Shown one piece after another: positions 1 to 64,000 of a stretch of 64,000 nt of DNA (within the stretch, counting starts at the first letter, position 1; every line of letters starts with the position of its first letter). Source of the DNA: Mobula hypostoma. Its lineage: Eukaryota. The DNA is taken from positions 54,686,001 to 54,750,000 of the forward strand of contig NC_086097.1 of the NCBI RefSeq assembly GCF_963921235.1, in the 5' to 3' direction. The position numbers and the translations under genes were made by a program. The notes beneath the pieces were generated by a model, which saw nothing but the letters and a program-made list of their open reading frames with translations, had not been told where the DNA came from and did no database searches.

Positions 1-712
1 ATACAAAAGTCTGAGGTGCAAAGGGACTTGGGACTGCAAGATTCCCTAAAGGCTAATTCGCAGGTTTAGTCCGTGTTGAAGGTGGCAGGTGCAATGCCAG
101 CATTCATTCAAGGGGACTAGAATATAAAAGCAAGGACGTAATGTTGAAATTTTATAAAGTATGGTGAGGCCTCTCTTGGAGTACTGTGAGCAGGTTTGGG
201 CCTCTTCTCTTAGAAAGGATGTGCTGAAACCGGAGAGGGTTCAAAGGAGGTTCACGAAAATGATTTCAGGATTCAAAATGCTTGTCATATAAAGAACATT
301 TGATGGCTCTGGGCCTATATTTACTAGAATTCAGAAGAATGAAGGGTGACCTCCTTGAAACCTATGAAATGGTGAAAGGCCTTGATAGAGCGGATGTGGA
401 GATGATGTTTCCTATGGTAGGAGAGTCTAAGATGAGAGGACACAGCTTCAGAATAGAGGGGTGTCCTTTTAGAACGGAGATGAGGAGGAATTTCATTAGC
501 CAGAGAGTGGTTAACCTGTGGAATTATTTGCCACAGCCAGCTGGGGAGGCCAAATCTTTATGTTTATTTAAGACAGAGGGTTATAGATTCTTGATTGGTC
601 AGGGCATGAGGGGATATGGGGAGAAGGCAGGAGATTGGGGCTGAGAGAAAAACTGGATCAGCCATGATGAAATGGGCCAAATGGCCTAATTCTGCTCCTA
701 TACCTTATGATT
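1..712 (+). mobile_element. CR1-clade LINE, decayed 3' fragment
   Basis: ORF 282..644 (LEFRRMKGDLLETY...RRNFISQRVVNLWN) is the CR1 ORF2 C-terminus, followed by a 3' UTR. Confidence 0.9.
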
Positions 713-1391
713 TTATCTGATTCCATTGGAATCATCAAGCAAAAGGGAACATTTCAGCCTCCTAAATCAAGGACTCCATTAGACTAGCAAGGTTGCAGCG
801 ACAGGACAGCCACTACCAAAACTCATGCCCCTGCAGAAGGGATAAATAGGCTGAGGCAAAAATTAGAAGGAGGTGATTAAAACAAAGGTTAAAAAAATGT
901 GAGAAAAGCTAACAAGTTATATTTTGAGCAAAGTAGCATTGGTATTCAGATTTATAATCAAAGTGTTGAAAAAAAAATTAAAAATGCTAGAAGCATAAAT
1001 TCGGTTTAAAAGAGACTTGGTTACAACCAAAGCACAAGTAGAAGTTTAAATTATTTTTTTAAAAAAACAAAAATCAGGAAAATGGGAGAGGGATTGGAAG
1101 TTGGGCAAACAAGACAATAATTACAGAAGAAATTGAATGACAGAGTGAAAACTGAACCAGTAGAACAGCAACGATGCAAGATTTGGGTAAGAGGTAACCA
1201 TAGACGTCACGATAATAGTGATGCCTGAGGGATGGTGAATCAACATGGAAAGCAGGGAAACACAAAGCAAATAAACTGTATTTTGTTAGAATGGGTGATA
1301 CTTTAAAAGGGGATGCAAAACTACTCAAGCAAAATAATAGATTTCATAAAAGTAATCATATGGTTCTCCAAAACGTGTTTTAGTTCAATGG

Positions 1392-2218
1392 CAACAACAG
1401 GAATTCTGCAGATGCTGGAAATTCAAGCAACACACATCAAAGTTGCTGGTAAACGCAGCAGGCCAGGCAGCATCTATTGGAAGAGTTTCAGTCGACGTTT
1501 CAGGCCGAGACCCTTCGTCAGGACTAACTGAAGGAAGAGTTAGTAAGAGATTTGAAAGTGAGAGGGTGAGGGGGAGATCCAAAATGATAGGTGAAGACAG
1601 GAGGGGAGGGATGGAGCCAAGAGTTGGACAGGTGATTGGCAAAGGGGATATGAGAGGATCATGGGACAGGAGATCCGGGGAGAAAGACGGGGGGGGGGGG
1701 AACAGAGGATGGGCAAGGGGTATAGTCAGAGGGACAGAGGGAGAAAAAGGAGAGTGAGAGAAAGAATGTATGTATAAAAATAAATAACGGATGGGGTACT
1801 AGGGGTAAGTGTGGCACTAGCGGAAGTTTGAGAAGTCGATGTTCATGCCATCAGGTTGGAGGCTACCCAGATGGAATATAAGATGTTGTTCCTCCAACCT
1901 GAGTGTGGCTTCATCTTTACAGTAGAGGAGGCCGTGGATGGACATGTCAGAATGGGAATGGGACGTGGAATTAAAATGTGTGGCCACTGGGAGATCCTGC
2001 TTTCTCTGACAGACAGAGCGTAGGTGTTCAGCAAAGCGGTCTCCCAGTCTGCGTCGGGTCTCGCCAATATATAGAAGGCCACATCGGGAGCACCGGACGC
2101 AGTATATCACCCCAGCCGACTCACAGGTGAAGTGTCGCCTCACCTGGAAGGACTGTCTGAGGCACTGAATGGTGGTAAGGGAGGAAGTGTAGGGGCATGT
2201 GTAGCACTTCTTCCGCTT
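1392..2218 (-). mobile_element. Penelope-like element (Neptune type), 3' part with GIY-YIG endonuclease; left arm of the inverted pair
   Basis: ORF 1817..2143 GVIYCVRCSRCGLLYIGETRRRLGDRFAEH...LEEQHLIF...PDGMN; Cys-rich linker (KCYTCP); pyrimidine-rich 3' region carrying a hammerhead core. Confidence 0.92.
1490..1525 (-). ncRNA. Minimal type I hammerhead ribozyme (Penelope-associated)
   Basis: AGUC-CUGACGA-AGGGUCUCGGCCU-GAAA-CG-UC/GACU: full core, 4-bp stem I (AGUC/GACU), short stem II, palindromic minimal stem III. Confidence 0.8.
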
Positions 2219-2220
2219 AT

Positions 2221-4691
2221 CTTTGTAAAGATAAAGTTGTGGTGGTAGGGGATTTTAATTTTCCATACATTGATTGGGACTCCCATACTGTTAGGGGTCT
2301 AGATGGTTTAGAGTTTGTAAAATGTGTTCAGGAAAGTTTTCTAAATCAGTCTATAGAGGGACCAACTAGAGGGGATGCAATATTGGATCTCCTGTTAGGA
2401 AACGAATTAGGGCAAGTGACGGAAGTCTGTGTAGGGGAGCACTTTGGTTCCAGTGATCATAACACCATTAGTTTCAATTTGATCATGGACAAGGATAGAT
2501 CTGGTCTCTAGGGTTGAGGTTCTGAACTGGAAGAAGGCCAAATTTGAAGAAATGAGAAAAGATCTAAAAAGCGTGGATTGGGACAGGTTGTTCTCTGGCA
2601 AAGATGTGATTGGTAGGTGGGAAGCCTTCAAAGGGGAAATTTTGAGAGTGCAGAGTTGGTATGTTCCTGTCAGGATTAAAGGCAAATTGAATAGGAATTA
2701 GGAACCTTGGTTCTCAAGGGATATTGCAACTCTGATAAAGAAGAAGAGGGAGTTGTATGAAATGTATAGGAAACAGGGGGTAAATCAGGTGCTTGAGGAG
2801 TATAAGAAGTGCAAGAAAATACTTAAGAAAGAAATCAGGAGGGCAAAAAGAAGACATGAGGTTGCCTTGGCAGTCAAAGTGAAGGATAATCCAAAGAGCT
2901 TTTACAAGTATATTAAGAGCAAAAGGATTGTAAGGGATAAAATTGGTCCTCTTGAAGATCAGAGTGGTCGGCTTTGTGCGGAACCAAAGGAAATGGGGGA
3001 GATCTTAAATAGGTTTTTTGCGTCTGTATTTACTAAGGAAGCTGACATGAAATCTATGGAATTGAGGGAATCAAGTAGTGAGACCATGGAAACTGTACAG
3101 ATTGAAAAGCAATTAAAGTGGATAAATCCCCAGGACCTGACAGAGTGTTCCCGCGGACATTGAAGGAGACTAGTGTTGAAATTGCGGGGGCACTGGCAGA
3201 AATATTTAAAATGTCGCTGTCTACGGGTGAAGTGCCGCAGGATTGGAGAGTGGCTCATGTTGTTCCGTTGTTTAAAAAAGGATCGAAAAGTAATCCGGGA
3301 AATTATAGGCCGGTGAGTTTAACGTTGGTAGTAGGTAAGTTATTGGAGGGAGTACTAAGAGACAGAATCTACAAGCACTTGGATAGACAGGGGCTTATTA
3401 GGGAGAGTCAACATGGCTTTGTGCATGGTAGGTCATGTTTGACCAATCTGTTGGAGTTTTTTGAGGAGGTTACCAGGAAAGTGGATGAAGAGAAGGCAGT
3501 GGATATTGTCTACATGGACTTCAGTAAGGCCCTTGACAAGGTCCCGCATGGGAGGTTAGTTAGGAAAATTCAGTCGCTAGGTATACATGGAGAGGTGGTA
3601 AATTGGATTAGACATTGGCTCGATGGAAGAAGCCAGAGAGTGGCGGTAGAGAATTGCTTCTCTGAGTGGAGGCCTGTGACTAGTGGTGTGCCACAGGGAT
3701 CAATGCTGGGTCCATTGTTATTTGTCATCTATATCAATGATCTGGATGATAATGTGGTAAATTGGATCAGCAAGTTTGCTGATGATACAGCGATTGGAGG
3801 TGTAGTAGATAGTGAGGAAGGTTTTCAGAGCCTGCAGAGGGACTTGGACCAGCTGGAAAAATGGGCTGAAAAATGGCAGATGGAGTTTAATACTGACAAG
3901 TGTGAGGTATTGCACATTGGAAGGACAAACCAACATAGAACATACAGGGTTAATGGTAAGGCACTGAGGAGTGCAGTGGAACAGAGGGATCTGGGAATAC
4001 AGATACAACATTCCCTAAAAGTGGCGTCACAGGTAGATAGGGTCATAAAGAGAGCTTCTGGTACATTGGCCTTTATTAATCAAAGTATTGAGTATGAGAG
4101 CTGGAATGTTATGATGAGGTTGTATAAGGCATTGGTGAGGCCGAATCTGGAGTATTGTGTTCAGTTTTGGTCACCAAATTACAGGAAGGATATAAATAAG
4201 GTTGAAAGAGTGCAGAGAAGGTTTACAAGGATGTTGCCGGGACTTGAGAAACTCAGTTACAGAGAAAGGTTGAATAGGTTAGGACTTTATTCCCTGGAGC
4301 GTAGAAGAACGAGGGGAGATTTGATAGAGGTATATAAAATTATGATGGGTATAGACAGAGTGAATGCAAGCAGGTTTTTTCCACTGAGGCAAGGGGAGAA
4401 AAAAACCAGAGGACATGGGTTAAGGATGAGGGGGGAAAAGTTTAAAGGGAACATTGGGGGGGCTTCTTCACACAGAGAGTGGTGGGAGTATGGAATGAGC
4501 TGCCAGATGAGGTGGTAAATGCTGGTTCTTTTTTAACATTTAAGAATAAATTGGACAGATACATGGATGGGAGGTGTATGGAGGGATATGGTCCGTGTGC
4601 AGGTCAGTGGGACTAGGCAGAAAATGGTTCGGCACAGCCAAGAAGGGCCAAAGGGCCTGTTTCTGTGCTGCAGTTTCTATGGTTCTATGGT
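2221..4691 (+). mobile_element. CR1-clade LINE, 5'-truncated ORF2 (part of the APE endonuclease plus RT) with intact 3' end
   Basis: VVGDFNFPYIDW...LDLLL...SDH; RT ORF 3118..4518 (NYRPVSL, QHGF, GVPQGS, KFADD); in-frame stops and frameshifts; ends in (TTCTATGG)2. Confidence 0.95.
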
Positions 4692-5477
4692 AAGTGCTAC
4701 ACATGCCCCTACACTTCCTCCCTTACCACCATTCAGGACCCCGGACAGTCCTTCCAGGTGAGGCGACACTTCACCTGTGAGTCGGCTGGGGTGATATACT
4801 GCGTCTGGTGCTCCCGATGTGGCCTTCTATATATTGGCGAGACCCGACGCAGACTGGGAGACCGCTTTGCTGAACACCTATGCTCTGTCCGCCAGAGAAA
4901 GCAGGATCTCCCAGTGGCCACACATTTTAATTCTACGCCCCATTCCCATTCTGACATGTCCATCCACGGCCTCCTCTACTGTAAAGATGAAGCCACACTC
5001 AAGTAGGAGGAACAACACCTTATATTCCATGTGGGTAGCCTCCAACCTGATGGCATGAACATCGACTTCTCAAACTTCCGCTAGTGCCACACTTACCCCT
5101 AGTACCCCATCCGTTATTTATTTTTATACATACATTCTTTCTCTCACTCTCCTTTTTCTCCCTCTGTCCCTCTGACTATACCCCTTGCCCATCCTCTGTT
5201 CCCTCCCCCCTCCCGTCTTTCTCCCCGGATCTCCTGTCCCGTGATCCTCTCATATCCCCTTTGACAATCACCTGTCCAACTCTTGGCTCCATCCCTCCCC
5301 CTCCTGTCTTCACCTATCATTTTGGATCTCCCCCTCCCCCTCTCACTTTCAAATCTCTTACTAACTCTTCCTTCAGTTAGTCCTGACGAAGGGTCTCGGC
5401 CTGAAACGTCGACTGAAACTCTTCCAATAGATGCTGCCTGGCCTGCTGCATTTACCAGCAACTTTGATGTGTGTTGC
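4692..5477 (+). mobile_element. Penelope-like element (Neptune type), 3' part with GIY-YIG; right arm of the inverted pair
   Basis: ORF 4665..5006 KCYTCPY...GVIYCVWCSRCGLLYIGET; near-identical reverse complement of 1425..2209. Confidence 0.92.
5379..5414 (+). ncRNA. Minimal type I hammerhead ribozyme (Penelope-associated); predicted cleavage after C5410
   Basis: agtc CTGACGA agggtctcggcct GAAA cg TC gact. Confidence 0.8.
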
Positions 5478-7229
5478 TTTAGTTTAATGGGACAGGTTAA
5501 ACATGACTATGTCTGATGAACCACAATTTGATTATAGTGAGCAAATTTAATATTAAGATCAAGAGACTGAAGGGATGAACCACAATGGATTTAAATAAAA
5601 CACAAAAAATAACTAATTACCATCAAGCATACCGGTATATTCATAAAAACCCTGAGACAGCTGTACTTGAAGTAATAACTGGTAAATATAAAATGAATGC
5701 ATGCTTATACAAATCAAAAACTCTGCTTGTGAATTTATGTAACAATGACAATTTAAAAAATAATGTAACATAGAAACCTTGCAAAGGGTATCAAAGCCAA
5801 CACCAACTATTTTACGTATTTGTAGAATGTCACAAAAAAATGACAATTTAAAGACAGGTGCATGTGATAATTAATAACAAGGGTAATATTAAATCAGTAC
5901 ACTTTATTCATATTAAAACTATGGAAGAAAAAAAGGAATATAAAAATTAGTTGAAAGGTATGGTAAATGTATAATGGCAATGGAAAAAAATAATAAGATT
6001 GAAAATAGACTCATCTTCAAGAAATAATGGTTCCTATCCAGAGTATTAAATTAAAAATGTATCAACCATTATACTCCAATTCACCCACAAGTCTGCCTGA
6101 CAGTGTCTCCAGCACAGAAACAGCCTACCATGTTCATCAGGTACCCATTTAAACTAATTCCATTTACCAGTACCTGGCCTCTAGTCTACACTACCTTGGT
6201 GATTCAAGTGCCATCCAGACACTTCTTAAATGTTGTGAAAGTACCACCTCCACTACCTTTTCAGGCAGTGTGTTACAGAAATCAACTACTGTCTAGGTGA
6301 GAAAGCTCTTCCTCACGTTGTCTCTTTACAATTTGCCACTTACTTCCAACTTTCCTATTGTTTTATCTTGTACTATCTCAATGCTCTGTTATAATGAATT
6401 GATCTGTATGAACAGTATACAAGACAAGTTCTTCCATGGTACGTTGGTACATCAGTACACCTGACATTAATAAATAAATTTACCATTTAAAGTTTAGCCC
6501 ATTCTGTTTCTTCCCATATCTGAAATGTTCCTTCATTTTGCATGAACTTTCTCTGCACCTCTACCGCAATCATTTCCTTCCTATTGTGTGCTAACAAGAA
6601 CTGCACCCAGTCTTCCAAAAATGTTTTCAGAGTTTAAAGTTCCAACCAACTTGAACAAAGTTCCTTGATGTTCTCAAATTAACATTTACTTTTTGCATTT
6701 CCTCCAAGCTTTGTCTAATTTTTGGTTCTATTCAATTATTTCAGATTTGAGTTTATTTGCAGGATTTTCTCTCGTTTTACATACACCTTTGATCCCTTCA
6801 CCCTTTATTTTATTTTCTTCATATACAGCAGTTGATTTCCAATTGATTGTGAAAATAAGCCTATCACTTTGACAAACAGTTGAATGACATTACACATTAC
6901 ATTGCAAGAGAGAAAAAAAAACAAATCGTAAGGTGCATATCTGTCTAAATGCTCCACCCACCCCGAAAATTGCAAATCCTACCTGTCAGCCAAGACTAAT
7001 CACCCTTTCATACATTCATTGAGCAAGATTGCTGCAAACCCTTCCATAAAATTCTGTTCCTCATTCTCCAGATTTTATGTCAATTATGTGACCATCTGCC
7101 AAGTTGGTTAAATAACAATGTCATTTGCTCACACAGAAATAAAATAAATATTAACAAATACATTAATATATAGTTCCTCAGCAACACCAATTTAAAACCA
7201 ACTTAGTTATACTTACATTTGCCCAGGAT

Positions 7230-8400
7230 TTTCAGGACACCCGGACACAGCCACTTACCTGAAACATCGTCTATTTATTCCGCTCCACAGATGGTAGGAG
7301 GGCTGGGCTGCATGTGACCGTGAAACAGAATGGGTTTAAGCCACCCCTCCTCAGCATACTAACCAGCTAACATCTAAGCCATCAAGAACAAAGCTGATAA
7401 GGTAAGGGCAAGACTGACCTACCAAAGAAACTAAGGGATTGCTACGTACTGTGCCTCACCAGCCGGTTCCCTTCAAACTGAGGGCTTCTCAATTCACCAG
7501 TGTCCTTGAGTAAAATTAGAGGTGGTGGACTCTGGTGAGTTCCTGCTCAACCAGTTTGGAATATTTAACAGTAAAGGCATTCTATCTGCTACAGAAGTTA
7601 ACTTCAGATATCCTAATTGCAGACTACATCTCACCTCAAACACACATGAAACCTGCATCCAATGAACTCTGGTCAAGAGCCTTGTAACAGGACACCCAGA
7701 GGCCCTTTTCTTCATTGCTAGTGACTTCAACCAGGACAACTTCAAAAGGATATTACCAAAATACTACTAGCATGTATCCTGTCCCACCAGCGGCCTGAAC
7801 ACAGAGCCATTGCTACATAGCCATCAAAGATGCCTACCGAGCCACCCCTGTCCACACTTCGGTAAATCTAACCATAGGCTGTGCTCCTATTCCCTGCATA
7901 CAAACAGAAACTGAAACGGGAGGATCTAGTGAAGTCTGCCAGTGCATATGCTGGCCTGAGGAAGTAGATGAGTTTTACATGACTGGTCTATGTTCAATGA
8001 CACGGCTGCCAGCCTCAATGAGAATGTAACATTCTCTATCAGCAAATATATTGATGACTCCATGCCAGAGAGGACAATCTGGGTGTTCTTAAACCATAGA
8101 TGAACTGGAAGATGCGCTCCCACTTAGGACTGCAGCACTCAAATGAGGTGACCTTAACCGATACAAAAATTGAGATACTAACCCATAAAGCCATCAGAGC
8201 GGCCAAGAGACAGTACCAGTCCAAAATAGAGTCGCAGAGCAGCTATAAGTTGTGGCAGGGCTTATACCCTCTCAGGAGACTACAAAACAAAGTCAGGCAA
8301 CATTGCCAACAATAGCACATTTCTGTCTGAAGAACAACTCATTCTATGAATGTTTAGAACAGATGCTCCACTGTCAGCTCACTACACAATTGTATCACCG
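7230..8400 (+). mobile_element. Rex1/Babar-clade LINE remnant (endonuclease region)
   Basis: Decayed motifs DFNQ.N.K..LPKY..HVSCPT, HCY..IKDAYR, HFGKS.H, LL.PAYKQKLKR. Confidence 0.7.
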
Positions 8401-8439
8401 TCAAAGTAGCGAAGATCCCCCTCAGGTTCTCATTAAATA

Positions 8440-9990
8440 CTTCCACTTTCACACTCAACCTATCATCCTTAGCTCTAGTCTCACTCAGTCTCAGTGGAAG
8501 AAGCCTGCCTGCATTAACTCTAACTATACACCTCAAATGTTTATACCCCCATCAAATCTCCCCTCATTCTCCTTTGCTCCAGGAATAAAGTCCTAACCAA
8601 TTCAATCTTTCCCTTTCACTAAGCTCAAGTCCAGGCAACAGCTTTGTAAATTTTCTCTGTACTCTTTCAATTTGATCGATATGTTTCCTACAGATGGGTG
8701 ACCAGAAATGCACAAAAAATACTCCCAAATAGGCCTCACCAATATCTTATACAACTTCAGCATAACATCCTAACTCTATACTCAATACTCTGATTTATAA
8801 ACATGTCAAAACCCTTCTTTTCAGCCCCATCTACCTGAGATACCACTTTCAAGGAAATATGGATCTGTATTGCTGAGGCTTTATAAGGCATTGATCAGAC
8901 TGCATTGGAGTACCGTGAGCAACTTTAGGCCCCTTATCTAAGGAAAGATGTGCTGGCATAGGAGAGGATCCAGAGGAGAACGATTCCAGGAATGAAAGGG
9001 TTAATGTATGAGGAGTGTTTGATGGCTCTGGGCCTGTACTCAATGGAGTTTAAAAGAATGACAAGGAATCTAATTGAAACCTATTGAATATTGAAAGGCC
9101 TAGGATAAAGCGGACATGGAGAGGATGTTTCTTAAAAGGGAAATCTTAGACCAGAGGGCACAGCCTCAGAATAAAAGTACATCCCTTTATAGTAGAAATA
9201 AGGAGGAATTTCTTCAGCCAGTGGGTGGTGAATTTGTGGAATTCACGGATGGCTGTGGAAGCCATGTCATTGGGTATATTTAAAACAAAAACTGACAGGT
9301 TCTTGATTAGTAAGGGTGTCAAAGGTTATGGGGAGAAGGCAGGAGAATGGTTTTGAGAGGACTAACAAATCAGCCATGATGGAATGGTGGACCAGACTCA
9401 ATGGGCCGAATGACCTCATTGTGCCCCCAAGTCTTATGGTCTTATGCCTCTGTTCTACCGTATCCTCAGAGCCTCACCATTTACAGTACAAGCCCTACTC
9501 TGATTGGTTCTTCCAAAGTGCAACACCTTACACCTGTCTGCATTAACTTCCATCTGCCATTTTCCAGCCCAGTTTTCCAGCTGGTCCAGAACATGCTGTA
9601 AGATTTGACAGCCTTCCTCCTTGTCCAATATGCTCACAATCTTGATGTCATCTGCAAATTTACTGACACATAATCATCCAGATCACTGATACAGATAACA
9701 ATGGACCCAACATTGATTTCTACAATACACCACAGGTCACAGGCACCCATTTACTACCACCCTTGGGCTTCTTCTGCTAAGCCAACGTTAGTCAAATATA
9801 CTACTTCATCCTGAATGCCAAGTGATTGAACCTTCTTGATTAGCCTCCCCCACAGGATATTGTCTAAAGTCCATGAAGACAACATCCACTTCCATTCCTT
9901 CATCCACTTTCCTGGTAACCTCCTTGAAATACTCTAAAAGATTGGTGAGGCACTATCTACCACACACAAAGCCATGTTGACTATCCCTTC
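8440..9990. mobile_element. Nested decayed CR1 fragments (minus-strand copy interrupted by a plus-strand 3' fragment at ~8870-9430)
   Basis: LDQLENWAGKWQM...KVLHFGR on minus; CR1 C-terminus and 3' UTR on plus. Confidence 0.75.
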
Positions 9991-10881
9991 TAATGATCAA
10001 TAATAATCTTGCACCTAATTATTTACTTTTTCAATAGTTGCTACACTTTATTCTGCGTTGTTTAACCTTGTTCCACCTAACTGCACTGTGGAATGACTTG
10101 ATCTGTATGAACAGTATGCAAGACTAGTGTCAAACGAGCTGCGAGTCGAAGTGGTGGATGCAAGTTTGATTGCAACATTTAAGATCAGTAGATGGATGGG
10201 AGGGGTAAGGAGCACCGTGATTCAGATGCACGTTGATGGACTAGGCAGACTAACAGTTCTGCAACTCAATGGGCCACAGGGCCTGTTTCTGTGCTATAGT
10301 GCTCCATGACTCCATAAGCTTTACACTGTATCTCGCTAAGTGACGATAATAAACCAATTCCAGAGAAATGGATGTAAAATTAAAATCAAACCATTCTAGT
10401 GACAACATCGCTTCCTGATAAATTTTCCAGTATTCAAGAAATATCAGTATGCTGGCTCTAACTCAATGTGTCTATACAGGCTTATATTCTTTCCACCAAG
10501 TTAACCAACAACCATAGATTTAAATCTGTATGTCAGCTACAAATAGGCAAGCTTACAAAATCATACATTGTATCCAAACAGATGTTTTTAAATATAACAG
10601 GTTTTCTTTGGCACTGTCAAAGCAATCCAAGGTGAGAATCCAAACCAATTAAACACTAAAATCATAAGGCAAGACATAAGACTACAATCAAAGCAATGAT
10701 CAAAAACTAATTGTCCAAGCATATACATTCTCATGGAAGTGGATTTTCTGAGTTGATAATCTTAAATAACTTGAAGATTTCAATGAAAATGTTTCTAAAT
10801 TAACTTTATTATTTATAAAGCCAAGACAAAATTGATGTATTAAAAGTATCAAGAGCTAACTACCAGAGATGGGTTTCCTAC

Positions 10882-11020
10882 CTTCCTTTCCTCAGCAGAT
10901 AGAATGCGGAATCTGTTCATGCCTTCTTTAATTATTTCTTCTTCTGTCAAATCCGGACTTTCAGCAATAATATTATCTCGGCTTTCCTCCAACCAAAGTT
11001 GGAAACCTGTTTTCTTTGGC
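10882..11020 (-). CDS. WDHD1: WDHD1 exon (~25), HMG box, PKKTGFQLWLEESRDNIIAESPDLTEEEIIKEGMNRFRILSAEERK
   Basis: aag acceptor after a poly-T tract, AAG|gtagg donor, 139 nt. Confidence 0.95.
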
Positions 11021-11346
11021 CTTTTCACAATAAAAAAAAATTACTCCTTTATTGCTATCTTCAATCTAGTCATAGTCATACTTTATTGATCCCAAGGGAA
11101 ATGGTTGATTAAGTCCACTTGATTAGAAATTACAATTGGTGCTTATTATGGAAATAATAATCTGAAATTCAAATGCTGTGTGCAGTTGCTATCTGGTAGT
11201 ATCATCATAATTTAAATCATATTTATAGAAAATGAGTCATAAAGTTTTTTAAATGTACACTTATCAATACAAATTATTAAATTTCCAAGCAGTTTAATGG
11301 TTTCTGACGTGTTTATCCTTTGTATATAATGTAAAAACACACTCAC

Positions 11347-11471
11347 TTTTTGTTATCTGTAACTTTGCTCTCTGGATTAACTGTTTGTACAGGCTTAGCC
11401 TCAATAGGTTTATCTTCCGTAATTGTACTGCTGGACTTGGGGGTGGTTGTTTGGAAGAGTGTAGCCTGGGT
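11347..11471 (-). CDS. WDHD1: WDHD1 exon (~24), TQATLFQTTTPKSSSTITEDKPIEAKPVQTVNPESKVTDNK
   Basis: poly-T tract then acag acceptor, AA|gtgagt donor, 125 nt; phases fit both neighbours. Confidence 0.88.
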
Positions 11472-12094
11472 CTGTAAAAAAAAAAGTGAAAAATAGATGC
11501 CAAAATACATTCACAGCACCAATGCATTGCACGAGTTAATTACTCAAGACAAAAACTTTTACAGTGGCATTTAAAATAAAATCGAAGTTTTATTTTATAT
11601 TTGGCTGTCTAATGCTGGAACAACCAGATAACCATATTTTTGTAAATCTCAAAGCATTATAAGGATGCAAGCAAAGTAACTACAAAATTGATTCGTGATA
11701 TTCAGCAAAATTAATTGGAACATCTTTGAAACAAAATCATATAGCATGCACTTTGTACCCTCTGGAGTTTGACATACAGAAACGCAAAATATTTCCTTTT
11801 TAGTTCTACTTTAGTACTTATTGCATGGAGCTTACAAACATCAGCTATATTGGTTCTTTTTCCACATACAAAAAGAAAAAGCAAATTTCACAGTATTTTT
11901 CAACTCAGACTCACTTGTGGTCGAAAAGAACTTCTATATAATAATGTGGTATATGATTGGCTAATGTTTGTAACTTAGTCACAAGGGGAAACACCAAATG
12001 AACATATAATTCTTCGTCATAGTCATACTTTATTGATCCCGGGAGAAACTGGTTTTATTCTGAATCTAAACTAAATACTTAATTAGATTAGTAC

Positions 12095-12268
12095 CTGTTT
12101 TGTCTTTAACTTTGACATCAGAGGCTTCAGGACTGTCGATTTTTCCTTATTTGTAGATTGATTGTTGTTGTTTGTTGATCTTTTATTAGTTTTCACCATG
12201 CTATCTAGAATGTTGGTGTTACGAGTTTGAGCTCCAGGTAGTCCAGGAGTTATGCCACCAGATGTCAC
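12095..12268 (-). CDS. WDHD1: WDHD1 exon (~23), VTSGGITPG...NTNILDSMVK...KEKSTVLKPLMSKLKTKQ
   Basis: ttctccttccgag acceptor (GAG), CAG|gtact donor, 174 nt; TNILD and KPL motifs. Confidence 0.88.
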
Positions 12269-12319
12269 CTCGGAAGGAGAACACAAAAGACTGGATTTAA
12301 GAAAATTAAAAAAGTAAAG

Positions 12320-13795
12320 AGCTCCATTCCTCCATGACCTCCTCTACTGCCATAATGAAGTCAAAATCAGGTTGGAGGAGCAACACTTCATATCCCATCT
12401 GGCATGAACACTGATTTCTCCAACTTCCAGTAATTTCTTCCCCTCCCTGCTTCTCTCTTTTTCCATTCCCCATTCTGGCCATATTCAAGCTTGCTGACGA
12501 CACCACTGTTGTAGGCCAAATCAAAAGTGGTGACAAATCAGCACGTAGGAGGGAGATGGAAAATCTGGCTGAGTGGTGGCATAACAACAAACGCTTACTC
12601 AATCTCAGCAAGACCAAGGAGTTGATTATTGACTCCAGGCAGAGGAAACCAAAGGGCCATGAGCCAGTCCTCCATCAGTGGTGGAGAGGGTCAGCAACTT
12701 TAAATTCTTAGGTGTTATCATTTCAGAGGACTTATCTTAGGCCCAGCACATAGATGCAATTATGAAGAATGCAATGCAGGCCCTCATATTTCCTTTGGAG
12801 TTCGCGACGATTCAATATGACATTTAAAACTTTGACAAGCTTCTACAAATGTGGTGTGGAGAGTATAGTGACTGGCTGCATCACAGCCTGGTATGGAAAC
12901 ACCAATGCCGTTAAATGGAAAGTCCTACAAAAGCAGTAGACACAGCCCAGTCCATCACGGTTAAAGACCTCTCCACCATTGAGCACATCTACATGAAATG
13001 TTGTTGCAGGAGAGCACAATTCATCATCGGGACCCCCCACAACCCAGGTCAGGCTCTCTTCTCCCTGCTGCCTTTAGTAAGAAGGTGCAGGAACCTCAGA
13101 ACTCATACCACCAGGTTCAGGAATAGTTATTACCCCTCAACCATCATGGTCTTGAACCAAAGGAAATAATTTCACTCAACTTCATATGCCCCACCATTGA
13201 AATGTTCCCACAGCCTGACAACTCACTTTCAAGGACCCTTCATTTCAATTTCTCAATATTTATTGCTTATTTATTGATTAGTATTATTTTTCTTGTTGTA
13301 TTTGCACAGTTTGTTGTCTTTTGCACACTGTTTCAATGCCCAAGCTGGTGCGGTCTTTCATTGATTCTGTTATGGTCATTATTCTATTCTGGATTTACCG
13401 AGTATGCCCGCAAGAAAATGAGCCACTGGGTTGTTTCTAGTGACATACTATATACTTCGATAATAAATTTACTTTGAACTTTGTTTACCCTCTCACTTCA
13501 TCTCCTCTTCTCACTTGCCCATCACTTCACTCTAGTTTTTGGTCCCTCTTCCTTCCCCTTCTTCCAGGGTCCACTGTCCTCTCCTGTATCCCCTCCCAGC
13601 TTCTTACTTCATCTCCCTTCCCCCACTCATCTACCTACCCCCCTCACCTGCCTGCTTGTACTACTTCCCCTTCCCCACCTCCTTCTTCTGCCTTCTACCC
13701 CCTTTCTTTCCAGTCCTGTTGGTCTTAGCTCAAACTGTTTGTTGCCCTCTGTAGATACTGCCTGACTTGAGTTCCTCCAGACTTTTGCGTGTTGC
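12320..13795 (+). mobile_element. Decayed Penelope 3' fragment split by a Rex1/Babar LINE 3' fragment (~12480-13483)
   Basis: Flanks resemble 4960-5477. The insert encodes KLADDTTVVG...LNLSKTKELIID and ends in aataaatttactttgaactttg. Confidence 0.8.
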
Positions 13796-14153
13796 TATTA
13801 ATATATTCCTACTAAATTCAGCTTTGTTGATATGAGATACTGCTCCCTAAGAAGTTTCAATACAAATAAGAAGCAGAAAGATATGCAACTTCATCAGCAG
13901 ACAGACTCCGTTTGTACCCATAATACAGTCCTATTTGAAAATACTGAGAATATGCTTCTTCTCCTTTTCTAGAAACAGGCCTTGCAAGAGTAAACACTGG
14001 GAGGCATATTTAGGATGTCATTGAAAAAATGTAATTTACAACACTAAACGGCAAACTATCTTTTTCTATCATTTTTCTACCTATACTCAAATGTTGAAGG
14101 AGAAGGAATACAATTAGCACAAAATCTTCAAGTAAAGTAAAACAATCCCTTAC

Positions 14154-14197
14154 CTTAAAGGGATTGCCACGTGCAAGAATATTGCTTGTAAGAGCTA
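14154..14197 (-). CDS. WDHD1: WDHD1 small exon (~22), ALTSNILARGNPFK
   Basis: taacag acceptor, AAG|gtaag donor, 44 nt; conserved NPFK. Confidence 0.88.
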
Positions 14198-14339
14198 CTG
14201 TTAACAGAAGAGATATCAAGTTATATAACAAAACCTTAGAAGGACAAAAATGCTTTTACAATTTTACTGATGGAAAAAAATGTTGTTCCACTGTATATTA
14301 AAATTTACGTCAATTAGTGTATGAAGTGATCATCCAGAC

Positions 14340-15950
14340 ACAATCAACAGAAGAGGATTGATAAAGGCAAGGCTGTGGACATTGTCTACATTGGTTTTAA
14401 CAAGGCCTTTTACGAAGTCCTGCATGGTAGGCGAGCTTGGAAGGTTAAATCACATGCAATGCAGAGAGCGCTAGCTTGATCATAGAGGTCGATGATGAAA
14501 GGTTGTTTCTAGGCAGGAGGATGTGACCGGTAGTGTGCTATGGGGATTGGTGCTGAGCCTACTGCTGTTAACATCAGTGATTTGGATGAGAATGTATAAT
14601 TCACGGTTAATAAGTTTGCAGATGACATTTAAATGTGTGTATGATAAAATACGAAGAATGTTATCAAAAATTACAAGATAAATTGATCATCTAGATAAAT
14701 TGGCTGAGGAATGGCAAATGACATTCAATACAGATAACAACAAAGTGTTGCATTTTGGAAAGCTCACCAGGGTAGAGTAGTATAGTGAACAGTAGTGCTC
14801 ATGGAAATGTTGTAAAGGACTTAGGAGTACAAGTATATGGTTCATTGAAAATAGCACCACAGTTAAGACAGTATTTTGGCATGCTGACTTTCATCAGTAT
14901 ACCTACAGGAAAGATGCAAATCAGGTCAAAAGAGTACAGGGAAAATTTACAAGAATATTGCCCAATCTGGAGAACCTGTGTTATATGGAAAGATTGAATA
15001 GGTTAGGACTTTATTCCTTAGAATGTAGAAGCTTAAGAGATTTGACAGAGGTATACAAAATTATGAGGGGTATAACTAGGGTAAATGTAAGCAGGCTTTT
15101 TCCATTGAAGTTACGTGGGACGACAATCAGAGGTCGTGGGTTAAGGGTGAAAGATGAAAAGTTGAAGGGGAACATGAGGGGAAATTACTTCACTCAGAGG
15201 GTCGTGAGAGTGTAATGAGTTGCTAGCACAAGTGGTGCATGCAAGCTCAATTTAAACATTTAAAAGAAGTTTGGATAGGTTCATGGATGGTAAAGGTATG
15301 CAGGGCTATATTCCAGGTGCAGGTCGATTGGAGTAGGTGATTTTGACATGGACTAGAGGGGGCAAAGGTTCTGTTTCTGAGATGTACTTCTCCATGACTT
15401 TATAGGCTTGAACATCATGTTGCAGCTGTACAAGATGTTGGTGAGGGTGAAATTGGATACTCTGTACAGTTCTGGTTATCTTGTTATAGAAAAGATGTCA
15501 TTAAGGTGGAAAGAGCGCAGTTACCCGAATGCTGTCAAGTCTCAAGGAAGAGCTTGAGCAGGCTAGGACTGTTCCATGCAGTATACAAGAATGAAGGTAT
15601 AGAGGTGTATGAAATCATTAGGAACATGGATGAAGTGAATACACATAGCCTTTTTCCCTCAGAGAAAGGCAATTGAAAAATAGAAGGTATAGGTTTAACA
15701 TGAGAGGGGAAAGATTTAAAAGGAAACCAGTCGGCAACTTCTTCACACAGAGGGCGCTATGTATATGGAATAAGCTGCCAGAGGAAGTGGTTGAGGCAGA
15801 GACAATAATAACGCTTAAATGACATTTGGATAGATAGATTGGTAAGAAAGGTTTAAAGAGAACTCAGCCAAATAGGATTAGCTTTGATGGGCATATTGGT
15901 TGGCATGGACTCTATGACAAAAGAGCCCCTTTCTGTGCTTTTCTACTCTA
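14340..15950 (+). mobile_element. Old CR1 fragments, at least two overlapping copies
   Basis: Degenerate KFADD; ORF 14958..15215 ERLNRLGLYSLE...YFTQRVV. Confidence 0.8.
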
Positions 15951-16484
15951 CTTAAAGGAAATGATCCTGGATCAAAAATATACTTGATATTAATGATACA
16001 TGTCCTGATGTGACACTTACACCATTGCACAAATCATACTCAATATAGTCCACTGTCCAGCACCACACTCCTCTCTTTCTATATTCTAACTAGTTACTGT
16101 GTCCAATCTTACTTGAACTCCTGTTTCAGGAGCAAGATGAAAAGGCAATGGGAGCTTCACATATTTGCTACGCATCATTTATAAACCTACCTGGATTCTT
16201 TTCTTGACTGGGCTTTACTCTGACAGATTTTGATAGCTTAGCTTTTGAAGTTTTTAATATGTCTCAGATCCATGTGGATAGCTTTTAAATGTCTGACTCT
16301 TAAATACTAATTTCAAATAATTTAAAATGCAAAATAGCGAGGTACTGTTAAATAATTAGAAACATTACAAGGTACAATAATCTTAGAACTTGCCTTCCTT
16401 GGCATGATCTGATTGTATTCAAACCCAAGGAGCACATGTTCAAACACCAGACATTCTTGGAATAAATCAGAAAGGGCAGATTTA

Positions 16485-16765
16485 AGTGGAGCCACTCTCT
16501 CAGAGTGCCAGAGACGCAGGTTCATTCCTGGCCCTGGGTGCTGTGTGAGGAGATTCTGTGACTGCATTGGCTTCCTCCCACATCCTAAAGATATGTGGTT
16601 TAGCAGGCTAATTGGTGGCTGTAAATTGCCCTGATAGTGTAGGCAAATGGAATTGATGAATATGTAGGAGAATTTTAAAAATGGGATTTACAATGAGTAT
16701 TTACTGATCAGCATACTCAGAGAGCCAAAAGACCTGTTTCCCTGTTGTGTCTTATCTATGACTTT
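16485..16765 (+). repeat. HE1/V-SINE-like tRNA-derived SINE
   Basis: Central motif ttcctcccaca.tccaaaga...taattgg...tgtaaattg.ccc, shared with copies at 23815, 36470, 44670 and 53630. Confidence 0.6.
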
Positions 16766-17138
16766 AAAAGTCCACCTATCTTATCATTTCTGCATCATTG
16801 AACTCAGTGGTAAGCCCAGCACAAAGCAGATGGTTAACTGCATCAACAACTAACGTCCAGTACATTTCAGATTTCCATGCACAGAAGACCAAGACACACT
16901 GACTACCTGACAGCTGATAGTTAATCGTTTTACTGGTGAACACGATTCAGTCTAGTAATGAAGCAAATGGTTGAACAAATTCTGATGTTTTAAGGCATGG
17001 CATACTGCAACACGTATTTATCATGCATGCAAGCAAACATACTAAGTTACAGTATTTCTCAAATTATAATTCTAAATACGTAAATGTAAAAAATTGCAGT
17101 ACTGGCAAGTTCCATGAATATAATTTGATATTACATAC

Positions 17139-17195
17139 CAGATTTTGTAGTTATTTTTTCCAGAGAGTCAAGATCTTTACTAAATGGATTTAATC
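17139..17195 (-). CDS. WDHD1: WDHD1 small exon (~21), LNPFSKDLDSLEKITTKS
   Basis: ttctctactgcag acceptor, G|gtatgt donor, 57 nt, phase 1-1; resembles human QNSFSK...AKSG. Not in the ORF track. Confidence 0.85.
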
Positions 17196-17410
17196 CTGCA
17201 GTAGAGAAGTCCACAAATTAATTGTATTCAATAAGTACTCAATGTTGTTTTAGATGAATACTAGATTAACCAACTGACAAAATGCCAGTAAAAATAAACT
17301 AAAATTATTTTAGGAAATTGAGGGAAAGTTTCAGTCAGTCTATTTGTACAAGTATTTCCTCTGTTTATTTTTAACACACTTCTGCACAAAAGGATAAAAT
17401 GAAAGTGGGT

Positions 17411-20400
17411 AGATAGAAACATAGAAAATAGATGAAGGAGTGGGCCATTCGGCCCTTCAAGCCTGAACCGCCATTCAATATGATCATGGCTGATCATCCA
17501 ACTCAGAACCCTGTACCTGCCTTCTCTCCATACCCCCTGATCCCTTTAGCCAAAAGGGCCATATCTAACTCCCTTTTAAATATAGCCAATGAACTGGCCT
17601 CAACTGTTTCTTGTGGCAGAGAATTCCACAGATTCACCACTCTCTGTGTGAAGAAGTTTTTCCTCATCTCGGTCCTAAAAGGCTTCCCCTTTATCCTTAA
17701 ACTGTGACCCCTCGTTCTGGACTTCCCCAACATCGGGAACAATCTTCCTGCATCTAACCTGTCCAATCCCTTTAGAATTTTATACGTTTCAATAAGATCC
17801 CCCCTCAATCTTCTGAATTCCAGAGAGTATAAGCCTAGTTGATCCAGTCTTTCATTATATGAAAGTCCTGCCATCCCAGGAATCAATCTGGTGAACCTTC
17901 TTTGTACTCCCTCTGTCTTTCCTCAGATTAGGGGACCAAAACTGCACACAATACTCCAGGTGTGGTCTCACCAAGGCCTTGTACAACTACAGTAGTACCT
18001 CCCTGCTCCTGTACTCGAATCCTCTTGCTATGAATGCCAGCATACCATTCGCCTTTTTCACCACCTGCTGTACCTGCATGCCCACTTTCAATGACTGGTG
18101 TATAATGACACCCAGGTCTCGTTGCACCTCCCCTTTTCCTAATCGGCCACCATTCATATAATAATCTGTTTTCTTGTTTTTGCCACCAAAGTGGATAACA
18201 CATTTATCCACATTAAATTGCATCTGCCATGAATTTGCCCACTCACCTAACCTATCCAAGTCACCCTGCATCCTCTTAGCATCCTCCTCACAGCTAACAC
18301 TGCCGCCCAGCTTCGTGTCATCCGCAAACTTGGAGATGCTGCATTTAATTCCCTCGTCTAAGTCATTAATATATATTGTAAACAACTGGGGTCCCAGCAC
18401 TGAGCCTTGCGGTACCCCACTAGTCACCGCCTGCCATTCTGAAAAGGTCCCGTTTATTCCCACTCTTTGCTTCCTGTCTGCCAACCAATTCTCTATCCAT
18501 ATTAATACCTTACCCCCAATACCGTGTGCTTTAAGTTTGCACACTAATCTCCTGTGTGGGACCTTGTCAAAAGCCTTTTGAAAATCCAAATATACCAAAT
18601 CCACCGGTTCTCCCCTATCCATTCTACTAGTTACATCCTCAAAAAATTCTTTTTGAGATTCGTCAGACATGATTTTCTTTTCACAAATCCATGTTGACTT
18701 TGTCCGATGATTTCACCACTTTCCAAATGTGCTGTTATCACATCTTTGATAACTGACTCTAGCATTCCCCACCACCGATGTCAGGCTAACCGGTCTATAA
18801 TTCCCCGGTTTCTCTCTCCCTCCCTTTTTAAAAAGCGGGGTTACATTAGCCACCCTCCAATCCTCAGGAACGAGTCCAAAATCTAAAGAGTTCTGAAAAA
18901 TTATCACCAATGCATCCACTATTTCTTGGGCTACTTCCTTAAGCACTCTGGGATGCAGACCATCTGGCCCTGGGGATTTACCTGCCTTTAATCCCTTCAA
19001 TTTACCCAACACCACTCCCCTACTAACATGCATTTTCCTTGGTTCCTCCATCTCACTAGACCCTCAGTCCCCTAATATTTCCGGAAGATTATTTCTGTCC
19101 TCCTTAGTGAAGACAGAACCAAAGTAGTTATTCCATTGGTCTGCCATGTCCTTGTTCCCCATGATCAATTCACCTGTTTCTGACTACAAGGGACCTACAT
19201 TTGTCTTAACCAATCTTTTTTCTTTTCACATATCTATAAAAGCTTTTACAGTCAGTTTTTATGTTCCCTGCCAGTCTTCTCTCATAATCTTTTCTCCCTT
19301 TCCTAATTAAGCCCTTTGTCCTCCTCTGCTGGACTCTGAATTTCTCCCAGTCCTCAGGTGTGCCACTTTTTCTGGCTAATTTGTACGATTCTTCTTTGGA
19401 ATTGATACTATCCCTAATTTCCCTTGTCAGCCACGGGTGCACTACCTTCCCTAGTTTATTCTTTTGCCAAACTGGGATGAACAATTGTTATAGTTCATTC
19501 ATGCGATCTTTAAATGCTTGCCATTGGACATCCACTGTCAACCCTTTAAGTATCATTTGCCAGTCTATCTTAGCTATTTCACGTCTCATACCTTCAAAGT
19601 TACCCTTCTTTAAGTTCAGAACCCTTGTTTCTGAATTAACTATGTCACTCTCCACCTTAATGAAGAATTCCACCATATTATGGTCATACTTACCCAAGGG
19701 GCCTCCCATGACAAGATTGCTAATTAACCCTTCCTTATTGCTCAATACCCAGTCTAGAATGGCCTGCTGTCTAGTTGGTTCAGAAAACCATCCCGCATAC
19801 ATTCCAAGAAATCCTCTTCCTCAGCACCCTTACCAATTTGGTTCACCCAATCTATATATAGATTGAAGTCACCCATTATAACTGCTGTACCTTTATTTAT
19901 TTCTAATTTCCTGTTTAATGCCATCCCCAACCTCACTACTACTGTTAGGTGGCCTGTACACAACTCCCACCAGCGTTTTCTGCCCCTTAGTGTTATGCAG
20001 CTCTACCCATATCGATTCCACATCCTCCTGGCTGATGTCCTTCCTTTCTATTGCGTTAATCTTCTCTCTAACCAGCAATACTACTCCACCTCTTTTTCTT
20101 TCATGTCTATCCCTCCTGAATATTCAATATCCCTGAATGTTGAGCTCCCATCCTTGGTCACCCTGGAGCCATGTCTCTGTGATCCCAACTATATCATATT
20201 CATTAATAACTATGTGCAATTCATCCACCTTGTTATGAATGCTCCTTGCATTGACACACAAAGCCTTCAGGCTTGCTTTTACAACACTCTTAGCCCTTAT
20301 ACAATTATGTTGAAAAGTGGCCCTTTTTGATTTCTGCCCTGGGTTTGCCTGCCTGCCACTTTTACATTTTACCTTACTACTTTTTGCTTCTACCCTCATT

Positions 20401-20690
20401 TTACACCCCTCTGTCTCTCTGTACTTGTTTCCATCCCCCTGTCACATTAGTTTAAATCCTCCTGAACAACAGTAGCAAATGCTCCCCCTAGGAAATTGGT
20501 TCCAGTCCAGCCAGGTGCAGACCGTCCTGTTTGTACCGGTCCCACCTCCTCCAGAACTGGTTCCAATGCCCCAGAAATTTGAATCCCTCCCCCTTGCACC
20601 ATTTTTCAAGCCACGTATTCATCTGATATATCCTCCTATTTCTACTCTGACTAGCACATGGCACTGGTAGTAATCCAGAGATAACTGCAG
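17411..20690 (-). mobile_element. CR1-clade LINE, ~3.3 kb: 3' end of ORF1 (SGNH esterase-like) plus nearly complete but disrupted ORF2
   Basis: ISGLLPVP...WLEKWCKGEGFKFLGHW...DGLHL; NARSI.NK, ITETWL, VYRPP, GDFN, RT GVPQGS/KFADD; 3' ttctatgtttctat tail. Confidence 0.95.
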
Positions 20691-20843
20691 TGAAAGTAAT
20701 GCAATTATGTTTATTTAATATCCTCATGGGAATAGCCTCACAAAAGGAACAACCAATATTGTAAAACTACAGCTGGTTAGAATTAGAATCAGGCTAGAGA
20801 AATACTCTGCAAATTTAAAATTTTAATATTTGGCTTGTCTCAC

Positions 20844-21007
20844 TTCTATTTGCATGAAGTCGTTCCTCAGGATCCAATCCAGAGACACCATCTTCTTCTG
20901 CATCGTTCTGTACACCTTCGTCATTTCCTCCTCCTGTATTCTGAATGCAACTTTGAGCTGAAGGTTGCATGTGGGGTGAATTATATCCAGTAACTGGTCT
21001 ACTGTAA
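20844..21007 (-). CDS. WDHD1: WDHD1 exon (~20), YSRPVTGYNSPHMQ...DAEEDGVSGLDPEERLHANR
   Basis: ctttatatag acceptor, A|gtgaga donor, 164 nt. Low-conservation linker; the donor is inferred from phase fit with the next exon. Confidence 0.8.
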
Positions 21008-21394
21008 CTATATAAAGAAGACAGTGTCAATAACTAGCAGAATTTACTCCACTAAGTACCTCAGGGTTTAACTTAAAGAAGATCACTTTTCTATACCAAG
21101 CAATTCAGTGCCAAGGTACAAAAACATGCAGAGGCTGGTTGCTACTTATTTATTTCAATGTGATTAGGTGAAATCAATTGCTCTTTAGAATTTAATGGGC
21201 AACTGTGTGCAATGCCATTTACTGTATTTCAAAATATCCTAACTGCTCATTTTTTCTTCCAAGCTATGAATGATATTCTAAAGTTATATGGGGACTCAGC
21301 TTATGCTTCACAAATAAACTTAATTCAAGCCATTTATACTTCACTCCAGCATTTTCCCTACATGTTGATAACATTTGTAAATGTATACACATCA

Positions 21395-21720
21395 CAGGCA
21401 TCCATTAGTCCGGTGAGACCATGGATTTGCACCTTGGAAGGTTTCCAGGGCGCAGGCCTGGGCAAGGTTGTATGGAAGACCGACAGTTGCCCATGCTGCA
21501 AGTCTCCCCTTTCCATGCCGCAAGTCTCCCCTTTCCATGCCACCAATGTTGTCCAAGGGAAGGGCACTAGGGCCGATACAGCTTGGTACTGGTTTCATCG
21601 CAGAGCAATGTGTGGTTAAGTGCCTTGCTCAAGGACATAACACGCTGTCTTAGCTAAGGCTTGGACTAGCGACCTTCAGATCACTAGACCGACGCCTTAA
21701 CCACTTGGCCATGCGCCAAC
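21395..21720 (-). repeat. tRNA-derived (CORE-like) SINE with 11-bp TSD
   Basis: A box TGGCCAAGTGG; CORE-like gtccttgagcaaggcacttaac; TSD tatacacatca at 21384-21394 and 21721-21731; internal 22-bp tandem duplication at 21498-21541. Confidence 0.8.
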
Positions 21721-22082
21721 TATACACATCAGAGTAATACAGTACAAGCTAAATTAGGAGTAGAACCACTAGAAAGAAATGGTGTAACAGGAGGAATTTT
21801 TAATTCATGATGTGCAGCACTAGATGAAATATTTCAAAAATTCCAGACGTTAACTACATTCTGCTGAGCCATTAACAGTATTTGGTGATTTTGGCTTGGT
21901 CATTTTATTTACATTTTATCCTATAATATACTCTCCAGCTTTACAATGTATGTGGAATAGTGTGTCCCTGAGATGTCAATTTTAACACTGCAAAGAATTT
22001 GTTACTGTGTTAAGATCTTTTTCCTTAGACCATGATTTTGTGGGAATATACTGCAATTACAATATAACACAAGTGCCAATAC

Positions 22083-22279
22083 CCAGTATTTAATTCCGTA
22101 TCCTCCTCCTGTACTGCAGTCAGTGTCGCAGCTTTCTCCTGCGCCAGATCACTGAGGCGCTGTGCAAGCGTTAGACGTTTTGAACGTGAAGCATACTTGA
22201 TAGCCAGACTTAAGACATTCTGGGTCATAAACTCCGAAAGCTCTTCACAACGAAATTCACGATCAACCTTGCAAGATAA
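22083..22279 (-). CDS. WDHD1: WDHD1 exon (~19), LSCKVDREFRCEELSEFMTQNVLSLAIKYASRSKRLTLAQRLSDLAQEKAATLTAVQEEDTELNT
   Basis: catttag acceptor, GG|gtatt donor, 197 nt. Confidence 0.94.
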
Positions 22280-23168
22280 CTAAATGATAAACAAAATATT
22301 AATGCTTTACTTACTTGTCAGATTAGTTCTCATTTTAAAATTGTTTACTTTTAAAAAATACAAATTGCAAGAAGGAACATTAAACAGTTATCACCTTTGC
22401 CCTGTAGTTGAAACATCAGTGCTCAAATCAATCTTCAGTGATAAGGAATCTGCATGCATGGATGATGCAAATTTTTCTTTTGTATCATCCATGAAGAATT
22501 TCCAATGCATTCAGAGTCAGTATTTCTGCTTCTCAACAATATTTAATCAAAACTTCAAGTAAAATAAAGGAAAAAAAATAACTCAGACTATTTGGGCACA
22601 GGCTTCTTAACATGCAACTGCATGATTTTAAAGGAACTGAGTTTCAGCCCAGTGGTCTGATGACAAAATATCCAGAAGTCTATTGTGCAACTGTCACGTG
22701 GGTCTCCAATGCACAATACTACAATAAAGTGGCAAGATTAGTTCTATAGTACATCGTCTCATTCACTGCAATCTTAGAAGACTCATGTTTCAGTTTACAG
22801 GGGACCCAATATACTTATAAAACTACTTTTTGTTGCAAATTCTAGTAAAGATACAAGGTGGAATTAATCACCCTCACATTAAAAATATTTGCATTTTACC
22901 TTAAAAAATACTGCACTTGAGTCAGATCAATCCAAATTCCAATCGCTACTTGTTAAAACTTTAAGAAGATGAGGAGTTAAAGTAGCTCCAAATCGAATGT
23001 ATATAAAACTATTCAGTTGTACATTAAAAATAAGATTCCAGCCACAATTTATCATACAAAGATTCTTTTGTTGCAGAATATTAGAAGAGTTCCATTTTCA
23101 CGAACAGCCATGAGATAATACTTATATTTGCAGAAACAGCTGTGGAAGATTATATACATTATACTCAC

Positions 23169-23300
23169 AGCAAACATTTTCATAAGCAGTTCCTGCTGTT
23201 CCTTCACTGCTTGGTTTTCCGCAGCTAGATCGAATTCATAGTTATTTGCTTCCAAATAGTCAAAATGGTTATGAAACAAAACAGATCGCCAGTACTGCTC
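23169..23300 (-). CDS. WDHD1: WDHD1 exon (~18), EQYWRSVLFHNHFDYLEANNYEFDLAAENQAVKEQQELLMKMFA
   Basis: ctttttgcag acceptor, GCT|gtgagt donor, 132 nt. Confidence 0.95.
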
Positions 23301-23814
23301 CTGCAAAAAGAGAAAAATTGAAATTATCTATTACGTGCTACTCACAATATTTGAATACAGGGACTTGATATACTGAATATCTGCAGATTGAGCCAACTAA
23401 TATCGAAAAAGCAAAAATCTCCCCAGGGCTTACATGAAATCCATCTATACTAATTATCTTCGAGATTAACCTCTGCTTACAGATCCAAATCCCACAGAAT
23501 CATTAGTTGCTTAAAGCTGCATTATGGCTCCATCTGGCACTGGGCATCACAACAAACACAGTGGCAAGAATTAGCTATTTAAACAGTGGGTCAATTCACT
23601 TACAGGTGACATACATGTAGGACTGTAGCAGTGACATTCACCTTTCTTGGAAGATGAAGTAGTAGAATGGATCAGTCACTGATTATGGAACCTAGCTGAA
23701 TTTAATTTCTGTTGATTTCTTTGATCAGAAATGGCATCACCCAAATAATTACCCAATACTCAACCCTCCCAAACATCAGAGTATGTCTCAGTTTTTTCAA
23801 AATCTAATAGGCAA

Positions 23815-24115
23815 CTGGGGATGCACAACAATGTAGTGGTTAGCACAACACCTTACAGTACCAGCAACCCAGGTTTAATTTCCACCAATGTCTGTATAAT
23901 GTTTGTATGTTCTCTGCACAACTGCGTGGATTTCCTCTGGGTTCTCCAGTTTCCTCCCACAGTCCAAAGACTTACCAGCTGGTAGGTTAATTGGGCATTG
24001 TAAATTGTCCCGTGATTATGCTAGGGTTAAATCGGGGGAGGGGGCTGCTGGGTGGCACAGCTCGAAGGGCCAGAAGGACATATTCCGCACTGTATCCCAA
24101 TAAATAAATAAATCT
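23815..24115 (+). repeat. HE1/V-SINE-like SINE
   Basis: tRNA-like head (tagtggttagcac...ggttt), central ctccagtttcctcccacagtccaaagac, (taaa)n tail. Confidence 0.75.
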
Positions 24116-24458
24116 ATTAAACTTGGAGTTTTTGATCCTAGCTACATTCTCAGAATTAAAGCCTATCTTCCCAAAATATACTTTGAAAAAAACATGACAG
24201 AATATTATACACACATACCTACATCGTCTGCTAAACTTGAGAATGCAAACTTAGAAAAATGGTTAACATAAATTTCACTGATTTAAAAAAAATATTTCAA
24301 CAATTAGCTTCATAAACTAGAGGCACAGAAGCAGGCTGTTCAGCCTACCACATCCATGCCAACCAAGCATCAAGCTAAACTAACCCCGTTTAACAGCACT
24401 TAGTCCAGAGCTTTCTATAACATTACAGTTCAAGTGCTTGTCTAGATACTTTATTAGT

Positions 24459-24797
24459 ATAGAAACATAGAAAACCTACAGCACAATACAGGCCCTTCGG
24501 CCCACAAAGCTGTGCCACACATGTTCCTACCTTAAAACTACTTCAGCTTTACCCATAGCCCTCTATTTTTCTAAGCTCCATGTAGCCATCCAAGAGTCTC
24601 TTAAAAGACTCCATCGTTTCCGCCTCCACTACCGCCGCCGGCAGCCCATTCCACACACTCACCAGTCTCTGCGTAAAAAACTTACCCCTGACGCCTCCTC
24701 TGTACCTACTTCCAAGCACCTTAAAACTATGCTCTCTCACGCTAGCCATTTCAGCCCTGGGGAAAAGCCTCTGACTATCCACACGATCAATGCCTAC
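24459..24797 (-). mobile_element. Young CR1 3' fragment
   Basis: GIDRVDSQRLFPR...FFTQR; same subfamily as 32791-33149 and 36608-37133. Confidence 0.85.
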
Positions 24798-24899
24798 CAT
24801 CTCTTCAGACATTGTGTCCGAGGTCACAAGTGAAAAAAAATCTCTCTTTAATCTTTTATTCACTTTAAATCATGTACTTTTCCTTTAAATGTCTTTGTT

Positions 24900-26990
24900 A
24901 GAACATGGAACAGTACAGACCCTTCCAATACCATCTGCTCCTATCTCTCTTCAAGACTATGGTTAAGGTCAGGGAGTTGTGGTCACTGTCTCTGAAATGC
25001 TCAGCCATCAAGATATCTGACACCTGACCAGATTCATTAACTAGTAGCAGATCCAATATGGCCTCTCCTTTAGTTAGGCTGTCTAAGCATAGTGTCAGGA
25101 ATCCTTCCTGGACACACCTATGATATGCCATCTCATCTGAACTTTCTACACTAGAGGTTCCAATCACTCTTAGGGAAGTTGAAGTCACCTATGACACCCT
25201 GTTATTTTTCCATTTTTTCCAAAATCTGCCTAACGATCTGCTCCTCAGTGTCTCTGTTGCTATTGGGGACAGGGGGTCTATAGAATACTCCCAATAGTGT
25301 GATACCTCCCTTCATGTTTTGTGAAATCTGCCTACCGACCTGCTCCTCAGTGTTTCTGTTGTTATTGGAGTGGGGTGGGGTCTATAGAATACTCCCAATA
25401 GTGTGATACCTCTCTTCATGTTTCTGATTTCCACCCACACTGACTCAGTAACTGATCCCTCCATGACATCCTCCCTTTCTGCAGCTATGATACTATTCCT
25501 GATTAGCAATACCACTTCCCCCACTCTTTCACCTCCCTCCCTGTCCCTTTTAAAACATCTAAACCCCGGGAACATCCAGGAGCCATTTTTGTCCTTGTGA
25601 CAGCAAAGTCTCTGTAATGGCTACAAAGTCGTGGTTCAATGTACTCATCCATGCTATGCATTCAACCTTGTTCCTGATACTTCTTGCATTAACAGATACA
25701 TTTCAACCCATCCAACTTACTGCAGGTATGCTCTATCCACTGCCTAATGTTCCTCACAATCGCTCTACACATTATATCTCCCTTTAAACCAACAGCTCCC
25801 TTATCTGACCTGTCACTCTGGTTCAACCCCCATCAACCTAGTTTACACCAACCCCAACAGCTCTAGCAAACCTGCGTGCAAGGACAATGGTTTCCCTTGA
25901 GTTCAGGTACAGGTCATACCTTTCCCAGAAGATGTCCCATTGATCCACAAATCTGCAACCCTTCCCCCTCCACACCAATTCTACAACCACACATCTGCCA
26001 TATCATCCTATTCTTACCCTCACTGGTATCTGGCACAGGCAGCAATCTAGAGATTACTGCCCTTGAGGTCCTGGTTTCTAGCTTCCTACCTACTCCCTGT
26101 ATTTGCTCTTTAGGATCTCACCCATCTTCCTAACTATGTAAGTTGTACCAACATGCACCATGAGTTCTGGCTGCTCATCCTCCCCTTAAGAGTGCTGTGG
26201 ACTTGATCTAATAAGGCCTAACTTGGTACCTGGGAGGCAACATATCATCAGGGAGTCCCTTTCATGTCCACCTGTCTATTGAATCTCCTATCACCACAGC
26301 TCTCCTCTGATCCCCCATTCCCTTCTGATCCACAGAGATAGACACAGTGCCAGAGACCTGGTCGCTGTGTCTTTCCCCCGGTTGGTCACCCCTCCCACTC
26401 CCCCCACCCCACTATATCCAAAGTGGTTTACTTGTTAGTGCCACAGGGGTGACACTGCACTATCTGCATTTTTCCTTCTCCTGACAGTCACCCAGCTACC
26501 TGCCGCCTGCAATTTAGACATAACTGCCTCTGTAGCTCCTATCATCCAGTTTCATCTCCAGTTCCCTAACACAGTCTGTAAGTAGCTACAGTCAGATGCA
26601 CTTCTCACAAGTGTAGTCATCAGGGACACTGGAGGTCTCCTAGACTTCCCACATCGTACAAGGAACACACCACTGCCCTGGGATTCATTCTCTTTCTATA
26701 ACTAAGCCAATTTTGTATCCAATTTGGCAGCTCCGCTTGGATCCCAGAGAAGCATTCTGGACCAGTCTTCCACATGGGATCTTGTTCAAAAACTTTGCTG
26801 AAGTCCATGTAGGTTAGATCAACCGCACTGCCCTCATCGGTAGATTTTGTTACTTCTTCATTTGTCATACAAAATCTCCGACAAACAAGGCTGTGCTGAT
26901 TATTCCTCATCAATCCCCGAGTTTCCAAGTATAAATTAATCCTATCACTCAGAATGTTAATTTTCTATTAACATCCCTACAACTGACAGT
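24900..26990 (-). mobile_element. Old CR1 remnants (ORF1, endonuclease and an RT piece) with an internal ~102-bp tandem duplication at 25222-25425
   Basis: ESVWVEIRN...LGVFYRP, AILDLLL, SDHNSL, YMDFSK; duplicated aaatctgcct...cttcatgttt. Confidence 0.8.
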
Positions 26991-27254
26991 AAACTCACCG
27001 GCTTATAATAACCACATTTGAATCAATCCGAAAGAGAAAGCAACCACACTGAAATTCAGTTTGAAAACACACTGGTGGCATCCTTTATGATTTCTTATGC
27101 AATTTATAATGAGTTAATTTGCCTTTCTTTTGATTTATCTTAAGTTGCAATAAAGAACAAACTAAATTTTGCGAACATTAAGTACTCAAATAAAACTTAG
27201 GTTATGTTAAAAAAAAATGAATTTAGGACATAGGACTAATATAAAAGAACATAC

Positions 27255-27369
27255 CTCCATTTGTCCTTTTTCTGAAGTAGTCTGACAATAGGGAAGTTTC
27301 AGTGGTAGGACTGTTACAGTGGGACGAGGAAGTGTTGGTGGAAACTTTGCTCCTTTGCATGGAATGCAT
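27255..27369 (-). CDS. WDHD1: WDHD1 exon (~17), CIPCKGAKFPPTLPRPTVTVLPLKLPYCQTTSEKGQME
   Basis: aacag acceptor, GAG|gtatgt donor, 115 nt. Confidence 0.95.
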
Positions 27370-27464
27370 CTGTTGATAATGATATGTTTTAGTTCCAAGA
27401 ATGTGATTATATTTAATCATAATTATTAGTTTTAAATTACAAATGCCATTTGCTTGCTATATAA

Positions 27465-28410
27465 TGCAAGTATTAGTAATGCAGGTGTTAGGTGAAACCA
27501 GGTAAAGGGAGAAGTAGGTGGGTGTTATATGGGTGGGTGAATGCTATAGTAGATCAGTAGAGCTACTAGGACTTGATGTTTCAATCCCTGTGGTAAGTTG
27601 GCACTCTTGATGTTGGCAGTGGGCTTGAAGTGGTGACAAGAAGGGAAAGTAGGTACGTCATCGGGGTCATCAGGTAGGTATTCTCCTTCTTTGACGTTTC
27701 GTTGATAAGCCCACGACGTCTCCAGAGGGCTCAACGGTGCTACCTGGCATCCCAGATACACCCCCTCAGTTCCATACCCTCCTGTCTTCATCTTGCAGCC
27801 CAGTTGTTGTCTTTCCTTTTAATCCAAATCCAATTGCTGCTTTCTTCTGCTGCATTTGACAAGGACTTGATTGCTTGTTGGAGGGAGAGACCCCTCACCC
27901 CCATCTTCTTCAATAGACTGGTGGTAGATGTAGCAACGAATCCCCTGCATCCCACTTCTACAGGGAAAATCTTGGTCTTCCAGCCATTCTGGGCAGCTTC
28001 AGTTGCCAGTTCAGAGTACTTGGCCTTTTCCTTCTCATAAGCTTCTTCGACACCATCTTCCTATGGTACTGTCAATTCCACAACATATGCCAGCTTGGCT
28101 GTTGTGGACCACAGGACCATGTCTTGCCGGTGTGCTGTATCCACAATGTCTGGGGGAAACACGAGCTTTTTTTCTCAAGTCCACGTCCATTTTCCAATCC
28201 TGAGCAACCTGCAGAATGCTTACATCTTTTGATGTTATATGGTGCTCTGGAGGTTGGCCTGCTTGTACAAATCGTGTGATGTGGACATTTCCTGCCGATG
28301 TTTGTGGGAGAGCATTTGTGGTGATTCGCCTCTGTTTCAAGATTGATGCCAGGTGTCTGAGAACTTGGTTATGCCACCAAGTGTACCGCCCCTGGGTGAG
28401 GCTATTACAA
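27465..28410 (-). mobile_element. Hero-like non-LTR retrotransposon (restriction-like endonuclease), 5'-truncated, with 11-bp TSD
   Basis: Across frameshifts and stops: GRYTWWHNQVL...DWKMDVDL...DMVLWS...VELTVP*EDGVEEAYEKEKAKYSEL...GWKTKIFPVEVGCRGF; TSD ttgctatataa at 27454-27464 and 28411-28421. Confidence 0.85.
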
Positions 28411-28649
28411 TTGCTATATAAATCTTCCTGGTAATCTGAACTTTTTTAAAACTGCGTTGTTCAGGTTGCCTTACTTGAAACATGCTCATCAGTAAAAAAA
28501 ATAGACACTGCCACTGAGAAATTCATCATCCCAACCACTGGATTCCACTAGGAAGTTAAGACACCATCTCACCCTCTAGCAGAAATAGGACAGTGCAAAC
28601 TAGAAGTCAATATCCTCACAGATTATTGTAGACTCACTGGAATTGTTTT

Positions 28650-28875
28650 TAAGAAGCACAGCATGGAAAAGACCCTTCCAGCCAAACGAGCTACACCGCC
28701 CAGCCATCCACCTATTTTACCCTAGCCTAATAACCCGTATGCCTTTGACTGTGGGAGGAAACCGGAGCACCCGGAGGAAACCCACACGTCCACGGGAAGT
28801 ACAAACAAACTTTCTTGAAGAAGGCGCTGGAATGAACTCTGAGCTGAAACAACAACCGCTCCGCTACCATGGCAC
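28650..28875 (-). repeat. HE1/V-SINE-like SINE (partial)
   Basis: Reverse complement contains gtgggtttcctccgggtgctccggttcctcccacagtcaaag. Confidence 0.7.
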
Positions 28876-28919
28876 TCATACTTGACTATTTTTCAAAACA
28901 AATAGTACTTTTAGAGTAA

Positions 28920-30955
28920 TTGATTACTACAGCACATAAACAGGCCTTTTGGCCTATCTAATCCGTGCCGAACTGTTATTCTGTCTAGTCCTATCGCCCC
29001 GCACCAGGACCATGCCCCTTCATACCCCTCTCATCCACGTACTTATCCAAACTTATCTTAGATCTTGTAATCAAACTTGCATCCATCACTTCCACTGGCA
29101 GCTTGTTCAACACTCACACCACCCTCTGAGTGAAGTTTGCCTTTAGGTTTCCCTTAAAGATTTCACCTTTCACCCTTTACCCTTAACATACAACCTTTAG
29201 TTCTAGTCTCAACCTATCTTAGTGGAACAAGTCTACTTGCATTTACCCTATCTATACCCCTCATAATTGTGGTACACCTCTATAAAATCTCCCATAATTC
29301 TCCTATGATCCAGGCAAAAATGTCCTAGCCTATTCAACCTTTTCTGATAGCTCAGCTGCTTAAATCTCAGCAACATCCTTGCAAATTTTCTTTGTGCTCT
29401 TTCCTGTAGGTAGGTGACCAGAACTGCACCCAATACACCCAATTTGGCCTCACCAATATCTTATACAACTTCAACATAACATCTGAACTCCTATATCCTG
29501 ACTTATAAAGGCCAATGTGCAAAAAAGCTATATTTATGACTCTATCTAGCTGTGACATCACTTTCAAGGAATTATGGATCTGTATACCCCTTGTTTGACT
29601 GCATTCCTCAGTACCCTACCGTTCACTGTGCAGACTAGCTTGTCCTACCAAAGTGCATTAAATTTTATCTATTTTTCAGTCCATCTGGAAAAATTGTTCA
29701 CCATGCCCCCCGTCTTGGTGTCATCCACAAAATTGCTGATCCAGGGTGCTACGTTATCATCTGAAACATTAATATAGAGGATAAATTGATCTCTGCAGCA
29801 CACCACCAGTCACAGGCCTCCAGAGAGGCAACCATCTATTACGACCCCATTACGACCCTGTGGCTTATCGTCCTTGATTACGCTCTGCGTCAAGCTACCA
29901 AAGATCATGAGAAGCTTGGTTTTACTATAAAACCAGGGCGAACCAAAAGGGTCAGACCAGTTACACTCACAGATCTCGATTTTGCAGATGACATAGTCCT
30001 CCTCTCTGACCAGATGGAGGAAGCACAGCAGCTACTGACAAAAATGGAAATTGAGTGCAATAAAGTTGGACTTCACCTAAATGCTAAAAAGACAGAGTAC
30101 ATGGCGTTTAACTGTGACGCAGGTACTCTCAAGACCGTAGAGAATGATACCATTAAGAAAGTCTTTGAATACAAGTACCTCGGGTCAAGAATGATGAGTT
30201 CGGAGAAGGACATAAAGATACGGAAGGCGCTGGCGTGGAGGGCTATGAACCCTGAAGGAAATCTGGAAGTCAAACCTGACCAGAGGGCTTAAAAAGAGGA
30301 TTTCATATTAGTCATAAAGTCCATTCTCACGTACGGATGCGAGACGTGGACACTCACCAAGACTATGCGAAAGTCTCTAGATGGTTGCTATACACGAATG
30401 CTCCGGATGGCTCTTGACGTGAGTTGGCAACAGCACATGATGAACGTCGAGCTCTATAACAACCTACCGATGCTCACCACTAAAATCGAGGCGAGAAGAC
30501 TGCAACTAGCGGGCACTGTCTACGCCACCCCGAGCTACCTGCCAGCCCAGTCATCATATGGGAACCCAAGCACGGGGAGATGAACCCTGGGTGCCCTCCC
30601 AAGACTATGGTCAACACGCTCCTAGAAGACAGCAGTGCGGCTAATGTAGAAGAACTGAACACACTGATGAGGGAGAGGGAGAAGTGGAGAGTCCGTGCTC
30701 GTGCCCGACGTCAGCCCCCTAGGCTTGGGTCGACATAGTAGTAGTAGTAGGCTTACCCTACTAAGGCAATATTGAATCTAATTTACTACTTCATCCTGAA
30801 CACCAAGCAACTGAGCCTTCTGAACGAGCTGCCCGTCCGAAGCTTTGTCAAAGGCCTTGCTATAGTCCATGAAGACAATGCCCACAACCTTTCCTTCACC
30901 GACTTTTCTGGTAACCTCCTTGAAAAGCTCTACAAGACTGGTTAGACACAACCTA
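28920..30955 (-). mobile_element. Decayed CR1, interrupted by the RTE-type insertion below
   Basis: LYKILVRP...VQFWSPTYRK; the CR1 sequence resumes after 30756. Confidence 0.75.
29868..30749 (+). mobile_element. RTE-group LINE, 5'-truncated RT and C-terminus, (TAG)n tail
   Basis: LTDLDFADDIVLLSD...GLHLNAKKTEYM...YKYLGS; YGCETWTL; LDGCYTRMLRMAL; apparent TSD ggctta at 29862-29867 and 30750-30755. Confidence 0.85.
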
Positions 30956-30989
30956 CTTTTGTTTGAAGGAAAATGTTTAAGAAGTATCT

Positions 30990-31570
30990 ATTTAAAGTCA
31001 AATATTGGTATTGGTTCATTATTGTCATGTGTACCAAGATACAGTGAAAAGCTTGTCTTGCATATGGTTTATACAGATTAAATCATTACACTACATTGAG
31101 CTAAAATGGATAAAACAATAACAATGCAGAATGAAGTGTAAAAGACACCGAAAGCGCACAGTGCAGTAAACACTAAAAGTCCAAAATCATAACAAGGTGG
31201 ACTGCAAGGTCAAGAATCCATGTTATCATTCAAGAGTCTGATTCTGATGACACTGGGATAAAAGCTGTCCATGAACCTGTGGAATGTGCTTTCAGGCTTT
31301 TGTATTTGCTGCCCAGTTGGAGATGAGAGAATAGAGAATGCCTGGGGTGGGTGAGGTCTTTTATGTTACTTTACCGAAGCAGTCCGAAATCTACACAGAG
31401 TCCATAGAGGGGAGGCTGCTTCCTGAGATGTGCTGAGATGCAGCTTCTGCAATTTCTAACAAATTCGTGCAGAGCTGTTGCCGTACAAAGCTGTCATGCA
31501 TCCAGACAGAATGCTTTCTCAGGTACGTCGATAAAAATTGGTAAGAATCAACTGGGACATGTTGAACTTG
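30990..31570 (-). mobile_element. Rex1/Babar-like LINE 3' remnant
   Basis: Reverse complement resembles the 3' ends at 12850-13480 and 56300-56760. Confidence 0.55.
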
Positions 31571-32269
31571 AAACTGAGTTGCAATTTAGATCTCCTTCAC
31601 AAAAAACCATTCATCAATATCAATAACAATCTTGGGCCCACAAAGTATACACAACTTGGCCAAAATAATTTTCATTTTCTGATAATAACCTAAATACACT
31701 GTATGTAAGCATTCATATTTGTTATTGCAGGCAAAACCATTTTGAATAGTTTGCATTTCAGGGTAACTTACATTGCAATGAAGGGAGTTTTTTTTTAAAA
31801 AATAAATGGTGTTTAATATACTGCCTATTTTTACTTAGAATCAAGACAACTTGAACTTATTTCTGGGATACAAACAACATTAACCAGACCAGTATTTTTT
31901 TAAATTCCTCTGAAGTTATTAAAGAGAAGGCAATGTTGAACCAATTCTTGAACTGCTGCAGCCTATGCTTTATTCATCCATTGGGAAAGGATTTTGTAAC
32001 AATAAAGGAAGAGTGGCATATTTGCAAATCAGTCTGAGCTGTGAACTGAGCAGGAACATCCAGCTGGCAGTGTTCCTATGTATTTTATCTCCTTGCTCTT
32101 TTAAATGATAGAGTGGCTTTTGAAAGTATTTTAGTGAATTGCTACAGCGCATCCCGTGGTCTGCACACACATCGGTGGTCAAAATAGAGAATCTCTGTAG
32201 CTGCAACTCGTTAGGTATTCATTGGAATAAGTATTTTCCCAAGTCCTACATTAGCATAAAATGCCTGTA

Positions 32270-33295
32270 AGGTACTGTTTACTCACACAAACTGCTGGAG
32301 AAATTCAGCAAATCAGGCAGCATTTATGCATGGGAATAAACAGTCGATATTTTGAGCTGAAACCCTTCATTAGGGCTGGAAAGGAAGAGGGCAGAAGCCA
32401 GAAGGCGGCGATGGGGGAGGGGAAAGAGTACAAGCTGGTAGGTGGCAGGTGAGACCAGGTGAGGAGGAAGGTGGGTGGGTGGGAGAGGGGGATGAAGTAA
32501 AAAGCTGGGAGGGATTAGGTGGATGAGGTAAAGGGCTAAAGAAAGAATCTAATATGAGAGGACAGTGAACCATGCAAGAAATGGAAGGAGAGGAACCAGA
32601 GGGAGGTGATGAGCAGGTGAGACGCGAACACATGAGAGGATAACCAGAATGAAAAAGGAAGAAGAAGGAGGGAGGAGGAGAAGAAATTACTGGAAATTAG
32701 AGAAATTGATGTTCATGTCATCAGGTTGGAGCGTACTAGACAGAATCCGAGGTGTTGCTCCTCCAACCTGAATTTGGCCTCATCATGGCAAAATAAGATG
32801 ATGAGAGGCATTGATCGTGTGGATAGTAAGAGGCTTTTTCCCAGGACTGAAATGGCTGACACGAGAGGGCACAGTTTTAAGGTGCTTGGAAGCAGGTACA
32901 GAGATGTCAGGGGTAAGTTTTCTTACACAGAGAGTGGCGACTGCATGGAATGGGCTGCTGGCGACGGTGGTGGAGGTGGATAGGTACCTCCTGGATAGGT
33001 ACATCCTTAAGAGACTCCTGGCTAGGTACATGGAGCTTAGAAAAATAGAGGGCTATGGGTAGCCTTAGGTAATTTCAAAGTAAGTATACGTTTGGCACAG
33101 TATTGTGGGCTGAAGGGCCGACATTGTGGTGTAGGTTTTCTATGTTTCTATGGCAGTAGAGATGGTCATGGACAGACATGTCAGAATAGGAATGGGAAGC
33201 TGAATTGAAATAGGTGGCCATTGGGAGATCCTGCCTTTTGCAATGGACAGAGCAGTAGCGCTCCACAAAACAGCCCCCCAATCTGCACTGCTTTA
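32270..33295 (-). mobile_element. Older Penelope 3' fragment with a nested plus-strand CR1 (32791-33149, TSD atggca)
   Basis: RQDLPMATYFNSASHSYSDMSVH matches the GIY-YIG C-terminus; TSD at 32785-32790 and 33150-33155. Confidence 0.85.
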
Positions 33296-33329
33296 CCTAT
33301 GTACAGGATATGAGATGATGGTTACTCAT

Positions 33330-34040
33330 TACAATCGATTTTGGTTAAGTGAGACACATCAGGACCTGTACAAATAAGCAGCAGCTCCAAATAGCCAAAG
33401 TTTCATGAAAATAGTTAAAAAGTATATTAAAAAAACAAGCTACCACTTTACTGAGTCAAAATTTCTGTGCTTAAATGAAATACAGAACAAACTAGAACAT
33501 TACCAATACCTCTATAGTACTGTAAAACCGTGTATTAGTTCTTGATAGTTATCGACGGAGGAATTCATCTGTCACATTCCTATGATTGACTTTAAATGAA
33601 CAAAATCAGTGCAGACACCAAGTGCAGGTAATGGTCTGCCTTCATACAATGTTTTAGATGATTCCATTCCAAATCTTCATTCTCATTGTAGCATTTAAGA
33701 TGATGGTCGATACCTACAAATTCTTCATTTCTGGCATCTCCAAACCTGAATGCTTAAAACTGCAGCGAGCAAAACAGTTCTGAAGTGTCTTACTGCTTAC
33801 TTCTCACTTCTCAACATCAATGATAAATATCACTGCTTCTTGAACACAAATACACGCAATTGATGCTACTTAAAAACTGATCACTCTAAGCTTGGTGTAT
33901 TGCCTAAGTCACACAAGTGCATGCGACTGACACTAGTTAGAAACTGTTCAGCAACAGTCTCCTGCCTCAATTGAGTGGCATAATGTTCCAAATAAATGGC
34001 TGCCCCAATTAACCAATGACCCAAACAACTGGAATTCACT
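33330..34040 (-). mobile_element. Tigger/pogo-derived non-autonomous DNA transposon (older copy)
   Basis: Collinear similarity with 50962-51682; degenerate terminal inverted repeats (TIRs). Confidence 0.7.
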
Positions 34041-34422
34041 ATTTCATTTCTAATGAAAAACGTGTCTTAAAAATACATCCTAATATATACAAGTATGTCC
34101 AAAAACTTTAAGGATCAAAGTTACAAATTGTGGACAATCTGACCTTACTTCTATAACATTACTTTTTTTGAAGATATTTTGTGGTAGAATTAAGACTTCC
34201 CAAATTTGCAACATAATTCAAAATATTTGCTTACTGTAGTTACAATTTGGACAATTTGAAACATTTGTAGCAAAACATGAACACAAGAAAATCTGCAGAT
34301 GCTGGAAATCCAAAGCAACACACAGAAAATGCTGGAGGATCAGCAGGTCAGGCAGCATCTAAAGAAAAGAGTAAACAGTCAAACCCACATAATACATGTG
34401 CTAATGGTTATAATTCTTTCAC

Positions 34423-34579
34423 CTGAGTTGTTGAGGGTTTTCATGGATACCGATCACCCAGTAATGATCAGACTTGCTCTTGCAATGGTCCCTAGTGTTA
34501 GAAATAGGAATCCAGGTCATCCCTAGAGATCTGTTCAACATTCGTACTATCCCATCCGAATCTGCAAATGCTGGAGTTC
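34423..34579 (-). CDS. WDHD1: WDHD1 exon (~16), TPAFADSDGIVRMLNRSLGMTWIPISNTRDHCKSKSDHYWVIGIHENPQQL
   Basis: ctacag acceptor, AG|gtgaa donor, 157 nt. Confidence 0.95.
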
Positions 34580-35198
34580 CTGTAGTGAAGTAATGTTACA
34601 AGTTACAACAGTTACTATACTGAATATGATCATTATTTAGGATCATAAGTTGATCATATGCCATAACTATTTCAAAACATAACAATTACTGCAATATAAA
34701 GACAATGAATTAAGATCTTCAAAAGAATATACAATTAATGCTTTTAAGTTCTAGTCTAGCATTTTTGCAAAAATATCTTTAGTACTACACTTGCAAAACA
34801 TTTTTGATTAACCAATAATTCTCAAAGTGGTAAAACAAGGTTCCAACATGGAGGCCAAAGTGAAAAAGCACCAATAACCAATGAAAAATCAAAGCAAAAC
34901 TTTGCACTTTTGATTTAATAACCCAACATAAATAATATAAATTAGAAGAATAATCAGTGATATTATTATTAAAATATTACCAGGGTGATCCACAACATGA
35001 ATAACCTATTAGCACAGAACCTCACTCAGAAAGATTTCCCTCTGGATTAAACTGCAGAACTCTCTGTTCTGTTTCTTCTTCTGTCACTGCAGTGCAATAT
35101 TAAAGGTAAGAAACTGTCATGTTGATTATTTGGAATTCTATTTTGCCTACGTATTTTATCCTGCAGCAAGTGTCATGTTAAGGACATACTAAGATTAC

Positions 35199-35336
35199 CT
35201 TCAGCAGAAAAGCCCTGCCACGTCAGATATGACTTTCTACTTAAAGGAAGGGGAACACCATGGAGAACCTGTGACCTTCTTTTTCCCAGTTCCATAAGTT
35301 GGACCCCAAGACACTGATCTCCATCAAATCCGGTGC
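35199..35336 (-). CDS. WDHD1: WDHD1 exon (~15), TGFDGDQCLGVQLMELGKRRSQVLHGVPLPLSRKSYLTWQGFSAE
   Basis: tctcttcag acceptor, G|gtaat donor, 138 nt. Confidence 0.95.
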
Positions 35337-36469
35337 CTGAAGAGAAAAATAATTTTTCAATAATATAACAAATTATTTTAATAAAGGGAAGTAACTAAAA
35401 GAACAAAGAAACTAAGTTATCCACTATGTCCTTAAGGGAATGGTGAAACTGTTCTTGTGTTAATTCTACCTTAGCATGGATCACATACATAGAAATCTCT
35501 AAAGTGGAGAGGAGTTACCATAAACACATTCTGCCGAGCATCCTACAGAAATGCATTCTGCATGCTAATTGTTTGTTGTGTTTTCAGTTTTTACCCTATT
35601 CAGTTCATAACTATGAAATAGGTTCATGATAAAAAGATCAAGATTCAAGATCCCAATTTATTTATCATGTGCTTATCAGAACATACAGTTTCATTTTTAT
35701 TAACATTATTTGTGTCAATATCTAACACATATTCCAGTGCCAACATAGCATGCCAGCAATAAACATTACACGTCTCAAACGGTTCAAAACCTCTTGAATA
35801 ATTTCTTCCACTTCAGCACCTGAATTAAATAATTCAATCCTGCGGCTTATTGAAAATGAACAGCTTTCCCATAAGGTACAGCAAGTTTAGAAAAATTGAA
35901 TCAGCCTTCAGCAGAAATGCTCACAAACAGTTAAGTGCAAGGTCTAAACAGTAAAAATACACTAAACAGCAAAAATTAAGCAGCCTAGAGAAAATCTTTT
36001 CTCTTCCCCAGGATCATATCATGCACTAAGGCAGAAATACTTAATCACCCAGATGTGTGAGATTTCTTAATCAACATCTTCAGCAAGTACAAAGAGCAGT
36101 TCTAATAGACACCATTCAGCACAGTCTACCCCACTTCCTTAAATCAGCAAAGGAAGAATACTATATTCAGCTGAATCAGGATCAACCATAATCTGAGAGC
36201 AAGTTAAAAATACTAAATATAAAACAAATATCTTCATATCAAAATCTCAATATAATGTTGGGCAGATCTAAATAATTTTTTTTCCTTATGCTTTCAAAGA
36301 AAAGCAACATAGAAGGATATAAAAGTTTAATGAACAATGTTAACCTAAGACACTTTAAAAAAAAAAATCCTTTGTCGACTGATGCTTGGATAGATGCCTT
36401 CCAGCATTGTTACCAATATACTTCTGCAAAGGGCAAAGAATATTTTATTACTAATATAATGTATTTTGT

Positions 36470-37285
36470 CATGGTGGCATTGCGGTTAATGCAATGCTAT
36501 TACAGTTAGAGTTCAGAGTTCAATTCCAGCATCCTCAGAAGGTAGGCTTGTACATTGTTTCCTGGGTATGCACGTACTTCTTCTGTGCTCCAGTTTACTC
36601 CCACAGTTATATAATACCCACTTGGAGTACTGTTCTCAGTTCTGGTCATCTCACTACAGGAAGGATGTGGAAACCATAGAAAGGGTGCAGAGGAGATTTA
36701 CAAGGATGTTACCTGGTTTGGAGGGCATTCCTTATGAGAACAGGTTGAGTGAACTCGGCCTTTTCTCCTTGGAGCGACGGAGGATGAGAGGTGACCCGAT
36801 AGAGGTGTATAAGATGATGAGAGTTATTGATCGTGTGGATAGTCAGAGGCTTTTTCCCCAGGGCTGAAATGTCTAACACGAGAGCGCACAGTTTTAAGGT
36901 GCTTGCAGGTAGGTACAAAGGAGATGTCAGGGGTAAGTGTTTTATGCAGAGAGTGGTGAATGTGTGGAATGGACTGCCAGCAACGGTGGTGGAGGCGGAA
37001 ACGATAGGGTCTTTTAAGAGCTTAGAAAAATAGAGGGTTATGGGTAACCCTAGGTAAATTCTAAGGTAAGAACTTGTTCGGCACAGCTTTGTGGGCTGAA
37101 GGGCCTGTACTGTTGTGTAGGCTTTCTATGTTTCAGTCCAAAAACGTATCAGCTAGTAGGTTAATTGGTCATTGTAAATTGTCCCATGATTAGGCTGGCA
37201 TTAAAATTAATTGCTGGGCAGCATGGCTCGCGGGGCTAGAAGGGCCTGTTCCACACTAATTCTAAACTAAATAAATAAATAAATT
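36470..37285 (+). repeat. HE1/V-SINE-like SINE split by a CR1 3' fragment (36608-37133)
   Basis: The SINE core ctcccacagt|ccaaa is broken exactly by the insert; 4-bp duplication cagt at 36604-36607 and 37134-37137. Confidence 0.85.
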
Positions 37286-38725
37286 CCTAGTCTACTAAAA
37301 CAATGACATGACTAAAAATGCAAGTACTTAAGATCCCACTAGGTGGCAGTCTATATTTCCTCCAGGCAGAATGAACCAAATTTCAACTCTCTTGTTAGAT
37401 CAAAAATAACTTCCAATTATACAGCAAATTTACTGTTAGAAAATATCCATCCTCTTTGCAGAGCTGTAATCAAAAAATGGGAACAGTCAGATAAGGAGGT
37501 GTTCGAAAGTGAAATCAAAATGACAAGATTTAAAGGGCATAACGATGAGACAGACGGAGTCATACAACACAGAAGCAGTCATTTTGGCCTATTGTGCCTA
37601 TGCCAACCATCAAATGAAGACCTATACTGCACACATTCAGCTGCACTTGGTCTGTGGCCTTCCTTGCCTTGGTAGTTCAATTGTCTGTCTAGATTCATGT
37701 TAAATGTGTGAGAATACCTGTGTCCACCACCCCTCAGGCAGAAGTGAACAGATGGATTTCTGTCTGGGCTGCTATGGGAAAGGCAAAGAGATCCAAGGCA
37801 CGCATGCCCTACCACATCATTCTCCCATTACTACTCACACATTCTCCCATTTGTCAATGTCTTCCCTCAGCTCCCTCATTTCCTTGCCTACCAAGTACTC
37901 TCTGTCCTGACATTCAACATCTTGCTAAACAAACCTCAGTTATTTACTGAGATCTGTGGCCCTCCCACACCACCATGCACAATACTCCAGCCACCCCTCA
38001 CCAGGTACTCCTCTTACAAATTCCCTCCAAAATATTCCCAACTATCCCTGCAAGATCCTCTTGCCTACCTCCTCAATCATACTTTCTCCATTTCATTCCA
38101 GTAATAATACTCTCCCAGATTCTTCTACATTCCATCTAAACACAGCTGCTCACAAACATACTTCCACCAACCCTCTTACTGATTCAATAACCCCAGGATT
38201 CATTTATTAATTTAACAGCTCCAACAGTTTGGATGTCTCCAGATTAACTGGTATGAACTGGTTACTCTTTACCAAAGATGTACATGATTTAGCAAGGCAG
38301 TACTGTGGTTATATTTCTGCATTGTTATTTTAGAAGTTTGTACTAATGATAATCAAACATGAACTGCAGTCCCACAAACAGTAGATTAAAACGTTAAATT
38401 CAGTAATTTAGGTAAATCTGGAACAAACAAACAAGTATCAAGAGTGGTAAACAAGAAACGATTAATTCTCATACAAATTCTTCTGATTCGGCTAATGCCC
38501 CAGAGAAAGAAAAATGCCACACATTCTGCTCCCAAGTCTCATGGTCTCACACCATTCTGCCAAAGCACGTGAATATTTATTCAGAATTTTGCTACACAAG
38601 TCTTAGCGGGCTTGCTGCTTAATCTCAAACTGAAATGTCAAAATTTAAAGATAATTAATCCTCTGTAATAACCTCAACAATCAATGATAAAGGTGCAACA
38701 TAGATTCTCAAGTTCAGTTCATTAC

Positions 38726-38967
38726 CTTGATGATAAGAGATCATTAGCTGTTCCCCGTGTCCTGACATGGAGACCACAGGCCCTGGTAGACTGAAGAGTT
38801 CCTTTTGGATACCACCAATGCTGAATATACGAACAATTAGAGCACTTGTTGAAACAGCAGCCCAACCTTGACCAAGACAGATAGCTTCAATGTTTTCATT
38901 GTCTGCCAGATCAACCATCCATTCTTTATTTGTGTCCCTGGAGTTGAAGTGGATACACTGCAGTGTG
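38726..38967 (-). CDS. WDHD1: WDHD1 exon (~14), TLQCIHFNSRDTNKEWMVDLADNENIEAICLGQGWAAV...GPVVSMSGHGEQLMISYHQ
   Basis: attag acceptor, G|gtaat donor, 242 nt. Confidence 0.95.
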
Positions 38968-39029
38968 CTAATTGGTAGACAAACAGAAAGCAGAACGTCT
39001 TAATATACACAATAATTTCCTTTACAAAG

Positions 39030-39395
39030 TTTAAAATTCAAAGTACATTTATTTTCAAAGTATGTATATGTCACCAAATACTATGCTAAGATTAATCTTT
39101 TACAGGCATTCACAATAGATCAAAGAAACACAATCGAATCAATGAAAAACTACACACAAAAACTGACAAGTAACCAATGTGCAAGAGAAGACAAATTGTG
39201 CAAATACAAAAAGAAACAAATAATAACAAATAAATAATACTGAGAACACGAGTTGTTGAGTCCTTGAAAGTAGGTCCATTGGGTGTGTTCAATGATCAGT
39301 TCTGTGTTGTGGTAAGTGAAGAAGTCCACACTGTTTCAGGAGTCTGATAATAGAAGGATAATAACTGTTCCTAAGCTTGGTGGTATGGGACCACT
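39030..39395 (-). mobile_element. Rex1/Babar-like 3' UTR fragment
   Basis: Reverse complement matches 13120-13480. Confidence 0.65.
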
Positions 39396-39569
39396 AATCC
39401 AGCATTTTATATTGGACCTTCAAGGAGAAATAAGCAAACTGAATGTGCTGAACAATTTAAGAAATTAATTTAAGACAGAAGTGCAGATCTGCACATTCTG
39501 TGCCCCACAGTTCCCGAGGAGACGTTAGATTATGCATAATTAGGCACAGCAAGGCCCAATAAAAAGAAG

Positions 39570-41520
39570 TTAGGTTTAAGTGGAGGGGCTATTGTGAGAG
39601 TGGCCATTGTGTGAGTGGGCCAGTGTTAGGGTGGGAAGCTCAGGCTTTGCCAAAGAGAGGTAGAGGCAGTAGGTAGATTTTTTTTGTTTATTTTTCCTTT
39701 CTTACTACACAGTTGGAACAGAGGAGAAGCCAGTCAGGATAGTGAAATGCTCCTCTTACTGGATGTAGGGAGGCTTGGAGAAAATTACGTGTCCCTGACG
39801 ACTACACTTACAAGAAGTGCTTCTAGCTACAGCTTCTTACAGATAATGAAACAGTATTAGAGCCAGAGCTGGATGAACCACGGATCATTCTGGAGACTGA
39901 GGCATTGATCGACAGGACATACAAGGAGGTTATTACACCCAAGGTGCAGGACAGAGATAGCTGGCTGATTGTCAGGAGGTGGAAAGGGGATAGGCAGCCA
40001 GTGCAGAGTACCCCTGTGGCCATTCCAATCAACAACAGGTATACTGCTTGGATACTTTTGCTCGGGGGGGGGCGGGGAACCAGAGCAGGGAGCAGATAGT
40101 GGAGTGGTTATGGGAGAAGGTGCTGTTAAACCTATATGCAACGTCAGGAAACGAAAGTATGGTTGGACTGATGTTCTGGGTAGTGCACATTTCAAAGCAA
40201 AGAGTATTGTAGGAAAAGCAGATGAGGTTAGGGCTTGGATCAGCGCATGGAAGTATGACATTGTAGCCATTAGTGAGACTGGGTTGCAGGACGGGCAGAA
40301 CTGGCAGCTCAGTGTTCCAGGGTTTTGTTGTCTTCGACATGATAGAGTAGAAGGGACTAAAGGGGGAGGGGAAAAAGGACTGAAGAGGCTATATGGATGG
40401 AAATAAGGAAGGGATAACCACATTAATGAGATTATATTATAGACCACATAACAGTTTGCATGATTTAGATAAGGAAATTTGTGGAGATCACAGACTGCTG
40501 CAAGAAACATAAGACTGTAATAATAGCAATAGTAGATGTGGAAAGAATGTTTCCCATGGCTAGGGAATCTAGGACAAGAGGGGTATCCATTTAAAAAAGA
40601 GATGCAAAGAAATTTCATCAGCCAGGTGGTAAATTTGTGGAATTTATTACCACAGGCACCTGTGGAGGCCAGGTCGTTGTTGGGTGTATTTAAGGAGGAG
40701 GTTGATAGGTTCTTGATTGGTCATGGCATCATAGGTTTAGGGAGAAGACCAGGGAGTGGGGCTGAGGAGGGGTAAAAAGAATCAGCCATGACTGAATGGC
40801 CCAATTCCGCTCCTATGTCTTATGGTCTTATCCTGTAGGAGGCTAGTGCAGAAATTGCAGGGGGCCATAGCAGAGATATTTAAAATATCCTTAGTCACTG
40901 GTGAGCTGCCAGAGGACTGGAGGATAACCAATATTATTTCATTGTTTAAGATAGGCTCGAAGAATAAGCCGAGAAATTGCAGGCCAGTGAACCTGACATC
41001 ATTAGTAGTAAGTTATTGGAAGGTATTGTAAGGGACTGCATTTATTTGGATAGAGAGGGACGGATTAAGGATAGTCAACATGGCTTTGTGCAAGGTAGAT
41101 CATATCTAACTAATCTTATAGGGTATTTTGAGGAAGTTACCAGAAAAGTTGATGAAGGCAAGGCAGTGGATGGTGGCTACATGGGCTTTTCAAGGCCTTT
41201 GACAAGGTCCCACATGGAAGGATGGTCGGGAAGGTTCAGTTATTTGGCATTCAAGATTAGGCAGTAAACTGGATTAGACACTGGCTTTGCGGGAGAAGCC
41301 AGAGAGTGGTAGTAGATGGTTGGCTCTCTGATTGGTGACAGAGGCCTGTGACTAGTGAGGTGCTGCAGAGATCAGTGCTGGGTCTATTGTTTGTCATCTC
41401 TGTCAATGGCATGGTTGATAATGCAGTAAACTGGATCAGCAAATTTGCAGATGACACCAAGATTGGGGGTGTCATGGACAGTGAGGAAGACTTCAAAGCT
41501 TGTAGTGGGATCTGGGCCAG
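39570..41520 (+). mobile_element. Decayed, internally deleted CR1 retaining 5' UTR and ORF1 start; nested CR1 3' piece at ~40530-40830
   Basis: ORF1 IDRTYKEVITPKVQ...VQSTPVAIPINNRY; YDIVAISET; SQHGFV; SKFADDTK. Confidence 0.8.
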
Positions 41521-42301
41521 CTATAGATTTCAAACAACATGCAGTAAAATTCCAATAATTGGCAATCCCATTGTTCAGAAATCCTGATGAGTTGGCATCT
41601 GGCTTATTTGCATATTTCCACTTATTGGGGACCCATTTCCCCATACTCCCTTTAAATCCACCTGCTTCATTAGAAAACTTTTGGTGTGCAACATCAAAAA
41701 GTACATTAAAAGTGTATTAGGGATATTAATAGGAATAAAACCCAATAGTTCAGAAAACCTTGACAGCTCCTCACCACCAAATACCCTGGGGCATCATTAG
41801 AAATTTACATTATGTTGACAGCAACGAGAAATTTCTTCTTTTAAGTGAGCAAAAGAGCTTTCCTGGTATATACTGGGCAATGATTCACTTGTGTTTGTGG
41901 GAGCTTTGAGCCAATAACTCGCCATGTTTGGTTAACGATGTTTCAACGTATCAAGGGGAATAAGTTCCATTATATGTTTTTATTCCCAGCATGACAATAT
42001 GCTGTCCTGGAGTGAAGGAGGAATAACTATTTGCAATTCCAGCTCCTAACTATCATCCAACAGCCAGTGTACACGACAAGCTTGGGCAGAGCTACAATAG
42101 ACAGATAATGCCTTTGACAAAATCCCGCACAGTAGGCTAATCGTGAAGTTTAGAACACATGCGATCCAGAATGTGTTAGTTAAGTGGAATCAAAATTGAC
42201 TTGGTGACAAGAGATAGAGGGTGGAGGGTCATTTTTAAATTGTAGGGTTGTGGTAATGAAGTGCCACAGGGATCACTGCTGAATCCCCTGCTGTTTGTCA
42301 T

Positions 42302-42645
42302 ATCATCATTATGTAGCATGTCATATGATATGGGCAATCATGGTCTTGACCATTATTGTTCTTGGCAAATTTTCTACAGAAGTGGTTTGTCATTGCCTTC
42401 TTCTGTGCAGTATCAATGCTCATCAGAGATTGTGTGCCTGGCGTCAGTGGTTGCAAAACCAGAATTTGTGATGTGCACCAGCTACTCATTTGACCATCCA
42501 CCACCTGCTCGCATGGCTTTACGTAACCCTGATTGGGGGTCTAAGCAGGTGAACACCTTGTCCAAGAGTGGCCTGCAGACTAGCATAGGGAAGGAGTGCC
42601 TTACACCTCCTCTGGTGGAGATGCATCTCCACCCCACCACCATTA
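42302..42645 (-). repeat. Short RTE-related non-autonomous retroelement inserted in an old CR1
   Basis: ggcaatgacaaaccacttctg RTE-like 3' motif; (gat)n tail; TSD tttgtcat at 42294-42301 and 42646-42653. Confidence 0.6.
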
Positions 42646-43079
42646 TTTGTCATGTGGAATAATGATTTGTATGGGAATGTAAGTGGCATGATTAGTAAGT
42701 TGGCAAATGACACTAGATTTGATGCTTTAGTGGACGGTGAAGATAGCCTAAAGTTACACTTAGATTAAGATCAATTGGAAAAGTGGGCAAAGGACTAATA
42801 GATGGAAGGTAAATCAGGCACATAAAGGGATGGGAAGTTAAACCAGGGAGGGATATGCACAGTGAATGTTAACACCCTGAGGAGTGTTATTGGAGAGCAT
42901 GATTGAAGGATGCAAGTATAGAACTCCCTAAAAGTGGGAACAGAGTTGGACAAAATCGTGAAAGTGGCGCATGTCATGCCAGGCTTCACTAGTCAGGGCA
43001 ATGGGGTTTAATACAGATTACACAAATTGGCATGGATGAGATGGTCCAAATGTCCTGTTTCCATGCTGTCCAATTCTAT

Positions 43080-43910
43080 GATCATTGCCTAAGTTGTTCA
43101 GGATAGTGTCCGAGGCATAACTATCTCAGCTGCTTCATCAATAACCTTACATTCATCTTGTATTCTGAATCAAGATGTCTGTACAATATTTACCTGTGTT
43201 CACAACATCTCAGAAAGTGAAAGTGTCTGGATGCAACAAGATCTAAACAACAGACAGATAAGTGGCAAATAACACATAACTGCCAGGCAAAGACATCTCT
43301 AACAAAATAAAGTCTATAATCTGTACCCCCAGCTCTCAAAGGCAAAAACATTGCCTCATGCCCTAGATTATTTACTATTGACCAGAAACATAATGGGACA
43401 AGCTATGTTAATAATGTGGCTACGTGAGCCACCCCATAACCTTTCCACCAACTAAAAGGCATGCCAGGAGTGATTAAAGTTGCCTGGAAGAGTGCAACCA
43501 AGAGTGCCTCCTTGACTGATACCTGATGCACGACCCTAAAGGCTCATTCCTTAAGCCACTAGGATCCTGTGCTTGTACACTCTGCAATCTACAAAATAAC
43601 AATGAATACTCAACGTGACTACACTCACTGCATCTCCCAAATCCATGATCACTACATTCTAGAAGGAGAAGAATACAATACCGCCACCTGCAAGTTCCCC
43701 TCCAAGTCTCAATTATCTGAATGGAAATGTATGAGCATTTCTTCATTGTCGTTGGGACTGTATCCTGAAACAGTGGCAGAAGGGGTGAGGAGTGGGTAAT
43801 ACTTTACCTAATGAAACATTTCAAGGCATAGATCATTGCCATCTTCTCAAGTTCAGCTAGGGACAGAGAATAAATAATGGTCATAGCAATGACATACACA
43901 CACAGCCACT
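43080..43910 (+). mobile_element. Ancient L2/CR1-group LINE remnant; related decayed copy at ~49080-50150 on minus
   Basis: Degenerate QQDL...DKWQI.F...CQA..IS region and an aataaat-containing 3' tail; recognised by eye only. Confidence 0.4.
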
Positions 43911-44669
43911 AAAGAAAATCATCACATGCTGCCAACTGGTCTAGTGCTCTCAGGACTGCCAACCAATCTTCTGCTGTAACTTCAACTGAAAATTTACACT
44001 GATATGTCAATACCTTCCTCCTGATCTTTACTGATTATTGATCTCTCAACATCTCAAACTTGAAATTCACATCTTTGCAAATAACAATTGAATGCCTTGC
44101 ACTCCCCATTTCAGTGATGAACAAGTTTCTTTATTCATTTTACTCCAGTCTCTTACACTTGTCTCACTATTATGGCAGGATTGATTGTGCTCACTACTTC
44201 CAGTTGTTATGTTGTTACGTTGTTATGCCCTTGAAGGAAAAAGGGGTGTGCATATAAGAACATCATCACTTCTAAATTCCTTGCCAAGTCATTCTCCTGT
44301 CAGAGTTGGAGTGGATGATTAACATTTCTTGACCATCAGGGACTTTCTATTCTCCTTCCCTACCAGTACTTTCACCAAACACACTCAAAGTTAATTTTTT
44401 CCCAGGATAATTATTTATAGAAGATAAGGAAGTCTTGCCAGAAATGTACACAACTATGAATGAATTCTAAAATAAACCTAAATGTCTTTAAGTTTTGTGT
44501 TGCTCATGGAAATTACTAACACAAGTGTTCAAGTAGAATTGTTGCTGAGATTTGGCCCCCAGACTGAACATTTGATATTGTCAAAGGAGAGAGGAATTCT
44601 GAATTGCAACCACTGAGTAAACATTCAAGAATGATAGTCCAACCTAAATCTCTTAATGGTATTAAGTAT

Positions 44670-44945
44670 TGGGTGCCATAGTAGCAGATCAGTGAGCACA
44701 ACACTATTACAGTTGAGGGAGTTTGAGCTCAGAGTTCAATTCCAGTGCCATTCTGTAAGGAGTCTCGCATGGAATGTGTGGGTTTTCTCTGGTTTCCTCC
44801 CACAGTCCAAAAACATACCAGGTAGATTAATTAGTTATTGTAAATCGTCCAGTGATTAGGTTAGGGTTAATCGGGGTTGTGGCATTGCTGGGGCTGGAAG
44901 GTCCTACTCCGCACTGTATCACCAAATAAAATTTAAAATAAATCA
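44670..44945 (+). repeat. HE1/V-SINE-like SINE
   Basis: gagttcaattcc B box; ggtttcctcccacagtccaaa core. Confidence 0.75.
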
Positions 44946-45005
44946 AACGAACAATTAAAACAGACCAATAAAGATGATTAAAACATCCACCCTCTGCAAT
45001 TTTAC

Positions 45006-45190
45006 CTGGGATGTTCATCAGATTTTGCACAGGCCAACAGCACCGCTTCATGTGATAAATCTGCCATGGTATGATTAAGAAAGTTACTCAAATGAATTGC
45101 GTGGTGTATAGAGGTATCGTGGAATTCTACATCTATAGCATTATCTTGATCATCACTGTAGCAGCGAATAATACCAATGGAATTCCACAC
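45006..45190 (-). CDS. WDHD1: WDHD1 exon (~13), VWNSIGIIRCYSDDQDNAIDVEFHDTSIHHAIHLSNFLNHTMADLSHEAVLLACAKSDEHP
   Basis: gtttttag acceptor, AG|gtaaa donor, 185 nt; start of the SepB domain. Confidence 0.96.
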
Positions 45191-47688
45191 CTAAAAACAA
45201 ACAAGCATATCACGATAAAGAAATACTGTGACTTAAAAGTTAACATTCAGTGTTTGAAGCAAAAGTGTTAAAAAAGAGTGACCTTGGTTCAGAGCACATT
45301 AATTTCATACACAACTTTACGCACAATACAGGATTTTAACTCATGCATCATTGCATTTCAACTAGAACAGAGGTTCTAAATGAATTGCAACATCATCTTA
45401 ACAAAGCAAAGAAGCATGACTATAGTTCCATGACTAGTGTCAAATATAAAATCGCTTTCACTCATTTATTGGAAACTGCTTTGTTATATCCATTACTTGA
45501 AAGGAACTGATCCTGTATTACACAAGTAAAAAGCTACTTTTTATAAAAAAAAATCCCAAAAAAGGTAGTCAGGGACACTTGCTACTCAAAAAATTCTTTT
45601 GGTCCACTTGCTCTCTACTGCCTACATTAACGGCCAAATCAACAGAGTTTTATCAACATAACATACCTGGCACAGTCCTATCATTTTGTGTCCAAACACG
45701 ATTTAACAAATACATTATGGTCACACCGCTAAATTTCATCAACTAAGCCAAGAAAATTACAGCTGTACCTCATCTATAAGCTCAGGAGTGATACAACTGA
45801 AATCTAACTGTGAACTGAAAAGCCATCAGTCTCATTCAGCACAAATCCAAATTACCTCAGAATCGCAATGAAATGCACACTCACATAAGACCCATAATGA
45901 GTTTTCATGATCTAATTTAAGCAATGTACACCAAGCTTATTCAGTAAAGGAATGGTTTGCTTATGTCAAAACAAAACCTGATGCTGAATAGTAGCTACAG
46001 AATAAGGTAAGATGGCGGTGTGCTTGGTCACAGCAACCTCTTACGGGTCCAACAAATGGTGCAAATGTTTGTCTCAAACATTTTTCTTGTGATGGCAAGA
46101 CTCTGTTGGACATTGGTAATACAAAATACTACATCGGGTTCATTGCTGAGACCGATGGTGGGGCAGCTGTGTGGCCTCGGTTGTTGCGCAACAAGGTCCC
46201 CATGCTGAGATGTTACCTGTTACAGCCACCTAGGGGAGGAGGTGCCAGAGGCAATCTGGGAGGGATCAAGGTGTGCTGGAATCCATGCTGGGTTGCAGGC
46301 TGGCCTTCGCAGGCTGACTCTCTTGTTGGTGCAGCTCCCCGGAAGACAAGCTGGACTGCCTTCATCCACGACTGACCCAGCGCGAGAGAAGGAACTGTTC
46401 ATTTTTGCAGAAATGTGGCTCCAGTACAATATCCCATGCACCATTAATCTTCAGAGCATGCCATTCAGAGACTTGAGCTAATATTATTTTGTGACTGTAT
46501 GCGCTATAACTACACGTGCTGTGTGCGACTTTATGTACTGTGTTTTGCACCTTAGACCCAGAGGAATGCCGTTTCATTTAGCTGTATACATGAGTACGGT
46601 TGAATGAACTTGAATCACAAATCAGTGCCTTAACCATCAAATGTCAACAACATGAACATCTTTAGTGGATCTAGAGATCAGTGAACAGCCAAGTGGTAAA
46701 CAACAAACATAATTACACACAATGATCATACATACATTCTTCCTGCCAACACAAGGAACCAGTGTTAGCTGTAAAAATACGAGGGGCATTGGGACTTTGC
46801 AGACCTCAATATAGGGTTCAGTTTGGGTATTACAACAACTAAGCAGCATTCTGCAGAGGCAGAAGAAAAATGAACCACATGTAAGGCACTAAACTGCCTT
46901 CACAACCATCATTCCCGAGACCCTGAATTGCAGTATCCAGTAACACTTGGTCTGCCCACTGCTTGCTTATTGCCTCATGTTTGAAGATTTGACATAGGTC
47001 CAAAGGAGAACTTCGAATAATGACCAAAATGGGAATGTAACTGGCTTTGAAGGATAGATATGAAAAAATGATCATTCCCTCAGATCAGTTCTTAATTCTC
47101 TTGAAAGAAAGTATACTAAATATCACAAAACTGTGGCATCCTAACCTATTGGCTTTAGTCAGCATCTACTTTAAAACTGTGTCCAGGAACAAATGTAAAA
47201 ATTTTTGCGCAATGAGAATGTTTTCACTGGTAGGAGAATCTAGAGCTAGGAATTACCATTTAAAAGTAAGGGATCCTCCATTTAAGACATGCAAGGTAAA
47301 GATTTCCAACTAAGAGAGTTGTTAGATTTTAGAACTCTCAACCTCACAAGGCAGTGGAAGCAATCTTTGAATTTTTTTTAAGACAGAGACAAATGGATTT
47401 TCAATATGAAAGGATTCCAGGGTTGTAAGGAATGCAGAATTGAGTTTATAATGAGATCAGCCTTGATTTTATTGGATGGAAGAGCATGCTCAAGAGACTA
47501 AGTGGTCTACTTTTGCTCCTATTTACTATGTCTGGATATGCACATGCTTGGCAAAGTTGATAGTACTGTCAAGAGTGAAGGGTCATCTCATTCAAAATTC
47601 TGCCCAGAAAAGGCAAGCATGTACCAAAGGCAACAAGTCCAACCTAAGGGCCAGGTATACGTAGGATGGTTGTTTATTTTGTATTTCC

Positions 47689-48379
47689 TATAAGATAGAA
47701 CATAGAACAATACAGCACAGTACAGGCCCTTCAGCCCACAATGTTGTGCCGACCCTTAAACCCTGCCTCCCATATAACCCCACCACCTTAAATTCCTCCA
47801 TATACCTGTCTAGTAGTCTCTTAAATTTCACTAGTGCATCTGCCTCCACCACTGACTCAGGCAGTGCATTCCACGCATCAACCACTCTCTGAGTAAAAAA
47901 CCTTCCTCTAATATTTCCCTTGAACTTTCCACCCCTTAACTTAAAGCCATGTCCTCTTGTATTGAGCAGTGGTGCCCTGGGGAAGAGGCGCTGGCTATCC
48001 ACTCTATCTATTCCTCTTAATATCTTGTATACCTCTATCATGTCTCCTCTCATCCTCCTTCTCTCCACAGAGTAAAGCCCTAGCTCCCTTAATCTCTGAT
48101 CATAATGCATACTCTCTAAACCAGGCTGCATCCTGGTAAATATCCTCTGCACCCCTTCCAATGCCCCCACATCCCCCCCTACAGCGAGGCGACCAGAACC
48201 AGACACAGCACTCCAAGTGCGGCCCTACCAGAGTCCCACAGAGCTGCATCACCACCCTGCGACTCCCAAACTCCATCCCTCAACCCATGAAAGCCAACAC
48301 TCCATAAGCCTTCCTAACCACCCTATCCACCTGTGAGGCAACTTTCAGGGATCCATGGACGTACCCCCAGATCCCCCCC
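47689..48379 (-). mobile_element. CR1 3' fragment whose 5' ~230 bp is A-to-G hypermutated
   Basis: ORF 47688..48206 is the CR1 C-terminus; (ttctatg) 3' tail; see findings. Confidence 0.92.
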
Positions 48380-48410
48380 ACAAACAAAGTTTACCAGCAA
48401 TGGTGCTTAC

Positions 48411-48580
48411 CATGAACCTATGTGAGAGGTGAGATGGTGTGGAACACGGTTGAAAAGGCTTTTGCTTTGGTGTTGGCAATGGTCCAGTGTATCCAACAGA
48501 AACTGGTGCTGCTTGTGCAATACTAGCATGGTCGTCATCGTCATCAGCCACTTTACCTAGATGGATGGGAGATCCAATAT
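48411..48580 (-). CDS. WDHD1: WDHD1 exon (~12), IGSPIHLGK...GPLPTPKQKPFQPCSTPSHLSHRFM
   Basis: tttctttcag acceptor, ATG|gtaag donor, 170 nt. Confidence 0.93.
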
Positions 48581-50683
48581 CTGAAAGAAATTTATAGTTT
48601 AAAAGTGTGATTGAAACATTCCTATGCTTCACCCTCTGCACTATTACAAAATAAAAACCTGGTGATTATAATAACTGTAGTCTCAAATAATTATATTTAT
48701 TTTCATTAAATATAAAGGATTGAAATAGTTTCCTTTGTTAATGGATCAAATATCTCAGGACATATTCTCTGGCACACTTGAGAAATGACAGAAGCTGAAC
48801 CACAGAAATTGTTCCTACTTATTTCCTCTATGGAAAACTGTTCTTGAGTACAGGCGACCCCCGGGTTAGAGACATTTAGGTAACAGAATTTTGCCTTTGT
48901 AGAATTCACAAACCATGGCTCAAAAATTTGAAATACAAAATAAAATTTGGTCTCAAGAAATCTGTGCCAAAAAACAATCAGTATCAACAGCATTTCTTGA
49001 CAGTTGTGCAAACAAAGCAGCTTCACTTTAAAAGGAATAAATAAATCTCACATGGACTTTTTATTTCAGGAATGCAACCAACACACCTCCACCAGCCACA
49101 ACTCCATAATCATTAACTGGTTTTTGTGTGGAGCAACTACATCAGTGCATGTCTGAATATTATCTGGGTCTTGTGCATGTAGGTATGGATTGCCTCAATT
49201 TGAGGATGTTCAGATAGAAGCAGCTTTCATAGAAACCGCAGCAAATATCCCCACTTCTGGCCTCATAATGGGAAAGGATTATGGATGAGACAGCAGAAGA
49301 TGTTGAGCTCAGGACAGTGCCCTTATGAACACCTGCAGTAACGTCCTGTAACTATGATGATTCCTCTTCAATAAAGACATCTATGAATGAGGTAGGACTC
49401 TAACCAGGCTTTACCCCCTCCGCGTGCCTGTTGACTTCAATTTGACCTGGGCTCCCCAGTATCAATTCAGTAAAATGCTGCCTCACTTCATGCATGCCAA
49501 TCTTAGGTCCACATCTGGACTAAGGTTGTGATAAGATCTGCAGCTGTAACCCTGCCGAAGCCCAAACCAGTCAATTGACAGCAAGTGCCTTTTCATAGCA
49601 AATTAGTGTCACTTTCCACGACTTTGTCAGTGCTGTACAGAACACCAATCATATGATTATATAAGCAGATTGGATTGGTTTTGCAATTGTGGACAATATA
49701 TACCTGAGTAATTTTCTACCTTAGTGAATAGTTACCAATGATGAAATCAATGAGTATCAAGGGGAAAAATAACACTTCTGCCCCATGTGTAGGTAACTAT
49801 TGGCATAACCTTGGTAGAGGGGTGGTTACTTTTGGTGTAACATCAAACTTCCATCACCAAGAATGGGGATATTCCTCAACATTCTTCTCCCATTAGCTGC
49901 TTAATTATCTATCACCATTTATGACCAGATTTGCCAGGCCAAGAATCTATTCTTATGGGAATGCATTAATTGTACTGCAATTTCATCAGGCTGACACCTT
50001 GTTTTCTTGGTATATCTGGTATTACACTGGCATGTTCCTACATACTCCTTGTTAGAACCAAATACAATTGTTGGGCTTGATTATAATGGAATAGTGCCAG
50101 GCCATGATTTTACAGATCGTGGTAATCCACATTTGTCTAGTTAAGGGTCTACAGCTGTTTCAAGCTACCATGTCTGACTAAATTCTGCCACACCTCACAA
50201 TCAAAGATATCCTTACTGCTAAGTCATTTGCATAATGTTTCTTAGCACATTCAAAAAATTTTCAAACTGGTTACAGAAGTACATATTCCCACACAAGAAG
50301 TTGTGCTCATTTAAAATCAGTAGTTCCGAATGCAAGGAAACAGAAAATATATTTTACGGATATAGTAAGATGGATTTCTTATTCCCCCTTTAAAAACTGT
50401 TAAATCGCCATTCCTGATTCTTTAATCAAAAAATGACATCCAGTTTACTATTCTTCACCACTGTGGTTTAAATTATCATGAATAATGAAAATAAATTAAA
50501 AAAGCCAAAAGGATGGATGCAACACACACAAAATGCGAGAGGAACTCAGCAGGCCAGCCAGCATCTATGGAAAAAAATACAGTCGACATTTCCGGCCGAA
50601 ACCCTTTGGCAGGACTCATCCTTGTCTCTTCTGAAGATGGATGCATTGATATTTTCACAAAAAAAAATCATTGCTCCTCATAC

Positions 50684-50888
50684 CATGCGAGTTATCATCT
50701 TCAATTGCCCGATGATATCGAGACCGGTTGACTATGCCCATCACATCGTCATCTTCATCATCATCATCTGCTAATGGATGCCTTATTGGTGATGGCTGTG
50801 ACAGATAGGTTTCTTTTGTTGTCAAGTCACCACTTTCTTCATCAAATAAATCACTCACTGTAGTAGCAGTGGAATGCGAAGTCAATCC
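50684..50888 (-). CDS. WDHD1: WDHD1 exon (~11), acidic linker GLTSHSTATTVSDLFDEESGD...DDDDEDDDVMG...IEDDNSH
   Basis: tttttgcttag acceptor, G|gtatga donor, 205 nt; DLFD motif and acidic tract as in AND-1; phases fit. Confidence 0.88.
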
Positions 50889-50961
50889 CTAAGCAAAAAA
50901 AACAATCCATTAATGTATAGTAACTGATTTGAGCTGAAGTATTTGAATCTTTAATAAGGTA

Positions 50962-51682
50962 CCGTGGATTCCAGATAATTGGAACACATTGGGATAGTAC
51001 ATTTTGGCCCAATTAGGCGGCTGCCCCAATTAGCCAAAATTTCATGGAAATGATTAAAAAGGTATTTAAAAAAGACAAATTACTGTTTAACTGAGTAATA
51101 AATTATGTATTTAAATGAAATACAGAGCCAATTAGAACTCTACCAATATTACTACAGTACTATAAAACTGTGTATTAGTTCCTAATAGTTGTCAACGGAG
51201 GAATTCATCCAGTGAATATTACCATGTTCTTTTGATTATTGTAAATTAACAATTCTTTGTAGTTCCTAATATGTTGAAGTGGTGAAATGGTTTCATTTTC
51301 ACTCCTGGCCATTTCTGGCACCTCCAAGCCTGAATGCTTGAAACCGCAGTGAGCAAAACAATTCTGAATTGTTGTATTACTTATTTCTTGCCAACTATCA
51401 GTGACAAAAATCACTGCTTTTTGAACACAAACACATGCAACTGACACCTTTTAAAACTGTTTGCTCTAAGCATGGTGTAGTGTCTAATGGCCTCACAAAA
51501 GCATGTAACTAATGCTCGTTGCAAACTGTTTGGCAACAATCTCCTGTCTCAATTAAGTACCATAGTGTCCCAAATAAATAAATGGGATCTCGGCTATTTT
51601 CTCAATTAATTTTTGTTCTTTAAGAGTTGTCCCAAATAAGCAGCTGCCCCAATTAACCAATGGCCTAATTAACTGGAATCCC
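50962..51682 (-). mobile_element. Tigger/pogo-derived non-autonomous DNA transposon
   Basis: Imperfect TIRs gtggattccagataattgg / cctaattaactggaatccc after TA; ORF 51205..51447 AV.FV.DSWQEISNTTIQNCFAHCGF matches the pogo DDE C-terminal motif. Confidence 0.8.
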
Positions 51683-52027
51683 CCATGTTTTTAAAACAAG
51701 CAATAAAATCAAAAATGTTTATACAAAGGCAGCAAAAGCATTTTAGAGTGTTGAACAAACATTTGTTAATTAAAGTTAATTAATATAACAATTTTCTGCC
51801 AAAGTAAGAGAATAGCAATAACACATGTACTTAAGCTGTACATGCACTAATATAAACACACAATATTTATGAAAATAGATTTAGTACAAAGGCACAATTA
51901 AATAAAGGAGCTTTAACTTTATTTACCATTGGTTACCACCTCAGTAGCATGTTTAAAAAGGACACAGCATAACAACACTAAATTACACAAGGAACTAAGC
52001 ACTCTGTTAACATTCTCTCCAACTTAC

Positions 52028-52157
52028 TTTACTGCTAACATCTGCCCAAATCCCTTCAAACATCCCCAAATTTCCTTCAGAATCCGTATAAGCTAGATTT
52101 CCTTTCAAAGGGTGCCATGCCATTGCACATATTCGATAAGCCTTCTCATGCCGCAAT
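52028..52157 (-). CDS. WDHD1: WDHD1 exon (~10), LRHEKAYRICAMAWHPLKGNLAYTDSEGNLGMFEGIWADVSSK
   Basis: ttccttag acceptor, AAA|gtaagt donor, 130 nt. Confidence 0.92.
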
Positions 52158-52269
52158 CTAAGGAAACACATTTCATAACACTTAATATATCATATTTGAC
52201 ATTTAACAACTCTTTTGAAAGACAGCAAACATACCAGCTGCAGAAAAAGAAGCTTTATTGCTGAAACAG

Positions 52270-52830
52270 CTGCAGTGCCCCCAGGGTTGTGTGCTGGGCC
52301 CATTGCTGTACGCTCTGCTCACACATGATTGCAGGACCAAACATCTGAGTAATCTCAGTCAAGTTCACCGATGACATGACAATGGTGGGGCTCATCACCA
52401 ACAACAATGAGATGGCCTACAGAGAGCAGGTGGAAGAGCTCTAAGCCTGGTGGCAGGCAAATAACCTCTTCCTCAATGTCATCAAGACAAAGGCAATGGT
52501 CATCATCTTCAGAACTCACACCCCTCTTCACACATCAGCAGTGAAAACTATAAGCAGTTTCAAATCCCTAGGAGTGGATATATTGCGCAACCTCTTAAGG
52601 TCCCAGAACACTCTACACAATCAGGGAAGCTCACCAACATCTCTGCTTTCTGAGGAGGCTGGAGAGCTGGACTATGCACATCTATACTCATGTCCTTCTA
52701 CAGATATGCAGTAGAGAGCACCCCAACATGCTGCATCACAGCATGATGTGGAAACTGGACTACAACAGACAGGAAGGCTCGCCAAAGGGGAGTCAAAACT
52801 GCCCGATGCATCACCAGCACGTTTTATTAA
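52270..52830 (+). mobile_element. Rex1/Babar RT fragment
   Basis: PQGCVLGPLLYALLTHDC...KFTDDMTMVGLITNNNEMAYREQVEEL. Confidence 0.8.
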
Positions 52831-52999
52831 GGAATGAGGCTTGGAGTTGCAAGGAGTGAAAGGTGGTAAGTGGGTGGGGTGATATTTCCACTAGCAAAGT
52901 GAATAAAAGTGACAAAATTATCTGCCTATTATCACAAGAACAAAGAGGTAGAATGAAAGTTCTAGAATTCTATAAGTTCTAAACCACACATGATAAATA

Positions 53000-54300
53000 G
53001 CCCAATATCCGTATGATTTCCTTCAGAGGAGAACTTGCCTAACAGGTTGGTTGGAATTCTTTCAGGAAGTAACAAGCAGTTACAAAGAGTCAGTAGATAT
53101 TGTTTACTTGGATTTTCAAAAGGTCTTTTGAAGGTGCAATACGTGAGGCTATTGAGCAAGGTAGGAGTCCATGGTAGTACAGGGAAAGGTAGAAGCATGG
53201 ACAAAAGACTGGCTAGCTGGCAGAAGGCAAAGATTAAGAATAAAGGGGGCCTTCTCTGGTTGACTGACAGTGACTAGTGATGTTCCACGGAGTTCAGTAT
53301 TAGGTCCCCTACTTTTCGCGTTATATTTTCATGATCTGGATGATGGAACTGACGGTCATGTGGCCAAGTGTGCAGATGATACAAAGATAGGTGGAGAAGC
53401 AGGTAGTGCTTAGGAAGCAGGGAGTTTGCAGAAGAACTTGGACAGACTGGGAGAACAGACAAAGTAGCAGATGGAATCTATTGCAGGGAAGTGTATGGTC
53501 ATGCCCATCGGTAAAAGAAATAAAGGTGTAGTCTACTTTTTAAATGGGGAGAGAATTCAAAAATTGGAGGTGCAAAGGTACTTAGGGAGTCCTAATGCAG
53601 AACTTCCCTAAGGAGTCTTAGTAGCAGTTAGTCACAGAGGCAGTCGAGTAACGTAAAACTTCACAGTACCAGCGACCAAGGCTTGATTCCCACAGCTGCC
53701 AGTACAGTAATGAGTTTGTACATTCTCTCCATGCCTGTGTGGGTTTCCTCCAACATTCCAAAACAAAAGATATACGGTTAATTTGTCACTTGGAAGTATT
53801 TGGGTGGTGCTGGCTTGTTGGACCAGAAGGACCTGTTACTGTGCTATAGCTCTAAATAAAATAAAATTAAAGTAAGGAGGCAAAGTAATGTTTGCATTCT
53901 CTTCAAGAGTTCTTGAACATAAAAGCAAGGATGTAATACTGAGGCTTTACAAGGTGTGGTCATAAGTGCAAGAGATTCCGCAGATGCTGGGAATCTTGTG
54001 CAACACACAAAATGCTGGAGGGACTCAGCAAGTCACAGGGTATTTATGGAAGAGAACAAACATTCGATGTTTTGGGTCGCGACCCTTCATCAGGACTAGA
54101 AAGAAAGGAGGCAGAAGCCAGAACAAGGTGAGGATGGGGAAGGAGTACAAGCCGGCAGGTGATTGGTGAGGACAGGCGAGGGAGACGGTAGATTGGTGCG
54201 GGGGGGGGGGTTGAAATTAGAAGCTAGGAGGTGACAGGTGGAAGAAATGAAGGGCTGAAGAAAAAATCTCACAGATAGGATGGTGGATTGTGGAAGAACA
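53000..54300. mobile_element. Old plus-strand CR1 with a nested SINE (~53630-53870), followed by a minus-strand Penelope 3' end (~53965-54300)
   Basis: YLDFQK and ADDTKIGG motifs; SINE core; gcagatgctgg...gcaacacacaaaatgctgg...gacccttcatcaggact. Confidence 0.75.
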
Positions 54301-54927
54301 TGTCACAATCTTCCACACTATATTTCATCTAACAGTCTTTTGCCCATTCACTTAATCTATAGCCGTTTGTGATTTCTTTAGAACATATTAACCTATTTAT
54401 TTTAGTATAATCAGCAAACATGGCTACAGTACTTGAAGTGTTTTTATCCAAGTAATGAATATAGATTATAAATAGTTCAGGCTCCCAGCATTAATCTATA
54501 ATACCAGCCAACACTAGATGCTGGCTGCCAATCTGAAAAAATGACCCACTTATCACTACTCATAGTTTTGATTTTAACTAGTCACTCCCCTGCCTTTGAC
54601 ATTGCACATTTCCGATCATTCATGAGTTTCCAGTCCTCCAGAGTATAGAGAGCCAACAGGGAAAAAAGGTTTTCACTTTATCTCAAACCTTTACCCTTAG
54701 GGTAAGCACATAGCCCCAAATTTCAAGGTTTCCAGCTGGGGGAAACAACTTCACAATATCTACTGTCGTATCATAGATTTCTGACAAATTTCAAAGTTTT
54801 AACCAATGCTCAGATTTCCTTTAACAGAAAAATAAAAGAGATCTAACTATTGCACAATTCAGTACGAGTTCATATTCTAAATTCACAAATGATAACAAAG
54901 TTTCACAAATCAATAGCAGTATAATAC

Positions 54928-55034
54928 CTTTCTATACATTTTTTCGTCTGTACATTCCATACTGCCATGGATCCATCAATACTCCCAGCAGCTACATAAT
55001 CACCACATGGAGACCATGATACAACATTTAATGG
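54928..55034 (-). CDS. WDHD1: WDHD1 exon (~9), PLNVVSWSPCGDYVAAGSIDGSMAVWNVQTKKCIE
   Basis: cctctag acceptor, AG|gtatt donor, 107 nt; WD40 repeat. Confidence 0.93.
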
Positions 55035-55387
55035 CTAGAGGAAATAAAAAGAATATAATTTATTCATGTAATTCTTGAAAAGATTGTCTATTATGCTTTT
55101 CAACAGTATCCAAGTCTCTATGAAATAACTTTCAATTAGCAAGAATACTTTATAACATATAAATACAAGAGTATTTATGAAACAAACTCTTTCCTCCAGA
55201 AACATATTTCCATTATTTTGGTTAAAACATTGATTTTTCTATGATATTCAAACACTAATGCTATTTTCAATTAAGTATTTAAGTTGAGTTAAACTATTCC
55301 TGCTTCATGAAATCATTTTCCTAATACATATATACTTTCTGCTGTTATATCCAAGAAAACTGCTTTTAATTTTTATATAAAGCTTAC

Positions 55388-55480
55388 CATCGTAATGCTG
55401 TCATCTGAAAGATCGGCAACATTTTCCCAGGATTCTCTTTCATACAGTTTTACAACTTTTTCGACTGGAACAGCCAAGAA
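55388..55480 (-). CDS. WDHD1: WDHD1 exon (~8), FLAVPVEKVVKLYERESWENVADLSDDSITM
   Basis: cttag acceptor, ATG|gtaag donor, 93 nt. Confidence 0.93.
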
Positions 55481-55856
55481 CTAAGTGTATGTACCAAACA
55501 GAGAATAAAAAGTTAGACTAAAGAAAACTTTCAGACATGCTTACCTTATTAAATATCAAAACGTAATATCCCAAATCTGTTCAGTCTCTGCTCCTTTAAC
55601 CTATTTTCAAAGTTTATCAGATGAGCTCTGAAGAAACGAATCACCATGCTTAAGACACAGTGCACATTGTTCAAGATTGATGATTTGCAGTAAATACATC
55701 CTGTTTAGAGAACTGTTTTTCACTTACAAATATTAACAATATCCCACTTATCACTTACAACCTGCTTCAGATGAACGGCCATCAAAACTTGGGAAGTGCA
55801 CACTACAACATTGTGCAGCTAGGACAACACAAGCTAAAGCAATTGAAACTATTTAC

Positions 55857-55952
55857 CTTTCCAGACTTTGGTTGCCACTCAAGTCTACAGATGGATGTAG
55901 CACGGTTCACCTCATTGAACTTGGTTAGCAATGGCCAACTGGATGCAAGTGT
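55857..55952 (-). CDS. WDHD1: WDHD1 exon (~7), TLASSWPLLTKFNEVNRATSICRLEWQPKSGK
   Basis: ctttgtag acceptor, AAG|gtaaa donor, 96 nt. Confidence 0.93.
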
Positions 55953-56059
55953 CTACAAAGCAGAACGATACTTTAAGACGATTGCCAAACCTATTAAACA
56001 TGTCATGTTGTAAACCACATATAAGCAACTTGAAATACTTGTTTCTTTTCATGAAAAAA

Positions 56060-56760
56060 ACTTGGGCATATCATGGAACATTCTATCAAGACCAAGGAAC
56101 TGATTGTGGATTTAAAAGGAGAGGAAGTTGGGTGAATACATAACAAGCCTCACTGAAGGAGCAGCAATGGAAAGGAGCAGCAGCTTTAAGTTCCAGTGTC
56201 AGCATCTGAAAGATTCAATCCTGGCCACAATACATCAATGCAATCATGAAGGCAGCAAACCAGTGGCTCTACTTTGTTCAGAGTTTGAGCATATTTGGTA
56301 TGCTACCAAAGACTCTATCAAATTTCTACAGATGTAAAGTGGAGAGCATTCTGACTGCTTGTATCAGAGCCTAGCGTGGAGGCTTCAATGCACAGGACTG
56401 TAAGAAGCCACACAGGGTTGTAGACTCATCATGGGAGCAACTATCTCCACCATAGAGGTCATCTTCAAGAAACAGTGTCTCAAGAAGACGGGATCCATCA
56501 CCAAGGATCTTCACCATCTAGGATATGCCCCCTTCTCATAACTACCATCAAGGTGGCACCTTAGTAACCTGAAGGACATTATCCAAAACTTTCAGAACTG
56601 CTTTTTCCCCTTGCCATCAGATTTCTGGAAGGCTCATGATCATTACCTCATTATTCCTTTTTCTTACACAATTCATTTACTTTTGTAATTTATATATCTT
56701 TGCACTGTTCTGCAGCATGAAATTTAACATCGTATGTCAATGATAGTAAATCTGATTCTG
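56060..56760 (+). mobile_element. Rex1/Babar 3' fragment
   Basis: KTKELIVDF...SSFKF; tail aaatctgattctga. Confidence 0.7.
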
Positions 56761-57054
56761 ACTTCTACAGATGTGCTGCTGAAAGTGTCCTCATGTTGCA
56801 TCAATGGAAGGCATGGCAAGTCAAAGGCACAAGAACATAAAACATGAGGTGCTACCTCAAGAACACAAAGTTCAAATTCATTCTAGATTAACCGCAACTC
56901 TGACTTTGCATGGGACTTAGATGTAGATTTCTCAACCTCAATATGAGTCAAATCATAATTTTTCTTCAGAACATTTTAAAGAATAACACAAATGGCACAT
57001 TTTCGTTCCTAATACTGATCACATAATGTAAACTATAAGACTTATCCAACTAAC

Positions 57055-57105
57055 CTGATCAGATATTTTCCAAATACATACTAATCCATCACAGCTGGAG
57101 GAAGC
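57055..57105 (-). CDS. WDHD1: WDHD1 exon (~6), ASSSCDGLVCIWKISDQ
   Basis: tttttcag acceptor, CAG|gttag donor, 51 nt, phase 0-0. Confidence 0.93.
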
Positions 57106-57336
57106 CTGAAAAATAAAACACCTTGAGATTATTATGAACAAAGCTACTGAAGTATTGAACTGCACAAGAGTTGTAAATATTGCATGCCACTATCACTTAA
57201 AATATCAAAAATACCAAAAGCAAACATTGTAAACCTACTCAGGTAATATAAAGTCTACCACAATTGTTCCATGGCTGAAGCAATTCAAGGTGCTACTAAA
57301 GATTCTATGTGAATCAAGTGATTTTAAATTAATTAC

Positions 57337-57448
57337 CAGATACACATCCTTTGGGTCAAAAGCCACACTGAGAATAGGACCATCATGACCTCGAATTGTC
57401 TTCTGTTGACTATTGTCTTTAACATCAATGATCTTTACCATAAAATCA
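57337..57448 (-). CDS. WDHD1: WDHD1 exon (~5), DFMVKIIDVKDNSQQKTIRGHDGPILSVAFDPKDVYL
   Basis: cag acceptor, gtaatt donor, 112 nt; within ORF 57235..57492. Confidence 0.95.
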
Positions 57449-57559
57449 CTGCAAATTGAAGACACAATACAAAAACTTGAAGCAACATTCATAATTCAAT
57501 TGAAGAAAAATAGATCATGAGAACATAAGAAATAGCAGGCGTTCTGTTTAGTTCACAGT

Positions 57560-58650
57560 GTTAACTGCAATGAGATCAGATCCAATCTTGTACCTCATTA
57601 CCATTTTCCTGCACCCCTTACATGTTGTTAATATAGTTACCACAACCACTTCTTCTGGCAGCTCCTTGCATACACTGACCACAATTTGAGTGAAAAAGTT
57701 ATCACTCAGGTTCCTATTAAATCTCACCCATCTCACTTTGAGCCTACGCTCTTTAGTTCTTGATTCCCAAAACTGGGAAGAAGACCAAGATCCTTCACCT
57801 TATTTGTGCCTCTCATGATTGGATATTCCTCTGTAAGATCACCCCTCCTTTTTCTAAGCTCAAATGAAAAGGAGTCCCAACTTGCTTAACCTTTGTCTGG
57901 AACTCAGTCCCTCAAATCTTGGCAGCATTCTTGTAAATTTCCTCTGTACTCCTTCCGGTTTAATAGCATCTTTCTTATAGTAGAGTGACCCAAAACCAAG
58001 TATAACATACTAAATATAGCCTTACTAACTTCTTGTTCAAATGCAACATAAATGTCCCAGCGTCAACACTCAATACCCTGACTGATGAAAGGCAGCATAT
58101 CAGAAGCCTTCATTGTCATCCTGTCGATCTGTAATGCCACTTTCAGAGAATCGTATACTTGTATTCCTGGATCCTTCTGATCTATAACAAACCCCAAAGG
58201 CCTAACACTGTCTAAATTCTACCTTCATTTGTTATCCCAAAATTCAACATCTTGCCCTTGGCAAAATTAGCCTCTATTTTCCATTCCTTGGCCTGCTTAC
58301 CCAGCTAATAAAGATCCCTTTGCAAGTATTGATTCACTGCCAATAACATCACCTATTTTAACGTCCTACAAGCTTACTTAGCATTAATATAGATGACAAT
58401 TAGCAATGGGTTCCCTAGGGAACACCATCAGTCAGAGGCCTCCAGTCTAAAAACCTGAATTCCATGTGATATAACTTTCCACAGCAGTCCACAATGTGGA
58501 ATCTTTTCAAAGGCCTTACTGAAGTCCATATAGACCACATCTACTACCCTGCCCTCATGACCTTCTTGGCTACTTGTTCAAAAAAGAACTCAATGAATTT
58601 GTGAAATGTGGTCTCTGACACAGAACTGTGCCAACTATCCATAATCAGCT
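57560..58650 (-). mobile_element. Old CR1 fragment
   Basis: NFFTQIVVSVCKELPEEVV; VVYMDFSKAF. Confidence 0.75.
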
Positions 58651-60539
58651 TGTCTTACCAAGTACTTGCATTTTCTATCTTACAATCAAAACACCTCTGC
58701 TGGGGAAACGTCATCACCACACCTACATATCAAAACTCATAGGAATCTGATTTGTCCTCTCATTCTTCTGAACGATGAAGAGAATGGGACCATCCTTGGT
58801 TCTTCTGCCAAAACAAAACCATACCCCTCCCCGCACCCATCCTGAATCACCTCAATCAATTTAGTGAAACCCCAATGCCTCTGTGGGCAAGAAGACTAGT
58901 ACTGTACACAATGACTTCTTTGTGATCTTATTAGGGATCCCAAATAATTTCAGCACCATGTCTTTACACATTGACTAAAATCCTTTTGCAATAAGAGTAA
59001 ATTAACCATCAATCTTCCAACAGTTTGTTGCTCCTGCATGTTAATTTTCAATGTTTGATGTACAAGAACAACCTCTAATCGACAATACTTGTCAGATTCT
59101 CAACTTTTTTTTCTACTAAAGTGAGTAATCTCAAAATTTTTATCATCATCGGTATGTCACATCCACGTGCTTAGGTTGTCTGTGTCCATTTGATACCTCC
59201 CTACATCCCCTTTGCAACTCACACTGCTACCTGGCTTTGTATATCATCAGTAACCTAAATACATTTAATTTGGCTCCCTATCAATATCATTGACATGAAT
59301 CATTATAGCATGGGGCCCAACTCTGATCCTTGCTGCAAATCATTTGTCATGCCCTCCCAACCTGAAAATAACCTATTTCTACTCTCTTATCTATTAATCA
59401 ATTGCCAAAGCATTCAAATAGTCAAATCAAGTTTAATTGTCATTCAAACCATACACGGATACAGGCAAATGAGATAGCGTTTCTCATTCCCATCTATTTT
59501 GTTTTATGATCCAAACACACCATACTTAAAACCTCAAAATCTCCAATAAAATCCCCCTTGATTACTTTATCCTAATTACAGTCATCCTACCTTGTTATTA
59601 CTCTTTAGGCACCTATAGATAACTTACACTAATGTTTTCTTCCCATTTATGTTCCTCCGCAGTACACAAAACGTTTCCAAGCTATGATCCTCCTCCTCTC
59701 TCCACTTACATCGAGGCTATCCCTCCTCCCTTTCCATTTCTCCTGTCCTTTCTAAGAATTAAGTATCCTGGAATACTTAAATCTCAACCATACATCACCC
59801 TATAATCACATACTCAATACTAATTAGATCATACATATGAATTATATCATCAGTTTATCAATCTCGTTACTCAAGCTGTATACATTCAGTTTACATAGCA
59901 ACAAATGTGAGTTTTTACCTTTTTCCTCTTATAAATCCAACTGGTATTCTCCTTTCTTATTTGCTTTCCTTTTCAGACTAACTCTAGTTATAGATATTTT
60001 TTGCCTCCTGCACTATCATTTTGTCCATCAAATGCCTTGACCAATTTATTTCCTTCCATGATTTAGTTTAATGCCTTACCTGTAGGCTTCATTATTTGAT
60101 AGATTTAAATAAAGCATATTTCAAAGGGACAGATCCCCCGCTTCCTTAGTGGTAGGACTAGTGGCCCATGAATTGAAATCCATTTCTCCCCTCCCATTTT
60201 GAGCTACATATTCAACTCTCAGATCTTACTGATTCAATGCCAATTTGCATATGACTCAGGTACTAATCCAGAGATTATCATTGTATTTGTTTTTTTTTTA
60301 AATTGGATTCTAATATTCCTTTAGGAGAATCTTTTTTTTGACCCTTCTCTTTATCCTAATCTTCATTAACATAAATAATAAACAATAATTCTTAACAATA
60401 ATTCACAAAATCAATAATAGTTATTGACTGCCATCTGCAATTGTTCCTGCTGCCTCCAGAAATTGTGCAGTTGATTTCAAATTTTTGAAGAACTCTCCAC
60501 CAAAATCAAGAACAACTAGGGAAAAGTTGTTGCAATATA

Positions 60540-61737
60540 ATGAGGAAATAACAGGCAGGGTAGCCAAAGAAGAGTCAGAAGATGTTGTATACTTGGATTT
60601 TCAGAAGGCCTTTGACAAAGTGCCGCACATGAGGCTGATAAATAAGATAAGGGCTTAAGGTAGTACAGGAAAGATGCTTGCATGGATAGAAGATTGGCTG
60701 ACCGGCAGGAGGCAAAGAGTTGAAATAAAGGGGGCCTATTCTGGTTGGCTGCAGGTGACTAGTGTTGTTCCCCAAGGGTCAGTGTTATATATCAACGATT
60801 TGGATGACAGGATTGATGGTTTTGTGGCCAAATTTGCAGACGATACAAAGATAGGTGGAAGGGCAGATAGTGTTGAGGAAACAGGGAGTGTGCAGAAGGA
60901 CTTGGACAATTTGGCAGAATGGGCAAAGAAGCAGAAGATGGAATATAGTGTTGGGAAGTGTATGCTCATGCACTTTGGTAGAAGAAATAAAGGTGTAGAC
61001 TATTTTCTAAATGGGGAGAAAATTCAAAAATCAAAGGTACGAAGCAACTTGGGAGTCCTTGTGCAGGATTCCCTAAAGGTTAACTTACAAGCTGAGTTGG
61101 TGGCAAGGAAAGCAAATGCAATGTTAGCATTCATTTGAAGAAGACTAGAATATGTGAACAAGGATGTGATGCTGAGCCTTTATAAGGCAGTGGTCCAACT
61201 GCACTTGGAATATAGTGAGCTGTTTTGGGCTCCTTGTCTAAGAAAAATGTGCTGGCATTGGAGAAGGTCTAGAGGAGGTGCACGAGAATGCTTCCAGGAA
61301 TGAAAGGGTTAATGTTTAAAGAGCATTTGATGGCTCTGGGCTTGTAATTGCTTGATTTTAGAAGAATGAGAAGAGATCTCATTGAAACCTATTTAAAGGC
61401 CTAGATGTGGAGAGTATGTTGCATATAGTGGGTGAATCTAAGACCAGAGCACACAGCCTCCATATACAGGTATGTCCATTTGAAACAGAGGTAAGAAGAA
61501 AAGTCTTTCACCAGAGGGTGGTGAATCTCTGTAATTCATTGCCACAGACTGCTCTGAAAGCCAAGATACTGAGTATATTTAAAGCAGAGTTTGATAGGTT
61601 CTTGATTAGTCAAGCATCAAAGGTTATGGGGAGAAGGTAGGAAAATGAGGTTGAGAGGGATCATAAGTCAGCCACGATGGAATGACAGAGCAGAATCAAT
61701 GTGTTGAGTGGCCTAATTCTGCTCCCATGTCTTATGG
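60540..61737 (+). mobile_element. CR1 RT and 3' fragment
   Basis: ORF 60674..61138 WIEDWLTGRRQRV...VPQGSV...KFADDTKIGG. Confidence 0.9.
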
Positions 61738-61781
61738 AAAGTCGGCTCCAGATCACGATCATTTCTCCATTATTACCTTAC

Positions 61782-61933
61782 CTGGATCCAGCAGCAACAG
61801 TAGTTGCATTGTTATTGAAAACAACGTGGTTTGCTTCGGCAGTGAAGCGAGTTAAAATTCCATCTGGGGAACCATCAGGGAATGAATTTACTTGAACAAT
61901 GTTGTTAGAAACAGTGGTAACAAGCATTCCATT
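61782..61933 (-). CDS. WDHD1: WDHD1 exon (~exon 4), NGMLVTTVSNNIVQVNSFPDGSPDGILTRFTAEANHVVFNNNATTVAAGS
   Basis: ttcttctag acceptor, AG|gtaag donor, 152 nt; matches the AND-1 WD40 region. Confidence 0.93.
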
Positions 61934-62559
61934 CTAGAAGAAACAAAATTATTCATTAGATTATTATTATCTCAAATGCAAACCATTTTCTATGAACATA
62001 AATCTCTCTATAGTGAAAATGAAATGCCACATGGCAGTACCCTGAGATATGACCATAGAGATTCTCAAGGCAGCTACTTCCTGAAAAAATCATCTGCATC
62101 AAAGTGATGTTCTGTTCCATTTCAACACCAAGTTCATATTTGCCATACGGTATTTTAAAACAGTGGTCACAGAATCCATTGCATCAGAGGTGGAAACCAA
62201 ACAATGTACAAATGCTGCAGTTGCAACTGATTTCTGCCATCTGGGCTAACTGCTGCCAATACGGCTTTACTGTTAAATGCATCAAGGATGCCACAGCTCG
62301 TCAACAATCTGTTCTCTAGCTGGTCAACGGCTCACCCAAAAAATACTGTTGGGTGGTGTAAAAAATTATAGGACAACCCTAGAGGAGAAGAAAAAACAAA
62401 TAGAGGTCATGGTCACATTGACTTCAACAACTTGATTTAAAAAAGCAAAGAGGTCCAGCAATATAAATTGAGGAAACTACATAACATATTCAAGAGCAGA
62501 ATCTCTAAGATTACATGCCATAAAAGACATGCTAACAGCTATTAAGAGTTTGAGGAGAT

Positions 62560-63620
62560 TTGGCAAGACTAGGCACAGAACAGGCAACTGCTTTGCTATT
62601 TCAAGCTTCTGATTAAGTGTTATTTCAACTCCACTTCCTATTCCCACACTTACTTGTCTGTCTTCAGCCTTTTTGTTACAGCCATGGTGAAGCCAAATGC
62701 AAACTAAAAGAACAGCACTTAACTTCCACTTTGATAGCCCATAGCCCAAAAGTATGAACATTGAATTTTCTGGCCGCCCTGAGTTACTCTCCCTTTACTT
62801 ATCTTTTCCATTCCTCCTCCCACCTGCCTCCCCTTATTACCATAACTTCACCCTCCTCCACCTGGTTCCATCTCCCTGTTACCCCCTCCCTTATGTAGCT
62901 CCACATATCAACCATCAACTCCCAGCTCCACTCGGATTTATCTGCCAAATATTTATTTTTTTACCTATTTCCATACATCATTTATCAGCCTCCATCTCCA
63001 CTCATTCCGCCCCTTCCCTATCTACCTATGAATCCCCCACTATATTTTTGTGGGGTACAGAGGAATTTTGACAGGGGTACTGTATATGTCTAGAACTAAT
63101 TATCATTAGAAAGGAATAAGTATTAGATGTCTGAACAGGCCCAGAGGAGGATAAATCAAGAGGGTCGGATGAAATATATCCCAGGGTGCTCTGGAAGGCA
63201 AAGAAAGAGACTGTTGGGGCTCTAACAGAGATTTTTAGATCTTCACAGCTCACAGGCAAGGTGCTAGGTGATTCCAGGTCAGCAAATATGGTACCTTTAT
63301 TCAAGAAGGACAGCAGGGATAAACCAGGTAATTAATGAAGCTGTGAGTCCATAGTCACTAATTGGAAAATATTCTGAACAGAATTATGTGCAATTAGAAA
63401 AGCAAGGATTAATCAAATTGAGACAGAACAGTTTTAATAAGCTAAATCTTGTTTCACCAATTTATTCCAAAGGAGTAACTAAGGACAGTGTGAGCGATGT
63501 AATCTACATGAATTTCAGTTAAGTCTTTAACAAGCTCCCATACGGAACTAATCCAAGGTTAAAGTCCATGGGGAAGGCTGGCAAAGTAAATATAAGAGTA
63601 AGATGATAGTAGATGATTGG
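62560..63620 (+). mobile_element. Highly decayed Penelope 3' remnant (~62560-63030) and CR1 remnant (~63130-63620)
   Basis: Similarity to 4900-5350; DKS.G.D.IYPRVL and PLFKK motifs. Confidence 0.55.
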
Positions 63621-64000
63621 ATGGGCATACTGGAAGTATGAACAATCATATGCATTTATTTAAATTAATTTAGTAGATTGTGCTACTTTCTGGACATCCT
63701 AACTTCCAAATGTTCCTGATATTGGGAATGGACGACACTAATAGCACTAAAAAGGAGAAATTGAGACCACCACTTCATATAGACATCATCAGTTGCTAGT
63801 TGCCACATTATTCCCAATATGAAGCAGGTCAAGGTCCACTGCACCTTGGTCTTTCTATATTCTAAATTAGTAGAGTGAAGTCCTCAAGTGAATCAGGATT
63901 AGAAGCCAGATCTTGATTGCATACTAAAAGAAAAGTTCTTGTTAATATTTGCAGATTTTTTCCTTTTGCTTCCTGATCCAAAAAGGTGCTAGAAAAGGGC

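Follow-up and report, generated by a model that had tools for sequence, protein, structure and literature searches.

How a LINE comes to lie at the exact centre of another retroelement's inverted insertion, and which reverse transcriptase (RT) copied it there, is the question raised by a composite of about 4.1 kb in Mobula hypostoma. The composite lies near the start of the window, i.e., the whole 64,000-nt stretch of DNA that was analysed. A first-pass annotation had described it as two inverted Penelope arms around a CR1 element under one target site duplication, and had proposed a single event in which Penelope machinery primed at both target ends and jumped onto a CR1 RNA.

The outer unit consists of a head-to-head pair of 5′-truncated Penelope-like arms with their 3′ ends outward, the left arm on the minus strand (1392..2218) and the right arm on the plus strand (4692..5478). 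The arms are 97% identical, with 18 substitutions over 784 aligned columns and 3 further gap columns, and the inverted, near-identical pair around a CR1 is thus present as first described. The right arm had been placed about correctly, while the left arm, given as 1425-2209, extends further on both sides, by a 33-nt tail at its outer end (1392..1424, minus strand) and by 9 additional native nucleotides at its inner end. The tail belongs to the left arm only and aligns to the ends of older Penelope copies at 34280 and 53969; the shorter end of the right arm recurs in an older copy at 50519. The right arm, which lacks the tail and carries a stop at 5004-5006, is nested in the left arm at both ends. 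The other Penelope fragments of the window are 71-81% identical, and none of them extends to the apex region. A direct repeat encloses the whole unit, with a left copy of 13 bp at 1379..1391 and a right copy at 5478..5490 (both plus strand), the first 2 nt of the latter being common to the end of the right arm. The two copies match at 12 of 13 positions and form the best direct repeat at the element ends. An equal-sized search at random site pairs gave such a match in 5 of 3000 draws, and the duplication reported by the annotation stands.

The outer unit is one Penelope insertion in the published layout, every testable feature of which is matched. As in the account given of Pen2a_Av from Adineta (PMC3846280; scheme in PMC8557442), the arms stand head to head, a tail (here 33 nt) is present on one side, the duplication surrounds the whole unit and the inner junction is near-symmetric. 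Unlike Pen2a_Av as described there, both arms are truncated within the nuclease domain and a 2.47-kb CR1 occupies the junction, and the duplication measures 13 bp, compared with 8-10 bp in the Penelope cases described in these reports (PMC3846280, PMC8557442). An optional, one-sided Penelope tail of 30-40 bp is described in the same two sources, and its length has been equated with the spacing of two internal RT start sites (PMC11167929). In the in vitro assays of that study, a Poseidon protein was able to cut both strands and to extend them, using two internal start sites (PMC11167929), a result with which the proposed priming at both target ends agrees. The building and sealing of inverted Penelope insertions are still called unresolved in the relevant passages of PMC8557442 and PMC11167929. 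A non-autonomous DNA transposon with long terminal repeats was considered and ruled out, the arms being RT-truncated retroelement ends with a one-sided tail.

The coding content of the arms points to the same family. The GIY-YIG profile PF01541 scores at or over its cut-off in both arms (E=1.2e-4 in the left arm), and a remnant coding for the C-terminal GIY-YIG endonuclease forms an open frame in the left arm (1817..2218, minus strand). A cysteine cluster precedes the YIG motif in the arms, as the class definition given in PMC8557442 requires. By all features that the sequence allows to be tested, the outer insertion is assigned to the endonuclease-bearing class of Penelope elements, with both arms truncated downstream of the RT. 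In the terminal region that follows the nuclease, each arm also contains a predicted minimal hammerhead-like motif, found by its core pattern, at 1490..1525 on the minus strand and 5379..5414 on the plus strand. Judged by the criteria set out in PMC4209133, the core motif is present in both arms with an extra nucleotide after position 9. Position 11.1 is U in both; the G10.1-C11.1 pair is described in that source as highly conserved (PMC4209133). The lowest-energy fold of the motif differs from the ribozyme fold, and Rfam gave no match in the window, the hammerhead-like motifs included. The nearest named relatives of the nuclease part are proteins from the rays Hypanus and Hemitrygon, 80-86% identical over partial length (66 matches among 69 candidates). 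Protein-seeded scans for relatives returned none from 226 metagenome, 229 prokaryote and 4 viral stretches, and the 14 prokaryote matches and one viral match to a 17-nt arm motif, none longer than 26 nt, are attributed to chance.

The element between the arms is a 5′-truncated CR1 LINE on the plus strand (2227..4691), comprising the end of the APE endonuclease, the RT and the 3′ UTR; profiles PF14529, PF03372 and PF00078 identify the APE endonuclease and RT of ORF2. Its protein is about 50% identical to bird and turtle LINE proteins, which we take to be CR1. The nearest named relatives of its endonuclease part are proteins of Mobula hypostoma itself, at 95% and 90% identity (10 matches among 202 candidates). 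The reading frame is interrupted by a 1-nt insertion near 2507, a stop at 2699-2701, a deletion of about 25 nt near 3106 and a frameshift near 4460, and all parts of the composite are dead. The 3′ end is intact (4601..4691, plus strand), with a hairpin and two octamer repeats (4675-4690), and is flush with the right arm; its fold has a predicted energy of -31.8 kcal/mol, computed without a shuffle control. Hairpin and octamer are a hallmark of CR1, whose RT is reported to recognise the CR1 3′ end (PMC4316615). Both the 5′ truncation and the hairpin/octamer 3′ terminus are present in this copy. CR1 copies are dense in the window; four older ones were checked for flanking duplications, with uncertain 5′ ends and no clear outcome.

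The two junctions of the CR1 differ in kind. On the right, the last octamer and one T adjoin the arm with an ambiguity of 1-2 nt, and the flush junction with the co-oriented right arm noted at first sight is confirmed. The CR1 and the right arm are fused directly, in the same orientation and under one duplication, and the left arm is inverted and joined via filler. CR1-native sequence begins at about 2227-2231, and the apex joint (2217..2234) comprises a 2-nt overlap, 6-12 nt of filler and an 8-bp inverted repeat with a 2-nt loop. Bases 2219-2230 are filler, and 2217-2224 pairs with 2227-2234; a comparable 8-bp hairpin was found near 7 of 1500 random sites. The joint is not CR1-native, reading L-C-K-D-K-V where the 4 closest of 10 homologues have C-R/K-K-H/Q-K-V. 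A 9-mer of the filler recurs about 290 nt into the arms, at 1913-1921 and 4980-4988 (381 of 20000 shuffles), and snap-back end-joining products as described in PMC5728401 resemble this type of filler. The CR1 had been said to lack a target site duplication of its own. This holds for anything longer than 2 bp at the inner junctions; the dinucleotide TA is present at both (2218-2219 and 4691-4692) and could be a 2-bp duplication or mere overlap.

Such junctions resemble those of fish LINEs that inserted themselves. In the data reported for the zebrafish element ZfL2-2, extra 5′ nucleotides accompany about 40% of genomic copies and 3′ microhomology about 80%, and blunt joins and target truncations are among the recognised outcomes (PMC2666801); duplications of 5 bp are given for ZfL2-1 (PMC4245944). 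By analogy, since ZfL2-2 is of the L2 clade and not a CR1, the CR1 junctions would match those of self-inserted elements. Because self-inserted fish LINEs show junctions of this kind, the fact that the CR1 lacks a duplication argues only weakly for a single event. The proposal of a single event is supported for the outer unit, which is one Penelope insertion, and less so for the copying of CR1 by Penelope, the CR1 junctions being what an ordinary self-inserting LINE leaves.

When the CR1 is excised in silico, the arms fold into a hairpin whose loop is 9 nt, without a missing base, which locates the CR1 exactly at the apex. The alternative voiced in the annotation, a later CR1 insertion at the palindrome centre with a deletion, does not need its deletion, as the arms meet in this loop. 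Across the point where the CR1 joins, the left arm carries native sequence without interruption, which rules out that the CR1 had inserted into one Penelope copy and was then copied by read-through. An insertion made later at random would have about a 0.6% chance of landing on the apex, and two independent truncations within 9 nt of each other have a probability of 0.2-0.8% under assumed exponential models. Because both figures are so low, every model needs a special apex. Two independent primings give no reason for arm ends within 9 nt, unless the template RNA ended there. That the right arm lies within the span of the left is what would be expected of an apex built from the arms themselves.

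The annotation had called for arm-to-arm divergence to be set against that of the CR1, and the parts prove not clearly different in age. In the CR1, 18 of 488 columns (3.7%) carry private amino-acid changes, counted where at least 3 close homologues agree (737 codons examined, 249 dropped for agreement or coverage); this figure is an upper bound, as some changes may be subfamily differences. Between the arms, 10 of 130 codons differ, one of them by a stop, which amounts to 3.8% per lineage (10/260), a divergence that conversion between the arms could lower. The ratio of CR1 to arm decay is 0.96 (95% CI 0.42-2.3), the two measures being not strictly alike. To within a factor of about two, CR1 and arms are of one age, as would follow from one event or from two in quick succession; a much later CR1 is disfavoured. 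An origin of the arms from two active source elements is ruled out by the same codon differences, stop included, which accumulate as in neutral decay. As for possible gene conversion between the arms, their differences are skewed inward: 14 of the 18 fall in the innermost 340 nt out of 787 (binomial p=0.003, at a cut picked post hoc); the KS test gives p=0.019, and 0.45 once clusters are merged into 12 events.

Two likely CpG changes, both at conserved sites, are common to the two arms, one turning hammerhead C11.1 into U and one turning R into H in the nuclease tail. At the latter position, 23 of 55 homologues have R, 13 have H and 11 have C, a spread suggestive of CpG decay. Arm-specific CpG changes number 5 at 24 sites, a sixth having been dropped because homologues suggest that the non-CpG state is ancestral, and two parallel hits have a p of about 0.009. 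Since parallel chance is this small, both arms likely derive from one already-mutated template, through fold-back or from one source locus, unless the variants are subfamily-fixed.

On balance, it seems probable that the Penelope apex offered an open DNA end, either while it was being sealed or shortly afterwards, on which CR1's own RT primed. A Penelope-like protein would have made a 13-bp staggered cut and then laid down head-to-head truncated copies from one template lineage, a step whose anatomy is visible at the locus and whose mechanism is taken from published work. One arm would have begun at the long RT start site, acquiring the tail, and the other would end at the short one. The apex would then have been a DNA end that was open or prone to break: it may still have been unsealed as integration proceeded or, a version to which we give slightly more weight, it may have broken soon afterwards as the tip of a near-perfect palindrome of about 790 bp. 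Long palindromes can break at their tips. A CR1 particle may have primed there on the 3′-OH of the right arm's inner terminus, its RT beginning at the natural 3′ end of the CR1 RNA and stopping after 2.47 kb, and end-joining would have tied the CR1 cDNA to the left arm via a short templated, snap-back filler. As a spacer between the arms, the CR1 probably helped the palindrome survive. A precedent is provided by retrotransposon cDNA captured at breaks in mouse zygotes, as reported in PMC4516963. Priming by CR1 itself is favoured because it accounts for the ordinary LINE junctions, and for matched arm ends made by Penelope alone, with no need of a new enzyme activity, and the equal decay (18/488 versus 10/260) fits a short delay between arms and CR1. 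Against it, a single event driven by Penelope accounts just as well for the equal age and the one duplication around the unit, the RT that made the CR1 cDNA left no sequence feature, and the apex must be a preferred break, given the low chance of a random hit there. The CR1 has no duplication beyond 2 bp, the ZfL2-2 figures come from another clade, the two common arm changes could be subfamily-fixed, and the case concerns a single locus.

It has been suggested, as mentioned, that the whole composite arose in one event. The Penelope RT would have primed at both target ends, run off the 5′ end of a Penelope RNA of about 800 nt and continued on a CR1 RNA from its 3′ end. The end of the CR1 cDNA would then have been joined to the opposite arm; as a whole, we consider this course rather unlikely. 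That this enzyme, a telomerase relative that normally starts in its own RNA, jumped in vivo onto a CR1 RNA is likewise held to be rather unlikely, even though the single duplication around the unit, the equal ages and the CR1 terminus flush with the co-oriented arm are all in its favour. In the assays described, extension of both strands by a Poseidon protein is accompanied by weak priming from the 3′ ends of RNA (PMC11167929), the movement of foreign sequence between Penelope repeats is documented in PMC3846280, and template-jump chimeras of LINEs are documented in PMC2104539. The changes common to both arms could in addition stem from a source copy that was itself truncated; its RNA would stop close to the apex, which would explain the matched truncations. 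However, template jumping by a Penelope RT was not met in the portions of the literature consulted, the matched inner ends (0.2-0.8% by chance) need this extra assumption, and CR1's own machinery fully accounts for the CR1 junctions. Less probable still is that the CR1 was borrowed as DNA, either by a fold-back polymerase that copied free CR1 cDNA or a genomic CR1, or through copying of the composite in trans by Penelope from an older locus. The nesting of the right arm in the left is what an interrupted fold-back predicts, and intron-containing Penelope cargo is described in PMC3846280; yet a genomic template is not expected to end exactly at the CR1 3′ end, donor flank is absent, the CR1 is no more decayed than the arms and the window holds no second copy of the composite. 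An ordinary later CR1 insertion that met the apex by coincidence, or a layout produced by the assembly, is very improbable. The locus was picked for its striking look, CR1 copies in the window are many and the junctions rest on the assembly rather than on reads, but an apex hit is rare by chance, a duplicated assembly would not give arms with 18 differences and unequal ends, and the enclosing duplication is coherent.

Cargo moved by Penelope under one duplication and chimeras made by LINE template switching are both known, and the composite is a variant of the known Penelope insertion pattern at a single locus. It resembles the Penelope-mobilised NRPS gene and host DNA of PMC3846280 in that foreign sequence lies within Penelope repeats under one duplication. 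In the NRPS case as reported, the cargo sits between direct repeats (pseudo-LTRs), its introns are kept and the empty site is proven (PMC3846280), whereas here a LINE with its exact own 3′ end occupies an inverted junction. Different RNAs are also fused under one duplication in the LINE chimeras of PMC2104539, including the tripartite WEIRD/Mg-SINE/MGL. In those described, the LINE drives from the 3′ end and collects other RNAs (PMC2104539); in the present composite, Penelope forms the 3′ part, a LINE would have been carried as passenger, and the third part lies in inverted orientation. The exact 3′ end, the 5′ truncation with extra nucleotides and the blunt or very short target change are shared with ZfL2-2 insertions (PMC2666801) and break capture (PMC4516963) as these sources present them, from which the locus differs in that the target is the tip of another retroelement's palindrome. 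In the literature search, mainly of open-access main texts, neither a LINE at the apex of a Penelope insertion nor the copying of LINE RNA by a Penelope RT was found described.

A passenger that begins precisely at an RNA 3′ end would mark the apex where it lies as an open, primable end, and apex passengers offer a countable test in ray genomes, where such insertions are many. If only LINEs are enriched at apexes, Penelope palindromes would be break-prone LINE targets that the LINE may stabilise. If all RNA classes occur there, template jumps by Penelope RT would be a route of RNA-to-DNA capture; a true Penelope jump would mean mobilisation of a LINE across classes and would turn apexes into sites where cellular RNAs are generally trapped in the germlines of sharks and rays. 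At one dead locus, an effect on the host is not evident.

The right flank of the composite is present in 8 of 11 listed sequencing runs from 2 studies, 4 of them perhaps from the source species and 4 from a relative (word share 0.54-0.55). Arm decay of about 1.15% each is roughly half of the divergence of about 1.9% inferred for this relative (word share 0.55), so that its site may be empty, intermediate or full.

In the alignment of the two inverted Penelope arms, 14 of the 18 differences lie within the inner 340 nt (4692-5031 on the right arm), the remainder of the arm being 5032-5478. Some 50 nt away from the apex, where the arms meet, four of them are packed into 7 bp, and a 210-bp stretch farther outward holds none. 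The significance of this inner skew is lost once clustered differences are merged; with that qualification, inter-arm conversion or repair-linked mutation close to the apex is a possible source of it.

Six older Penelope-like fragments were matched by BLAST elsewhere in the window, at 12325-12507, 32301-32784, 33154-33286, 34280-34380, 50519-50616 and 53969-54267, with 71-81% identity counted over the matched parts. Three of these terminate at one of the two 3' end points seen in the arms. To the left of the unit, some 700 bp away, an older CR1-like 3' portion occupies 1-704 and shares 71-74% identity with a copy at 8867-9387. Two open frames that are not CR1-like are also present (28035-28445 and 29765-30292): one, lying amid minus-strand CR1 pieces, carries a FADD motif that we take to be reverse transcriptase (RT)-like, and the other resembles the C-terminal portion of a different non-LTR element.

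Among database proteins, the ray gene models P0060, P0064 and P0069, annotated as ATP synthase subunit C3-like, VKORC1L1 and P-selectin ligand, contain Penelope nuclease or CR1 RT sequence, which may reflect exonisation or annotation error. Two RT proteins filed under Klebsiella and Proteus (P0085 and P0105; 66-71% identity to the unit's CR1) are encoded on contigs of 1.6-1.7 kb and are probably vertebrate contamination. The arm motif's match to a bacterial MAG stretch (L011) is due to chance, and the inverted repeat at the start of that stretch (1-275; about 108 bp per arm, spacer of about 55 bp) is unrelated to Penelope. Within the window, 25222-25423 is a tandem duplication comprising two copies of a 104-bp unit with an 89% match.

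Follow-up and report, generated by a model that had tools for sequence, protein, structure and literature searches.

A rewired hammerhead-like motif in the 3′ untranslated region of Hero retrotransposons, with a possible role in cutting head-to-tail transcripts

The 64,000-nucleotide stretch of DNA analysed here (hereafter, the window) carries on its minus strand the parts of a hammerhead ribozyme core in a non-circular order, within the remains of a retrotransposon. This raises the question of how such a core could close its stem II and what a cut at this place could do for the element. The first-pass annotation had put the insertion in an intron of WDHD1, co-oriented with the gene, and this location is confirmed: the minus strand carries, 190 nt downstream, an exon similar to human WDHD1 (E 4e-16), and exons encoding Mcl1_mid and Ctf4_C flank the Hero insertion on the minus strand. 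Only the C-terminal part of the Hero ORF is present in the window, with frameshifts and one in-frame stop. Its DNA is 80.5% identical to that of a metagenomic relative, L001, over 28403–27773; a Pfam search of the window's own peptides gave no match. The motif flagged by the annotation begins 67 nt past the stop codon of the broken endonuclease fragment. The element and its surroundings are laid out as follows.

27556..28445, minus strand: non-LTR retrotransposon fragment with a restriction-like endonuclease (RLE), very likely of the HERO clade, 5′-truncated and decayed, about 890 bp; upper boundary approximate
27788..28168, minus strand: coding region of the C-terminal RLE; stop codon at 27790–27788
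27556..27658, minus strand: 3′ tail of the element, without poly(A), ending near 27556
27253..27367, minus strand: WDHD1 exon, boundaries from AG/GT splice sites; context only

The identity of the host was assessed from longer relatives, which carry a reverse transcriptase (RT), a CCHC zinc knuckle and a C-terminal RLE in one ORF. Two of them, L025 and L041, contain RVT_1 and zf-RVT domains and have R2 as their best PDB matches, and the RLE profile matches the R2 structure 9nl3 at E 0.002. When compared by eye with HERO-2_DR, as given in the part of the PMC5678591 supplement covered, the RT stretch of L025 is alike in 37 of 47 residues. On the strength of this match, the host very likely belongs to the HERO clade of RLE non-LTR retrotransposons, with which it shares a single ORF, an N-terminal zinc finger, RT, CCHC knuckle and C-terminal RLE, and the lack of a tie to rDNA. 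No description of a ribozyme or of a tandem life cycle in the HERO clade was found in the literature searched.

The core parts, stem III, stem I and the predicted cut (27715|27714), which the annotation had read on the minus strand, are all borne out. The same holds for the non-circular strand order, in which the blocks follow each other as S-G-C, the type SGC of Eckert 2023. When both strands of the 64 kb window are searched with a descriptor that asks for the three blocks and for at least 4 bp in each of stems I and III, this is the single match. The whole motif spans about 27770–27659 and is longer than the flagged stretch. From 5′ to 3′ it consists of a, hairpin, b, c, [III-NUH|I], [b′-GAAA-III′], c′, [I′-CUGANGA] and a′, located in the window copy as listed.

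27763..27770, minus strand: strand a, 5′ side of junction helix a; only 27765–27763 pair in the window copy, and the run of G is longer by one in the host family
27736..27762, minus strand: junction hairpin; loop GAUG in the window, GACG in the host-family majority (difference at 27749)
27731..27735, minus strand: strand b, proposed upstream 10.x strand of stem II; 5/5 pairs with 27705–27701; its first base is a G, standing in for G10.1
27724..27729, minus strand: strand c of the proposed stem I–stem II interaction helix; 4/6 paired in the window, 6/6 with host-family majority letters
27715..27720, minus strand: first part of block S, stem III 5′ strand; U16.1 is 27716 and C17 is 27715
27710..27714, minus strand: stem I 5′ strand; pairs with 27678–27674, one G-U
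27701..27705, minus strand: strand b′, proposed 11.x strand of stem II; C11.1 at 27701
27693..27700, minus strand: block G, with G12, A13, A14 and A15.1 (27700–27697) and the stem III 3′ strand; stem III in the window is 27720–27716 paired with 27697–27693
27681..27686, minus strand: strand c′ of the interaction helix; the mismatches at 27682 and 27681 are peculiar to the window copy
27667..27678, minus strand: stem I 3′ strand (27678–27674) and CUGAUGA core (27673–27667)
27659..27666, minus strand: strand a′, directly after A9; pairs with upstream strand a rather than forming a stem II

Relatives were gathered by protein alone. The C-terminal endonuclease domain led to 227 proteins, and an alignment of 49 of these to 283 confirmed stretches of metagenome DNA; the analysis covered the best 80. 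A strict descriptor matches 49 of 81 3′ UTRs (the window and the best 80 of 283), against 1 of 4050 shuffled 450-nt UTRs, none of 81 reverse complements and none of 64 coding stretches. From 37 non-redundant copies, with a mean identity of 50%, a covariance model was built. It recognises the motif in 71 of the best 80 of 283 Hero loci, 36 of these 71 having also served to train it, as well as in the window and in L081. The motif thus sits in the 3′ UTR of Hero-like elements, as had been proposed. Among the nine loci missed by the model, L005, L057, L073 and L077 end within ~100 nt of the ORF, L034 and L047 are internally broken, and L019, L050 and L079 have 308–501 nt of downstream DNA. In L070 and L071, relatives of L050 and L079, the motif lies ~570–670 nt after the ORF in the full four-way form described below; these four loci form a divergent lineage with a shorter protein C-terminus. 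A relaxed search, which alone matches 38 of 486 shuffles, was too loose, so its picks were curated: L010, L047, L049 and L078 were dropped, L020 was swapped for its strict pick, and L001, L026 and L072 were left out as lying too near the contig end. L031, L039 and L068, whose automatic register was off, were left out of the covariation and base-use tests. Structure-blind MAFFT misaligns strand b in the window's subfamily.

Searches for RLE-domain relatives in viral contigs found none. Forty viral-contig loci with the core-word pattern were rejected as chance matches: stem I reaches at least 4 pairs in 1 of 40, all three helices are present in none of them versus 30 of 37 Hero loci, and they score at most 19.8 bits with the covariance model. 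Contigs of prokaryote genomes yielded two loci, of which L081 has the motif and L082 ends too early. Hero sequences in bacterial assemblies, namely L081 (a Brevinema MAG) and the Vibrio-labelled proteins P0073 and P0079, are probably host contamination.

Core positions 3, 7 and 8 were free in the search; like position 17, they were not scored, and all four obey the rules known for hammerheads. In 63 curated copies position 7 varies (U30/C15/A14/G4), and positions 3 and 8 are C3-G8 in 60 copies, U3-A8 in two and U3-G8 in one. Position 17 is never G (U27/C18/A18/G0), a single G17 call, in L049, having been dropped as a mis-registered and mutated copy. U16.1 is found in 63/63 and A15.1 in 62/63 copies, so that the curated set displays an NUH cleavage triplet next to the A15.1-U16.1 pair. 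G12 (59/63) and A9 (62/63) were rewarded by the search, and the invariance of U4, G5, A6, A13 and A14 is no test, since these were required by it. Together these letters give the C3-U4-G5-A6-N7-G8-A9 and G12-A13-A14 core of the hammerhead class. The U3-A8 swap, which perhaps arose only once here, has been reported in natural hammerheads as a covariation within the core (PMC4209133). G12 is replaced by A in four of the 63 copies, L069 and the siblings L062, L064 and L066 of one family; in the three siblings this reflects either CpG decay or spread without an active ribozyme. The annotation had staked its motif on conservation of the core and covariation of the stems across the family, and both held on the 80 loci (the best of 283).

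Stem II is where the original drawing failed. The annotation had suggested an offset helix between UUAUC and GAUGA, a register that pairs in 72 of 185 cells (39%) and offers at least 4/5 pairs in 3 of 37 members. A canonical stem II was rejected as well: its closing pair, between the base after A9 and the base before G12, forms in 2 of 68 rows, and pairing across the helix (47%) does not stand out from shuffled sequence (42.6%); an alternative of 3–4 bp, mostly G-U, is offered by only 6 of 63 copies. The strand after the core, a′, pairs with the upstream strand a, which is directly followed by a hairpin and then by strand b. Strand b pairs with b′, the five bases before GAAA, in at least 4/5 positions in 34 of 37 copies and in 5/5 in 28 of 37, strand a and the hairpin having been placed without looking at b or b′. 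Under the nulls for this test, swaps gave a mean of 5.4 and a maximum of 12, and register shifts of 1–3 gave 1–9 of 37. No unpaired bases are left at the junction in the 34 copies with b/b′ of at least 4/5. Strand b starts with G in 34/37 and position 11.1 is C in 60/63, which rebuilds the usual G10.1-C11.1 pair. A perfect four-way junction, made of the core, a/a′, the hairpin and b/b′, replaces stem II. A stacked four-way junction could hold b/b′ under the A9-G12 pair while the A9 backbone crosses to helix a. We thus propose that b/b′ would serve as stem II, the A9–10.1 link being broken and closed by the four-way junction.

Covariation supports this arrangement. A G-test over all column pairs (94 columns, 34 copies) with a tree-based null gave 18 pairs at E <0.05, all of them inside the proposed helices (four in b, four in I, five in a, three in the hairpin and one each in III and c). 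Helix b is the clean test here, because the registers of a, the hairpin, I and III had been chosen by pairing beforehand. Given a structure-blind alignment, RNAalifold recovers a, the hairpin, c and III, and 21 of the 22 pairs show double changes. The covariance model contains neither b nor I; on its alignment these two helices are 93.0% paired vs 64.3% when shuffled and at most 40.9% when slid, and none of 500 shuffles reaches the observed value. The interaction helix c/c′ has at least 5/6 pairs in 33/34 copies, in a register chosen by pairing, and stems I and III adjoin the core and covary across the family. The full structure of 32 pairs is 90.6% paired, and no base is used twice in any of the 34 copies. 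The 3′ UTR fold of Hero elements is a real, conserved and strongly covarying RNA structure.

How does this fold relate to published hammerheads? The comparisons below draw on the portions of the cited papers that were covered. Non-circular permutations were reported in 2023, and those of the SGC type come only from metatranscriptomes (PMC10085705), none from genomes of named organisms, whereas the Hero motif belongs to animal elements. Type-SGC ribozymes read III, I, 11.x, III′, interaction strand, I′, core, often one U, 10.x and interaction strand (PMC10085705). The Hero motif shares with this type (HRIMA-1) the S-G-C order, the core letters, a 5-bp stem I, a short linker from stem I to 11.x (3–7 nt in Hero) and an interaction helix whose strands lie between III′ and I′ and after the 10.x strand. 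It differs in that the 10.x and interaction strands follow CUGANGA in type SGC and precede block S in Hero, where A9 leads into the extra helix of the four-way junction. With the same run from III to the core and the last two strands in front, the Hero fold looks like an SGC ribozyme reopened at the A9/10.1 link, and c/c′ would correspond to the stem I–II interaction helix of type SGC. For SGC-3, compensation experiments show that this helix is needed for cleavage (PMC10085705). Since some SGC ribozymes have no linker between stem III and the interaction helix (PMC10085705), the Hero linkers would add no obviously tighter constraint. Eckert et al. assumed the core blocks to be uninterruptible and counted six possible forms, and the pattern with which they searched for SGC ribozymes expects (U)G and stem II to follow the core immediately (PMC10085705). 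That pattern would miss the Hero motif because it needs a stem II strand after the core, and we do not file the motif as HRIMA-1 because its block C is not intact. With Rfam, no hammerhead match was found in the window motif (the only match was Xist_exon1, E 1.3), and its covariance models of hammerhead types I, II, III and variants matched none of 10 relatives either. The broken block C and the replacement of stem II by a four-way junction explain why the motif escapes both Rfam and published search patterns.

A pseudoknot (PK) variant of the hammerhead was reportedly described by Weinberg in 2015. In PK hammerheads helix II is replaced by remote pairing and the ribozyme is active (PMC11300833, Zhan et al. 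2024). The Hero motif resembles them in pairing with a remote strand in place of helix II, but the PK form keeps a circular order and makes one pseudoknot to a stem-loop, whereas the Hero motif has a non-circular order, and each side of its stem II finds its partner in a different upstream strand. A 2026 paper lists as hammerheads types I–III, extra-helix variants and the 2023 permutations only, in the text covered (PMC13725137), and nothing on extra helices in hammerheads was found in the part of PMC10162972 covered. We found no report of a Hero-type motif in the literature searched, a scope that leaves out most subscription journals and Repbase Reports, so that a prior description is possible. 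The wiring is new within this scope and, should the RNA cleave, as is likely, would constitute a new hammerhead variant.

The loops of the junction hairpin form a feature of their own. Palindromes of at least 6 nt occur in the loops of 24 of 37 copies, against a mean of 5.9 and a maximum of 13 in a loop-shuffle null that ignores kinship, and GACG tetraloops in 8 of 37, two copies counting as both types; neither type is present in some families (L021, L032, L024). The loop centres vary among several self-complementary hexamers that are too close to pair within one loop. Since the changes keep self-complementarity without allowing pairing inside the loop, they point to a kissing dimer, and GACG loops form kissing contacts in gammaretroviral RNA (PMC5874298). 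We take this as a hint that the junction hairpin loops may form kissing dimers.

With regard to the role of the motif, the annotation had suggested that cleavage forms the 3′ end of the element RNA. This part does not stand: copies keep the whole motif and a tail that ends ~158 nt past the predicted cut, near 27556. Loose contig ends gather at 27556 (52, 58, 27 and 4 records of four runs), the summed depth falls at the element end from ~1.7e5 to ~170 in run X1, and in solo relatives the element stops, with no poly(A), some tens of bases beyond the core. Among the contig-end rows listed there is no pile of ends at the predicted cut, where ends are anecdotal (L028, L047 and L078, and single contigs at 27713 and 27715). 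The L028 contig ends at 1279, exactly position 17, possibly by chance, with ~7 contigs ending in or just before the motif. Relative to L038, L078 (2390–2510) has lost 11 nt between short direct repeats, and with them the cleavage block; the deletion can be placed so as to end exactly at the cut and could stem from a jump of the reverse transcriptase at a nick or from plain slippage.

A second arrangement is found at the end of the tail. Among 51 loci with at least 250 nt downstream, 39 are solo and keep the motif, and in 12 the 5′ UTR of a next Hero directly follows the tail, without poly(A); 9 of these 12, first found by BLAST and ORFs, seeded the 5′ UTR profile that scored them, and all tandem junctions rest on metagenome assemblies of repeats, which can mislead. 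The conserved 5′ UTR core lies 102–153 nt past the predicted cut in 12 loci and 414 nt past it in L011. Solo siblings stop a few bases before the start point of the tandem 5′ UTR. L009 and L011 have the whole tail/5′ UTR junction in common despite divergence of their contigs. L041 and L025 are two open-ORF Heros lying head to tail on one contig, 70% identical in protein, a mixed tandem that fits template jumping or end-targeting better than rolling copying. The hairpin loops of L041 (2414–2600) and L025 belong to one palindrome type. Copying of two kissing RNAs in a single run would predict this, and it is also compatible with their kinship. The start of the Hero 5′ UTR is conserved and internally repeated over ~130 nt and may be an internal promoter or other RNA structure; this stretch lies 35–170 nt after the core in L023, L027, L038, L039, L041, L044, L052, L068 and L074.

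This arrangement resembles that of Penelope-like elements. They occur in tandem and start reverse transcription internally (PMC11167929; PMC6765202), and their pseudo-LTR hammerheads share with the Hero motif a retroelement host, tandem or partly tandem copies, the U3-A8 variant (PMC4209133; PMC11167929), a position shortly upstream of the next unit and insertions that keep the uncut motif. They differ in being mostly minimal type I ribozymes in GIY-YIG elements, the Hero motif being large, multiply pseudoknotted and part of an RLE (R2-group) LINE. The 5′ HDV-like ribozymes of R2 and other non-LTR elements share an RLE-type host and could likewise free an element from a longer transcript (PMC6765202; PMC7650587), but they are of another ribozyme class, and the Hero motif, being part of the 3′ UTR, comes to stand 5′ of a unit only where copies lie in tandem. 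Our main reading is that the Hero 3′ UTR contains a self-cleaving hammerhead of new wiring that cuts head-to-tail transcripts, to which, judging from sequence comparison, we give a probability of about 0.58. The three-dimensional fold and its catalysis are likely in themselves. Given catalysis, Penelope-like cutting of read-through RNA is, by analogy, reasonably probable, and processing of tandem transcripts appears the most likely role because in 12 of 51 loci the tail runs straight into the next 5′ UTR. The ribozyme would cut the read-through RNA of head-to-tail Heros 100–150 nt upstream of the next 5′ UTR, in a slow or conditional reaction that would leave uncut or re-joined RNA as the insertion template.

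Several points weigh against this reading. The break of the A9–10.1 backbone is without tested precedent in the literature covered, where Eckert et al. deem the block uninterruptible, and G12A is common to three siblings of one family. As to the Penelope-like role, most insertions keep the uncut motif, most loci are solo, and the L041–L025 tandem fits template jumping better. The preponderance of solo loci would favour an active hammerhead that acts within a single unit, as a protein- or fold-gated 3′ UTR cut that limits or times the RNA. It might destabilise unbound transcripts or switch mRNA to template; the pieces would stay paired via a, b, c and III, about 25–30 bp that would hold them together, and the RT would cross the nick or the RNA be re-ligated. 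Lesions at or next to the cut in L078 and L047 and the end of the L028 contig would agree with this, as would a hammerhead described in a mammalian 3′ UTR (PMC6765202) and the Penelope hammerhead, which acts with the help of protein and is dispensable for insertion in vitro (PMC11167929). Nevertheless, we regard a cut within one unit as unlikely: it leaves the recurrent seamless junction of tail and 5′ UTR and its inheritance in L009 and L011 unexplained, and the lesions are few, could be slippage, and do not appear in the gap and joint tables of the host-family contigs.

The same 3′ position and its retention in insertions would also suit a fold on which the RT-endonuclease docks, as on the R2 3′ UTR, with a vestigial or structural core that does not cleave. 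G12A in three sibling copies and the canonical 10.1-11.1 pair in only 2 of 68 rows point this way, yet a free N7, a position 17 that avoids G, the tertiary swap at 3-8 and a G-C pair exactly under A9-G12 are not what docking would lead one to expect. The helices are free of base-level conflict, and c/c′ matches a helix required for SGC cleavage; docking and catalysis are moreover not mutually exclusive, and docking without cleavage seems to us distinctly unlikely. If the loops kiss, cleavage might occur only as an intermolecular dimer in which two RNAs exchange blocks. The loop palindromes and GACG loops are in line with this, and Penelope hammerheads may work as dimers (PMC4209133). The helices are, however, long enough for a monomer, published SGC ribozymes with similar linkers cleave in cis (PMC10085705), and the families of L021, L032 and L024 lack both loop types, making strict dependence on dimers very improbable. 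Least credible is the initial drawing, with the offset stem II placed after four unpaired C's and the cut forming the 3′ end of the element: its five pairs can be drawn in the window copy, but its register is poorly paired across the family, and the element ends far beyond the cut.

A bolder extension of the preferred reading, self-cleavage of head-to-tail transcripts, would give Hero a Penelope- or viroid-like life cycle, which we offer tentatively and think unlikely. Tandem transcripts would be cut from ribozyme to ribozyme into permuted unit RNAs, whose two ends would rebuild the ribozyme and could be re-ligated into a circle; kissing contacts between loops at the four-way junction of the ribozyme itself would pair two such RNAs, and reverse transcription would begin internally, at the boundary of tail and 5′ UTR. 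If true, this would be a seventh hammerhead wiring beyond the six block orders thought possible and an R2-group retrotransposon run by a hammerhead across vertebrates and probably invertebrates. Should the motif simply cleave, the natural ribozymes would gain a large family whose catalytic core offers a port that could suit switch design, and an R2-group LINE would have a hammerhead instead of an HDV ribozyme. Even without cleavage, a conserved 3′ RNA structure of Hero elements is defined. The motif sits in a high-copy clade of animal retrotransposons and raises the question of how Hero RNA is made and primed; R2-group elements are now used for RNA-guided gene insertion.

The window copy itself belongs to a very high-copy family, with a summed contig depth of ~1e5 vs 13 in the flank (run X1). 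In contigs of four runs, the majority letters of this family differ from the window at 27676, 27679, 27681, 27682 and 27749, and the majority has one added base at 27760. With these letters stem I is stronger, helix c is complete, the loop is GACG and the G run in helix a is longer; given that it departs from the majority at pairing positions, the window copy is a decayed family member. In this copy the strand that follows the core offers the cleavage block an alternative partner (-13.7 vs -5.4 kcal/mol for helix a), which is used in the minimum free energy fold, and this competing pairing may render the copy inactive. A conserved switch based on this alternative pairing was considered and rejected, the pairing being strong only in the window's subfamily. 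The window copy is a truncated relic that probably folds poorly, and an effect of the predicted ribozyme on WDHD1 pre-mRNA is doubtful.

A few further repeats were noticed. In L001, L003, L006 and L022 a second conserved 3′ UTR segment of ~80 nt lies between the stop codon and the motif; it contains a GC-rich hairpin and a GACG-like loop and is found upstream of the hammerhead motif in several loci. The same WDHD1 intron holds a second, different non-LTR fragment on the plus strand (window 29765–30760), with an RT-like frame at 29765–30292 and a short tandem repeat near 30750. Just past the Hero 3′ end, a short purine-rich repeat at window 27494–27524 recruits many contigs and has its own loose ends at 27524, and it is probably a separate repeat family.

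What the first reader, a model, noticed from the sequence alone, without database searches (positions are those of the whole stretch)
48150..48379. Genomic fossil of A-to-I hyper-edited RNA: CR1 copy with a dense sense-strand A-to-G tract
Seen: the 5' ~230 bp of this minus-strand CR1 is abnormally G-rich. It translates as AFMG*GMEFGSRRVVMQLCGTLVGPHLECCVWFWSPRCRGDVGALEGVQR. Sibling copies in this window read [24 protein letters not shown] (~4120-4190) and HLEYCSQFWSSHYRKDVETIERVQR (~36619-36695). Most replacements are A>G: TAT/TAC>TGT/TGC (Y>C, three times), AAA/AAG>GGG (K>G), AGG>GGG, CAC>CGC, GAA>GGG, ATA>ATG. CAG>TGG is explained by A>G followed by CpG decay. Many surviving As follow a G. 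The 3' ~460 bp of the same copy looks unedited. Established: ADAR hyper-edits dsRNA, disfavours a 5' G, and reverse transcriptase copies inosine as G; APOBEC would give G>A instead. Inference: a CR1 transcript was partly double-stranded, hyper-edited in the germline and still retrotransposed, with the cDNA truncating within the edited tract. This would be a direct record of ADAR acting on a LINE.
Basis: partly seen in the sequence, partly recalled or inferred. Interest (0 to 1): 0.88.

Follow-up and report, generated by a model that had tools for sequence, protein, structure and literature searches.

The report
Fossil of an ADAR-edited LINE
A dead copy of a jumping gene has a 200-base stretch where half of all A's became G on one strand only, which is the mark of an RNA-editing enzyme acting on the element's RNA before it was copied back into DNA, and a second such copy lies elsewhere in the same genome.

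Summary
The minus-strand element at 47695-48375 is a 5'-truncated copy of a young, abundant APE+RT LINE. About 18,000 copies match one motif, and siblings are about 98% alike.

Against 29 siblings, the tract at 48150-48354 has 29 of 56 ancestral A changed to G on the sense strand. T>C is 0 of 55, and there are only 6 other substitutions. The remaining 455 nt has A>G at 2 of 127 (Fisher p=5e-16).

Edited A's follow T (12/16) or A (10/15) far more often than G (3/15), which is the ADAR motif. No other copy shares the G-rich sequence; the best non-self match is 84%. A DNA contig from a second species label bridges the same exon-to-LINE junction.

A crude motif screen found a second, independent fossil on another contig. 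It has 63/92 A>G in a sharp 339-nt tract, T>C 1/69, and the same neighbour order (pooled p=2e-5). Three mirrored T>C screens gave nothing.

Best reading (about 0.85): ADAR hyper-edited the LINE RNA, which was then reverse-transcribed and inserted in the germline. Not supported: truncation inside the tract. Not found: the dsRNA partner. In nine library searches, published analogues were exogenous or endogenous proviruses, not LINEs.

The parts
47695..48375 (-). 5'-truncated copy (681 nt) of a young CR1-like APE+RT LINE family
   Evidence: All 29 siblings align from q26 (w48375) to about q706. Siblings show variable 5' truncation. A 3-kb sibling has RVT_1 (E=2e-32) and Exo_endo_phos_2 (E=5e-9).
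48150..48354 (-). A>G hypermutated tract (q47-251): 29 of 56 ancestral A are now G on the element's sense strand
   Evidence: T>C is 0/55. Fisher p=5e-16 against the rest of the copy.
48150..48319 (-). Dense core of the tract (q82-251): 28 of 47 ancestral A changed to G
48320..48375 (-). 5'-most 56 nt of the copy, almost unedited. Only 1 of its 12 A's, counted over q26-81, is changed (q47), and a 2-nt AT deletion sits at q40.
47695..48149 (-). Unedited 3' part (q252-706): A>G 2 of 127, both polymorphic among siblings
   Evidence: The closest copies in the genome are 96% identical.
47695..47710 (-). 3' terminus: two TGTTCTA-type tandem units and no poly(A). Siblings carry 2-3 units.
48179..48179 (-). 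One extra G (q222) inside a G run, which shifts the reading frame
48376..48408 (-). 33 nt of host intron between the 5' splice site and the LINE copy
48409..48581 (-). Host-gene exon (173 nt) in the same orientation as the LINE
   Evidence: Transcript-like contigs of 4008 nt (X5) and 3790 nt (X13) cover exactly 48409-48581 and run on unlike at both ends.

Best explanation
A sense-strand RNA of this LINE family was double-stranded over about 170-205 nt. The partner was probably an antisense transcript or an inverted copy in the same transcript. An ADAR-type deaminase converted about half of the adenosines in the duplex to inosine, sparing those that follow a G. The element's reverse transcriptase read inosine as G during target-primed reverse transcription. 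The cDNA was 5'-truncated a few dozen bases beyond the tract and inserted into an intron in a germline (or early embryonic) cell, 33 nt downstream of a 5' splice site. The allele became fixed.

Shown: the substitution spectrum, its strand exclusivity, its bounds, its sequence context, its uniqueness in the genome, its recurrence in a second copy, and the LINE (RNA-intermediate) nature of the element.

Inferred: the enzyme, the duplex partner, and that editing came before insertion.
For: (1) Spectrum: A>G 29/56, against T>C 0/55, G>A 2/61 and C>T 2/32 in the tract, and A>G 2/127 outside it.

(2) Context: the share of A's edited by 5' neighbour is T 12/16, A 10/15, C 4/10, G 3/15 (G against non-G p=0.006). 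G depletion upstream is the published hyper-editing motif (PMC4365171, passage read).

(3) Outlier: 28 A>G in a 200-column window, against at most 6 in 57 siblings.

(4) Not a subfamily: with the tract alone as query, the best non-self hit in the genome is 84%, which is the level of the unedited family (40 of 3597 candidates scored).

(5) Recurrence: the motif screen hit C36:29270172. That 1.4-kb copy (L077) has A>G 63/92 in q342-680, T>C 1/69, and A>G 2/283 in the rest. Its edges are sharp: 12/12 A's before the tract and 4/4 after it are unedited. Its neighbour order is T 22/23, A 14/17, C 11/16, G 16/34. No other copy shares its tract; the best is 75%.

(6) Pooled neighbour effect: T 34/39, A 24/32, C 15/26, G 19/49 (p=2.5e-5).

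(7) Three mirrored T>C motif screens gave 0 hits. Five A>G screens found these two fossils. The denominator motif matched 18,077 copies.

(8) The element has APE and RT domains and LINE-type truncation. The genome has A_deamin exons on 7 contigs.

(9) Reality of the DNA:
- A 2218-nt DNA contig of run X1 matches 48331-48620 with 0 differences.
- X1 has depth in 29 of 29 bins, with no discordant letter listed inside the tract.
- A contig from a second sample (X5) lies on 48190-48251 with 3 differences, where an unedited copy would differ at 10.
- A 2227-nt contig of another species label (X8) bridges the exon, the junction and q26-76.
Against: - No dsRNA partner was found. There is no reverse-complement match longer than 9 nt to the tract within 3 kb of the element. 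The ancestral-like regions fold no better than shuffles (z=-1.59 and -0.40). No inverted family copy lies within 10 kb of the focal copy or in the 1.9 kb held around L077.
- The second half of the ADAR motif, G enrichment downstream, is not seen (42/64 against 50/82, p=0.6).
- The read check does not show individual records across the dense core. X1 may be the sample the assembly came from.
- The screens are insensitive: one missed L077 itself. They give only 2 against 0, and one mirror control was not run.
- No parent copy was identified; the best match to the unedited part is 96%.
- No RNA evidence of editing of this family was obtained.
Confidence: 0.85

Rival explanations
1. Error-prone polymerisation without RNA editing. 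Either the LINE RT misinserted C opposite template A because of a dNTP pool imbalance, or a Pol-eta-like polymerase made T:dGTP mispairs at WA sites during second-strand synthesis.
For: The change is strand-specific and lies in a reverse-transcribed element. The preference for a 5' T or A also resembles the WA motif of Pol eta (recalled, not tested).
Against: 52-68% of the A's are converted, which is an order of magnitude above any polymerase error rate I know of (recalled). The tracts are sharply bounded and internal. One lies at the end of the cDNA made first (L077, q342-680) and the other at the end made last (focal, q47-251). Each leaves 455 to about 1,070 nt of the same cDNA clean (A>G 2/127 and 2/283). 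A pool imbalance would act along the whole cDNA.
Confidence: 0.05
2. Change after insertion. Either a DNA-level process tied to transcription of the host intron, or ADAR editing of the intronic pre-mRNA written back into DNA by RNA-templated repair.
For: The copy lies in sense orientation in an expressed gene, 33 nt from a 5' splice site. A>G on the non-transcribed strand is the direction of the known transcription-associated asymmetry (recalled).
Against: All changes lie inside the element. No inverted copy of the family that could pair with the intronic RNA lies within 10 kb; the only piece is 67% identical and matches another part of the element. Transcription-associated asymmetry is a small bias, not 29 of 56 A's in 205 nt. 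ADAR acting on the DNA strand of an RNA:DNA hybrid (recalled) would give T>C on this strand, and T>C is 0/55. The second fossil shows the same pattern at another locus, so the common factor is the LINE, not this intron.
Confidence: 0.04
3. Assembly or base-calling artefact.
For: The records that cover the dense core were not displayed, and the main DNA run may be the assembly's own sample.
Against: Short-read-derived contigs agree at 48331-48620 with 0 differences. They give depth in all 29 bins with no discordant letter in the tract. A contig from a second sample carries most of the G's at 48190-48251. An artefact would not respect the element's sense strand or the 5'-neighbour rule. It would not recur with the same rule at a second locus.
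Confidence: 0.02
4. Inherited sequence: a G-rich subfamily, or gene conversion or template switching from a diverged relative.
For: Older relatives (L069, L074) have G at 7 of the focal's 29 sites (q82, 91, 106, 164-166, 251).
Against: Those relatives also carry dozens of other differences in q26-251, and the focal shares only one of them (C>T at q46, which 4 of 29 siblings also carry). An overlap of 7 is what chance gives: about 10-13 A>G in that region multiplied by 0.52. No copy in the genome is closer than 84% to the tract. GC-biased conversion would raise T>C as well, and T>C is 0/55.
Confidence: 0.02

Closest known systems
ADAR-type A>G clusters in integrated exogenous retroviral proviruses. 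BLV: three proviruses with 7 or more A>G in about 70 bp of U3 (PMC8025556, passages read). That paper cites HTLV-2 and STLV-3. The avian RAV-1 case is recalled only.
   Same: RNA of a reverse-transcribing element is hyper-edited, and the A>G cluster is preserved in integrated DNA. The clusters are bounded and lie on one strand.
   Different: Those are somatic proviruses of infectious retroviruses, with 7 or so changes. Here the element is a non-LTR LINE that inserts by target-primed reverse transcription. The tracts carry 29 and 63 changes, and the focal copy is fixed in the germline and shared with a second species label.
APOBEC G>A 'DNA-edited' retroelement fossils (PMC4866542, passages read; PMC2873906, passages read)
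   Same: A deaminase signature frozen in a genomic retroelement copy and detected as a one-type, one-strand mismatch cluster against relatives.
   Different: The enzyme class, substrate and direction differ: C>U on cDNA gives G>A. Here G>A is 2/61 and 4/114. That screen kept G>A and filtered out A>G, so it would not have reported fossils of this kind.
ADAR hyper-editing of repeat-derived dsRNA in transcripts (PMC4365171, passages read)
   Same: Dense A>G clusters, G depleted one base upstream, and repeats as targets.
   Different: Those are RNA-DNA differences that never enter the genome. Here the change is in the DNA. The inverted partner usually found within 10 kb cannot be sought, because the source locus is unknown.
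ADAR1 restriction of human LINE-1 (PMC5224506, passages read)
   Same: ADAR meets LINE RNA or RNP.
   Different: That work found restriction independent of editing, and no editing in more than 2.5 kb of L1 RNA. The present fossils indicate real editing of a LINE RNA that still completed retrotransposition.
Mtv61 endogenous MMTV 5' half with A>G excess (PMC12548423, passage read)
   Same: A germline retroelement for which ADAR was considered.
   Different: The authors state that the sequence context does not fit ADAR. Here it does.

Membership tests
ADAR hyper-editing footprint | Changes are A>G on one strand only | tested here: met
   A>G 29/56 against T>C 0/55. Second fossil: 63/92 against 1/69.
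ADAR hyper-editing footprint | A dense, bounded cluster, with a large share of the A's in a stretch the length of a duplex | tested here: met
   Tracts of 205 nt and 339 nt, with 2/127 and 2/283 outside them. The siblings' maximum is 6 per 200 columns.
ADAR hyper-editing footprint | G depleted one base upstream of edited sites | tested here: met
   Pooled edited share: T 34/39, A 24/32, C 15/26, G 19/49 (p=2.5e-5). Motif as described in PMC4365171.
ADAR hyper-editing footprint | G enriched one base downstream | tested here: not met
   3' G 42/64 against others 50/82 (p=0.6). Only 3' T is lower, at 13/28. The numbers are small, and at 52-68% editing the preference may be saturated.
ADAR hyper-editing footprint | A double-stranded RNA partner for the edited stretch | tested here: inconclusive
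   No intramolecular partner within 3 kb of the element. Folds are not unusual. An intermolecular partner or one at the source locus cannot be sought, because the source is unknown.
ADAR hyper-editing footprint | The organism has ADAR enzymes | tested here: met
   PF02137 (A_deamin) exons over the cut-off on 7 contigs. ADAD and ADAT1 share this domain, so it is supportive only.
ADAR hyper-editing footprint | Direct RNA evidence: inosine or an RNA-DNA difference | not testable with these tools
   The editing event is historical. No RNA holder of the stretch was listed.
CR1-clade non-LTR retrotransposon | APE endonuclease and reverse transcriptase domains | tested here: met
   RVT_1 E=2e-32 and Exo_endo_phos_2 E=5e-9 in the 3-kb sibling L065.
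CR1-clade non-LTR retrotransposon | Variable 5' truncation with a common 3' end | tested here: met
   Among the 57 siblings, upstream homology ranges from none detected to beyond 1476 nt.
CR1-clade non-LTR retrotransposon | 3' end of short tandem repeat units instead of poly(A) | tested here: met
   2-3 TGTTCTA-type units at the 3' end of the focal copy and 8 siblings.
CR1-clade non-LTR retrotransposon | Phylogenetic placement of the RT within the CR1 clade rather than L2, Rex1 or another clade | not tested
No repeat library or reference RT set was at hand.
APOBEC DNA-editing fossil | Clustered G>A on the sense strand | tested here: not met
   G>A is 2/61 in the focal tract and 4/114 in the L077 tract.

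The most novel reading that the evidence does not exclude
The two fossils are the visible tip of a regular process. In this vertebrate's germline, LINE RNAs that pair with antisense or inverted copies are hyper-edited by ADAR and remain competent for target-primed reverse transcription. In the second fossil the RT read through 63 edited sites and went on for about 1 kb. RNA editing would then write itself into the genome at a measurable rate and create new G-rich sequence in one step. In the focal case it placed 12 G-runs, against 5-8 in siblings, 30-250 nt downstream of a 5' splice site of an expressed exon. G-runs in that position are known intronic splicing enhancers (recalled), so this copy may have been kept, or tolerated so near an exon, because it was edited.
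Probability: 0.3. Interest if true: 0.78.

Novelty: new variant of a known kind. Interest (0 to 1): 0.64.

Why it matters
Whether ADAR editing shapes retroelements as they copy themselves has long been assumed but not documented. A 2016 review says that roles for ADAR editing in Alu subfamily evolution and in suppressing Alu retrotransposition have "not yet been determined" (PMC4982230, passage read). The one direct test on human L1 found no editing (PMC5224506).

These two copies are clean, checkable genomic records of two things. A LINE RNA was hyper-edited in cells that contribute to the germline. Heavily inosine-substituted RNA can still complete retrotransposition.

The finding turns an open question into a countable one. 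The same alignment test, run on all ~18,000 copies here and on LINE families in other genomes, would give three things:
- the rate of ADAR-edited insertions;
- the length distribution of the duplexes involved;
- a strand-asymmetry control (A>G against T>C).

It also shows that earlier deaminase-fossil screens, which kept G>A and discarded A>G (PMC4866542), would have missed this class.

Tried and rejected
Partner search:
- The reverse complement of the ancestral-like tract against 3 kb of two long siblings gave only 7-9-nt chance matches.
- Folding sibling RNA for both tract regions gave z=-1.59 and -0.40.
- No inverted family copy lies in window 38001-58000 or in L077.

Parent search:
- The unedited 3' part against the genome gave at best 96% identity (40 of 4209 candidates scored).
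- Four 10-kb fetches aimed at full-length siblings turned out to be truncated copies. Four more gave at most about 3.0 kb of shared element. A full-length element was not obtained.

Motif screens:
- P1 gave 9 hits, 8 of them non-focal. Five of those are old relatives with 172-375 differences of all types. Three are young copies with only the 2 motif changes.
- A1 gave 0 hits.
- A3 gave 0 hits and missed L077 because of two unrelated changes.
- A4 re-found only L077.
- The mirror control for A4 was not run. The A>G against T>C comparison therefore rests on three mirrors.

CpG dating: new CpGs decayed in 2/4 (focal) and 0/11 (L077), against 3/8 and 7/18 for 'ancestral' CpGs. This is uninformative, because many ancestral differences are inherited polymorphisms.

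Reads:
- No RNA holder was listed.
- For X8 (organism B), the bins at 48250-48269 have no cover, so the tract in that species is unknown.
- No listed piece spans the whole stretch.

Earlier notes of this scan: three look-ups gave nothing that bears on this.

Literature:
- Nine searches found no report of an ADAR-type tract in a germline LINE copy.
- Knisbacher & Levanon 2015 is not held. I recall only its abstract, which discusses ADAR editing of transcripts, not fossils.
- PMC5974252, PMC5850729, PMC8586724, PMC6669771 and PMC2564838 had no relevant passage.
- Supplements were not consulted.

Not attempted: complex prediction, structure prediction and protein homology searches do not bear on this finding.

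Full report
WHAT IS THERE

The window lies in a 3.48-Gb animal genome. On the minus strand, 47695-48375 is a 681-nt, 5'-truncated copy of a young and very abundant LINE family.
- A 32-place motif of the family, with every A left as R, matches 18,077 places.
- Siblings show every degree of 5' truncation.
- A 3-kb sibling encodes an APE endonuclease and an RVT_1 reverse transcriptase.
- Copies end in 2-3 TGTTCTA-type units without poly(A).

These are the features of a CR1-like non-LTR element. Placement in the CR1 clade proper was not tested.

The copy sits in an intron, in the same orientation as the host gene. It starts 33 nt downstream of the 5' splice site of an exon at 48409-48581. Two transcript-like contigs of 4.0 and 3.8 kb cover exactly that exon.

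CHECKING THE OBSERVATION

The genome offers far better comparators. 29 siblings are 90-91% identical to this copy and about 98% alike among themselves.

I use sense-strand coordinates, q = 48401 - w. Against the sibling majority the copy has 57 differences, distributed as follows:
- Tract q47-251 (w48354-48150): A>G 29 of 56 ancestral A; T>C 0 of 55; G>A 2 of 61; C>T 2 of 32; one T>G; one T>A; one inserted G.
- Dense core q82-251: A>G 28 of 47.
- Rest, q252-706: A>G 2 of 127, both shared with 7-10 siblings.
- Fisher p=5e-16 for tract against rest, and 3e-11 for A>G against T>C.

One of the 29 sites (q144) has G in 5 of the 29 siblings and may be inherited.

As a background control I aligned 57 siblings over up to 2.2 kb each. 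The largest number of A>G in any 200-column window is 6, against 28 for the focal copy.

After that it silently changes frame at the extra G.

IS IT ADAR-LIKE?

The share of ancestral A's that changed depends on the 5' neighbour: T 12/16, A 10/15, C 4/10, G 3/15 (G against non-G p=0.006). [quoted passage not shown] The finer order U~A>C>G is what I recall for ADAR1 and ADAR2.

The downstream G enrichment reported in that paper is not seen. At 52-68% editing it may be saturated, so I score it as not met.

G>A, the APOBEC direction, is at background.

(a) Multi-copy G-rich subfamily: refuted. With the tract alone as query, the best non-self match in the genome is 84%, the level of unedited copies (40 of 3597 candidates scored). 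Older relatives have G at 7 of the 29 sites. They also carry dozens of other differences, of which the focal shares only the polymorphic C>T at q46. An overlap of 7 is what chance predicts.

(b) A>G not in excess: refuted by the counts above.

(c) Raw reads: partly done.
- Contigs from a DNA run of the same species label (X1, single-copy depth about 7.7) match 48331-48620 with no difference.
- X1 gives depth in all 29 bins, and no discordant letter is listed in the tract. In the densest bin (48250-48269) the summed depth is 13.3. Unedited copies differ there by more than the 10% allowed, so what lies there should be this locus. That is an inference, because the records were not displayed.
- A 162-nt contig from another sample (X5) lies on 48190-48251 with 3 differences, where an unedited copy would differ at 10.
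- A 2227-nt DNA contig of another species label (X8) bridges exon, intron and the first 51 nt of the copy with 5 differences and 2 gaps. The insertion is therefore older than the split of those two labels.
- X1 may be the assembly's own sample.

A SECOND FOSSIL

I therefore screened it with short degenerate motifs that demand G at several A sites of the family, each with at most one mismatch.
- Five A>G motifs returned the focal copy and one new locus, C36:29270172.
- Three mirrored motifs demanding C at T sites returned nothing.
- A fourth mirror was not run.

The new copy (L077, about 1.4 kb) shows the following:
- Tract q342-680: A>G 63 of 92; T>C 1 of 69; G>A 4 of 114.
- The 1,051 aligned columns upstream: A>G 2 of 283.
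- Sharp edges: 12 of 12 A's just before the tract and 4 of 4 after it are unchanged.
- 5'-neighbour order: T 22/23, A 14/17, C 11/16, G 16/34 (p=3e-4).

Pooled over both fossils the order is T 34/39, A 24/32, C 15/26, G 19/49 (p=2.5e-5). No other copy shares L077's tract; the best match is 75%.

The screens are crude. One missed L077 itself because of two unrelated changes. Two fossils is therefore a floor, not a rate.

MECHANISM

The simplest account is that sense LINE RNA was locally double-stranded and was hyper-edited by an ADAR. It was then copied by the element's RT, which reads inosine as G, and inserted in the germline.

The two tracts argue against polymerase error or a dNTP imbalance. 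Each is sharply bounded. One lies at the end of the cDNA made first and the other at the end made last. Hundreds of bases of the same cDNA are clean. Over half of the A's are converted.

They also argue against ADAR acting on the DNA strand of the RNA:cDNA hybrid (recalled), which would give T>C on this strand.

GC-biased conversion would raise T>C too.

A process after insertion tied to this intron does not explain a second locus. No inverted partner for the intronic RNA lies within 10 kb.

What is missing is the duplex partner. There is no complement within 3 kb of the element, and the ancestral-like regions do not fold unusually well. The partner was therefore a separate antisense RNA, or an inverted copy at an unknown source locus. 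For L077, a tract that runs from q342 almost to the 3' end is what pairing with an inverted, 5'-truncated copy of about 365 nt would give (inference).

The first 56 nt of the focal copy are almost unedited (1 of 12 A's). In L077 the RT passed all 63 edited sites and continued for about 1 kb.

The genome encodes A_deamin-domain genes on 7 contigs.

COMPARISON WITH WHAT IS KNOWN

The principle is known from retroviruses. Integrated BLV proviruses with 7 or more A>G in about 70 bp are ascribed to ADAR1, with HTLV-2 and STLV-3 cited (PMC8025556).

Deaminase fossils in genomes are known for APOBEC (G>A). The vertebrate-wide screen selected G>A and filtered out A>G (PMC4866542).

For non-LTR elements:
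- A 2016 review says such roles of ADAR editing for Alu are not yet determined (PMC4982230).
- The direct test on human L1 found no editing (PMC5224506).
- An A>G excess in endogenous Mtv61 did not fit the ADAR context (PMC12548423).

Nine searches of the held library found no report of an ADAR-type tract in a germline LINE copy. The library lacks most subscription journals, so this is absence in what I could search, not proof.

I file the finding as a new variant of a known kind. The chemistry is known and the consequence expected, but it is documented here in a new element class and in germline-fixed copies, twice.

VERDICT

- Observation: confirmed.
- Interpretation: supported, with the corrections above.
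- Confidence in ADAR editing of the LINE RNA before insertion: about 0.85.
- Interest: 0.64. The result is clean, recurrent and directly extensible to a genome-wide count. It is also what specialists would have predicted.

Noticed in passing
window 48150-48408 (minus) next to the exon at 48409-48581: The edited tract carries 12 runs of 3 or more G's, against 5-8 in 29 siblings. It starts about 30 nt downstream of a 5' splice site of an expressed exon. G-runs in that position are known intronic splicing enhancers (recalled). Whether this matters for the exon is untested.
   Followed up: partly
window 48409-48581 (minus): A 173-nt exon is confirmed by spliced transcript-like contigs of two species labels. 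Its 57-aa translation has an acidic DDDDD run and no Pfam match. The gene was not identified.
   Followed up: partly
57 sibling copies (L002-L060): Pooled over the siblings, sense-strand A>G (393) exceeds T>C (246) by about 1.6-fold. In the 3' 680 nt, A and T are nearly equal in number. G>A (771) against C>T (402) roughly follows the G:C ratio. This could reflect low-level editing, RT bias or subfamily structure. It was not normalised or tested.
   Followed up: no
L054 (G000:C2:250425079 region), last ~230 alignment columns: A mixed cluster of 13 G>A, 10 T>C, 6 C>T and 5 A>G lies within 200 columns. It looks like a diverged or misaligned 3' part rather than deaminase editing.
   Followed up: no
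L069, L070, L072, L074, L075: Older relatives of the family, 20-40% diverged, carry GGG at q164-166 as their own state. L069 and L074 share a set of differences and form a separate subfamily.
   Followed up: partly
window 48190-48251: A 162-nt, depth-2 contig from run X5 (guessed to be RNA, another sample) lies here on only 62 of its letters, with 3 differences. It may be intronic pre-mRNA of this locus or an allele. The rest of the contig was not seen.
   Followed up: no
window 4012-4507, 24459-24795, 32795-33151, 36619-37132, 40909-41221: Other CR1-like fragments, 65-81% identical to this family, lie on both strands. They are too diverged to serve as ancestors or as dsRNA partners for the focal copy.
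   Followed up: partly
window 48361 and 48179: Besides the substitutions, the focal copy has a private 2-nt deletion (AT after q40) and a 1-nt G insertion (q222) inside a G run created by the edits.
   Followed up: no
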